From a virus (taxonomy: Duplodnaviria > Caudoviricetes): 43,428 nucleotides of DNA. The stretch lies in the IMG/VR virus record IMGVR_UViG_3300017655_000238, positions 1 through 43,428 of that record; one strand, written 5' to 3'. Below the pieces are notes generated by a model. The model did not search any database and had not been told where the DNA came from. It saw only the letters and a program-made list of their open reading frames with translations. This document shows positions 1 through 43,428 of this stretch, piece after piece. The translations under genes were made by a program, and so were the position numbers. Each line of letters opens with the position of its first letter. Positions within the stretch are counted from its first letter, which is position 1.

Positions 1-153
1 GGCCATTACCTCGGGATTGGCGCCGGTCCTGACTTTTACTTCGTTGCTTCAGTGATTCCTGAGCCCACGACTTATGCCCTCTTTCTGGCGGCAGGAGCCC
101 TGCTCGTAGCGAAAACGCGCAAAAGCAAAGCCCAAGGCAATCTGCCCGGCTGA
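1..153 (+). CDS. C-terminal fragment of a PEP-CTERM sorting-domain protein (host gene)
   Basis: Frame 1 reads ...VIPEPTTYALFLAAGALLVAKTRKSK...PG* (PEP motif, TM helix, basic tail); TGA at 151-153. Not in the ORF track because it lacks a start. Confidence 0.85.
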   Translation, partial: GHYLGIGAGPDFYFVASVIPEPTTYALFLAAGALLVAKTRKSKAQGNLPG

Positions 154-220
154 CTAGGTCCACTGAGAGGCTCCGACATTTCTCGGAAAGTGCCCTTCAG
201 AAACTGCAGACCATTGCATC

Positions 221-246
221 CAGGCGGACGAGGGAGACTCGAACCC
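221..246 (-). other. Degenerate tRNA 3'-end fragment, putative att scar of the left island
   Basis: Reverse complement GGGTTCGAGTCTCCCTCGTCCGCC: T-loop-like TTCGAGT and ...TCCGCC end, similar to the tRNA fragment at 5079-5110 and in the same orientation. Confidence 0.5.
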
Positions 247-273
247 AAGTCCGCCAACTTTCCGTTTCCCTCA

Positions 274-437
274 GAGGCTGTGAAAAAATGATTTTAATGG
301 CCTCGGAGCCCCTATTTTTAGCCTATAACGAAATTCTGCCGACCGCCTGTATTCAGGAAATACAGAAGGAAGGAGGAATGCAGTTAGAGGCAAAAAGAGG
401 TGCTCCATGGCCTTTGAAGGACTTTTTTCACAGCCTC
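274..437. mobile_element. MITE / non-autonomous IS remnant (IS5/IS1182-like ends)
   Basis: 15-bp terminal inverted repeats GAGGCTGTGAAAAAA (274-288) and TTTTTTCACAGCCTC (423-437), flanked by a TCA direct repeat (271-273, 438-440); no transposase inside. Confidence 0.7.
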
Positions 438-718
438 TCAGGAAAAGGTTGCCCGAAGGATCGGAAGAGAGAGCCGATCGCTCTCCACAGGCCCATTCTG
501 CCAAGGCGAGCCAGGATCAAGGCAACTGTGGCCAATTCCACGCCGCCAGAAGAAGCAGGCACTCCCTGCTGTACTCGTGGATATTGGAAAGCATGCGCAG
601 GCTTACCCTGGCGGGGGAGCCCTCCAAAATAAAGCGCAACTCCAGCCTCCGTCCCTCCGGGCACGGTGGTTTCGCAAGCGTTCCGTCCACCACCCTTTAT
701 AGGAGAAACTCAAAAGAT

Positions 719-1615
719 TTAGCCGATTGTTTCACAGGAGGCGATTTCTGCCAACTCCTGATAGAGATCCGCATGTCTGGCTTTAAGGAAGCGAACGATC
801 CGAGTATTGGCGAGCAGTTTTTTAAGAAAGCCACGAAACAGAGTTAACTGAAGCATGCTTCCCGCGAACGTTTGCTCACAAACCTTATACTCCTTCTGAA
901 GAGAATCCATTTCCACCTCCATTCGGTGCAGTTCTTCTGGCCGGATTTTCCTGTTCCTCGGAATGGCTTTCCCCACCAGCTTCTCGCGCGGAGTCGCCAT
1001 AACAAGAGCTTCCACGTAAGGCTTCGTATAATTTCCTGCACCAGATAGAAGGTCAACAATCTCTATCTGACGACTGGTGATCACCCTCTTCAGCAGGTTT
1101 AGTGTGCCCCGGGAGACCTGCTTGTCTTTCAATACATTGACGACCTCCCGGCAGAGCCCCTCCGTTATCCTCATGCTTGCCCTGATATGCGCTTCATCCC
1201 GGTGGAGGGCCGCAGCGATCCTCGCGACCGGAACACCGCCTTCGATCGCCTTGAGGATCATACGTTGCTCCTGAATAGGAGCCAATCGGTTGACCTTGGC
1301 GTTGTATGTGTAGCTCTCATCTTCAGAAGCGATAAGACACTCCACTTCTGTTATTCCAAGCTCCCGGCAAGCTGCGAAACGGTAGTGCCCATCCATGAGG
1401 AGATAGAAGTCTTTCACTCCTTTTTGCGGGTAAACAATCAAAGGCTCGATCAGACCTGTTTCCGGGATCGAAGTGACAATCGCTCGGTAGCGGGAGAATT
1501 TCTTGCCGGTTGCATCAATTTGACGAATCGGAAGAATCCGATTGATCGGCAATATCAAACGGTTCATTCCAAACGCGATCTTCGGTTCTTTAGGTTTATT
1601 TTTGCTTTCGCTCAT
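719..1615 (-). CDS. ParB N-terminal domain protein with RepB-like C-terminal domain
   Basis: SIPETGLIEPLIV...LLMDGHYRFAAC (ParB/Srx GxxR motif), followed by a helical C-terminus; last gene of the recombinase operon. Confidence 0.8.
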   Translation of the reverse strand: MSESKNKPKEPKIAFGMNRLILPINRILPIRQIDATGKKFSRYRAIVTSIPETGLIEPLIVYPQKGVKDFYLLMDGHYRFAACRELGITEVECLIASEDESYTYNAKVNRLAPIQEQRMILKAIEGGVPVARIAAALHRDEAHIRASMRITEGLCREVVNVLKDKQVSRGTLNLLKRVITSRQIEIVDLLSGAGNYTKPYVEALVMATPREKLVGKAIPRNRKIRPEELHRMEVEMDSLQKEYKVCEQTFAGSMLQLTLFRGFLKKLLANTRIVRFLKARHADLYQELAEIASCETIG

Positions 1616-1619
1616 AAGG

Positions 1620-2492
1620 TCAGATTTTGGGTGCAGTCCGATTGTCGAGTTCCTTTGGAACGGAGGTTACCCCTTCGGCACGCAGAAGGTTCAGGAAATC
1701 GTGATCCGCAAATAGATTTCTGAATGCTTCGACGACAAAGATCCTACGGGCATCGCAGATTTGTGTTTTTCGAACGAGAGATTTCTGTCGTTGGGTTTCC
1801 TTTTTTAAGGTATCGATAATTCTCTCGGCCGTTCGACTCTTATTGGCTCCTGGGTATCCTTTGAGTTTCTTACTGAAGGCGTTCCGTTGAGCAAGAACCC
1901 TTCTAACAACGCGAATTTTTTCTTGATTGATGTGTCCATTCTCATATGCAGTGAGGAACTCACGCTGTTGCTCTTTGGTCTCAGCCTTCGCAATCTCAAT
2001 AGCAACCCCAAGGGGGATCTTGCCATTCATCGTTTCATAGATCAACCGCTCTTCTCCCGCGTTGTTCAGAGTAAGCAGCCCACCAACAGTGCCATCTGAA
2101 ATATCAAGCTTTCTTCCTATATCTACATTGTTGTAGCCTTGCGTTTTCAAGCGGAGAATCTCTTCAACCAGATCCTGCGGTGTAACCGTACGTCGCACCA
2201 TATTTTCCACGAGACTCATGAGCATACTTGTCTCCTTATCTGCTTCGACAATAATTGCAGGGATATGCGTGAATCCAAGGCTCTCAAACGCTTCTTTTCG
2301 TCCTTGGCCGCAAATCAGGTCGTAGAAAGGCTTTTCGCCCGTTTTAGTGGTGTGAAGGGTAACTTGAATAGGCTTCTTTAGGCCGGATTTTCTGATACTT
2401 TCCACCACCAGGGTAAATTTTCTCTTGTCACGATGACGTGGGTTAGGCACCCGTATACGATCGATTGGAATATTAATTACTTCGTTATTCAT
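1620..2492 (-). CDS. ParB/RepB/Spo0J-like protein
   Basis: IPIDRIRVPNPR...SIRKSGLKKPIQV...LICGQGRKEAF...SLVENMVR plus an HTH-like segment; start overlaps the recombinase stop (ATGA). Confidence 0.85.
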   Translation of the reverse strand: MNNEVINIPIDRIRVPNPRHRDKRKFTLVVESIRKSGLKKPIQVTLHTTKTGEKPFYDLICGQGRKEAFESLGFTHIPAIIVEADKETSMLMSLVENMVRRTVTPQDLVEEILRLKTQGYNNVDIGRKLDISDGTVGGLLTLNNAGEERLIYETMNGKIPLGVAIEIAKAETKEQQREFLTAYENGHINQEKIRVVRRVLAQRNAFSKKLKGYPGANKSRTAERIIDTLKKETQRQKSLVRKTQICDARRIFVVEAFRNLFADHDFLNLLRAEGVTSVPKELDNRTAPKI

Positions 2493-4051
2493 AGCAGATT
2501 TTTAATGTCCACACGTTCAGCCATTCGGAAAAAGAACGAGAGATCGTCCACCCGGTAAGCGTCCAGTTCAATTTGATTTTCGTCGGCTAACCGTCGACTC
2601 GTCGCAAAAGGGGTTATGTCAAGGGCGGGAAGAAGGTAATAATCCTGAATGGTCTTATTACCAGAACAGAGCCTGGCAGCTATGGTAAGGTCCGGATTAA
2701 GCGCTGAGTCCAGGCGGACTAACCAACGGGACGATCCGCGACCAGTCGTAAAGTGCCGGCAAAGCACGATCGATACCCATATCTCGTGATTGATCAAGAG
2801 CAGGTCCGTTTCTCGATCCAGTTCAATTCCAGCACCCATTTGTTCGAGATGAAAAATAATTTCGCGAAACAGCTCCGGACGCATTCTACGAATTGCCCGA
2901 TTATCTTCAATAAAAGTATAGTCAACCGGGGGCGAGTAACCGATCAGAAAATACGCTTTTATCAGGCTTCCAAAGCGATAGCGGAAAGCCGCGCTTGAGG
3001 GCATTTCCTCATTCTCATCAATCAGAATCCCAGAGATTCGACCGTGCTTCCTGAAGAGGTTCTGTAATTTCTCCAGCATCTCTTTATCGGAGAGTTTTCG
3101 ACTTCGCTCAAGAATGATTTCCTGTGCCCTGCGGAATATTTCCTTATCAATGACCGGTGGCCATGCCTCGTCTGCTCGAATCCAGTGCTCGGGCGAATTT
3201 TTAACGTGCTTTGCTTTCAGTTTAAATGAGGTCCGGTGGTAGACATTATTACCGATGTATTTTTCGTTGGTAAGAATCTGATGAACCGTTGCGCGACTCC
3301 AAGGGCGGTTGAAGTCAGTTCGTATTCCACGGCAATTAAGCGCCAATGCTATCTCGGATTCACTGAGGCTTTCCCGGATAAACGCGTCGTAGATCCATCT
3401 CACCTCGATAATCTCATCCTCGGGCCCGGGCACCAGTACGACTCGGTCTGTCTGAATGCTTTTGTGCTCGCCAATCTTAAGAAGCCCCTTCCGCTGACCG
3501 CTCTGGTCAATCAACATTCGGCGGAGGCCAAATCCGGCAGTCCCTCCCTGCTTGTAGCCCATTTGAATCAGGCGACACGCTCCCTGAAAGACTTTAGCGG
3601 AAAGTTCGAGACTGTAGGTCCCGGCCATCACCCGCTTCATCATCTTGTTCATATTCGCCATCATGCTGCCGTCATTCTCAAACTGTTCGGCACAATAATG
3701 AACGGCGATGCCGTGCTGACGGCAGATAAACTCGTAGTGCGCACCTTCGTCTGAATCCTGAAAGCGTCCCCAGCGGCTGATGTCATAGACCAAAATTGAT
3801 CCAAAGTCATTTTGCCCCGATTCCACATCGGAGAACATTCTGGCAAGAGCCTTGCGTCCTTTAATACTCAAGCCGCTTTTTCCCTCGTCCGAATAGATTC
3901 GAACGATCTCCATTCCCCTTTGGGAAGCATACTCTTGAATCACATCCATCTGATTACTTGTCGAATACTTCTGGTGCTCGGTTGACATCCGGACATAGGC
4001 GGCAGCCTTAATGGTGGGGGTCGCAATTTCAGTCTCTCTCATTTCGTTCAC
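2489..4051 (-). CDS. Large serine recombinase (resolvase + recombinase domains, extended C-terminus)
   Basis: AAAYVRMSTEHQ catalytic Ser motif, YSDEGKSG, VYDISRWGR, and WSRATVHQILTNEKYIG recombinase motif. Confidence 0.92.
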   Translation of the reverse strand: MNEMRETEIATPTIKAAAYVRMSTEHQKYSTSNQMDVIQEYASQRGMEIVRIYSDEGKSGLSIKGRKALARMFSDVESGQNDFGSILVYDISRWGRFQDSDEGAHYEFICRQHGIAVHYCAEQFENDGSMMANMNKMMKRVMAGTYSLELSAKVFQGACRLIQMGYKQGGTAGFGLRRMLIDQSGQRKGLLKIGEHKSIQTDRVVLVPGPEDEIIEVRWIYDAFIRESLSESEIALALNCRGIRTDFNRPWSRATVHQILTNEKYIGNNVYHRTSFKLKAKHVKNSPEHWIRADEAWPPVIDKEIFRRAQEIILERSRKLSDKEMLEKLQNLFRKHGRISGILIDENEEMPSSAAFRYRFGSLIKAYFLIGYSPPVDYTFIEDNRAIRRMRPELFREIIFHLEQMGAGIELDRETDLLLINHEIWVSIVLCRHFTTGRGSSRWLVRLDSALNPDLTIAARLCSGNKTIQDYYLLPALDITPFATSRRLADENQIELDAYRVDDLSFFFRMAERVDIKNLL

Positions 4052-4668
4052 ACCACCGATCTTGGCGGATCTTTTCCGGAAGGTAAGAATACAGTTGTGT
4101 GGACGCCCTTGTTTCGATGTTTAGAACAAAAAGGCTGATGACAGAGATACGCCCCGAAAAGCGTTACGCGGGACTGTTTCGTAAGCCTCAATGTAGCCGC
4201 CCCGATGTCCCCCAACGCCTTTTTGAGTGAACACCAGCAATGAAGCGGGGTACCCGTAGGCATGGGGAACTCGAAATCCTTGCGAATTTTTGAGACGAGA
4301 AAAGGAAGCCAATCTGCAAACCGCTTCCAGTACCGGACGAGCATATAAGTCCATTGCGGAGGAGCCGCGCTTGATCCGCCCCGGAAATAACGATCGATGA
4401 TCCGGCTTGCCGCCAAACGGTAGGGCTGAGAGAAGGCAGGCAGGATACTGATCGTACGCCGACAACTGGTACACCTGAATCTCCTGACAAGAAAGCGAAG
4501 GTAGGCAGGGCACCCTTGCGATATAATCCCACGTTCATAGTAGCCGAGGGCTTGCAGTTTCCCTGACCGGCCGCAGTTCGGGCACAGCTTCGGAGGCTTA
4601 ACCCTCGTATGAAGCTTCTCACGGATGTAGGCTTCGGGAGATTCGCCTAAATCAGAAATGATCTGCAT
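4048..4668 (-). CDS. DUF6431-like zinc-ribbon protein (transposon-associated)
   Basis: CPNCG...GYYER...VRRFRCTSCRRTISILPAFSQPY; likely start ATG 4668 (MQIISD), although the ORF is open to 4797; stop overlaps the recombinase start. Confidence 0.65.
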   Translation of the reverse strand: MQIISDLGESPEAYIREKLHTRVKPPKLCPNCGRSGKLQALGYYERGIISQGCPAYLRFLVRRFRCTSCRRTISILPAFSQPYRLAASRIIDRYFRGGSSAAPPQWTYMLVRYWKRFADWLPFLVSKIRKDFEFPMPTGTPLHCWCSLKKALGDIGAATLRLTKQSRVTLFGAYLCHQPFCSKHRNKGVHTTVFLPSGKDPPRSVV

Positions 4669-5078
4669 AAGCCCGAAAAGTGGGTCAAGAGCCGTTTCTC
4701 TTAACGGCAGTGAAGATAAACCCAGCTCCTTGAGGAATTTGTTGTGTGCTCCTGTTTCTTCTTTGATCTTCTCTTCCAAAACCGACCATGTCGGCATTCA
4801 CTTGAGCCAGATCAATCTCCTCCTCGGGTACTTGCCCCGCGCCAGCCATCGCCACCACCGACTGGCACCAAAACGAGGATGGTACGTGGCGCACCTCGGC
4901 GCGGCAGCACGAGGCGCTGGTCTGTGAGTAGTAGCCCTGCCGTGCGCGGACCGTGCAAAAGGGTTTCAGCGACGTTGCAGGCGGCGGAAAATCAGCGCGA
5001 AAAACAGCAAAATTCCTAAACCATTGAGATTTTTTCTCATTTCGCGTGAGACGGTACAAAAATAGTCCAGACGAAGTC

Positions 5079-5110
5079 TGGTGGCGGATGGGGGGGGATT
5101 CGAACCCCCG
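5079..5110 (-). other. Prophage att site: duplicated 3' end of a tRNA (probably tRNA-Ser)
   Basis: Reverse complement CGGGGG-TTCGAAT-CCCCC-CCCATCC-G-CCA(CCA): intact T-arm, acceptor 3' strand, G discriminator and CCA. No 5' half upstream; ~100 bp from the integrase. Confidence 0.8.
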
Positions 5111-5216
5111 TTGTGCTATGAGTGATTTCACGAGGGTCCCGAAACAGTTTCTCTATGGTAGAGTGAACGGTATTCTTTAGAAAACCTTGCCGGAACCGCT
5201 CTGCCTGTTGTAAGCC

Positions 5217-6407
5217 ATGTTGCAAATGGCTTCTCTCCGAAAAATCCCCGGCTGTAAAAATTGGATCGCGTGCTTCACCGATAAAGATGGGCGACGCAGG
5301 CAACGTTCTACCAGCGAGACGGACCGAAAGAAAGCGCAGAAGATTGCGGACGGGTATGAGACGGCGGCCCGGCAGAAGAGGACCGTCCGGCAGATCCGCA
5401 GCGTGCTCTCTGAATTGTCAGAGATGGTTACGGGAGAGGGGCTCAAGGTCGTCTCCTTTGGCGGATACGTGAAGGACTGGCTGGAGCGTAAAACTCACGA
5501 AGTGTCCGATTCTACCAAAGTATCGTACGAGGATGCGCTTCAATCGTTCGTCGTCTTTCTGGGCCCAAAAGCGGAGAGGGAAATTTCGGACATTACCGAG
5601 ACTGAGGTGGTGGCTTTTCGCAACGCCAGGATGGAGGCGGGATTCGCAAGGCCGACGGTCAACAAGGCGCTGAAATCGCTGCGCTTGATTTTCAAGGAGG
5701 CGAGGTCCGAAGGATTGATTGCCGATGATCCCACGGAGTTCGTTAAGGCGGTGAAGGAAACGGGAGGGGCGAATCAAAACGATCGACGACCCTTCACCCG
5801 GGATGAGATCGACCTGGTGTTGAAGCGGTGCAGCCCGGAGTGGCGCTCCATGGTGCTCTTTGGGCTCTACACCGGCCAGCGGCTTTCTGACCTCGCCCTG
5901 CTGACTTGGGGGAACATTGACCTTCCGGCGCGTGAACTGCGGATGGTGGCCAGCAAGACCAGCAAGACGATTGTGATCCCGCTTGCAGGGCCGCTATGGG
6001 AGCACGTCCAGTGTCTGCTTAAACCCACGCCGCCGGACACCGTTGTGACCAAACGGTCACCATCGACCCCGATCCACCGTGAATGCTACGACCTGCGGGC
6101 GAAGACAAAGGGGTCAGCCGGGTTGAGTAATGCGTTCGCGAAGATCCTCGAAGCAGCGGGCTTGCGGGAGAAATCGACGAAACAGAAGCTCGAAGGTGGC
6201 CGGGGCCGGAGCGCCCCCCGCAAAAGCCGCGGGCTTTCTTTCCACTGCCTGCGCCACACGGCCGTGACGATGCTCAAGGAAGCAGGCATCCCGGCAGCGG
6301 TGGTGATGGAGCTGGTCGGGCATGACTCGAAGGCGGTCAGCCAGCATTACACCCACGTGGGAAGCGAGGCGTTGAGGAAGGCGGCAGAGGCGTTTCCGGA
6401 GTTGTGA
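5217..6407 (+). CDS. int: Tyrosine recombinase (phage integrase)
   Basis: YTGQRLSD (R), SKT (K), FHCLRH (HxxR), LVGH, HYTH (Y); adjacent to the att site. Confidence 0.95.
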   Translation: MLQMASLRKIPGCKNWIACFTDKDGRRRQRSTSETDRKKAQKIADGYETAARQKRTVRQIRSVLSELSEMVTGEGLKVVSFGGYVKDWLERKTHEVSDSTKVSYEDALQSFVVFLGPKAEREISDITETEVVAFRNARMEAGFARPTVNKALKSLRLIFKEARSEGLIADDPTEFVKAVKETGGANQNDRRPFTRDEIDLVLKRCSPEWRSMVLFGLYTGQRLSDLALLTWGNIDLPARELRMVASKTSKTIVIPLAGPLWEHVQCLLKPTPPDTVVTKRSPSTPIHRECYDLRAKTKGSAGLSNAFAKILEAAGLREKSTKQKLEGGRGRSAPRKSRGLSFHCLRHTAVTMLKEAGIPAAVVMELVGHDSKAVSQHYTHVGSEALRKAAEAFPEL

Positions 6408-6429
6408 GCGCGCCGACTGACGAAAAGGA

Positions 6430-6870
6430 TCACATTATAGGGACCGCTTTCACGACAGGAATGCCCGTTCCTGACTGATTGAGATCGGAAATGAGGCGAT
6501 CGCGGAAATTGTTGGTTTTGCCGCGCCCGGAAATGATGAGCGTTCCGCTTCCATTGACATCGAACCGATAGCCTTTTACCGCTCTTCCATTTTGCGTAAC
6601 GCCAGTTACCGGCACCGCCAAAACGGAGGTGTCCCAGGTGTCAGCTAAAAAGCGGAAACGTGCTTGATAGCCCTTAACCGGCCCTTCGATCTTTTTGATC
6701 CTATGAGAGGGAAAGGATATGGCCATGTTTACGGCAATGAATGAAAGCGCCTGAGCCTCGTTAAGCTGGTACACAACACCGGGCTTTCCGTCTCGCGGTG
6801 ATCCAGTGGAGTAACTCGTTGCGCAGCCCGTCAAACAGATGACGCCAATGAAAGAGAGAATGAATTTCAT
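6430..6870 (-). CDS. Predicted lipoprotein (moron)
   Basis: MKFILSFIGVICLTG-C lipobox. Confidence 0.7.
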   Translation of the reverse strand: MKFILSFIGVICLTGCATSYSTGSPRDGKPGVVYQLNEAQALSFIAVNMAISFPSHRIKKIEGPVKGYQARFRFLADTWDTSVLAVPVTGVTQNGRAVKGYRFDVNGSGTLIISGRGKTNNFRDRLISDLNQSGTGIPVVKAVPIM

Positions 6871-6882
6871 GAGGTTAGAATT

Positions 6883-7194
6883 CTACTGAGGTGGACGAAA
6901 GAACGCCGAAGCTGCCAATCCTATGAGCGCCACGATATCCAAAACTTCCCAAACGTCTCGGTCAAAATGGATTGGGAGGATCGGGTTGAAGGTGATTGCC
7001 ATCGCTCCGAAGAAGAACATCACGAAGGTTTTCCATCCTTCGGATCGGCTGCTGTTTGCGTTCTCCCAAATTGCGCCAATAGCGGCGGCGCAGACCGTCC
7101 AGCGTAGAAGCTGGTAATAGCCCTTTGGCATGTCGGCGAAGCTGAAGAGAAGGGCGACCCAGGCGAGAATCTTTAAGATGAGAATGTTCTTCAT
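6883..7194 (-). CDS. DUF6804-like small membrane protein
   Basis: MPKGYYQLLRW...AITFNPILPIHFDRDVWEVLD motif; about four hydrophobic helices. Confidence 0.7.
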   Translation of the reverse strand: MKNILILKILAWVALLFSFADMPKGYYQLLRWTVCAAAIGAIWENANSSRSEGWKTFVMFFFGAMAITFNPILPIHFDRDVWEVLDIVALIGLAASAFFRPPQ

Positions 7195-7215
7195 CTATTG
7201 TCTGCGATTCAATAA

Positions 7216-7941
7216 TCAGGGTGTCGAAACCTCTTCAAGTAACTCCTCCATTGCCGAGAATGAAGCCTCCATATACTTCTGATCGAACTGGCTTATCACG
7301 CTAAACAAAGAGAATACTTTAAGCGCATCATGAAACTCCGTTACTTCGGTGTCGCAAATCTCTGGATGCCCTCTACTTGATGAACTTAATGCGATTCTAC
7401 AAAGGTGGTGTTGAATAACACTAGCGGGATTCCCGCCAGATGTAAGCACATCCCTATAAAATCGAATCCTTTGTTTTGAAATTTCATTTAGGGAATCTCG
7501 ACTAATGGGCAGATGTTCACTTGAAATATCAAGCAGTGTGCTAAGCATTTCTATATACTGCTTTTTGTATATTTCAACTGAAATGTTCTTATTTAGAAGC
7601 CATATAGTAGCCACTGATATTCTAAAACATCCGTACTCGAAACTCACGGGTCCACTTGGTAAACCAATTTTAGAGAGAGATGATGATAAATCTTTCCCAA
7701 AGGTTCCCAAAAACACCCCTAGGCTTTTAATGTGAATCCTCCCCGGCTTTGACTGCCTACTAATAATGTCCCTGGCAATAGCTCCACGGGAGGCTTCCCT
7801 TTCCTTAGTTTGACGCTGAGGCTTTAGTAGTTTTTCTGTGGGATCGTCATCGTATCCGTCTCTACTGAAAAGATTAAAATAAACATATCCCGCTATCAAA
7901 AGCGATATTAAAAGACAAACAATAAACGTTCCCATATTCAC
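7216..7941 (-). CDS. Hypothetical protein with N-terminal membrane anchor (AT-rich moron)
   Basis: Hydrophobic N-terminus; visibly AT-rich; start overlaps the repressor stop. Confidence 0.6.
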   Translation of the reverse strand: MNMGTFIVCLLISLLIAGYVYFNLFSRDGYDDDPTEKLLKPQRQTKEREASRGAIARDIISRQSKPGRIHIKSLGVFLGTFGKDLSSSLSKIGLPSGPVSFEYGCFRISVATIWLLNKNISVEIYKKQYIEMLSTLLDISSEHLPISRDSLNEISKQRIRFYRDVLTSGGNPASVIQHHLCRIALSSSSRGHPEICDTEVTEFHDALKVFSLFSVISQFDQKYMEASFSAMEELLEEVSTP

Positions 7942-8831
7942 CTCATCTTTCTAATGACCTGATCGACCGGATAGCACCAGGCGAGTTCGCTGGCGTCTGC
8001 GGAAATCATATCGTAAGCGGGGTTGGAGGAGATAAGCCGATAGGTGGTGCCGACGCGCTCCAGTTTCTTGAAGACGACGCCACCTTCCTTTAGCCGGGCA
8101 ATCACGTAATCTCCGGTTTGCGCTTCGTAGGAGGGGCAGATGACGGCGATGGAGCCCTCTGGAAACTCCGGGGACATGGAATCGCCCTTGATGCGGACGG
8201 CGATTGCTTTGGCGTCGCGAACGTCGTAGGCGGTGATGGTTTCATAATCATAAATTCCGTCCGTGTAGTCGGTGAGTTCGCCTGCCTGGGCCATTGAAAT
8301 GAGGGGGATGTTCTTTGCTTTGATTCCGTCGGTGGTGACGACGTTGGAGATGGAGCCGACGGTGCCCTCCCCTACTCCGAGTGATGGCACCTGATCCGAA
8401 CCGCGCATGAGGTCTTCTTTTTCGAGGCCGAGCACGGAGGCGACCTTTTCCGCGAATTTCTCGGAGAGTCGCGCCCCGGCGTCTTCGAGCGCCTGGATAT
8501 ACCCGATGCCGTAGCCGGTGGCGCGAGCCAGATCCTTCTGGGTCATTCCCTTTGCCTCGCGGGCGGCTTTCAGGAGGGTGCGGGGCGTTGAAGCTGACGA
8601 AGTGGAGGGAAGCTCCAGGGCATCCAATTTTGATACCACTTTTTGACTGGGCCGTTTCTCTCCCTTCTCAATCGACCAGACGTATCCCTTCGTAATCCCC
8701 AGAGCGACAGCCATTTGCTCCTGTGTCATGCCCAGTTTTGAGCGAACGGATTTCACCCTTTTCGAAAAATCTTCGGGTGGTGCCACTTTTTTGGTTGCCC
8801 CAATAACACTTTTGGTACTACTTTCTTTCAT
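7938..8831 (-). CDS. CI-like repressor with two XRE HTH domains and an S24 peptidase domain
   Basis: RSKLGMTQEQMA and REAKGMTQKDLA HTHs; AG cleavage site (AQAG), KGDSMSP (Ser), VFKKL (Lys). Start uncertain (ATG 8831; ORF open to 8870). Confidence 0.9.
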   Translation of the reverse strand: MKESSTKSVIGATKKVAPPEDFSKRVKSVRSKLGMTQEQMAVALGITKGYVWSIEKGEKRPSQKVVSKLDALELPSTSSASTPRTLLKAAREAKGMTQKDLARATGYGIGYIQALEDAGARLSEKFAEKVASVLGLEKEDLMRGSDQVPSLGVGEGTVGSISNVVTTDGIKAKNIPLISMAQAGELTDYTDGIYDYETITAYDVRDAKAIAVRIKGDSMSPEFPEGSIAVICPSYEAQTGDYVIARLKEGGVVFKKLERVGTTYRLISSNPAYDMISADASELAWCYPVDQVIRKMR

Positions 8832-8876
8832 CAACACCCCCTTATCTGAAAAAGTGAAGTCGATACACAAAATCTC

Positions 8877-9134
8877 ATGAAGAAATCTTTACCAAAAACG
8901 CTAATCACTGAACAGCAGCAAATTGAGGCGGAGCATTTCCGCCGGAAGGCTAAGGCGCAGATCGCGCTCAACGGGGAGACGATCAAAGCTCTTGCCAAGA
9001 GGATCGGTTACCCCGCCGGAACGGTTACGGCGGCGCTACGGCGGCCTTGGGACACGCCAAACGTCGTCACCGCTATCGAGGCCGACTTGTTCGGCAAGAA
9101 GCATGTCGGGAGCCGGGAGGAGGTGGCGAAGTGA
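8877..9134 (+). CDS. Cro-like HTH regulator
   Basis: Divergent from CI; ETIKALAKRIGYPAGTVTAAL HTH. Confidence 0.7.
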   Translation: MKKSLPKTLITEQQQIEAEHFRRKAKAQIALNGETIKALAKRIGYPAGTVTAALRRPWDTPNVVTAIEADLFGKKHVGSREEVAK

Positions 9135-9358
9135 GCGCCTGGTATGTCGCCGGATACTCGGGCGAGGGCACACTCATCGTAGACGACGAGCGCGTCGTTG
9201 CTGTCGTCAAGGCTGGGGATGCCGTCGAACTAATCCGCTCTGCTCCAGATCTGTTGGAGATCGCCAAAGCCGTCTACGCGGGTGGTATGTCCTACCCCAA
9301 GTACCTGCGCGACAAAGCGGCTGCCGCCATCGCGAAAGCGGAAGGAGGCCAGCCATGA
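9131..9358 (+). CDS. Phage hypothetical protein
   Basis: GTGA overlap with the cro stop; LIRSAPDLLE...AAIAKAEG motif typical of small early phage proteins. Confidence 0.65.
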   Translation: MSAWYVAGYSGEGTLIVDDERVVAVVKAGDAVELIRSAPDLLEIAKAVYAGGMSYPKYLRDKAAAAIAKAEGGQP

Positions 9359-9540
9359 TCGAAGTCACCCCCTCCGACATCCCCTTCCTTCTCATGTGCC
9401 TTATCGTGCTGCTCTTTGTGGCTTACGCCGCCGGAGACTTCTTCGGGTGGCGACGGGGCCGAGAAGAGGCTGAAGAGGAATTCAACGAAGCCTTCAAAGA
9501 ACTCGGCCCGACCATCAACAGAAAGGAAGCATCCAAATGA
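9355..9540 (+). CDS. Small membrane protein
   Basis: ATGA-coupled start with GGAGG RBS; single TM helix (FLLMCLIVLLFVAYAAG). Confidence 0.6.
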   Translation: MIEVTPSDIPFLLMCLIVLLFVAYAAGDFFGWRRGREEAEEEFNEAFKELGPTINRKEASK

Positions 9541-9851
9541 GCCAGGTAGTAGAACGCATCTTCTCTTTGAGCGAAACCTACATCAAAGGTCTCATGAAAG
9601 AGATCGCTGCGGAAACGGAGACCCGGACCAAAGAGCGCCACAAGGCAATCGAGGAGGCCGGGCCAAGGCCGGAATGGATTCGCATTCGCACGGCTGTGAA
9701 GCTGTTTGACCTCTCCGAAAGCTACATCAAAGGGTTGATCTCGGAGAACAAGATCAAGAGCCGGGTGCTGAAAGACCGGGGGCAGATCCGGGGGGTTCGA
9801 CTGATCTCCTTTGATTCGCTGAACGAGTTCATCGAAGGGGGGAAACTGTGA
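9537..9851 (+). CDS. Excisionase-like winged-HTH DNA-binding protein
   Basis: EWIRIRTAVKLFDLSESYIKGLISENKIKSR...RLISFDSLNEFI. Confidence 0.65.
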   Translation: MSQVVERIFSLSETYIKGLMKEIAAETETRTKERHKAIEEAGPRPEWIRIRTAVKLFDLSESYIKGLISENKIKSRVLKDRGQIRGVRLISFDSLNEFIEGGKL

Positions 9852-10123
9852 GTGCTTTAGAACTCATCGCAGCCGAACGAGATCGTCAGATTTCAAAAGG
9901 ATACGACGCTACTCATGATGACCAGCACAATGACGACCTATCAATTGTGGCAACACAGGTCATCTTCGCCGCCGCAACAGGAGAGGGCAGTGACGGCTGG
10001 GGGATCGTTAAGAAGCATGCTGGAAACCCGGTGAAGCTATTGACTATCGCTGGCGCATTGATCGTTGCGGAAATAGAACGACGTCAGCGGCTCAAATCGA
10101 AAGCCGAAAGGAGCCAACCATGA
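9848..10123 (+). CDS. Conserved phage helical protein
   Basis: IAAERDRQ...HDDQH...AGALIVAEIER motif common in phage early regions; function not established. Confidence 0.65.
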   Translation: MSALELIAAERDRQISKGYDATHDDQHNDDLSIVATQVIFAAATGEGSDGWGIVKKHAGNPVKLLTIAGALIVAEIERRQRLKSKAERSQP

Positions 10124-11400
10124 GTGGCAATCTCACGAACGTCCTCCCCGAAGAGTCGCAGACGGCCACGGCGGTTCTCGCCTGGTGGAAGGCTCGCGGG
10201 GATGCGGAACCACGGCGGCGCTACCTTGGCATGTCAGCTATTGGCGAGGAGTGCGAGCGGCGGCTTTGGTATAGCTTCCGGCATGCGGCGCAGGAGGATT
10301 TCCCTGGTCGGCTCTACCGGCTCTTTAATCGGGGGCACCGGGAGGAGGAGATCATCGCCGAAGAGCTTCGCGGGATCGGCTGCACGGTGTTGCTCGAAGA
10401 CGAGAACGGGAAGCAGTTCGGCTTCTCGGGTGTGGGCGGGCATTTCAAGGGCCATATGGACGCGGCGATCCTTGGTGTACCGGAAGCGCCGAAGACGTGG
10501 CATCTGGGCGAGTTCAAGACGCACTCGGCGAAGTTGTTCGCTGACTTGGCGAAGAAAGGCGTGCAGGCGGCCAAGCCGGTGCACTACGCGCAGATGCAGA
10601 TTTACATGCGCAAGTCGGGCATGACGCGGGCGCTCTACTATGCGGTAAACAAGGACACCGATGAGGTTTACGTGGAGCGGGTGCGGTACGATGCGGCGTT
10701 TGCGGCGGGCCTCGAAGCGAAGGCGGAGCGGATCATCACGGCAACGAAGCCCCCGGCGCGGATCGCGGAGCGGCGCGATGACTTCCGCTGCAAGTTTTGC
10801 CCGGCGAAGAGCCTTTGCCACGGGACCAGCGGTGAAGAGCCTGCGGTGCCGATCTCGAAGCCGTCTTGCCGGCAGTGTGTCCATGCGACGCCGGAACTGG
10901 ATGGAGATGGCCGGTGGTCATGTGCCAAGCATGGGAAAGACCTTTCCACGGAAGATCAGGAGCGCACCTGCCGATCGTTCCTGTTGATCCCTGACTTTGT
11001 GACGTTCGCTGAGCCGGTGGATGCGCACAAGACCGAGAGCGGTGACGACGTGATCGAGTTTCGCAACCTGGCGGACGGGTCGATCTGGCACCACGGGCCG
11101 GACCGGGAGGCGGGGCACTGGACGGTTGCCGATCTTCTTTCGAAGCCGATGGGCGAGCTTCGCATGCCGAGCCTTCTGGAGCAAAGCCAAGGATGGGGGA
11201 TGACCAGCTACGCGGTGCATGGGCTGGAGCATCTGACTGCTGCATGGAAGCACCTCACGCACCTCAATGATTTTCCCGAGCCGCTCAAGACCGAGAAGGG
11301 CGACGGCTACGAGATTACTGAATTTCCTGGAGGGGACTTTGTTCTGGTGGCCCCTGCCGAGGATTATGCCGAAATCAGATACAACAACATTCCCTTTTAA
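10120..11400 (+). CDS. Cas4-like / PD-(D/E)xK exonuclease with Fe-S cysteines
   Basis: YLGMSAIGEECERRLWY, GHMD...EFKT, HYAQMQIY, CKFCPAKSLC. Confidence 0.85.
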   Translation: MSGNLTNVLPEESQTATAVLAWWKARGDAEPRRRYLGMSAIGEECERRLWYSFRHAAQEDFPGRLYRLFNRGHREEEIIAEELRGIGCTVLLEDENGKQFGFSGVGGHFKGHMDAAILGVPEAPKTWHLGEFKTHSAKLFADLAKKGVQAAKPVHYAQMQIYMRKSGMTRALYYAVNKDTDEVYVERVRYDAAFAAGLEAKAERIITATKPPARIAERRDDFRCKFCPAKSLCHGTSGEEPAVPISKPSCRQCVHATPELDGDGRWSCAKHGKDLSTEDQERTCRSFLLIPDFVTFAEPVDAHKTESGDDVIEFRNLADGSIWHHGPDREAGHWTVADLLSKPMGELRMPSLLEQSQGWGMTSYAVHGLEHLTAAWKHLTHLNDFPEPLKTEKGDGYEITEFPGGDFVLVAPAEDYAEIRYNNIPF

Positions 11401-11406
11401 TTACCC

Positions 11407-12180
11407 ATGGCTTTTTCACTTGATTCCATTACCACATCTTCGGTTCTCAAACCTCCCCGCGCGATCGTTCTTGGCGTGGAAAAGATCGGCAAAAGTACGT
11501 TTGCCGCTGGCTCCGATCGTCCGATCTTCATCCCGATCAAACGAGAAGAAGGGATCGACGACCTGAACGTTGCCCGATTCCCCGCATGCGAAACCTTTGG
11601 CGACGTGATGAGCGCGATTAGCGTGCTTTATCAGGAGGATCACCAGTACCAGACGGCAGTGATTGATTCCTCCTCCGCGCTTGAACCGGTGATCTGGGAA
11701 GATGTGTGCCAGGAGAACGGCGCGGCTTCGATTGAAAAAGTGAACGGCGGGTTCGGCAAGGGGTACGTCGAGGCGCTTTCCCGGTGGCAATCGATCATGG
11801 AGGGGCTGGATGCGCTCCGCGAGCACAAGAATATGGCCAGCATCATCATCGGCCACGTGAAGGTTTCTCACTTCAACGATCCTGAGCGGGATAGCTACAA
11901 CCGTTACACCTTCGACATTAACGACCGGGCGAGCAATGCGCTTTTCCGATGGGCTGATTTCATCGGCTTCGCCAACAACAAGATTGTGACCACGACCGAA
12001 AAGCAGGGCTTCGGCAAAGAGGTGAAGCGTGCGGTTGATGCAGCCAACGGCAACCGCTTTCTCTTTACGCAGAAGACTCCTGCGCACCCCGGCGGCGGTC
12101 GGGGCGTTTACGGTCGGTTGCCTGCGGAGCTTTCGCTTTCGTGGGAAGCGTTCAAGAACGCCGTGGCAGCGGCAGTGTGA
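11407..12180 (+). CDS. AAA_24 / Sak4-like ATPase (single-strand annealing recombinase)
   Basis: Walker A GVEKIGKST, Walker B AVIDS, GGFGKGY motif; lies between the exonuclease and the SSB. Confidence 0.85.
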   Translation: MAFSLDSITTSSVLKPPRAIVLGVEKIGKSTFAAGSDRPIFIPIKREEGIDDLNVARFPACETFGDVMSAISVLYQEDHQYQTAVIDSSSALEPVIWEDVCQENGAASIEKVNGGFGKGYVEALSRWQSIMEGLDALREHKNMASIIIGHVKVSHFNDPERDSYNRYTFDINDRASNALFRWADFIGFANNKIVTTTEKQGFGKEVKRAVDAANGNRFLFTQKTPAHPGGGRGVYGRLPAELSLSWEAFKNAVAAAV

Positions 12181-12186
12181 TTTTAC

Positions 12187-12329
12187 GCAGGCGGCGGCGT
12201 GGAGCCAAGCGGTATATCCGGGGACGCCCGGTGAGAGCGCAGGCAGGTAGACACGCAGGGGCAGCGAGAGACGGTGCCCCTAAAGAAAGTGCGTCCATTC
12301 AGTCGGTTCGAATCCGGCCCGCCTGCACC
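12187..12329 (+). ncRNA. tRNA-like structured ncRNA with expanded interior (not a canonical tRNA)
   Basis: 8-bp acceptor stem GCAGGCGG/CCGCCTGC, T-arm GTCGG-TTCGAAT-CCGGC, ACC tail and internal hairpins; intergenic. Confidence 0.7.
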
Positions 12330-12482
12330 TTTTCCTAATAGCTCGACGCGCATCAAATAAAAAGGCCCGCCCATCTGAGGAACCTCGCGGATAAGAGCAG
12401 CAATGCTCCGGGACGATTTAGCTATTCCTTTTTCACAGACAGCCGGAGAGACGGCAACTCAAACCAAAATGCAGCAAACATC

Positions 12483-13004
12483 ATGAGCAACATCGCAAGC
12501 GCCATTGGCGGCGCATTCAATGCCAACGAACACGACACGACCGACACCACGACGCCGATTCCTCCGGGAGATTACCCTTTCCTGATTGAGAAGGCGGAGC
12601 TTCGGGACACGAAGGACGGTTCGGGAAAATACGTCTGGATTCAGGCGACCGTTACCGGGGAGCAATACGCGGGCCGAAAGGTCTTCGAGAACTTCAATAT
12701 CGTCAACTCCAGCGCGGAGGCCGTGCGGATCGGTCGCAGTGACCTGGCGAAGCTGGCGGTCGCCGTCGGCGCGCCGATGCTTCAGGACACTGGTGAACTG
12801 GTGAACAAGGCGTTCATCGGGCGGGTGAAGGTGAAGGACGGCGACAACAAGTTCTCTGCGTACAAGCCGATTGGTGGGAGCGCCCCGGCACCGTCCACGC
12901 CGCCCGTGGCGCAGTACACCGCCCCGGCACAGGCTCAGCAACATGCCCCGGCGACGGCCGCCGCTGCCGCGCCTGTCGCCAAGAAGATGCCTTGGCAGCG
13001 GTAA
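12483..13004 (+). CDS. DUF669-like phage ssDNA-binding protein
   Basis: PIPPGDY...TKDGSGKY...GRKVFENFNI; Ala/Pro-rich tail ending PWQR. Confidence 0.8.
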   Translation: MSNIASAIGGAFNANEHDTTDTTTPIPPGDYPFLIEKAELRDTKDGSGKYVWIQATVTGEQYAGRKVFENFNIVNSSAEAVRIGRSDLAKLAVAVGAPMLQDTGELVNKAFIGRVKVKDGDNKFSAYKPIGGSAPAPSTPPVAQYTAPAQAQQHAPATAAAAAPVAKKMPWQR

Positions 13005-13037
13005 ACCGATCAACCCGAAACCTCAAGCCAAACTATC

Positions 13038-13433
13038 ATGACAGCAACAACCGATACACAGACAGAAGAAAAACTCCGCGAACTTACCTCGCAGCTTGCC
13101 GATGCGCGCGCGGAGGAGGCCGCCGCGAAGGCGAAGCGCATCCAGGCAGAAGAGGCCATCGTGGCGCTCCTCGACCCGGGCGAGCGGAGCACGGTGACCG
13201 TCGACCCCGGTAACGGGCTCAAGGTGACCATCAAGACGGACCTTAGCTACAAGGCGGATATCGACGCGATTGAAGTGATTGACTCCGATCTTGTCAAGGT
13301 GACGACGAAGAAGGAACTCGACACGAAAGCGTACGAGGCGCTGCGCGAGCAGAATACCGCTTTGTTCGACCACATCAGCGAGTACGTCACCGTCACCCCG
13401 AAGAAGCCCGCCGTCACGCTCAAGGTGGTCTGA
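13038..13433 (+). CDS. Phage hypothetical protein (replication/recombination module)
   Basis: Coiled-coil N-terminus, ...VTVTPKKPAVTL C-terminus; phage-like codon usage. Confidence 0.7.
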   Translation: MTATTDTQTEEKLRELTSQLADARAEEAAAKAKRIQAEEAIVALLDPGERSTVTVDPGNGLKVTIKTDLSYKADIDAIEVIDSDLVKVTTKKELDTKAYEALREQNTALFDHISEYVTVTPKKPAVTLKVV

Positions 13434-13453
13434 TCGGGCAAACCCCAAAACCT

Positions 13454-13480
13454 TCCGGTGGTGGTTAACCGGACTCTTTT
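13454..13480 (+). terminator. Possible weak intrinsic terminator
   Basis: TCCGGT...ACCGGA hairpin followed by CTCTTTT. Confidence 0.35.
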
Positions 13481-13484
13481 CCCA

Positions 13485-13889
13485 ATGAAAAACCAGAAAC
13501 GCAAACGCAAGAAGGCCGTGCCAAAGATCAGGGTCAAGGATGCATTCCCTTATTCGTTCTCTCGCATTGTTCGGGAGCTTCGCATTTCGCCCGGTGCCGT
13601 TGATCGGCTCGCGGAAGACTTCCCGGCAGACTATACCACCCGAAACACACGCAGGTATCGCTGCATTCCAGAGGGCGCGGATCGGTTCAGGATTATCAAG
13701 AAGTCGGGTCGCTTCCATATTGTTGGAATCTTCTCTCGGGATGCCGAGCCGACGCTGTTCGAGGGCACAAAAGAAGATTGCGAGAAGGTGCTCAAGGCTA
13801 CCGTGACGCGCTGGTGGAGCTTGTCGCGCGGACGGGAGTTCCCGACGGTGGCGCAAGAGATCCTTGGGTTGAAGGAGTTGCAGAAGTGA
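13485..13889 (+). CDS. Basic hypothetical protein
   Basis: ATG 13485, KRKRKK N-terminus; stop overlaps the helicase start (TGATG). Confidence 0.55.
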   Translation: MKNQKRKRKKAVPKIRVKDAFPYSFSRIVRELRISPGAVDRLAEDFPADYTTRNTRRYRCIPEGADRFRIIKKSGRFHIVGIFSRDAEPTLFEGTKEDCEKVLKATVTRWWSLSRGREFPTVAQEILGLKELQK

Positions 13890-15532
13890 TGGCGACGGCG
13901 CTCCATTTCAAGCCGCCTTCCGCCACGACGCTCACGCCGCGCCCGTACCAGGAGGAGGCGCTCGATGCGCTTGACGAGCACCTTGCGACGAAGGAGACGA
14001 ACCCGTGCGTCGTGGTGCCGACGGCGGGCGGCAAGAGTTTCATCATGGCGCTGGCCATCTCCCGTTGGAAGCTGGCGCACCCACCGCTTCGGGTTTGCAT
14101 CCTCGCGCACCGCAAGGAGCTGGTGAAACAAAACAGCGATGAGCTGATCGGAATCTGGCCTGCCGGGGACATCGGGATCTACGCGGCGGGGCTGCGACGG
14201 CGGAATGTCTACCACTCGATCCTTTATGCTTCGATTGATTCCATCTGGAACAAGTGGGGCGATTTCGAGCCGTTCGACGTGATCTTCGTTGACGAGGCGC
14301 AGCGCATCCCGGCGCGTGGTGAAGGAAAGTATCGGGCGTTTATCAACGGGTGCAAGCAGTTCAACCCGCACCTTCGAGTGATCGGGATTACCGCGACCCC
14401 GTACCGGATGGAAGGGCCGATCTGTCACAGGGACCATATCCTGCAAGAGATCGCTTATGAGGTCCATATCACGCAGTTGCTTCAGGGTGGGTACGTCTGC
14501 CCGTTGCGCTCCCGGATCGGGGAGGTGCAGCCGGACATTAGCGGGGTGCAGCGCAACGGGAAGGGTGACTATATCGAGAAGCAGCTCGCGGAGGCGGTGG
14601 ACAAGAGCGACGTGGTGGCCGGGGCGGTGTCGGAGATGGTGCGAATCATCCGGGCGGAGCGGCGGCAGTCGGTGATTGTCTTTTGTGTGGATATTGCCCA
14701 CTGCGAAAACGTGAGCCGGGAGCTTCGCAAGTATGGCATCGCCGCGCCGTATGTTACGGCGAAGACACCGGTGGCGGAGCGGGACCGGCTGGCGGAGATG
14801 TTCAAGCGCAGGCAGCTGCAGGTTCTTCTCAACGTCAACGTCTACACGGAGGGGTTCAATGCCAAGTGCGTCGATTGTGTGGTGCTGCTGCGCCCGACGC
14901 TATCCAAGGGGCTTTACGTGCAGATGGTCGGACGCGGGCTTCGGCTCCACCCGGACAAGAGCGATTGCCTGGTGCTCGACTTTGCCGGGTGCATCGCGGA
15001 GCACGGGCCGATTGACCAGCTCGATGCTGGGGTGGTGATCATGGCGCGGTGCGGCGGGTGTGGTGACTCGTTTTCTCGGGCGATCCGGGTCTGCCCGCAT
15101 TGCGGGTGGGAGATCCCGCCGGTGGAGATGGAACGGCTGGAGTCGGAGGAGAAGGCCGAGGCGGAGCGTCGGATGCACGCGGCGAAGCCGAAGGATGACC
15201 CCGTCATCAGTGAGCCGATTTGGCTCGATGTCGATGACGTGAGCGTGCACCTGCATCGGAAGGTGGATGCGCCTGACAGCCTGCGGGTGCAGTACCGCTG
15301 CGGGATTACCGTGGTGAGCGAGTGGATCTGTCTCAACCACTCGGGCTTCGCCCGTAAGAAGGCAGGCCAATGGTGGTTGGCTCGCAAGCTTCCCGGTGAC
15401 TACCAGACGGTGACCGTGGCGGAGGCGGTGAGCAACCTTTTCCTTGGGGGCGAGATCAAGGCGCGGACCAAGCAGATTCAGGTGATCCGGCGCGGTCGGT
15501 ATCACGAGATTTTAGACTATCAACTTTCTTAA
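13889..15532 (+). CDS. SF2 DEAD/DEAH helicase (RadD/YejH-like) with zinc finger
   Basis: PRPYQ, PTAGGKS, DEAQ, TAT, QMVGRGLR, and CxxC...CPHCG. Confidence 0.92.
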   Translation: MATALHFKPPSATTLTPRPYQEEALDALDEHLATKETNPCVVVPTAGGKSFIMALAISRWKLAHPPLRVCILAHRKELVKQNSDELIGIWPAGDIGIYAAGLRRRNVYHSILYASIDSIWNKWGDFEPFDVIFVDEAQRIPARGEGKYRAFINGCKQFNPHLRVIGITATPYRMEGPICHRDHILQEIAYEVHITQLLQGGYVCPLRSRIGEVQPDISGVQRNGKGDYIEKQLAEAVDKSDVVAGAVSEMVRIIRAERRQSVIVFCVDIAHCENVSRELRKYGIAAPYVTAKTPVAERDRLAEMFKRRQLQVLLNVNVYTEGFNAKCVDCVVLLRPTLSKGLYVQMVGRGLRLHPDKSDCLVLDFAGCIAEHGPIDQLDAGVVIMARCGGCGDSFSRAIRVCPHCGWEIPPVEMERLESEEKAEAERRMHAAKPKDDPVISEPIWLDVDDVSVHLHRKVDAPDSLRVQYRCGITVVSEWICLNHSGFARKKAGQWWLARKLPGDYQTVTVAEAVSNLFLGGEIKARTKQIQVIRRGRYHEILDYQLS

Positions 15533-15559
15533 AACTTAAACCAAACAAACCAGACTTTG

Positions 15560-15754
15560 ATGACAAACGACCAGATTGAGACATTGCGGAAGATGGCAGC
15601 GAAGGAGCGGCAAAACGCGGCTTACTTGCGCGAGATCACGGAGGCGTATGAATCAGGCAAGCACAAGAAGGGCGCTGCAAGCTATCGAGTGAGGGCGAAT
15701 CTTGCTGACAAGCAGGCAGAGGCGCTGGAGGCGGCGTTGGCTCGGCTCCAATGA
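15560..15754 (+). CDS. Small hypothetical protein
   Basis: Helical ORF, ATGA-coupled to the methyltransferase. Confidence 0.55.
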   Translation: MTNDQIETLRKMAAKERQNAAYLREITEAYESGKHKKGAASYRVRANLADKQAEALEAALARLQ

Positions 15755-16704
15755 ACTACTACAACGAGTTCGACCCGAGGGCCGCCGCTTGGCTCCGGGA
15801 GCTTATCAAGCAAGGCCACATTCCACCGGGCGAGGTGGATGAAAGATCAATCACCGATGTTACAGCAAACGACCTTTCTGGATTTACTCAATGTCACTTT
15901 TTCGCAGGGATCGGAGGATGGAGCCTTGCCTTGCGACTCGCAGGATGGCCGGAAGACCGCCCGGTCTGGACCGGCAGCTGCCCTTGTCAGCCGTTCAGCG
16001 CGGCGGGAAAAGGACTCGGAGAAAAAGACGAACGCCACCTCTGGCCCGAGTTCTTACGGCTCATCAGCGAGTGCCGCCCTGCAACGATCTTTGGCGAGCA
16101 GGTTGCAAGCAAGCTTGGACGTCAATGGCTCTCTGGAGTATTCGCTGACTTGGAAGACGTGGGATATGCCGTTGCGGGAGCCGATTTGTGCGCTGCGGGC
16201 GTCCGCGCGCCGCATATCAGGCAACGGCTTTGGTGGATGGCCTACGCCGCTCGCGAACAAGCTAACACCACAAACACGGAAGGACTTCACGCCGAACCTT
16301 GCGGCAGTAGCCCTGCTTGCAGGATGGCCCACCCCAATGGCAGGGACACCAGCCAAAAACGGGAACAACGAAGCGGGGAACACCGACAGCAGCAGAAAGA
16401 CGGTTGCGCTGGTGGGTTGGGCGACGCCGACCGCCAGGGATATGAGATCAGAGCACGGATCGCCGGGGATGATGGCAAGGCGTTCGAGCAGGCCCCAAGG
16501 CAAACCACTCAGCAAGCAAGTTCTTGGAGCGATTTCGACGTCCTCCCATGCCTCGACGGAAAAGCGCGGCGCGTTGAATCCGGCACATTCCCGCTGGCTC
16601 ATGGGATACCCGGCAGAGTGGGACTCCTGCGGGGCTACGGCAATGCAATCGTACCGGAAGCCGCGGCGGTCTTCATTGAAGCAGCGGAGGAAGCAATAGC
16701 TTAA
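15751..16704 (+). CDS. DNA cytosine-5 methyltransferase, alpha polypeptide
   Basis: HFFAGIGG (motif I), GSCPCQPFS (IV), GEQV (VI), PHIRQRLW (VIII), LRGYGNAI (X). Confidence 0.9.
15839..16699 (+). CDS. Nested alternate-frame methyltransferase beta polypeptide (motif IX / TRD-like)
   Basis: 286-codon stop-free +1 frame inside the methyltransferase gene; three W[PA]TP repeats and [16 protein letters not shown] (motif IX-like). True start uncertain. Confidence 0.7.
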
Positions 16705-18926
16705 TGAATCCCTTTATTGAAGCCGCGCGGGCCTATATTGCCTTGGGTTGGTACGTGTTCCCCTGCTTTCCGGGCACGAAGAAACCGGCGACGGAGCACG
16801 GATGCCGCGATGCCTCTAACGATCCCGAGCAGATTGAACGCTGGTGGACGCAGAACCCATCCTACAATATCGGGCTGGCGTGCGGCCCGGCGTCGGGCGT
16901 TTACGTGGTCGACGTCGACGTTTCCCCAGTGAAGGGCATCGACGGCACGAACTCCATGATGAAGCTCCCGGCGTTGCCGGTGACGCCCGTGGCGGAGACG
17001 CCTGGCGGCGGGTTTCACTGGCTCTTTCGTACGGACGATCCGCCAGCCAATAAGAACGCTTTTCGGCCCGGCGTGGATATTCGGGGTGACGGGTATTACA
17101 TCCTTGTCGCGCCGTCGGTGCACCCGAACGGGGGCGTTTACGAATGGCGCGAAGGGGCGTCCCCGTGGGACGTGCCGCTGGCGGAGTATCCCGAGTTCAT
17201 GCGGCCCAAGAAGCCGAAGGCGGCGCCATGGCACGCGCCGGGGCCACGGCCTGCGCAGAACGGCGTGGAGGAGCGGGCGATTGCTTACCTGGCGCAGTGT
17301 GAGGTAGCGGTACAGGGGTTCAACGGTCACAACAAGCTGCTTTGGGCGGCGCGGGCGATGGTGCGCGGGTTTCAGCTTCCCGAAGAGGTGGCGTATTCGC
17401 TTTTGGCGATCCATTACAACCCCCGTTGTGTGCCGCCGTGGGATCTTTCCAATCCACGGGAGGAGAAGGATTTTCGGCGGAAGATCTTCGAAGCGTTGCG
17501 GACACCGGGGAGTCGCCCCGATGGCTGGCTTCTTGAAGAGACGTTCGCACCGGCGGATGAAGCTTTCCAAGCGTTCGCAGACCAGTTGGCGGGGCGGTTG
17601 CTGCGTCCGAGCGATATGGGGATTCCCATATCGGGACAGAATGGCGCAGTGGCGGCCCCCGAGATCGACCTTCTTCACCCGCCGGGGTTGGTGGGGGAGA
17701 TTGCGGCGTGGTTGGAGGAGACGGCACTTTGTACGCAGCCATGGCTGAACCTTGGCGCGGCGATCACTTTTTGCGGGGCGCTCATGGGGCGGAAGGTGCG
17801 GAGCGAGACGGATTCGAGGACGAACATTTATGCGATGGCGGTGGCCGAGACGAGCGCCGGGAAGGATCATGCCCGGAAGGCGTTGCGGAAGCTCGCGGCC
17901 GAAGCGGGGTGCTTGCAGTTGATCGGCGGCGAGGATGTTACCTCGGACGCAGCGATCGAGACGCAGCTCGAAGCGCAGCCGGTGACCTTGTTCCTTTGGG
18001 ACGAGATCGGGCATCTCTTCAAAACGCTCCAGCAGGACAAGAACAACTCGGCCCAGCAGAGGATCCTGCCCCTGCTGATGCGGCTCTATTCGTCGGCGTC
18101 TGAGACGGTGCTCGGCAAGGCGTATGCGGATCGACCGCCGCGGGTGTTTGATCAGCCGTGCCTCTCCATTTACGGGACGGGGGTGCCAGGGCGGTTCATG
18201 GGCGGGATCACGGCAGAGCAGTTGAGCGACGGGTTTCTCGCCCGGTTGCTGGTGTTCATCTCGCTGACGCGCCCGATGCCGGACATCAAGAAGGGTAAGA
18301 TGGTGACCCGTCCGGTGCCGCCAAAACTGGTCGAGCGGGTCCGGTCGCTTTGGCAGATGGTGGTGGCGCCGCCGCAGGAGGCCGGAAACATCGAGGCGCA
18401 GACGAGGGCGCACCAGGTGACGATTGTGGAGACGCCGGAGGCGGAGGCGTGGTTTGACGCGTTTGCGGTGGAGTGCCACAAGCGGCTCATTTCACCGCAA
18501 GAGAAGGATCGCAATGCGCTTTGGGGGAAGGCGGCGGAAAACGCTCGCAAGCTGGCGATGATCTGCGCAGTGGGCGATTGCCGGGACGGGCAATGGGGGA
18601 CGCAGATCGAGCTTTGTCATGCGGAGTGGGCTTCGATGGTGGTGACGAAGATCATCGGCGATTTCATGGCGCTGATCGCGGACAACATGGCAGAGACGCA
18701 GTTTGAGCGGGACAAGCTGCGGGTGCTTCGTGCAATTGAGCGGGGCGGTCAGGCGGGAGTTCGGAAAATGAATGTAACCCGTGCGACGCAGAGCCTTGCG
18801 CCAAACGTGCGGGAGATGGCGATCCGCGATCTTGTTGATTCCGGCCTTGTTGTCGCGAAGACGGAAGGGAGCGCAGTCCGGTATTTCAAAACCCCCTGGG
18901 GCGTTGATGCGCCTTTTCACGAATGA
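16704..18926 (+). CDS. Bifunctional primase-polymerase fused to a DUF3987-like helicase
   Basis: GWYVFPC...NIGLACG...VVDVD...TPGGGFHW...GYYILVAPSVH (Prim-Pol); TSAGKD (Walker A-like), LWDEIG, DGFLARLL. Confidence 0.9.
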   Translation: MNPFIEAARAYIALGWYVFPCFPGTKKPATEHGCRDASNDPEQIERWWTQNPSYNIGLACGPASGVYVVDVDVSPVKGIDGTNSMMKLPALPVTPVAETPGGGFHWLFRTDDPPANKNAFRPGVDIRGDGYYILVAPSVHPNGGVYEWREGASPWDVPLAEYPEFMRPKKPKAAPWHAPGPRPAQNGVEERAIAYLAQCEVAVQGFNGHNKLLWAARAMVRGFQLPEEVAYSLLAIHYNPRCVPPWDLSNPREEKDFRRKIFEALRTPGSRPDGWLLEETFAPADEAFQAFADQLAGRLLRPSDMGIPISGQNGAVAAPEIDLLHPPGLVGEIAAWLEETALCTQPWLNLGAAITFCGALMGRKVRSETDSRTNIYAMAVAETSAGKDHARKALRKLAAEAGCLQLIGGEDVTSDAAIETQLEAQPVTLFLWDEIGHLFKTLQQDKNNSAQQRILPLLMRLYSSASETVLGKAYADRPPRVFDQPCLSIYGTGVPGRFMGGITAEQLSDGFLARLLVFISLTRPMPDIKKGKMVTRPVPPKLVERVRSLWQMVVAPPQEAGNIEAQTRAHQVTIVETPEAEAWFDAFAVECHKRLISPQEKDRNALWGKAAENARKLAMICAVGDCRDGQWGTQIELCHAEWASMVVTKIIGDFMALIADNMAETQFERDKLRVLRAIERGGQAGVRKMNVTRATQSLAPNVREMAIRDLVDSGLVVAKTEGSAVRYFKTPWGVDAPFHE

Positions 18927-18933
18927 CCTCACC

Positions 18934-19131
18934 TGCACTTCACTTGCCGGTTAGTGAAGCGCAAGTGCCTGTTAATAAGCAGTTTACAATTAAACTTCAC
19001 TGAAATCGATCCTGTTCATTCCCTTCTTTTTCCTCTCATCTCCTTTTTCTATGAAAGAAGCCAGAAATCCAGTGAGTTCCCTTTCTAAGGCGCTCAAAGA
19101 CAATGATTTGCACTTCACTTCGGGAAAAGTG
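18934..19131. repeat. Iteron-like CTTCACT repeats, candidate replication origin
   Basis: TGCACTTCACTT at 18934 and 19109, ACTTCACT near 18994, inverted AGTGAAG at 18953; AT-rich and pyrimidine-rich spacer downstream of the primase. Confidence 0.5.
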
Positions 19132-19542
19132 ATTCACCCTGACGCTGAAACCGTCACGATTATTCTCCCTCTCCCCGCCAAGCGGCTCTCTCCGAACTGT
19201 GTCGTGGCGACTCGCGGCGGGCGGTTTGCCAAGGCGTCAGCGGTGAAGCGGTACCGAGCAATGGCGAAGGAGGCGGTCGAGGCGGCTTGCGTGGAAACCG
19301 GGCCGTGGGAGCGGGCGCTGGCGACGGTGACGTTCTTTTGGCCCGACAATCGCCGCAGAGATGAGGACAACGCCGTGGCGAGCCTGAAGGCGGCCTATGA
19401 CGGGATCGTGGATGCCGGGTTGATCGTCGATGACAACTCCCGCCATCTGCGTCGGGAGATGCCGGTGTTTGCGATTGATCGGGCAAGCCCTCGGGTGGAG
19501 ATCGTGGTTTCAAACTTGCATAGCCCGGGAAATGATGCGTAA
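19051..19542 (+). CDS. RusA-like Holliday junction resolvase
   Basis: LPLP...SPN...RRRDEDN...KAAYDGIVDAGLIVDDN; the real start may be GTG 19129. Confidence 0.8.
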   Translation: MKEARNPVSSLSKALKDNDLHFTSGKVIHPDAETVTIILPLPAKRLSPNCVVATRGGRFAKASAVKRYRAMAKEAVEAACVETGPWERALATVTFFWPDNRRRDEDNAVASLKAAYDGIVDAGLIVDDNSRHLRREMPVFAIDRASPRVEIVVSNLHSPGNDA

Positions 19543-19771
19543 AGCGCAAGGCATGGCAAGACGATCCTCCAACCTGGGCGCTCTGCTTGAGCGGTGTCAT
19601 TGCGGATGTGGATGGGTAATCCCCGCAGAACGAAGTTATGCCAGCCGGGGGTGTGCGAATCGGGTTGCCGGATTGGCCCGTGTGGGGATGAAGAAGGAAA
19701 AGGCATGGCAAGAGAAATGCGGCAAGGGTCGGGCGGTTGAGACCGATCGCTTTGCCGCGAGGTTTTGACTT

Positions 19772-20032
19772 ATGGGAGTGCTCAAGAATCAGAAGCATGA
19801 GCGGTTCGCACAACTGATCGCAACGGGGAAGGCTGCAAGCGCGGCCTATGCGGAGGTGTATGGCAAAAAAGGGCGGGCGGCTGAGGCAAACGGCTCGCGG
19901 TTGATGAGGAACGATAAGGTTTCGCTCAGAATTGATGAGTTGAAGCAAAAAGCGGCTGACGAAACGGTGCTTTCGTTGCGGGAAAAGCGTCAGTTCCTCG
20001 CTGCCGTGATGCGGACGCCGCTTGAGGAGGTC
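19772..20032 (+). pseudogene. terS: Terminase small subunit, C-terminally truncated or fused
   Basis: LKNQKHERFAQ...AYAEVY...NGSRLMRNDKVSLRIDEL HTH; after RTPLEEV the frame runs into low-quality sequence overlapping the next gene. Confidence 0.75.
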
Positions 20033-20046
20033 CCTGGGGCGAGCCG

Positions 20047-20292
20047 GTGCCGTTCATGCTTTTCTTCAAGGGCGGCTCTCCTCCCAAGCCGAAAGAGGTG
20101 GAGGTGGAACTTCCGCCGCCGCCCAAGCCGATCCCGCCCCCGCCTCCTCCCACGGAGTACCGGCCGGACATTGAGCAGGTGACGCTCGACACGCGCAACC
20201 GCGAGGCGAAGAAGCGCGGGATCGGGGCGACATTGCTGGCCGGGGAGACCGGCGGCACCAACGCAAACGGGAAGCGGACGCTTTTGGGATAA
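20047..20292 (+). CDS. Small Pro-rich virion protein preceding the portal (ends ...TLLG), probably 5'-truncated
   Basis: FKGG...PPPP...KKRGIGATLL...KRTLLG directly abutting the portal start. Confidence 0.65.
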   Translation: MPFMLFFKGGSPPKPKEVEVELPPPPKPIPPPPPPTEYRPDIEQVTLDTRNREAKKRGIGATLLAGETGGTNANGKRTLLG

Positions 20293-21981
20293 ATGGCGCA
20301 ACCCTCTCCAGAGATGGCGCAGAAGCTGATTGCACGGCACGCGGCCTTGAAGGCGGAGCGTGCGCCGTGGGATGCCTTTTGGCAGGAAGTCGGCGATTAC
20401 GTGATGCCGCGCAAGGCGGACATCATGGAACAGGTCAGTGTGCCAGGGACCGCGAAGCAGCAGGCGCTCTTTGATTCCACGGCGATCCGGGCCAACAACA
20501 TCCTTGCCAACGGGCAGCTTGCCTGGATGACGCCGCATGAAAGCCGGTGGTTTTCGTTTGACGCGCCGCCGGAACTCAAAGGGGTGGATGCTGTTGAGCA
20601 GTGGTTCAAGCGTTGCACGGAGATCGCGCACCTGGAGATTGCCCGGACGAACTTCTACAGCGAGATCCACGAGCTTTATCTGGATCGCGGGGCGTTCGGG
20701 ACGGCGGCGATCTTTTGCGATACCGGCAAGCGGAGCGCGTTGCGGTTTGAGACTTGGAACGTTGGTTCCTACTCGATTGCGGAGGATGACGAGGGGCTGA
20801 TTGATACGGTCTCGCGCGAGTATTGCCTGACGCTTCGGCAGGCGCGGCAGCATTTCGGGGAGGATGCCCTTTCCGAGGAGATGCGCAAGCGGCTCGAAGA
20901 AGCCAAGAGCGACCCGAAGAAGCTCGATGAGAAGTGGACCTTTATTCACATGATCTTCCCGCGTGACCCGGCGGAGATCGACCCGACCAAGGCCGACCCC
21001 GAAAACATGCCGATTGCTTCGGTTTACATCGACCAGAAGGCGAAGAAGGTGGTGCGGGTGTCGGGATTCATGGAACTGCCGTTCTTCGTTACGCGGTTCT
21101 TGAAGTGGGGTAAGTCGGCTTATGGCTGGTCGCCCTCCTGGGTAGCGTTGCCGGAGTCTCGGCAGTTGAACTTCCTGGTTAAGAACATGGATGCGCTCGC
21201 GGAGGTGACGGCGTTTCCGCGTTTGTTGGTGCCGCACAATTACGTTGGAGAGGTCGACACCCGCGCCGGAGGGGTGACGTACTTCGATCCCAACAACCCC
21301 AACGCGATGCCGAAGGAATGGGCGACAGGGGGGCGGTATGACGTGGGGCTGGATCGTGAGGATCGCAAGCGCAAGACGATCGAGGATGCCTACCACGTGG
21401 ACCTTTTCCAGATGTTTGCGCGGAATGAGAAGCAGATGACGGCGACGGAGATCATGGAGCGTTCGGCGGAAAAGCTGATTCAGTTCTCGCCGACTTTTGC
21501 CCGGATGACGACGGAGCTTTTCAACCCGATGCTGGCGCGGGTGTTCTCGGTGTTGCTTCGCGCCGGGATGTTTCCGCCGGTGCCGGAGGCGGCGGTGGTG
21601 ATGGATGAAACGGGAGCGTTCCTGCCGGAGCCGAAGATCAGCTATTCCTCGCGCATTGCGATGTCGGTTCGGGCGCTGGAGAACAATTCCTTTGGCCGGA
21701 TGGTGGAGCGGTTGATGCCGGTGGCGCAGATGCGGCCTGACATCCTCGACAACTTTGACTTTGACCGGATCATTCGCGAGACGGCTCGCAATGATGGCGT
21801 GCCTGCTGACTGGATCGCTGACGAGGAGATGGTGAAGCGGCTTCGCCAGGCGCGTGCGGAGGCGCAGGCGCAACAGGCTCAGATGGAGCAGGCACAGATG
21901 GCTGCCGATGCTGCGGCGAAGGTGGGCGGCATTAAACCGGAGAGCGCCGTTGGTCAGGTGCTCGGGGAGGCTTTGGGCTAA
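20293..21981 (+). CDS. Portal / head-tail connector (T7 gp8 / BPP-1 type)
   Basis: WQEVGDYVMP, FDSTA, GAFGTA, YGWSP, MTATEIMER motifs; 562 aa. Confidence 0.92.
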   Translation: MAQPSPEMAQKLIARHAALKAERAPWDAFWQEVGDYVMPRKADIMEQVSVPGTAKQQALFDSTAIRANNILANGQLAWMTPHESRWFSFDAPPELKGVDAVEQWFKRCTEIAHLEIARTNFYSEIHELYLDRGAFGTAAIFCDTGKRSALRFETWNVGSYSIAEDDEGLIDTVSREYCLTLRQARQHFGEDALSEEMRKRLEEAKSDPKKLDEKWTFIHMIFPRDPAEIDPTKADPENMPIASVYIDQKAKKVVRVSGFMELPFFVTRFLKWGKSAYGWSPSWVALPESRQLNFLVKNMDALAEVTAFPRLLVPHNYVGEVDTRAGGVTYFDPNNPNAMPKEWATGGRYDVGLDREDRKRKTIEDAYHVDLFQMFARNEKQMTATEIMERSAEKLIQFSPTFARMTTELFNPMLARVFSVLLRAGMFPPVPEAAVVMDETGAFLPEPKISYSSRIAMSVRALENNSFGRMVERLMPVAQMRPDILDNFDFDRIIRETARNDGVPADWIADEEMVKRLRQARAEAQAQQAQMEQAQMAADAAAKVGGIKPESAVGQVLGEALG

Positions 21982-22263
21982 ATGGACGCGATTGAGAGAG
22001 CCAAGCATGCGCAGCGGGTGGTCAACGCCTACCGGCGGGTGTTCGGGTCGGAGGAGGGCAAGCTGGTGCTGGAGGATCTGCGGGGAAAATTCGGCACCGA
22101 TAAACCTGCTTTCATCCCGAAGCCTGACGGCGGGTTTGATCCGCTTTGGGCGGCGGTGCGCGACGGGCAGCGGCAGGTGGTGATCCATGTCGAACACCAG
22201 ATGAGTCTCCCGGCGCAGGGGGACGGAAACGTTGAAGAACCACAAACGAAGGTAATCAAATGA
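21982..22263 (+). CDS. Bbp19-like phage protein
   Basis: YRRVFGSEEGKLVLEDL...RDGQRQVV directly after the portal. Confidence 0.75.
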   Translation: MDAIERAKHAQRVVNAYRRVFGSEEGKLVLEDLRGKFGTDKPAFIPKPDGGFDPLWAAVRDGQRQVVIHVEHQMSLPAQGDGNVEEPQTKVIK

Positions 22264-22598
22264 TCGAGATTAAAGACGGCGCGGTGTACCGCGATGATGA
22301 ACCAATCGGGACGGTGGACGGTGACAAGCTCATCGTGCCGGAGAAGCTGCATCACAAGGTGGCGGAGAAGATCGCGAAGGAGACGGGGCTTACGATTACC
22401 GTCGCCACTCCCGACGGTAATCCGCAGGAACCGCCTGCCGCGCCGCCGAAACAGCCTGAGCCACCCGCCAAGGTGGAAGAGCCGGAGCCGCCGAAGGATT
22501 ACCGGGGCGACAAGACCCCGGCGTTTGTCGATTGGATGTTTCGCAACCGGCCGCAGGAGGCCGCAAACCGGTACGCGAACCGGAAAATTTCGCGATAA
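22260..22598 (+). CDS. Hypothetical head-region protein
   Basis: ATGA-coupled; Pro-rich linker and GDKTPAFVDW motif. Confidence 0.65.
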   Translation: MIEIKDGAVYRDDEPIGTVDGDKLIVPEKLHHKVAEKIAKETGLTITVATPDGNPQEPPAAPPKQPEPPAKVEEPEPPKDYRGDKTPAFVDWMFRNRPQEAANRYANRKISR

Positions 22599-22603
22599 AC
22601 TTT

Positions 22604-22858
22604 ATGGACGCCAAAACAGAACAAAGCATCGTTGAAAACAAGAAGTTCCGCCTTGGGTTGGACGAGATACTTCAGAGCGTGAAGAACTCCGACCGCAAAA
22701 GCAGGGAGCGCTCCCTTGCGGTAACCAAGATTGAAGAGGCCATCATGTGGCTCGGGATGGACATGAAGGCGCTCAACAACGGGGTCTCTTGCTACAAGGA
22801 GGGGCACAACCCAAACAATGCCATCGTCGAGCCGATCCCTGATGGCGTGAAGCTGTAA
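22604..22858 (+). CDS. Acb2/Tad1-like helical hairpin protein (candidate signalling-nucleotide sponge)
   Basis: SRERSLAVTKIEEAIMWLG motif; 84 aa from ATG 22604. Confidence 0.65.
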   Translation: MDAKTEQSIVENKKFRLGLDEILQSVKNSDRKSRERSLAVTKIEEAIMWLGMDMKALNNGVSCYKEGHNPNNAIVEPIPDGVKL

Positions 22859-22862
22859 TTTT

Positions 22863-23720
22863 ATGCCTGAATCACTACTCGATGCCGGGGCCGCTGCGGC
22901 GGCCGGAACCACAGACCAGAATGCCGGTGCCGGTGCTGCCGGGGCCGCTGCAACTCCGCCCGCCGGGCTGCTTAATGCCGATGGCACCTTCTCCGATGGC
23001 TGGCTTGACCGACTGCCGGAATCGCTGGCGGAGGCCCGGCCTTCGCTGGAGAAGTTTCGGTCGTTCGAAGACCTCGCTAAAAGCTACACCTCGCTCCAGA
23101 CGGTCATGGGCAAGAAGGCGGATGCGGTCTTCCTTCCCAACGAGAAGTCGACGCCGGAGGAGGTCGCCGCTTTCCGTAAGGCGGCTGGTGTTCCGGAAGC
23201 GCCGGACGGCTACCAGCTCAAACCGGAGCAGCTTCCCGAAGGGTTGACGTGGGACGATGAGCTTGGCAAGGGGTTTGCCGAGATCGCGCACAAGCACAAC
23301 ATCCCGGCAGTTGCCATGAAGGAGCTGGCGGCCCGGTATGTGGCGAGCGAGGAGGCGAAGCTGGGGGCTTACGCGCAGTCTGCGGAGGCTGAACTGGCCA
23401 CAGGCAAGCAGGCGCTTCAGAAGGAGTTCGGCGCGAGCTTTCAAGCAAACATCCAGCTTGCAACCCGCATGGCGGGCACGGTGGGGCTGGACCCGGCTTC
23501 ACCGGGGCTGCGTGATCCCAACGTTGTTCGCGCGCTGGTGAACATGGCCAAGATGGTCAGTGAAGACAAGATCGCGGCGATCAGTGGCGGCCAGGTGGCG
23601 GGCGGGATGACTTCCAAGTCGATCCAGACCGACCCGTCCAATCCCCACCATGCACGCTACCTCAAGGGCGACCCGGAGGCGGTGACGCTGGTGCGGGATT
23701 TGATGCAGCGCGGGCTTTAA
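22863..23720 (+). CDS. Capsid scaffolding protein
   Basis: Low-complexity N-terminus, KFRSFEDLAKSY, GVPEAPDGY, VSED; located before the capsid gene. Confidence 0.8.
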   Translation: MPESLLDAGAAAAAGTTDQNAGAGAAGAAATPPAGLLNADGTFSDGWLDRLPESLAEARPSLEKFRSFEDLAKSYTSLQTVMGKKADAVFLPNEKSTPEEVAAFRKAAGVPEAPDGYQLKPEQLPEGLTWDDELGKGFAEIAHKHNIPAVAMKELAARYVASEEAKLGAYAQSAEAELATGKQALQKEFGASFQANIQLATRMAGTVGLDPASPGLRDPNVVRALVNMAKMVSEDKIAAISGGQVAGGMTSKSIQTDPSNPHHARYLKGDPEAVTLVRDLMQRGL

Positions 23721-23736
23721 GGTTTTCTGCCATGAG

Positions 23737-23775
23737 AAAGGGCCGGGACTTCCTTTGGGAGGTTCCGGCCTTTTT
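23737..23775 (+). terminator. Intrinsic terminator
   Basis: GGCCGGGACTTCC/GGAGGTTCCGGCC stem followed by TTTTT. Confidence 0.75.
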
Positions 23776-23788
23776 CGCGTCCTGGCGA

Positions 23789-23828
23789 AAAATAACTATT
23801 GCATCGCTTTGATGGAAATCCCACCACG
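23789..23828 (+). promoter_or_regulatory. Late-promoter-like motif, copy 1 (upstream of capsid gene)
   Basis: AAAATAACTATTGCATCGCTTT-nnn-GGAAATCC-n-AC-n-ACG, 35/40 identical to 37711-37750. Confidence 0.65.
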
Positions 23829-23837
23829 AAGAAGTCT

Positions 23838-23908
23838 GGTGGACAACTTGGGGAACCAAGCCCGCCTTCGCCGCACGAACGACGACCCGCCGGGGTGGTG
23901 GATAATCG
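23838..23908 (+). promoter_or_regulatory. Two hairpins sharing a 4x1 internal loop in the capsid 5' leader
   Basis: GGTGG-ACAA-CTTGG-GGAA-CCAAG-C-CCGCC and CGA-C-CCGCC-GGGGT-GGTGG-ATAA-TCG. Confidence 0.5.
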
Positions 23909-23959
23909 GATCGGTTTGATGAGGCATTTGAAATTCAAACACCAAAAAGAAAAAAGATT

Positions 23960-24856
23960 ATGCCTGATTTGACGATTCCCCAGCATTTCCCGATCGAGTT
24001 CGGGACGAACTGGGAATTTCTGCCTCAGCAGAAGCCTTCAATTTTGAAGGGATGCGTCACCCCGGCGACGGTGAACGGCGAGAAGAAGTCGTTCAACCAG
24101 CTTGGGCAGATGCAGATGAGCCGCATTACGGAGCGACTGGGTAAGACCCGCGTCTCTGAACTGCCGAGTGATAAGCGCTGGCTCACCAGCGTGCCGTACG
24201 ATGTGGCGAACCGGTACGACGAATGGGACCAGGATTTTCTGGGGTCCGTCGTCCTGCCGACCAGCGAGACGGTGCAGGCGCACCACATGGCCTACAACCG
24301 GGCGTGTGACCAGGTGATCATTGATTCGGCGCTCGGGACGACTTACACCGGCGAGGATGGGGTGATTGCAGCCCCGTTTGATTCCAACCAGGTGGTTGCG
24401 GTGGACTATGTGACCAGCGGTAGCCCCGCTAACTCCGGGCTGACGCTCGCGAAGCTGATCGCCCTCAAGAGCCTGTTCGGCAAGAACCTGGTGGAGGATG
24501 GGGAGGAAATCTTCTTCGTTCACACGCAGCAGCAGCTTGACGACCTCCTTCTGACCACGCAGGTGACCAGCAGCGATTACGCGGCGGTCAAGGCGCTGGT
24601 GGAGGGGGCGGTGACTCGGTTCATGGGGATGACCTTCAAACGGTCCGAACTGCTGCCGAAGGATTCGAGTGACATCCGCACTTGCTTCGCGTTTGTGAAG
24701 CGGGGAGTCAAGTTCACCGATTCGGGCCGCAAGGTGCATATGGACATCCTGCCGACCGAAAACCACGCGCTTCAGATCCGCTCCGTTGCCAAACTCGGCG
24801 GGGCGCGGATGGAGGAGAAACTGGTGGCGAAGGTCTACTGCGACGAAAGCCCGTAG
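23960..24856 (+). CDS. Major capsid protein (HK97 fold, BPP-1-like)
   Basis: QQKPSILK, AYNRACDQVII, SSDYAAVKALVEG...FMGMTF, GARMEEKLV; 298 aa following the scaffold. Confidence 0.9.
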   Translation: MPDLTIPQHFPIEFGTNWEFLPQQKPSILKGCVTPATVNGEKKSFNQLGQMQMSRITERLGKTRVSELPSDKRWLTSVPYDVANRYDEWDQDFLGSVVLPTSETVQAHHMAYNRACDQVIIDSALGTTYTGEDGVIAAPFDSNQVVAVDYVTSGSPANSGLTLAKLIALKSLFGKNLVEDGEEIFFVHTQQQLDDLLLTTQVTSSDYAAVKALVEGAVTRFMGMTFKRSELLPKDSSDIRTCFAFVKRGVKFTDSGRKVHMDILPTENHALQIRSVAKLGGARMEEKLVAKVYCDESP

Positions 24857-24889
24857 GAGACCTGCTAACACAGAAAGGAGAACAAGTTT

Positions 24890-25354
24890 ATGGCTACAAT
24901 TAAAACTGACCTGATCGGAAAGCTCGAAGCGACCAGCCCGAAGGCGCGGCCGCTGGGGTACGAGACCGGGGCTTCGCTGCTTCGTTTGACGGCGACCTAT
25001 ACGGCGACCGGCGACGAAGCTGCGGGGGACGTGATCGAGATCGGTGAACTGCCGATCGGCGCGGAACTGGTGCCCAACCTTTGCACGGTGATCTCCGAAG
25101 GCCTTGGCGGCACTACGGGGACGATCACGAAGCTGGGGGATGCGGAAGACGATGATCGCTACTCGGCCACGGCCATCGCGCTGACGGCGGCGGGGATCGT
25201 CAATGTCACGGCGACCAATGCGGCCGCGCTGACGCCGTACCGGGTGACCGAGGAGACCAAGCGGATCGCCGGAACCATCGGGCTTGCCAGCGGGAGCTTT
25301 ACCGCAGGCAAAAAGGTTCGCTTCCAGTTGGTCTACGTGATGTCGGGACGGTAA
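24890..25354 (+). CDS. Capsid decoration/cement protein
   Basis: Beta-rich, AGDVIEIGELPIGA, GDAEDDDRY; follows the capsid gene with AAAGGAG RBS. Confidence 0.65.
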   Translation: MATIKTDLIGKLEATSPKARPLGYETGASLLRLTATYTATGDEAAGDVIEIGELPIGAELVPNLCTVISEGLGGTTGTITKLGDAEDDDRYSATAIALTAAGIVNVTATNAAALTPYRVTEETKRIAGTIGLASGSFTAGKKVRFQLVYVMSGR

Positions 25355-25379
25355 CGGATTCTGCGGGGACATAGAGAGA

Positions 25380-25424
25380 GGGGCCGTGGGCGTGTTTGCT
25401 GGTTTGTCACGCTCACGGCCTTTT
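25380..25424 (+). terminator. Intrinsic terminator after the head genes
   Basis: GGCCGTGGGCGTG/CACGCTCACGGCC stem followed by TTTT. Confidence 0.75.
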
Positions 25425-25448
25425 GCTTGAAACGGGAGAGAAACGAAA

Positions 25449-26039
25449 ATGGCGGATGCGATTGAGATTTGTAATCTGGCGCTCGGAAAGATCGGGGAGC
25501 TGCGGATTTCCGCGTTGTCGGAGCCGAGCCAGCCTGCGCGGTTTTGTGCGCTCTTCTATGCGCAGACGCGGGACGAGGTGTTGCAGGCGGCGAACTGGAA
25601 CTTTGCGATCCGCCGGGTGGTGCTTTCCCGGCTGGCCGAAACGCCGAAGTTCGGCTGGGCTTACCAGTACCAGTTGCCGGTCGACTGCCTGTCGGTGATC
25701 CAGCTCAATGCCTGGCAGGCGTGGGAGGCGCGGGATCTTTACGAGATCGAGGGGGAGCGATTGCTCACCGATCAGGAGAGCGCGCAGTTGCGTTACACGG
25801 CCCGGGTGGAGGATTCCGAGATTTTCCCGCCGCTCTTTGTGGAGGCGCTCTACACCAAGCTGGCCAGCAAGCTGGCGGAGCCGATCATGGGGAGCCGCTC
25901 GAAGGCGGAAAGTTTGCTTGGCGAATACGACAAGCTGGTGGCGCCGCTGGCGATGAAGGCGAATGCCCGGGAGGGGCGATCGCGGCGCAAGCTTCCCTAT
26001 GTGGAGAGTGATCTGGTGAGAGCGAGGTATGGGGTATGA
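25449..26039 (+). CDS. Tail tubular protein A / adaptor (T7 gp11-like)
   Basis: ICNLALGKIG...WNFA...YQLPVDCL...FVEAL. Confidence 0.85.
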   Translation: MADAIEICNLALGKIGELRISALSEPSQPARFCALFYAQTRDEVLQAANWNFAIRRVVLSRLAETPKFGWAYQYQLPVDCLSVIQLNAWQAWEARDLYEIEGERLLTDQESAQLRYTARVEDSEIFPPLFVEALYTKLASKLAEPIMGSRSKAESLLGEYDKLVAPLAMKANAREGRSRRKLPYVESDLVRARYGV

Positions 26040-28345
26040 ATCATCTCATTCCTTCGTTCAACGCCGGGGAGTTGTCGCCGCGGCTGATGTCGCGGCCCGA
26101 TCTGGAGAAGTACGGGGCGGGGTGCCGGGTGTTGGAGAATTTTCTCATTATGCCTTACGGCGGGGTGAACCGGCGGCCGGGGACGCAGTTTCTGGGGGTG
26201 ACGAAGTTTGCGGACCGGAAGGCGCGGGCGGTGGGGTTCAACTTTTCGGTGAGCACGAACTTCGTGCTGGAGTTCGGGCATCTTTATTGCCGCTTCTGGA
26301 CCAATGGGGCGCAGGTGAAGACGGGCGGGGGTGCGCCACTGGAGATTGTGACGCCGTACAGTGAGGCGGAGATTTTCGAGTTTCAGTTTATCCAGGTCAA
26401 CGATGTGCTTTTCATCGTGCATCCCTCGCATGAGCCGATGACGCTTTCCCGGCACGCTGATGATGATTGGCGGCTGGAGTCGCCCAAGTGGGATTGGCCG
26501 CCGTTTCTGGACGGGAACGTCTCTGATACGACGATCGCGGCCAGCGATACGGAAGGGACGGTGATATTGACGGCGAGCGAGGCGATCTTCAAGGCCGGGC
26601 ATATCGGTTCGTATTTTCTGTTGACGCATGAGCGGGAGGCGACGCACCAGACGCTTTCGCTGGGGAGCAATGGGCAGACCAGTGCGATGCGGGTGATCGG
26701 AAAATGGGATTTCTCGACGAAGGGAACTTGGTCGGGGACGGTTTATGTGGAGCGGAGCATGGACGACGGGGCGAGTTGGACGGTGATTCGCGTCTACGAG
26801 AGCAAGCGAGACCGCAACATGGCGACCAACGGGGAGGAGGAAGAGGAGACCTTGATCCGGATGCGCTTTGTTTTTGTCAGTGACCCGGCCCTTCCAAAGC
26901 CTCTTGACGACCCTGAAGACCCTCTCAACCCGACGCCGCCGACGGCCTACCTTGAAGCTTACGACACGTTGCATGACGGAATTGTAAAAGTGACCCAGTA
27001 CATTTCGTCGTCCAGCGTGCGGGGGACAGTGATCAAGCCGTTGGAAGCGACCAGCGCGACGAAGAACTGGGCGCAGGGAGCGTGGAGTCTGGAACAGGGG
27101 TTTCCTCGCACTGTCTGCCTCCACGAGCAGCGGATGATTTACGGCGGGACCAAGGCCAAGCCGCAGACGCTTTGGGCGAGCGCCATTGGGGATTTCTACA
27201 CGTTTGAGTTGGGGAGCAAGGATGACGATGCTTTTGCATTTACGCTGGCGAGCGCGGAGACGAATGCGATCGCGTGGATGGTGAGCCAACAGGCGCTTTG
27301 CATCGGGACGGCGGGGGATGAATACATTCTCACCTCCAGTTCAGACGGGGCGATCACGCCGACGGGGTTTCAGGTCAAAAGGCAATCGCACTTCGGGAGC
27401 AAGTATGCCCCGGCGCTGGTGGCCAATGATGTCGCGCTCTTCATTCAGCGGCAGGGGCGCAAAATCCGGGAGTTTGTCTACGAGTTCCAGAAGGACGGCT
27501 ACGTGGCGCAGGATCTGACACTGCTGGCCGATCACATTACCGGCGGCGGGGTGGTCCAGACGGCGTTTCAGCAGCAGCCGGACGCGATCCTCTGGTGTGT
27601 GACCAAGGAGGGGACGCTCGCGGGGATGACCTATGAGCGGGCGCAGAATGTGGTGGGGTGGCATCGGCACACGACGGCGGGGAAGATTGAGAGTGTCGCC
27701 ACGATTTATTCGGCGGATGCGGCGGATGAGGTTTGGATGATCGTGGAGCGCGCCGGGGTGCGGTATGTGGAGCGGCTCGATCCGGAGTACCGGGAGAGCC
27801 TGGAGAGCGAGGACAAGGGGGCATGGTGGTATCTGGATTGCGCGAGTCGGTTTGAGTTTGGAGCGCCTACGAGCGAGGTGAGCGGGCTGGGGCGGTTCGA
27901 GGGCCGGGAAGTGGAGGTGTTGGTCGACGGGGCCGTGGAGGCGGCGAAGGTGGTGGACGGCGGTAGGATCGAATTGGAGCGGCCTGCGCGCAATGTGCTG
28001 GTGGGGCTGCCGTACGTGTCGCGGCTGACGCCGATGCCGCTCGACCCGGGGCCGATGGGGGACGGGACGGCGCAGAGTCGCAAGTTCAAGGTCAATCGGC
28101 AGGTGTTGCGGGTTTACAAGAGCCTTGGGGGAGAGGTGGAGATTAAGGAAGGGGTGTGGGACCCGGTGTTTTCTCGCAATACCATCGACCCGATGGATGC
28201 TTCCCCTCCTCCGTTTACGGGGGATAAGGAGGTTTACGTGAGCCGGAGGTATGAATCGACGGGGACGGTAGGCGTGCGCCAGCGCCAGCCGTTGCCTTTT
28301 ACGTTGCTGGCGATGATTCCCAAGTATGATGTCAGTGGCACCTGA
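26036..28345 (+). CDS. Tail tubular protein B / nozzle (T7 gp12-like)
   Basis: SFNAGELSP, GGVNRRPGT, GFPRTVCLHEQRM, GWHRH, VGLPY; 769 aa. Confidence 0.88.
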   Translation: MNHLIPSFNAGELSPRLMSRPDLEKYGAGCRVLENFLIMPYGGVNRRPGTQFLGVTKFADRKARAVGFNFSVSTNFVLEFGHLYCRFWTNGAQVKTGGGAPLEIVTPYSEAEIFEFQFIQVNDVLFIVHPSHEPMTLSRHADDDWRLESPKWDWPPFLDGNVSDTTIAASDTEGTVILTASEAIFKAGHIGSYFLLTHEREATHQTLSLGSNGQTSAMRVIGKWDFSTKGTWSGTVYVERSMDDGASWTVIRVYESKRDRNMATNGEEEEETLIRMRFVFVSDPALPKPLDDPEDPLNPTPPTAYLEAYDTLHDGIVKVTQYISSSSVRGTVIKPLEATSATKNWAQGAWSLEQGFPRTVCLHEQRMIYGGTKAKPQTLWASAIGDFYTFELGSKDDDAFAFTLASAETNAIAWMVSQQALCIGTAGDEYILTSSSDGAITPTGFQVKRQSHFGSKYAPALVANDVALFIQRQGRKIREFVYEFQKDGYVAQDLTLLADHITGGGVVQTAFQQQPDAILWCVTKEGTLAGMTYERAQNVVGWHRHTTAGKIESVATIYSADAADEVWMIVERAGVRYVERLDPEYRESLESEDKGAWWYLDCASRFEFGAPTSEVSGLGRFEGREVEVLVDGAVEAAKVVDGGRIELERPARNVLVGLPYVSRLTPMPLDPGPMGDGTAQSRKFKVNRQVLRVYKSLGGEVEIKEGVWDPVFSRNTIDPMDASPPPFTGDKEVYVSRRYESTGTVGVRQRQPLPFTLLAMIPKYDVSGT

Positions 28346-28751
28346 ACCGTTTCTTCTTCGCTTCTTCGAACCCGAGCGGGACTACCAGACCGTGCGCGGC
28401 TGGTGGGAAGCGCACGGGTGGAGCGCTGTACCCGTGCAGGTGCTCCCGAGGCTCGGGATTGTTGCCGAGCGCGGCGGCGAGCCAACGGCTGCCGGATGGC
28501 TTTATATGGACAACAGCGTTGGCGTGGGTTGGCTCGAATGGCTGGTTGCGCGGCCCGACGCTTCGCCGCGGGATGTTTACCGGGCACTGGCTTCAGTGAT
28601 CGAGTTCATCCGGTCCGAAGCAAAGCGGATGGGTTATCACACCCTAATATCAACCTGTCGCCAGGAATCGCTCGGGCGGTTGTTGGAACGTAATGGCTTC
28701 AATCAGTCCGACACGGGGGTGTCTCATTTCGTGGGTTTTCTGGATCAATAA
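28326..28751 (+). CDS. GNAT-fold internal virion protein A-like
   Basis: Position after the nozzle gene; ...EAKRMGY...LLERNGF acetyltransferase-like pattern. Confidence 0.6.
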   Translation: MMSVAPEPFLLRFFEPERDYQTVRGWWEAHGWSAVPVQVLPRLGIVAERGGEPTAAGWLYMDNSVGVGWLEWLVARPDASPRDVYRALASVIEFIRSEAKRMGYHTLISTCRQESLGRLLERNGFNQSDTGVSHFVGFLDQ

Positions 28752-28752
28752 T

Positions 28753-29463
28753 ATGGCATCTGTAACCACAGCTTTAATCGTCGGTGCGGTCGCCACAGCG
28801 GTCGCTGGCGGACTTTCCTATTACTCTGCGCAGGAGCAGGCGGCGACCTCGCAGAGCATCGCCGCCTACAACGCTGCGGTGCAGCGGCAGCAGGCGGACC
28901 TGAATGCGAAGATTCAGATCCGGCAGTCTGAGATTAACCAGTCGATGCTGCAAAGCCAGATGAACCAGACGGCGGCGCTGGACAATCAGGCGGCTTCTAC
29001 GGAGGCGCATGCGCGGGAGGAGCAACGACGATTGCGGGAGGAGAAGCTGCGCTTGATTGGGGCGCAGCGGGCAGGGTTTGCCGCCGGGGGGGTGTTGATG
29101 GAGGGGACGCCGCTGGCGGTGTTTTCCGATACGGAATACAACTTCGCTTTGCAGGAGATGGATATTTTCAAGGCTTCCAGTGAGCAGGCGGATTCCCTGC
29201 GACGGGAGGCGGCGATTCAGCGGCAGGATCTCGGGACGCAGATGGAGGTGGAGAAGCTCAACGCAGAGGCGGCGAAGGCCGGGCGCGATATTGGATACAA
29301 CAACGCGGCGATGACGCTGGCTCAAGGGGCGGCGACGGCCCGGGCGTACAAACTCTCGGGGTACGGGACTCTGCTTAGTTCGGCCAGCAACATTGCCGGG
29401 CAGTATGGCGATTACAAAAAATTCACGGCTACGGTGCCGGTAAATAAGAAGAGCGGCGGTTAA
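28753..29463 (+). CDS. Internal virion / ejection protein (gp14-like)
   Basis: Hydrophobic Ala/Gly N-terminus, coiled coil, GAQRAGFAAGGV...GTPL motif. Confidence 0.75.
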   Translation: MASVTTALIVGAVATAVAGGLSYYSAQEQAATSQSIAAYNAAVQRQQADLNAKIQIRQSEINQSMLQSQMNQTAALDNQAASTEAHAREEQRRLREEKLRLIGAQRAGFAAGGVLMEGTPLAVFSDTEYNFALQEMDIFKASSEQADSLRREAAIQRQDLGTQMEVEKLNAEAAKAGRDIGYNNAAMTLAQGAATARAYKLSGYGTLLSSASNIAGQYGDYKKFTATVPVNKKSGG

Positions 29464-29477
29464 CGAGAGAAAAGTCT

Positions 29478-31457
29478 ATGGCACGAATTCCTTTACGAGA
29501 CATTCCCAATGCTCCGCAGCCGGTGGCGGGGCCGAGCGGACGCGGAGGCAACCGGGTGAACCTGGGCGGGGCGATGTCGCTGCTTCAGCGGCCCACGATT
29601 TCGCCGGAGGCTTTCAGCGGACCGGCCAAGGGGCTCGACGCGCTGGCGCGGGGGGTGGGCAGCATTGCCGGGGCGAGCGAGAAGGCGATGAAGGCGGCGC
29701 TGCATTTGCAAGACCTGGTCGACGACGACAAGGTTTTCAAGGCGAAGATGGCCTTTCGCGACTCGGCGAGCGCGGGGCGACAGGAAATCGAGGCGAGGCC
29801 GGAGGATTTCACGCAGTATGGAGAGATCATCAAACGGCACATGGAGGAGGGTTACCAGGGGTTTCTTAAAGACAATCAAGACCTCTCGGCGCGCGCGCGC
29901 CAGCGGATTGAGCAGGAATATCTTGCGACAAGTGGCGATCTCTATGGTCGGGCGCAGGAGATGGCTGTGCGCAAGGTGACGGCGAACAAGCGGGCGGGAG
30001 TACTTTGGGAGGCGGAACAACTGGCCAGTGTGGGCGACGGCGAAGGGGCGGCGATGATGATGGAGGAGGAACACGGGAAGGGGCGCTTTGATGATCTGGA
30101 GATCGAGATGAAGCAGAAGGGTTTCCGCAACCAGGCGGCTGGGGTGCGGATGGATCAGATGCGCTTGGATCGGCCTGATCTGGCGCTGGAGGCGGTGCGG
30201 GATGAAAAGAAGACGCCGGAGTTTTCGCCACAGGAACGTTTGCAGCAGGAGCGGGCTTCGCGGGTGGCGATCGCGGCGAAGGACGGGGAGCTGATGAAGC
30301 AGGTCGCGGTGATGATTGACAAGGGGGAAGTCAAAAGCCTGGAGGATGTGCGTAAGCGGCTTGGGGAGTATGGGGTGGGGTTTTCGGATCGCAACCTGAA
30401 CCACCTCAAGCGGGAGCTTGCGCCACGGGCTTTTACCGATACGGGGGCGGCGAAGGCGATTCTGAGAAAGTACCGGTCGATGGAGATACCGGCGGACGAG
30501 GTGGATCGCACGGAGATGCGGACGGCGCTCAAGAGCGAATTGCGCGCGGTGTTGCTAACCGATGACCGGCCGGAATGGATGAAGCTGGCGGACAAGCATT
30601 TCGATGGACCGCCGCGCAAGGCAAGCGAGAAGCGGATCGAGAACATGAACAAGGGTATTCTGGACGGCGGCGGATTTGATGGCGGCTATGACAAGAAGAA
30701 GGCGGATGAGGGTGATCTCACAGAGGTGCGTAAACGGTACGAGACGGAGGTGAAGATGGATCAGGTCAACGAGCACATGGCGCAGTGGGAACGCGACCAC
30801 CCGAAGGCTTCTACTGCGGAGAAGGGCGAGGAGTACCAGAGCTACATTGAAGCCAACGGGTGGATGCCTCCGGCGAAGGATGAACGGTGGTGGTGGCAAA
30901 GGTGGTTTGGGCCGTCTCCGGACGGGGAAGCCAGCGAGATGCGGCGCACCTTTGAACAGCACCATCCACCAGCGGCGAATCCATACAAGGAAGGCGGGCA
31001 GGAATGGAAGGCGCGGCCGAATGATCCGAAGCCGTCTCCGGCACCAGCGCCAGCGCGCGCGCCGAAGCCTTCCGCTGCGCCGACTCCCGCGCCGGAAGGT
31101 AGCAAGCAAACGAGCTTTGGGTATCCCGGCGACCCGTACAAGGATAGCAACAGCCTGGCGGGGATTGGCGCATGGGTCAGCCCGGAAGAGCAGCGCAGGA
31201 TCAAGGCGGGGCTGCCGAGCGAGCAGAAGATGCGAACCGATGATTTCGCCGCGTCGCCAGACATAGAGAAGGCGTTGCGGGCGATGGGAATCAAGCCCGG
31301 CGACATGGTAGCTGTACAGTGGTCGGATGGTGAAACAACCGAAGGGCGGTGGATGGACAAGACCAGCAAGGAGTTGCGCGGTCGCATTGATCTCTACTCA
31401 CCTGACGGCCCGCATCCCAAGGATGGGCGGAAGGCAGTTAGCTGGAACAAGGTTTGA
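29478..31457 (+). CDS. Ejection protein (gp15-like) with a C-terminal 3D/RlpA-like domain
   Basis: MARIP start, helical body, Pro/Ala linker, then a domain with AASPD...GDMVAV...MDKT...RIDLY. Confidence 0.65.
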   Translation: MARIPLRDIPNAPQPVAGPSGRGGNRVNLGGAMSLLQRPTISPEAFSGPAKGLDALARGVGSIAGASEKAMKAALHLQDLVDDDKVFKAKMAFRDSASAGRQEIEARPEDFTQYGEIIKRHMEEGYQGFLKDNQDLSARARQRIEQEYLATSGDLYGRAQEMAVRKVTANKRAGVLWEAEQLASVGDGEGAAMMMEEEHGKGRFDDLEIEMKQKGFRNQAAGVRMDQMRLDRPDLALEAVRDEKKTPEFSPQERLQQERASRVAIAAKDGELMKQVAVMIDKGEVKSLEDVRKRLGEYGVGFSDRNLNHLKRELAPRAFTDTGAAKAILRKYRSMEIPADEVDRTEMRTALKSELRAVLLTDDRPEWMKLADKHFDGPPRKASEKRIENMNKGILDGGGFDGGYDKKKADEGDLTEVRKRYETEVKMDQVNEHMAQWERDHPKASTAEKGEEYQSYIEANGWMPPAKDERWWWQRWFGPSPDGEASEMRRTFEQHHPPAANPYKEGGQEWKARPNDPKPSPAPAPARAPKPSAAPTPAPEGSKQTSFGYPGDPYKDSNSLAGIGAWVSPEEQRRIKAGLPSEQKMRTDDFAASPDIEKALRAMGIKPGDMVAVQWSDGETTEGRWMDKTSKELRGRIDLYSPDGPHPKDGRKAVSWNKV

Positions 31458-31467
31458 TTTTTTGGCC

Positions 31468-34400
31468 ATGATTACTCAAGAGGTTGCAGATCAGTATTTG
31501 AAGGATAAGGAGCTTTTCGAGAGCGGGGAACTGGAGCTTTCACCCGATGAGGTGAACCTTCGGCGGACGGCGCTTGATGAGTTTGGCACGGAGTTGGAGC
31601 GCAGGCAGGGCCGGGAGCGGGGGATGTGGGAGAAGGCGCGGGCGGAGCGGGTGCGCCGGAACTTTGTCGACCTCGAAACGCGGGGCGGCAACCAGACGCC
31701 AGAGATCGACGCGCAGTTTGCCTGGGCTCCGAATCAGGATTCGATCAAGGCCGGGCTTTCGCTCAAGGAGCTTTTTGCGGCTCATTACGATATTCCGCTT
31801 GAAGAGGCTGGCCAGAAGTTTGATCTGCTCAAGATGGATTACGCGAGCCGGAACTTTGGCGGCAAGATTCCCAAGACGAACGTGGAGTTCTGGAACGCGG
31901 AGAAGGCGCGGGTTGAAAAGTCCGAGGCGGTGGAGGCGGAGACGACGAAGATGATCGGGGCGGCGACGGCGAATGCTTTTGCCAGTGCGCTCAAAGGAGA
32001 GGCTCCCAATTGGGGCGCGGCGTTGCAGAAGTGGCGCGAGGGGGCGGCGGAATCGGTTCTGATGAAGGAGCACCAGCCGCAGGAGGTGGGCGAGGCGTAC
32101 CGCCTGGCCTGGCAAGGGGCGCGGGGGGTGCTCGATCACAACCCGGCGTTGCTTGAGGTTTTCCGGATGATGACGGCGAAGGCGGGGCGGGCCGATCTGA
32201 CGCGCAATGACGAGCCAGCGGAAGGGGCCGGGGATGAACCGGAGCGCAACCCCCGGCAGATGCAGACGCGGATGGCGGCGGGCAGGATTGCGGCGGGAGG
32301 GAACCCGGGCGAGGTGGAGACCGACGCGATTCTTGACAAGCTGATGACGGTGCCGCGCGAGGAGGTGCGCCGGTTTTTCGATCTGCTTCCGGCGTACCTG
32401 ACGGCGATCGGGGAGCTGGACCCGCAGGAGGCGGTGGCGCAACTGATGACGCAGTTCTGGGGCGAGGTGGCGCAGGGGTATTCCTCCATGATGGGGGATC
32501 GCAAGGGAGTGCAAGACCAGATGACGCGGGATGCGAAGGTGTTGCGGGCGATTCAGGAGGGGCGCGATGTGCGGGTTTCAGCGCGGGATGGCGGGTTTGT
32601 GTCACTCGACCGGCTGGTGACGGAGGCGGATGTGGCGGCGACGAATGCGATTGGCGGGTTTGGCACGGGGCTTCAGACTTATTCCCATTCGACGGAGGAG
32701 TATGGCCGGGTGTTGACGCCGAAGGAGGCTAATGAAGTGGCGGGGCGGTTGTCGCAGCGGATCGAGCGCGGGAAGTTTTTCTTTGCGGTGGAGGAGATGA
32801 CGCGGGAGATGCGGCCGCTGCGGGCGGTGACGCCTTTCAAGAGCGCGGAGATGGGGCTTTACGGGGTGGCCAATTCGGCTCCGATGATGGCGCGGGGGAT
32901 TGCGGCGAGCTTTATTCCGCTGGCGGGGCCGTTGTTGGCGTTTGCCAGTTCGGCGGATGCGATGCGCTCCCAGGAGTTTCAGCGGCTGGTGACGGAGTTT
33001 CCTGACATCGATCTGGAACGGGCGGAGAAGGCGGCGACGATTTCCGGGCTGGCGCAGGGGGTGGTGGAACTGGCATCAACCTACGGGATGCGCTTTGGCG
33101 GCTCGCTGCTGGTGCGCAAGACTCCCAACCTGGCAGCATGGCTTGAACGGGCCAGCGGGGCGGCGAGTGCGTTTGCGAGACCGGTATTGACGCGGACGGG
33201 CGCGGGGGTGGCTGAAGAGATGGGCGAGGAGGCGGTGCAGGGGTGGATTTCAGCCACGGTGCAGAATGCGATCCTGACCGATTACCCGCATGTCGATGCG
33301 AAGAAGGCGTTCATGGACAACATCAGCCTGGAGGTGGGGTTTGCCTCGCTCTTCATGCGGCTTCCGGCGGTGGGGGCCGGGACGTGGACGGAGAGCCGGA
33401 TGGTGCGAAGCGGGTTGGAATCGCGCGAGATGATGCGTTCCCTTGGGCTTTCGGAGGAGGCGGCGGGGCGAATCAATGCGTTGGCGGCCGAAGGGAAGTA
33501 CGGGCAGGCGGAGGCGTTGATGCATCAGGAATATATGGCGCTCAAACCGGCGCAGATTGAGGCGGGGGCGCGGTACATGGAGGGGCGGATGCGGCTGGCG
33601 CGGGAGGCGGCGGCGGACCCGGCGATCAGCGAGCATGAGACGCTCCAGGTGCGCGATGGCCAGTGGAGCATTGTGCGCGGCGACGGGCGGGTGATCGCGA
33701 GGTTTGAGGATGGCGCGTCGGCGCAGGAGGCGTTGATGGCACGGGTGGCCTTTCGCGCCGAACGGCTGGCGAAGGAGAACGACGGATCGGTTGCGGCGGC
33801 GATCGGGTGGTTTCAGTCGTGGGCGAAGGGGTTGGCGGTGGAGAACCGCACCGGGGAGCGCAAGCGGGCGAGCGATCTGGAGATGGGGCCGCTTGATCGC
33901 GGAGAGCTGGCGGCGAGTATGCGGCGGCATGGGATCGAGGCGGGGCTTGACCCGGATCAGGTGGCGATCCTTGGCGAAAATTCTGCCGAGCTGGTGGAAG
34001 GGGTTTATGTCGATACGTTGAAGCTTTACGGGGGGAGCACTGCGATGACGGTCTTTGAGGAGGCCGGGGAGGCGTTTCTGCGGCGGGATCTGCGTGACGG
34101 GCTGGTGAGCGAGGAGGAGGCGAAGGCTTGGACGCGGGCTTGGAGCGAGAAGACGGGTTTTGAGCTGACCGATCCGGCCAACCCGACGATGGCGGAGGTG
34201 TTTGAAGCGACTTCGCAGATGTTTGAGGCGCATTTCCTTGGCAAGCGTAAGGAGCTTCCCGATGTGCCCAAGCTCTTCGGGTTGATCAAGCGGCTGGGGG
34301 TGTACCTGCGGGAGGCGTTTGGGCGGGCTAGGCAACTGGTGGAGATGCGCGAGGCGGGGGCGCTTTCGGAAAGTGCGGAGGGGTATCTGGCGCGGGCGCT

Positions 34401-36404
34401 CGGGATCGATGAGCAGGTGGAGCTAAATCAGAAGACGGCGGAGACCGTTGGGGCGGCTGCTTCGTATTCGGTGGGACGCTACCCTGGAGATGAGCAGACG
34501 ATTCCGAAAGACGCAAAGGTTTGGTTAAAACCGCCAGTGAAGATCACCAAGGTGACGGAAAGGCGCTTTGCTCGCCATGCCACGTTGGGAGAAGCTGCAA
34601 AGGATGCGCTTCAGGTTGTCCGTTCTATTTTCGAGGCCCATTCCAAGGAAGGCGGGATTTCAACTCCTGACTTGAAGGAAAAGATCGCGGCGTCTGGCAA
34701 GCAGATGCGGCATGGGCTGCATCTCGGTGTCACGCATCCTCATCTTCGCGCCCACATGGAGGCGGCCGGGGTGATTGATCAGCTTTTTGAAAATGCCGTT
34801 CTGGTGGTGTCCCATGACCCATCCAAAGGGGCGCTGGAGGGTGATCCGCTTCTGCATCAGATCCATCGCCTGGCCGCACCGTTGCAGGTTGGCGATCAGC
34901 TTTATCGGGTGAAGCTGACGGTGAAGGAGTTCAAGGGGGACAAGCACCACTACTATGACCACAGCCTGACCGAGATCGAACCCGTTGAAACACGAAAGGC
35001 CAACCCGGAGGCTGACCTTTCGTCTAGGATTCCAGGCTCGCTCCCCGTTACCGGGGCGACCCCACTGGAAAGCATCAATATCGCCGATCTTTTGAAGGAC
35101 GTCAAGTTTGGGGAGTTGTCTTCGTATCCGATGGTCAATCCCTCTTTCTCCGTCGCCCGCGCGGCCGATGTGGAACGGATTGCCAAGGAGATGGAGCGGG
35201 CCGGGACGGCGGAGAAGCTGGCGTTTGCGGAGAAGGTGCGCCGGAATCTGGAGCGCGGACGGGAGCGGGTTGATCTTTTGGAGAGGGAGCAAATCTACGA
35301 GCGGCAGGCGGATGCGCGGGCGCTCCAGCTTGAGGAGGATGTGGCCAATCTTCAACTCCGGCAGGAGGAGGGGATCGAAGAACTGCGTCAGCAGAAGGCG
35401 GAGCAGATCGAGCAGGCGGGGACCGGGAGCATGGCGAAGTTCATGGACCGGATCGAGGCGGCGAAGACGGAGCGGGAGCGGACGCTCTTGCGCCGGGAGG
35501 CCCGCGAGACGGCGGCCGATCTCAAGCGCGGGATCGAGAAGGATTTCAAGGCGCAGGAGAAGGCGTTGCGGGAGCGGTTCCGAGGCGAAGAGAAGGTGCT
35601 TCGTGAAAAGGCGCTTGGCGCGGAGAAGGCGGAACGGCTGAAGGCGGGCCATGAAGAGGCCCGTGCGGCGACGTTGCAGTCGCTGGTCGATTACAACGCG
35701 GCGATGATGGCGCTCCCGGCGGAGCTTCGCGGGAAGCTGGGCGGGTTTGTGACGCTGGCGCGGCTCAAGACCGACCGGGCGCGGGATAAGTTTTTCCGGG
35801 AGAAGTTTCCGAAGATCGAGGCGGCTTACGAAAAGTACCTGCGGGACGAATACGACGCGGCGCTCAAGAAGATTTTCAAGCAGGCCAAGCCGAAGGGCAA
35901 GGCAGGCAAGCGACCGGCTGGAAAGCTGGGGCCGGAGCTGCACGCGCTCTTTGCGAAGCTCGAAGAGGCGACCGGGTGGGACGCGGCGAAGCTGGAGGGG
36001 TATATCGCCGAACTGGAGCAGCGGGAGGCTGACGGGACGCTGACGCCGGAGCGGGAGGATTTGGCCGATCTCGAAAAGGCGATGCTTAATCTGGTGGTGG
36101 ATTGGAAGCACGCGGACTCGGGGCGGCGCGGCACGGCCGTGCGGGAGTTGAAGGCGCTCTTGAGCAAGGGGCTGACCGAGTTCCGGTTCAAGAAAGGTCA
36201 GGAACGGATCGAGCGGAAGGAACGCCGGGAAAGACTCGTTGCGACCACCGGCTCCACGGGGAGCAAGTCGGAGCGATCCCAGCGGGCGAAGAAGGACGCG
36301 GGGATGATCGGCAAACGGCTGGCGTTCCTGCGGGCGGCGCGGCTGAACCTCTCCTCCTTTGAGCAGGTGCTGTTTCTCGCTTTTGGAGAAAACCCGGAGG
36401 CGCA
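31468..36404 (+). pseudogene. Large ejection / polyvalent protein (gp16-like), N-terminal part
   Basis: Long helical ORF from ATG 31468 with an LPD3-like insert at ~34480-35140; coding quality collapses after ...GENPEA (~36404), although the frame stays open to 36693. Confidence 0.7.
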
Positions 36405-37717
36405 GCCTGCGGACTCGCGGGAAGCTGGTGGCGGAGCCGGATTTCAAAGACGCCCTGCTGACCTTTGTGCAGCACAAAACGCAGATGAACCACTGGATGG
36501 CGTACGCGGAGTTCATGCGGGAGTTTCAATCACTGGTGGGGCATCGGGATGTCATGAACGCGGTGGAGGGGAGCGGCGGGGAAGCGACCAGCCGGATGCT
36601 CGGGCAGTGGCTCGATTACTTTGCGCAGGGCGGGAATCGGGATGCGGGGTCGAGGTTGGAGCTGGTCGGATTCATTTCCAAGCTGGTTTCTAATGCGTCG
36701 GCAATGGCGATCGTCGGGCGGGCGGGCGTGTTGGCGGTGCAGAGCACGCAGATCCTTACCGCGCTCGCGGAAATGCCGACGGCGTCCTATTTGAAGCGGA
36801 TGGGGATGCTGGCCAGCGGGCAACTGGGTTTGAAGGCGGCTTGGGATTCGCCCTACATTCAGCGGCGCTTGAAGGAAATGCCGCCGGTGGTTCGGCAGTT
36901 GATGGAGGGCTTGAACTCGGGCAGCCCGACGCGGATCAAGTACGCGGTGCAGATGCTGGGCCGGTCGATCTCCGGCGCGGATGCGCTTTTCACCGCAGGG
37001 ACGTACGCGATCGTTTACGACTACCGGCTGACGAAGTTGATGGAAGGCGGGGTCGGGCTGGCGCAGGCGGAGCGCATGGCGCGAGAGGAAGCGGAACGGA
37101 TCACCGACCGGTTGGCGCAACCGATGCGGGCCGGTGCGCGCTCGATGATGGAACTGCGGATGAGCGGGAACCCGGCGTTTCGAATGGCGTGGAACTTCGC
37201 CAGTGAAGCGCGCAAAAACCTTGGCGTGGTGCTTTACGCGATGGCGCGCCGCGGCGGGGCTCAGGCGGGGAGGACGGTCATGGCGATGTGGGTGCTTCAA
37301 TCGCTGATGGCGAATCTGATCCGGGCGGCGTGGCGCGATGCGCGGGATGATGAGGACGATGATCTTTTTGACGAAAAGAACTGGAGCGCGAAACGCTTGG
37401 CGCTTGCCGTCCTAACGGAGCCGCTGGCGGGGGTTCCCGTGGTTGGCGATCTGGTGGAATCGGCAGTTTACCGCGGTGCCGGAGAGCATCAATTCTCGGG
37501 CGGGCTGCTTGAACTTGGGCGGGCGGTCTCCGCCGTGAAGCGGATTCCCGCGACGCTGGCCGGTGAACAGGAAGGGGCGGAGGTGCTGCGCGACATGGAG
37601 GCCATCCTGATGGGGATGGGGCTTTTCAGCACGAACCTTGCGGCGGCGGCTTCGCTCTCGCACATTGCCCGGGATCTCTTTGGTGTGGGCGAGAATGTGA
37701 GCGAGGCGGGAAAATAA
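36405..37717 (+). pseudogene. Large ejection protein, C-terminal part (+1 frame)
   Basis: SLRTRGKLVAEPDFKDAL... continues with the same codon style and no convincing own start; helical/hydrophobic C-terminus typical of gp16-like proteins. Confidence 0.65.
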
Positions 37718-37750
37718 CTATTGCATCGCTTTCGCGGAAATCCGACTACG
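37711..37750 (+). promoter_or_regulatory. Late-promoter-like motif, copy 2 (upstream of tail fibre)
   Basis: 35/40 identity to 23789-23828, including a 22-bp perfect match. Confidence 0.65.
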
Positions 37751-37757
37751 CTTGTCA

Positions 37758-39056
37758 ATGAGCGTCCAGTCGGACATTTCGAGTATCCAATACACGGGCA
37801 ACGGCTCGGCCGCGACGCCGTACCCGGTGCCGTTTGTCTTTCATGAGGCGGTTCATCTGAAGGCCGTGGTCGTGGCGGAGGACGGGACGCAGGACGAACT
37901 GGCACTCGGCACCGACTATGTGGTGGCCGGGGTGGGCTCAAAAACCGGCGGATCAGTGACGACGCTCGCGCCGGTGCCGACCACGCGCAAGCTGACTATC
38001 TACCGCGAAGTGCCGGTGGTGCAGCAATCGAAGTTCGTGGAGAACGGGCCGATGCCCGCATCGACGATCGAGCGGGGCCTTGACGATCTGACGATGATTG
38101 CTCAACAGCTTTCGCGCCGGGTGGCGCGGTCGTTTCGGCTGTCCGATTCCAGTCCGCCGCTTGACCCGATGATGGAACTGACCTCGGGCGACACGGGCGT
38201 AATGGTGATGGGCGATGACGGCAAGTTCCATCTTTGGTCGATGCAGCGGCTCAAAGAGGAATTGTCGGCGATGGCGGCGGTGCCTGCGATGCTCAATGCG
38301 CTGATGGTGCAGTATCCGGTGGGGTGTCTGTACTTTACCCGTCGAAACGAAAACCCGCGTGATATTCTCGGCTTTGGAACATGGGTCCGCTTTGGGGCTG
38401 GGAGAATGATGGTGTCACTGGACCCGAGCAACCCGACATTGAGCCAGGTGGGGGCAACGGGCGGGGCGGCGGTGCATTCATTAACGCTCGAAGAGGGTCC
38501 GGCGCACCAGCACGTGGTGCCAGCGTTCTCTGGCCAGGCTCAAGGAGGGGGCCATACGCACACGGTACCGGGGCAGACCGTGCAAACGTCAAGTTCTGGT
38601 GGGCACACGCACCCGATTACCGGCTACGAAGAATCAGCTTCGGCGAATCGTCCCACCAATCAGATTATCATTGATGACGACTACGCGCAGAGCCCCACGA
38701 CGACGAGAAATACCGGGGAAGCGGGCGCTCACGTTCACTCCGTAACCATTGCGTCGGTAACGACAGGAACCAGCAGTTCGGCTGCCTACAATCTTTCCAT
38801 CCCTGAACAGAACACCCGCTCCGCAGGGCAAGGCAAGCCACACAACAACATGCCTCCCTATATCGTGGTGCATGTCTGGACACGGGTGAACAACGATGCT
38901 CCGGAAGATGTCGACGACGGGTCGGGGGGTGGCGTTGGATCGCTTCCGTTCCCGGGCGATCCTACGCTCTTTGTGGACCGGGTGACGGGCGAGACGCGGC
39001 GGCTCGTGGTGGACGATTCGGTGCTCGGGACGATCCCGGCAGGAGGAGGATCTTAA
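37758..39056 (+). CDS. Tail fibre: T7-type N-terminal anchor plus collar/needle domain with HxH motifs
   Basis: YTGNG...PFVF...IERGLDDLTMIAQQ anchor; YPVG...GTW...TGG; HQH, HTH, HTH, HVH; HNNMPPYIVV. Confidence 0.85.
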   Translation: MSVQSDISSIQYTGNGSAATPYPVPFVFHEAVHLKAVVVAEDGTQDELALGTDYVVAGVGSKTGGSVTTLAPVPTTRKLTIYREVPVVQQSKFVENGPMPASTIERGLDDLTMIAQQLSRRVARSFRLSDSSPPLDPMMELTSGDTGVMVMGDDGKFHLWSMQRLKEELSAMAAVPAMLNALMVQYPVGCLYFTRRNENPRDILGFGTWVRFGAGRMMVSLDPSNPTLSQVGATGGAAVHSLTLEEGPAHQHVVPAFSGQAQGGGHTHTVPGQTVQTSSSGGHTHPITGYEESASANRPTNQIIIDDDYAQSPTTTRNTGEAGAHVHSVTIASVTTGTSSSAAYNLSIPEQNTRSAGQGKPHNNMPPYIVVHVWTRVNNDAPEDVDDGSGGGVGSLPFPGDPTLFVDRVTGETRRLVVDDSVLGTIPAGGGS

Positions 39057-39060
39057 AGAT

Positions 39061-39708
39061 ATGGCTCGTGCATTACTTTTCTTCGCGCTGGCGTTCATCG
39101 GTGTGGCGCTGCTGACCGCTGCCAATCCTCCCAACCATGCCGTGATGACGGGACCGCAGGCGCAGCGGGCGCAGGGAGCGAAGACGTTCGAGGATCTGAC
39201 GGCGGAGAAACTGACGATGCCAGGGGTGAAGGGTGCGCTTAAAGCAGATGCGGACGGGGAGGTGTCGGGCGGGCCGTATTACCCCGTCTTCCACATTTAT
39301 CTGCCGCCGGGGTTCACGGACTTTGAACTCAAGGCGACGACCGACAACTACGAGACGATGGTCTTTTTCTATCACAGCCCTGACCCGGCGAAGGCGTTCA
39401 TCCCATCTCAGATCTGGAGCACCCGGCCGGACGTGTTTTTCACGGATTCGCAGCGCGCCGATCGGCGGCAGTGGATCAGGCAAAGCGCTTCTCAGTCCAT
39501 CGCCGCAATGCGCGTCAATGGATCGAGCGAGATCGGCGGGGTAATCCTGGTGGTGAAAGATGTTGGCGGCGCCATCTCGCAGGACAACCCGAAGCTGATC
39601 TGGACGTACGCCGTGATGACGCCGACCGGCACGGAAGACGACCCGGGCGGCCGGAGTATCTGGCGGCCGATCGTGCCGGTCTGGATGTCGCAACCCTTCA
39701 ACCCATGA
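39061..39708 (+). CDS. Signal-peptide protein with a fibre-like repeat
   Basis: MARALLFFALAFIGVALLTA-A; VMTGPQAQRAQGAKTF and GALKADADGEV segments. Confidence 0.7.
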   Translation: MARALLFFALAFIGVALLTAANPPNHAVMTGPQAQRAQGAKTFEDLTAEKLTMPGVKGALKADADGEVSGGPYYPVFHIYLPPGFTDFELKATTDNYETMVFFYHSPDPAKAFIPSQIWSTRPDVFFTDSQRADRRQWIRQSASQSIAAMRVNGSSEIGGVILVVKDVGGAISQDNPKLIWTYAVMTPTGTEDDPGGRSIWRPIVPVWMSQPFNP

Positions 39709-40031
39709 AGCAACTGATCCTCATTTTTACCTTCGGGCTCCTGGTGCATGCCGCCAGTGCCATTGACTATCAAGCCACTCCGGAAAGCGCCTGGGTCAAA
39801 CGGTTCGGATCGGCACCGGGGTTTGAGGTGACCGATGCGGCGCTTCGGACAGCTATTGAGTGGGATCTCTTTGGCGGGCCGGTGCCGAAGATCAACGGTG
39901 CGACCCACTACGGGTTGCAGCTCAAGCGGTGGGAGCGGTCGATCAGGCAATTCGGATTCGCGGTAATCGCCGACGACTATGCAACTTTCCTGGAGGGGTT
40001 AAAGGCCGAACTCTCCAGGCAGAAAAAGTAA
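39705..40031 (+). CDS. Signal-peptide hypothetical protein
   Basis: MKQLILIFTFGLLVHAASA-I; ATGA-coupled start. Confidence 0.7.
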   Translation: MKQLILIFTFGLLVHAASAIDYQATPESAWVKRFGSAPGFEVTDAALRTAIEWDLFGGPVPKINGATHYGLQLKRWERSIRQFGFAVIADDYATFLEGLKAELSRQKK

Positions 40032-40058
40032 AGAAGGCCAATTCGAAGACACAATACC

Positions 40059-40562
40059 ATGAAACGATACATTACCACCCTCTGCCTTGCCATCGCCGTT
40101 GCCGGGAGCGCCCTTGCGGAGCTTCCCAAAAACGTCGACGCGCTGGTTGACAAGCTGCCTGAGTCGTACACCAAAACCCTGCGCGCCAATGCCGTGCGTC
40201 TGGAAGCCCGTTCGAACGATGAATTCTACAGCAGCCTGAAGGCCGCCGGATTCACCTTTCAAGACGTGACGCTTTCACGCTCCTGGGTCGTCGGGCTCGC
40301 GTTCCCGCGCGGGGATTACGACGCCTTCGACTCGGCGGAGGCCGCGAAGTACCTCTCTCTCGACAACTACAAATCCTACGTGGCCGCCAAGCTCAAGGGC
40401 ATGGGGGCCGACGCCATCGCCGCTTACGACTGGCTCCAACAGCAGCGCCTGACTGTCGTGGAGGCCGCCCCGCGCGACATCGCCGAGAAGGGGGAGTTCC
40501 TGGCCGTGATCGCCGATCAGGTGATCGCGCAGGACAAAGCGAAAGCTTCCGCCGCGCAGTAA
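40059..40562 (+). CDS. Signal-peptide hypothetical protein (helical)
   Basis: MKRYITTLCLAIAVAGSALA-E. Confidence 0.75.
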   Translation: MKRYITTLCLAIAVAGSALAELPKNVDALVDKLPESYTKTLRANAVRLEARSNDEFYSSLKAAGFTFQDVTLSRSWVVGLAFPRGDYDAFDSAEAAKYLSLDNYKSYVAAKLKGMGADAIAAYDWLQQQRLTVVEAAPRDIAEKGEFLAVIADQVIAQDKAKASAAQ

Positions 40563-40647
40563 GGCACGCGCCTGCTGTTTTGCGCTCCCCTGCCCTCTTC
40601 ATCGCAGGGCGGGGTGCGCTTAGGCGATCAACAGAAAGGGAGACCTT

Positions 40648-41004
40648 ATGAGCTTGAATTACATGTCGCTGGCTGATGGCCGGGCGCTTCCGGTTGGGAC
40701 CGGTATAATGCCGGTGTGCAGCTTCGACCAGGACGGGAAGCCCGCCGGTGCGGCCACGGACAAAACGCTGGCTGACCTGACAGCGTTTCTGTTCGCCCGG
40801 AAGGGGGAGACGTATATCCACGACGATACCCTTCATGAGGGAGATTGGTTTGCCGTCACGGCCGTGGAGGATACGGTGATTGCTTCGATCACCACGCCGA
40901 CCGGCACGCATACTGATGTGCCAATCCCGGGGGGGCTGACGCTTCCTTTGCAGTTTACGGCCGTAACCTTGACGAGCGGCAAGGTGTTTGCCTGGATTGC
41001 ATGA
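40648..41004 (+). CDS. Small beta-rich virion protein, head-spike-base-like
   Basis: GGGAG RBS; FAVTAVEDTVI...GLTLPLQFTAVTLTSGKVFAW; coupled to a GIGLGL-start gene. Confidence 0.55.
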   Translation: MSLNYMSLADGRALPVGTGIMPVCSFDQDGKPAGAATDKTLADLTAFLFARKGETYIHDDTLHEGDWFAVTAVEDTVIASITTPTGTHTDVPIPGGLTLPLQFTAVTLTSGKVFAWIA

Positions 41005-41831
41005 TTGGGATCGGGATAGGTTTGGGTCTTTGGCGGGGTCAGATCATCGTCAAGCGATGGGACGCGGACGCGCTCGCCTACATCGCGCAGGTGGAAACGG
41101 CGGACGGCGCTCCGCTGGAGCCGAAGGTCAGGCTGGCGGTCAACCGGTTGGTCGGGCAATGCAAGCGGGATGCCTCGCCGGTGGCGGGTGTCAGCAACTG
41201 GGAGGCGATGAAAGCAACGTGCCTGCTGGCCGGGCCGCGGACGCTGGCAGGAGCGCTGATCCCGTTGCGCGGACCTGCGCCCACCAACATCAATTTCGTT
41301 TCAGGGGATTACCATCCTGTGGACGGCCTGAAGGGCAACGGATCGAGCAAATACCTCATTTCAAATTTCAACACGATCGAGGGGTCCCGACAGGTTCATA
41401 TGGCCGTCCACACGCGGAGCAACTTCGAAGCCATTAATTCGTCTGCATTGATGGGCGCTGGAGCTAGTTCCACGCCGGGCTCCATGCTTCTATTCATTAA
41501 TAATCCATCATTTGATCCAAGATCGGTCGTTGCCAAAATTGCAACCTGGGACAATGAGCCGATTCTTCAATACCAGCCTGAATCTTCAGGCTTCATAGGA
41601 GTATCCAGGGCATCACAGACTGACACGGATGTTCAATGGGCTCTCGGAAATGAGGAGGGTGTAGCGTCTGGAAAAACCCACCAAAGTCCTGCGTTAATTC
41701 CCTATCATATTTTTGCTCGAAATGGGGGGAACATTTCTAACATTCCAATGACGTTCTATAGCATCGGCGAGCCGGTTGATCTGATCGCCTTGCGTTCGGC
41801 AGTCAACGCTTACATGGAGGCGATCGCATGA
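41001..41831 (+). CDS. Head-spike/fibre-like protein with a lectin-like (ConA/LamG-type) C-terminus
   Basis: MIGIGIGLGL N-terminus, DADALAYIAQVE...NFVSGDY...GLKGNGSSKYL...FYSIG. Confidence 0.6.
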   Translation: MIGIGIGLGLWRGQIIVKRWDADALAYIAQVETADGAPLEPKVRLAVNRLVGQCKRDASPVAGVSNWEAMKATCLLAGPRTLAGALIPLRGPAPTNINFVSGDYHPVDGLKGNGSSKYLISNFNTIEGSRQVHMAVHTRSNFEAINSSALMGAGASSTPGSMLLFINNPSFDPRSVVAKIATWDNEPILQYQPESSGFIGVSRASQTDTDVQWALGNEEGVASGKTHQSPALIPYHIFARNGGNISNIPMTFYSIGEPVDLIALRSAVNAYMEAIA

Positions 41832-42220
41832 CTCCGGAAGAAATTGATCTTTTGCGTGATCTCTCCGCCCCACTGGTGGAGCATCCGTTGCCGTGGAGCG
41901 GGCTTTCCGGCGAGCAACAAGCGGCTTTCCGGCTGCTGATGCCGCGCCCGACCTTCACCGACGAGCAGCGCGAATGGGTGAGCCTCTGGTGGCTGCCGGT
42001 CACAGTGCAACAGGTGGCCGACATCAATGCCGTTGTGCCGGCAGGCAACCAGTACCCGGGGCGGGAGGATCTTGATGGCGATCTCTTCATCAGCGTCGAT
42101 CTGCTCTCCGACGCCCTCGACTCCGGGCGGCTGGCGGCGTTGCTGCCGATCCTGCAATCGCTCCCTCTGACCTACAAACTGCCGGAGGAGTGGCCGGTGC
42201 CTGATCTGGAGGAGATTTAA
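41828..42220 (+). CDS. Hypothetical protein (possible fibre chaperone)
   Basis: Acidic 130-aa ORF, translationally coupled to the spike gene. Confidence 0.6.
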   Translation: MTPEEIDLLRDLSAPLVEHPLPWSGLSGEQQAAFRLLMPRPTFTDEQREWVSLWWLPVTVQQVADINAVVPAGNQYPGREDLDGDLFISVDLLSDALDSGRLAALLPILQSLPLTYKLPEEWPVPDLEEI

Positions 42221-42224
42221 CACC

Positions 42225-42398
42225 ATGCAGCAACACTATGACCTGATCAAGGTAGCGGCCGTCAACGTTACGGCGTTTATCGTCTCATTAACGGACCTGG
42301 AAACATCGGTCCGGATCGCGGGGATGCTGGTGGCCATGGTCTACACGGGCCTCAAAACCTATTACCTGATCGCCGAGAAGCGCGAAAGGAAGAAATGA
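42225..42398 (+). CDS. Holin-like small membrane protein (57 aa, below the ORF-track cutoff)
   Basis: GGAG RBS; MQQHYDLIKVAAVNVTAFIVSLTDLETSVRIAGMLVAMVYTGLKTYYLIAEKRERKK*; hydrophobic segments, basic tail, ATGA overlap with the next gene. Confidence 0.65.
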   Translation: MQQHYDLIKVAAVNVTAFIVSLTDLETSVRIAGMLVAMVYTGLKTYYLIAEKRERKK

Positions 42399-42829
42399 AT
42401 CAACCGCTGAACATTCCCATTAAGGACGGCTATCGTCTGGAGTGCGACTACATCTACCGATGGGTCGACGAAGGGCGCATTTACCGAATCGTCGTTCCCG
42501 CGGGGTTTATCTGCGACGGGGCGAGCGTCCCGCGTTTCCTTTGGACGTTGATCGGGGCAACCCCGGACGGGCTGAACCGCGCGGCCGCGCTGGTTCACGA
42601 CTTCATCTACCGCAACAGCGGCGTGTTGCCGAACGGCTCCTTCTGGGAAGAAGCGCCCGGGGGGCGGCTGATCGCCCTGATCGACATGCCGTGGACTCGC
42701 GTTCAGGCCGACAAACTTTTTGCCCGCATCCTTCGTGAAGCGGGTGTGCCCCGCCTGCGGCGTCGCCTGATGTATCGGGGGGTCCGGCTGGGCGGGTGGA
42801 TGTCGTGGCATAAGAGGAAGAAATCATGA
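42395..42829 (+). CDS. DUF1353 family protein
   Basis: VPAGFICDGASVPRFLW...AAALVHDFIY...ADKLF...YRGVRLGG. Confidence 0.85.
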   Translation: MNQPLNIPIKDGYRLECDYIYRWVDEGRIYRIVVPAGFICDGASVPRFLWTLIGATPDGLNRAAALVHDFIYRNSGVLPNGSFWEEAPGGRLIALIDMPWTRVQADKLFARILREAGVPRLRRRLMYRGVRLGGWMSWHKRKKS

Positions 42830-43428
42830 GCAAGAACATCGCAAACGAAGCATTCGCGCGCCGGGTCCAGTCGGACCTGCACGGCCGCGGCCTTTACACA
42901 GGAACCGTTGACGGCTGGGCCGGGCCCCAGACAATCGAGGCATGGGGGCTGCTGGTCGGCGACGGATTTACCGTGCCACGGCCGGGCGGCACCGGATCGA
43001 CCGATCAAAGCGCCCAGCTCTACGCGCACGCACTCAAGGATGATGGCTTGCGCGAGACGGCCGGGAAGGGATCAACCCCACGCATTCGCGAAGCGATTCT
43101 TGGGGCCGCGTCGTGGCTCGATCCCGACGACAGCGCCACGGCCTGGTGCGGGTGCATTATGGGCCTCTGGGTTAAGGAGATCGGCCTGACCCCTCCCGTG
43201 GCGCACTACCGTGCCGCGTCATGGCTCGACATCGGCACAGAGGTTCCGCTCGCGTCGGCCCGGCCGGGCGACATCGTGGTGATTTCCCGCACCGGCGGGA
43301 ACCACGTCGCGCTCTACTTGGCGCACGATACCGGGACGATCACCCTCTACGGCGGGAATCAATCGAACGCCGTCAACATCGCCAAGTTCCCGCGATCGAG
43401 TTTGCGGGGGGTGCGCCGATTGGCGTGA
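42826..43428 (+). CDS. Endolysin: peptidoglycan-binding domain plus TIGR02594/NlpC-P60-like catalytic domain
   Basis: VQSDL...YTGTVDGWAGPQT binding motif; DDSATAWC, GNHV, GGNQSNAV. Confidence 0.85.
   Translation: MSKNIANEAFARRVQSDLHGRGLYTGTVDGWAGPQTIEAWGLLVGDGFTVPRPGGTGSTDQSAQLYAHALKDDGLRETAGKGSTPRIREAILGAASWLDPDDSATAWCGCIMGLWVKEIGLTPPVAHYRAASWLDIGTEVPLASARPGDIVVISRTGGNHVALYLAHDTGTITLYGGNQSNAVNIAKFPRSSLRGVRRLA

Follow-up and report, generated by a model that had tools for sequence, protein, structure and literature searches.

The window, by which we mean the whole stretch of 43,428 bases analysed here, is a provirus record whose rightward operon runs in the order Cas4-domain exonuclease, Sak4, DUF669 single-strand binding protein (SSB), helicase, DNA methyltransferase, primase, and RusA, with the head-tail adaptor, major head, and tail genes coming after RusA. 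The repressor gene (c7938-8870) points away from this operon. A tyrosine integrase gene (5217-6407) is adjoined on the minus strand by a tRNA/tmRNA-like 3' end with a T arm and CCA (c5079-5110), which is likely an attachment-site remnant. In the class around a Chthoniobacteraceae MAG, the sole group compared, 33 of 151 genomes had relatives of the integrase at 48% identity or less, which fits a verrucomicrobial host. The window DNA occurs in two soil sequencing runs from one sample, one of which may be its source. To the left of 5079 lies another mobile unit with a serine recombinase gene and two ParB/RepB genes (719-4051). There is no clear ORF for the terminase large subunit ahead of the head-tail adaptor (19772-20182 region), and a long virion gene appears in two overlapping frames (31327-36693 and 36359-37717); frameshifts or a defective prophage are possible explanations of both.

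Structure of the RNA gene

An RNA gene of 141 nt, counted up to discriminator A12327 and built on a tRNA-like frame, is placed between sak4 and ssb (Table 1). The sak4 stop codon lies 6 nt 5' of its start, and the ssb gene starts 155 nt 3' of it. The letters after A12327 are CC and then T, so the CCA is not genome-encoded.

Table 1. Genes of the recombination operon, the RNA gene and its parts, and the companion hairpin
Feature	Coordinates	Strand	Evidence or description
Cas4-domain exonuclease, opens the recombination module	10120..11400	+	phrog_1990, E 7.9e-99
Sak4-like ssDNA annealing protein	11407..12180	+	phrog_124, E 2.5e-25; AAA_24
tRNA-bodied RNA gene	12187..12327	+	model R1, 48.8 bits, E 2e-8, window outside the training set
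Acceptor stem, 5' strand	12187..12194	+	pairs with 12319-12326; 8/8 pairs with double-sided change in 44 relatives
D arm	12197..12256	+	5-bp stem 12197-12201/12252-12256, 50-nt loop
D-loop insert	12209..12240	+	3-bp stem 12209-12211/12238-12240, conserved internal loop, 5-bp hairpin 12218-12231 with GACG loop
Anticodon-position arm	12257..12281	+	no 7-nt anticodon loop; tip loop AGAGA
Weak fourth arm	12288..12299	+	loop CGTC (12292-12295), complement of the GACG loop; seen in the constrained fold
T arm	12302..12318	+	5 bp, loop TTCGAAT; 4/5 pairs with double-sided change in the 44 relatives
Acceptor stem, 3' strand	12319..12326	+	constrained structure of the window RNA
Companion motif, 4-bp hairpin with GAGAGA hexaloop	12442..12455	+	114 nt downstream of the RNA, 27 nt before the ssb start
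DUF669/single-strand binding protein	12483..13004	+	profile matches

The acceptor stem consists of eight Watson-Crick pairs with pair probabilities of 0.82-1.0 and no G-U, and it is joined to the D stem by a 2-nt CG linker. Together with the T stem it forms a 13-bp branch of 8/5 type, and the arm at the anticodon position is 7 bp long, with a tip loop that resembles the hexaloop hairpin at 12442. A first-pass annotation of the window had described this acceptor with its canonical T arm, A discriminator, and CC, the D stem with an inserted hairpin, and a third arm lacking an anticodon loop, and all of these placements are correct; it had overlooked the fourth arm, whose loop is exactly complementary to the GACG loop of the insert.

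The element folds with -67.3 kcal/mol (z -3.43), a stability that none of 200 shuffles equalled, and 300 dinucleotide shuffles of the whole window produced only one case of a T arm accompanied 30-200 nt upstream by a perfect 8-bp acceptor strand. Left unconstrained, the window RNA has a minimum-energy fold in which the T and D arms are mispaired (their probabilities being 0.2 and 0.13), and the cloverleaf lies 1.0 kcal/mol above it. Directly 3' of the RNA a 7-bp inverted repeat was observed (12337-12426), the first 12 nt of which match the start of T5 RNA2H at 11 positions; it is possibly a chance occurrence, since the 137 nt that come after the RNA are no more stably folded than their shuffles (z -0.21).

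ARAGORN made no call on the window and Rfam gave no match at its thresholds, as the first-pass annotation had expected of an RNA that is no canonical tRNA; a scan to E 10 returned weak matches only, none of them to C4. Hammerhead, twister, and HDV-like ribozyme readings were judged by eye and dropped, and Rfam likewise gave no match for them.

The family and its constrained parts

Patterns built from the two ends of the element matched 71 and 45 stretches of viral sequence as well as 16 genomes of bacteria. Among these are 97 distinct D-arm motifs, 85 of them closed by a T-like arm together with an acceptor strand that matches. When the acceptor strands were exchanged between loci, only 13-18 motifs closed. 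We removed four of the 85 as spurious (the second site of L143, L175, L189, and L233), and 12 D-arm motifs had no closing arm under the descriptor used. The family thus comprises at least 81 members, namely the window copy and 80 relatives from 69 viral contigs and 11 bacterial genomes (Planctomycetota, Armatimonadota, Gemmatimonadaceae, Peribacteria, Bipolaricaulota, Rhizorhabdus, Chthoniobacteraceae, Thermodesulfovibrionales, Elusimicrobia, and one uncultured bacterium). It is larger than counted, because exact patterns sample one branch only. Members are 97-228 nt long, with interiors of 24-175 nt that are mostly different.

Other searches returned little. An exact 22-nt pattern had no match in the viral contigs, chance matches were all that blastn gave for the region among 50,697 phage records, and Rfam matched no element among 19 family loci and the T4 locus. 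A model search of the 151 genomes around the Chthoniobacteraceae MAG, a weak one with 23 candidates scored per genome, recovered the seed genome only. One Zavarzinella genome (G003) holds five model matches (L243, L245, L247, L248, and L249), including two near-identical copies. We also observed phage tRNA-like genes with a Leu/Ser-type D arm, odd anticodon loops, and a long variable arm (L084, L085, L086, and L089-L092), three of which (L086, L089, and L091) are near a permuted tmRNA.

A sister contig from the same soil sample shares 12180-12203 and 12300-12328 with two differences and has 92 other letters between them. This copy, aligned on the relative L147, has a short D loop, and its first 17 nt and 3'-terminal 29 nt are in common with the window RNA around another interior; a single sample thus contains one body with two different interiors.

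When 44 short-loop relatives were aligned, 97.9% of the cells were paired, compared with 75.9% after shuffling. The patterns fixed the D stem and the descriptor required pairing, so that D-stem invariance and part of this percentage arise by construction, and the swapped-strand comparison is the fair control for pairing. The covariation score was 0.518 against 0.094 when shuffled and at most 0.078 with partners slid, and 153 cells were changed on both sides against 38 when shuffled. The covariation that the first-pass annotation had proposed as a check is therefore present in the acceptor and T stems (Table 1). Behind the D arm, 2/81 members have a canonical anticodon arm and 79/81 have none; ARAGORN called one of the 81, untyped. 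Covariation in these two stems, the missing anticodon arm, and the silence of Rfam and ARAGORN on the window bear out the earlier proposal of a non-decoding tRNA mimic. Among the 56 members with eight acceptor pairs the discriminator is A in 22, C in 16, T in 13, and G in 5, and CCA is encoded in two. Decoding or charging with one amino acid is not the family's shared job, because acceptor sequence and discriminator are free and the anticodon arm is missing.

The elbow, in contrast to these free parts, looks constrained, as three D-loop types match three T-loop types. The GA(A/T)GGA-type D loop occurs with an 8-nt TATCAAGC-type T loop in 15/15 members, the GAAAGCAGA D loop with an AGTAGCG-type T loop in 8/8, and the GACGGTGA-type D loop with a canonical TTCRANT T loop in 44/48; ten members are outside the three types. 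This co-occurrence may reflect the descent of three sub-lineages instead of contact. An A directly precedes the T stem in 75/81 members. Pairwise BLAST among the 81 interiors gave only 10 matches. A second T arm is found inside the interior in 32/81, a count inflated by the T-loop search pattern, and some of these arms belong to a nearly whole inner tRNA shape. In seven loci (L114, L121, L130, L188, L201, L212, and L224) a near-complete tRNA or tRNA-like elbow is nested in the outer frame, and in L190 and L223 a full-length tRNA-like sequence stands straight after the D arm, the closing arm not being found by the descriptor.

The D loop is 5-12 nt long in 76/81 members and longer in 5/81, with 50 nt in the window. 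One of these five, the true relative L123, lies 25 nt 3' of a YqaJ exonuclease gene that comes after erf. It retains every one of the 32 pairs in the window structure, six of them with double-sided changes, and adopts the cloverleaf without constraints. Three of the six fall in the inserted hairpin (3/5 of its pairs), whose GACG loop is unchanged. By this comparison the 50-nt D-loop insert is a conserved add-on domain of one rare subtype. L123 also has a 5-bp arm at the place of the fourth arm, with CGU in its loop, and the insert is predicted to dock on the fourth arm through 4 bp in the window and 3 bp in L123, a pairing that shows no covariation. A kissing contact between the GACG loop and the loop CGTC of the fourth arm is possible on complementarity, and it is the more plausible because GACG tetraloops are dimer-linkage elements of retroviral RNA, as described in the available excerpt of PMC516450. 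The first-pass annotation had proposed a long-range pairing of GGACGC (12222) with GCGTCC (12291); both sequences are present, and the 6-bp pairing is backed only in part, with a possible 3-bp ACG/CGU in L123 and no covariation. A long-D-loop pattern gave 12 stretches, all of them tRNAs, allo-like tRNAs, or chance matches. The subtype pattern gave five stretches with one genuine match, on the contig of L123, and another pattern again gave one; in the metagenomes a subtype search found only a copy identical to the window, probably its source, and the three subtype searches returned no other member.

We then considered what surrounds the relatives. By hand count, flanking ORFs with PHROG matches number 62/145 on the RNA strand and 18/147 on the opposite strand, the ORF scans having taken 145/157 same-strand and 147/149 opposite-strand picks. 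Recombination genes (Sak4, Erf, RecT, exonucleases, Gam, and UvsX) flank 16/80 relatives, replication genes flank four more, and the terminase large subunit flanks eight. The proximity to recombination genes is a tendency only, counted without a background rate. None of the 80 sak4 loci at 50-62% identity matches the family model, and the element is absent from two ssb loci; ssb stands closely behind sak4 in most loci among the matches listed. Given these 80 sak4 loci without a match, the element does not belong to the sak4-ssb module as such.

A hairpin with a GA(G/A)AGA hexaloop starts at most 60 nt upstream of 5/80 relatives, compared with none in 318,360 nt of far flank, and it is directly upstream of the sister copy in soil run X1. 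This hairpin, which could be a protein-binding or antitermination site and has no Rfam match, was seen in the window (12442-12455) and in L106, L144, L147, L207, L220, and L246, often with GACA before it and with compensatory stems.

A model (R1) trained on the 44 relatives, with the window excluded and E-values that are rough, gave 48.8 bits for the window, 48.4 for L123, 43.5 for Acidovorax phage AP1, and 41.3 for T5 RNA2, followed by a stretch of the HK75 late leader (31.9), the right end of Echild (28.2), the best canonical tRNA (18.2), and T4 rnaC (15.4). T5 RNA1 was not among the matches at E 1. The first-pass annotation had not recognised the large family, with T5 RNA2 among its members, of which the window copy is one variant.

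Readings of the function

We tentatively favour, with slightly less than even confidence, the reading that the element would be a trans-acting tRNA look-alike occupying host proteins that bind the elbow and the acceptor/T domain. The choice follows from where selection appears to act, namely on the elbow and the lengths of the stems, and from the second elbow that many members add. The RNA would be co-transcribed with the early recombination operon; host RNase P, as in established tRNA processing, would cut at 12187, and host tRNA-maturation enzymes would trim the 3' end and add CCA. The released RNA would be stable and, in its mature form, would act in trans as a decoy or ligand for the proteins that recognise the elbow and the acceptor/T domain. 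The compensatorily conserved frame, the free interior and identity, the matched D/T-loop types, the A before the T stem, the second T arms, the annotation of T5 RNA2 as a stable RNA and its wide retention among phage records, and the cleavage of C4 RNA and the M. smegmatis YrlA by RNase P speak for it. On the other side, the interiors are so different that they may carry the function, and the window cloverleaf is not the minimum-energy fold. The eight acceptor pairs also count against it, since they give a 13-bp acceptor/T domain, which, as for tRNA-Sec, some tRNA-binding proteins would reject.

Two deletions in T5 bear on this, as given in the accessible part of 10.1101/2024.01.02.573894. By its coordinates T5 RNA2 is inside the T5_Mos deletion (30661-38625) and hence dispensable in the laboratory host, which is expected of a conflict-related accessory RNA. 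T5_123 (deletion 29191-32442) by the same reckoning keeps RNA2 and is still PARIS-sensitive, so RNA2 is no sufficient decoy for the PARIS anticodon nuclease. The idea of an anticodon-nuclease decoy, which had been among the first suggestions for the window, is weakened by this and by the lack of an anticodon loop to cut.

It is possible, and we hold it with rather low confidence, that the look-alike belongs to a modular phage RNA system, in which one host-matured, tRNA-derived frame carries swapped domains at the anticodon position or in the D loop, whole second elbows, and D and T loops that have co-evolved into at least three matched, partly non-canonical elbow types, as a general platform for counter-defence or host takeover. 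T5 RNA2 would then be its one laboratory-accessible member.

We consider it unlikely that the tRNA body is only a chassis for processing and stability while the interior, here the D-loop insert with the third and fourth arms, does the work, for instance as a protein-binding aptamer. Nearly all interiors, over their whole range of lengths, are different, the sister copy has the same ends and a short D loop around another interior, and the insert is kept by covariation in L123. However, no target or motif is common to the interiors, many of them are tRNA pieces (second T arm in 32/81), which points back to tRNA mimicry, and three matched D/T-loop types would be superfluous in a mere chassis.

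A signal in cis, by which RNase P and 3' nucleases would cut the early mRNA, separating sak4 from ssb, helicase, and primase and setting their levels, is distinctly unlikely. The position close behind the sak4 stop codon, the lack of a sigma-70 promoter match on the RNA strand in 8500-14000 (host promoters may differ), the place of L123 behind its exonuclease gene, and the strand bias of the flanking PHROG ORFs agree with it. However, the module works without the element, as the 80 sak4 loci indicate, and a conserved insert is needless for a cut site, at which cleavage may still happen as a by-product. The pure mRNA-processing signal of the first-pass annotation loses further ground because L199 points opposite to the genes on either side of it and because T5 RNA2 sits within a cluster of tRNA genes.

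An antisense repressor of C4/CI type, whose loops would pair with the phage early mRNA near the DNA methyltransferase start, appears improbable; the antisense tests of the C4-like regulatory RNA suggested at first came near chance. The segment 12201-12212 is perfectly complementary to 15785-15796 (12 nt), a second site lies at 15737-15743 with the methyltransferase start between the two, and the methyltransferase site reaches -18.0 kcal/mol, a value found in 2/200 shuffles for that loop. However, that loop is one of five tested, which makes the site pair borderline; a 12-nt match in the early region also occurs in 202/2000 shuffled RNAs, the 7-mer is not enriched (12 against 7.3 +/- 2.7), and both sites are coding. 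The 4.7 kb of L123 hold no 7-nt complement of the same segment, there is no Rfam C4 match at E 10, and for the 81 members together the longest complement inside 1 kb is 8.48 nt against 8.43 when shuffled (p 0.60), in a test that could miss short two-box pairings.

A decaying tRNA with a Leu/Ser-like D arm, or a selfish insert without benefit to the phage, would account for the patchy distribution (0/80 sak4 loci), the unconserved interior, and the dispensability of T5 RNA2 in the laboratory, but it is very improbable given the compensatory changes in acceptor, T stem, and insert, the single non-canonical build that T5 has in common with phages of at least nine named bacterial groups, and the retention of RNA2 in 417 phage records. 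Least credible is a tRNA that is charged without decoding and donates its amino acid outside the ribosome, or else a precursor from which splicing yields a working tRNA: in the window RNA, A73 and the ends of the D loop presumably resemble those of class II tRNA-Leu, and Mukai et al. (PMC5389517, in the portion available) give the precedent of irregular tRNAs that are charged yet not used in translation, but acceptor sequence and discriminator vary freely, removal of the insert still leaves no anticodon loop, and no Rfam intron family matches the element.

Comparison with known RNAs

The nearest relevant Rfam model is that of tRNA-Sec (RF01852), which likewise has a lengthened acceptor and an 8/5 branch. 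The likeness to tRNA-Sec noted in the first-pass annotation stands for this geometry and falls for the sequence model (21.1 bits against a gathering score of 47, in a different register); the UCA anticodon and the tetraloop D arm of tRNA-Sec are missing here, as is any anticodon arm. The features of a canonical tRNA (RF00005), a 7-nt anticodon loop with U33 and a 7/5 branch, are absent from the element, as are those of tmRNA (RF00023), in that no G-U stands in the acceptor, where G3-U70 is expected, and neither ARAGORN nor Rfam made a call. Like the C4 RNA of P1 and P7 (RF01695) and the P4 CI RNA, the element is a small structured RNA within an early phage transcript. Unlike C4 and CI, it has no Rfam C4 match and keeps canonical D and T arms. 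Its loops gave one borderline pair of complementary sites, at the methyltransferase start, with no excess over shuffles across the family. RNase P cuts phage C4 RNA and tRNA-like RNAs, according to the accessible part of PMC11143913.

Allo-tRNAs, as described in the available portion of PMC5389517, also have a lengthened acceptor stem, but their branch is of 12 bp, as 8/4 or 9/3, and they possess an anticodon arm and a long V arm, compared with the 13-bp 8/5 branch and no anticodon here. YrlA-type Y RNAs, in the excerpt of PMC4201824, share tRNA-like D, T, and acceptor parts without an anticodon and are found in phages, and the tRNA-like domain of the M. smegmatis YrlA is cut by RNase P and receives CCA. 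In YrlA, however, the acceptor is an internal hairpin and the gene adjoins Ro60, whereas the acceptor of the window RNA joins both RNA ends; no Ro60 was seen among the scanned neighbours, and the YrlA models of Rfam gave no match. Thus tRNA-Sec, allo-tRNAs, YrlA, tmRNA, and C4 each fail a defining feature.

The kind of RNA is already known from the records of T5 and T4, while the family is in no Rfam model tested. We found no published description of the family in the literature searched, the original T5 RNA papers being outside its coverage. Fremin 2023 (PMC10690425), in the part of the paper available, names five tRNA-overlapping candidates, and the family motif is absent from six of its supplementary files; three other files may contain it. 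The same literature contains no description of the D-loop-insert subtype, of matched D/T-loop types, or of nested elbows. The family is absent from phage annotation because tRNA finders and Rfam miss such genes.

Three further phage stretches, all unannotated, were observed. Acidovorax phage AP1 (OM049504, L238:1496-1613), a cultured phage, has a member with the 8-nt T-loop type. The lambdoid coliphage HK75, a convenient laboratory model, carries a tRNA-shaped RNA with a long interior in its late leader, between pR'/tR' and the holin gene (L235:1398-1526). Mycobacteriophage Echild has a tRNA-shaped stretch at its right genome end (L236:1058-1150), in the non-coding region from which cluster A2 phages make a very abundant, processed, and toxic non-coding RNA (PMC5712189); the accessible sections of that paper mention no tRNA-like fold for it.

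The T4 species 1 RNA (rnaC, AF158101 70908-71046), annotated as a small stable RNA, resembles the window RNA in its 139 nt, its TTCGAAT T arm, its acceptor-like stem, and the lack of an anticodon. In contrast, its acceptor is imperfect and its D region is another one, and its R1 score is no better than those of canonical tRNAs.

T5 RNA2 (AY543070 32959-33083, 125 nt) is annotated as 'tRNA-like stable RNA with unknown functions' and is covered to at least 80% by 417 of the 437 matching phage records. It has, like the window RNA, an 8-bp acceptor, a CG linker, a 5-bp D stem running straight into the interior, GA...GG.GA loop ends, a long interior without an anticodon arm, an A before the 5-bp T arm with TTCGAAT, an A discriminator, and a CCA that is not fully encoded. 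The D-stem sequence differs, with 3/5 pairs changed on both sides, and the D loop is 8 nt long (GA...GGGGA) compared with 50 nt in the window. T5 RNA2 has an inner T-like arm and lies in the tRNA cluster of a lytic siphophage, whereas the window RNA stands alone in a prophage recombination operon. The window RNA therefore agrees with the T5 RNA2 type in acceptor closing ends, T-arm stacking, CG linker, D stem, the A before the T stem, and model score, and it departs from the short D loop of 5-12 nt, for which it is treated as a subtype.

T5 RNA2 and the T4 species 1 RNA, both of 'unknown function' in the genome records, were until now without a family. T5 RNA2 gains a structural one, with at least 80 relatives and a cultured Acidovorax phage, in which the constrained parts (elbow and stem lengths) are now separated from the free ones (acceptor identity and interior). 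If the frame is a natural carrier of swappable RNA domains, it would be useful for RNA engineering. Mutants of the elbow, acceptor, and interior, challenged with panels of tRNA-targeting defences, now allow the old question of T5 RNA2 to be tested in T5 and E. coli.
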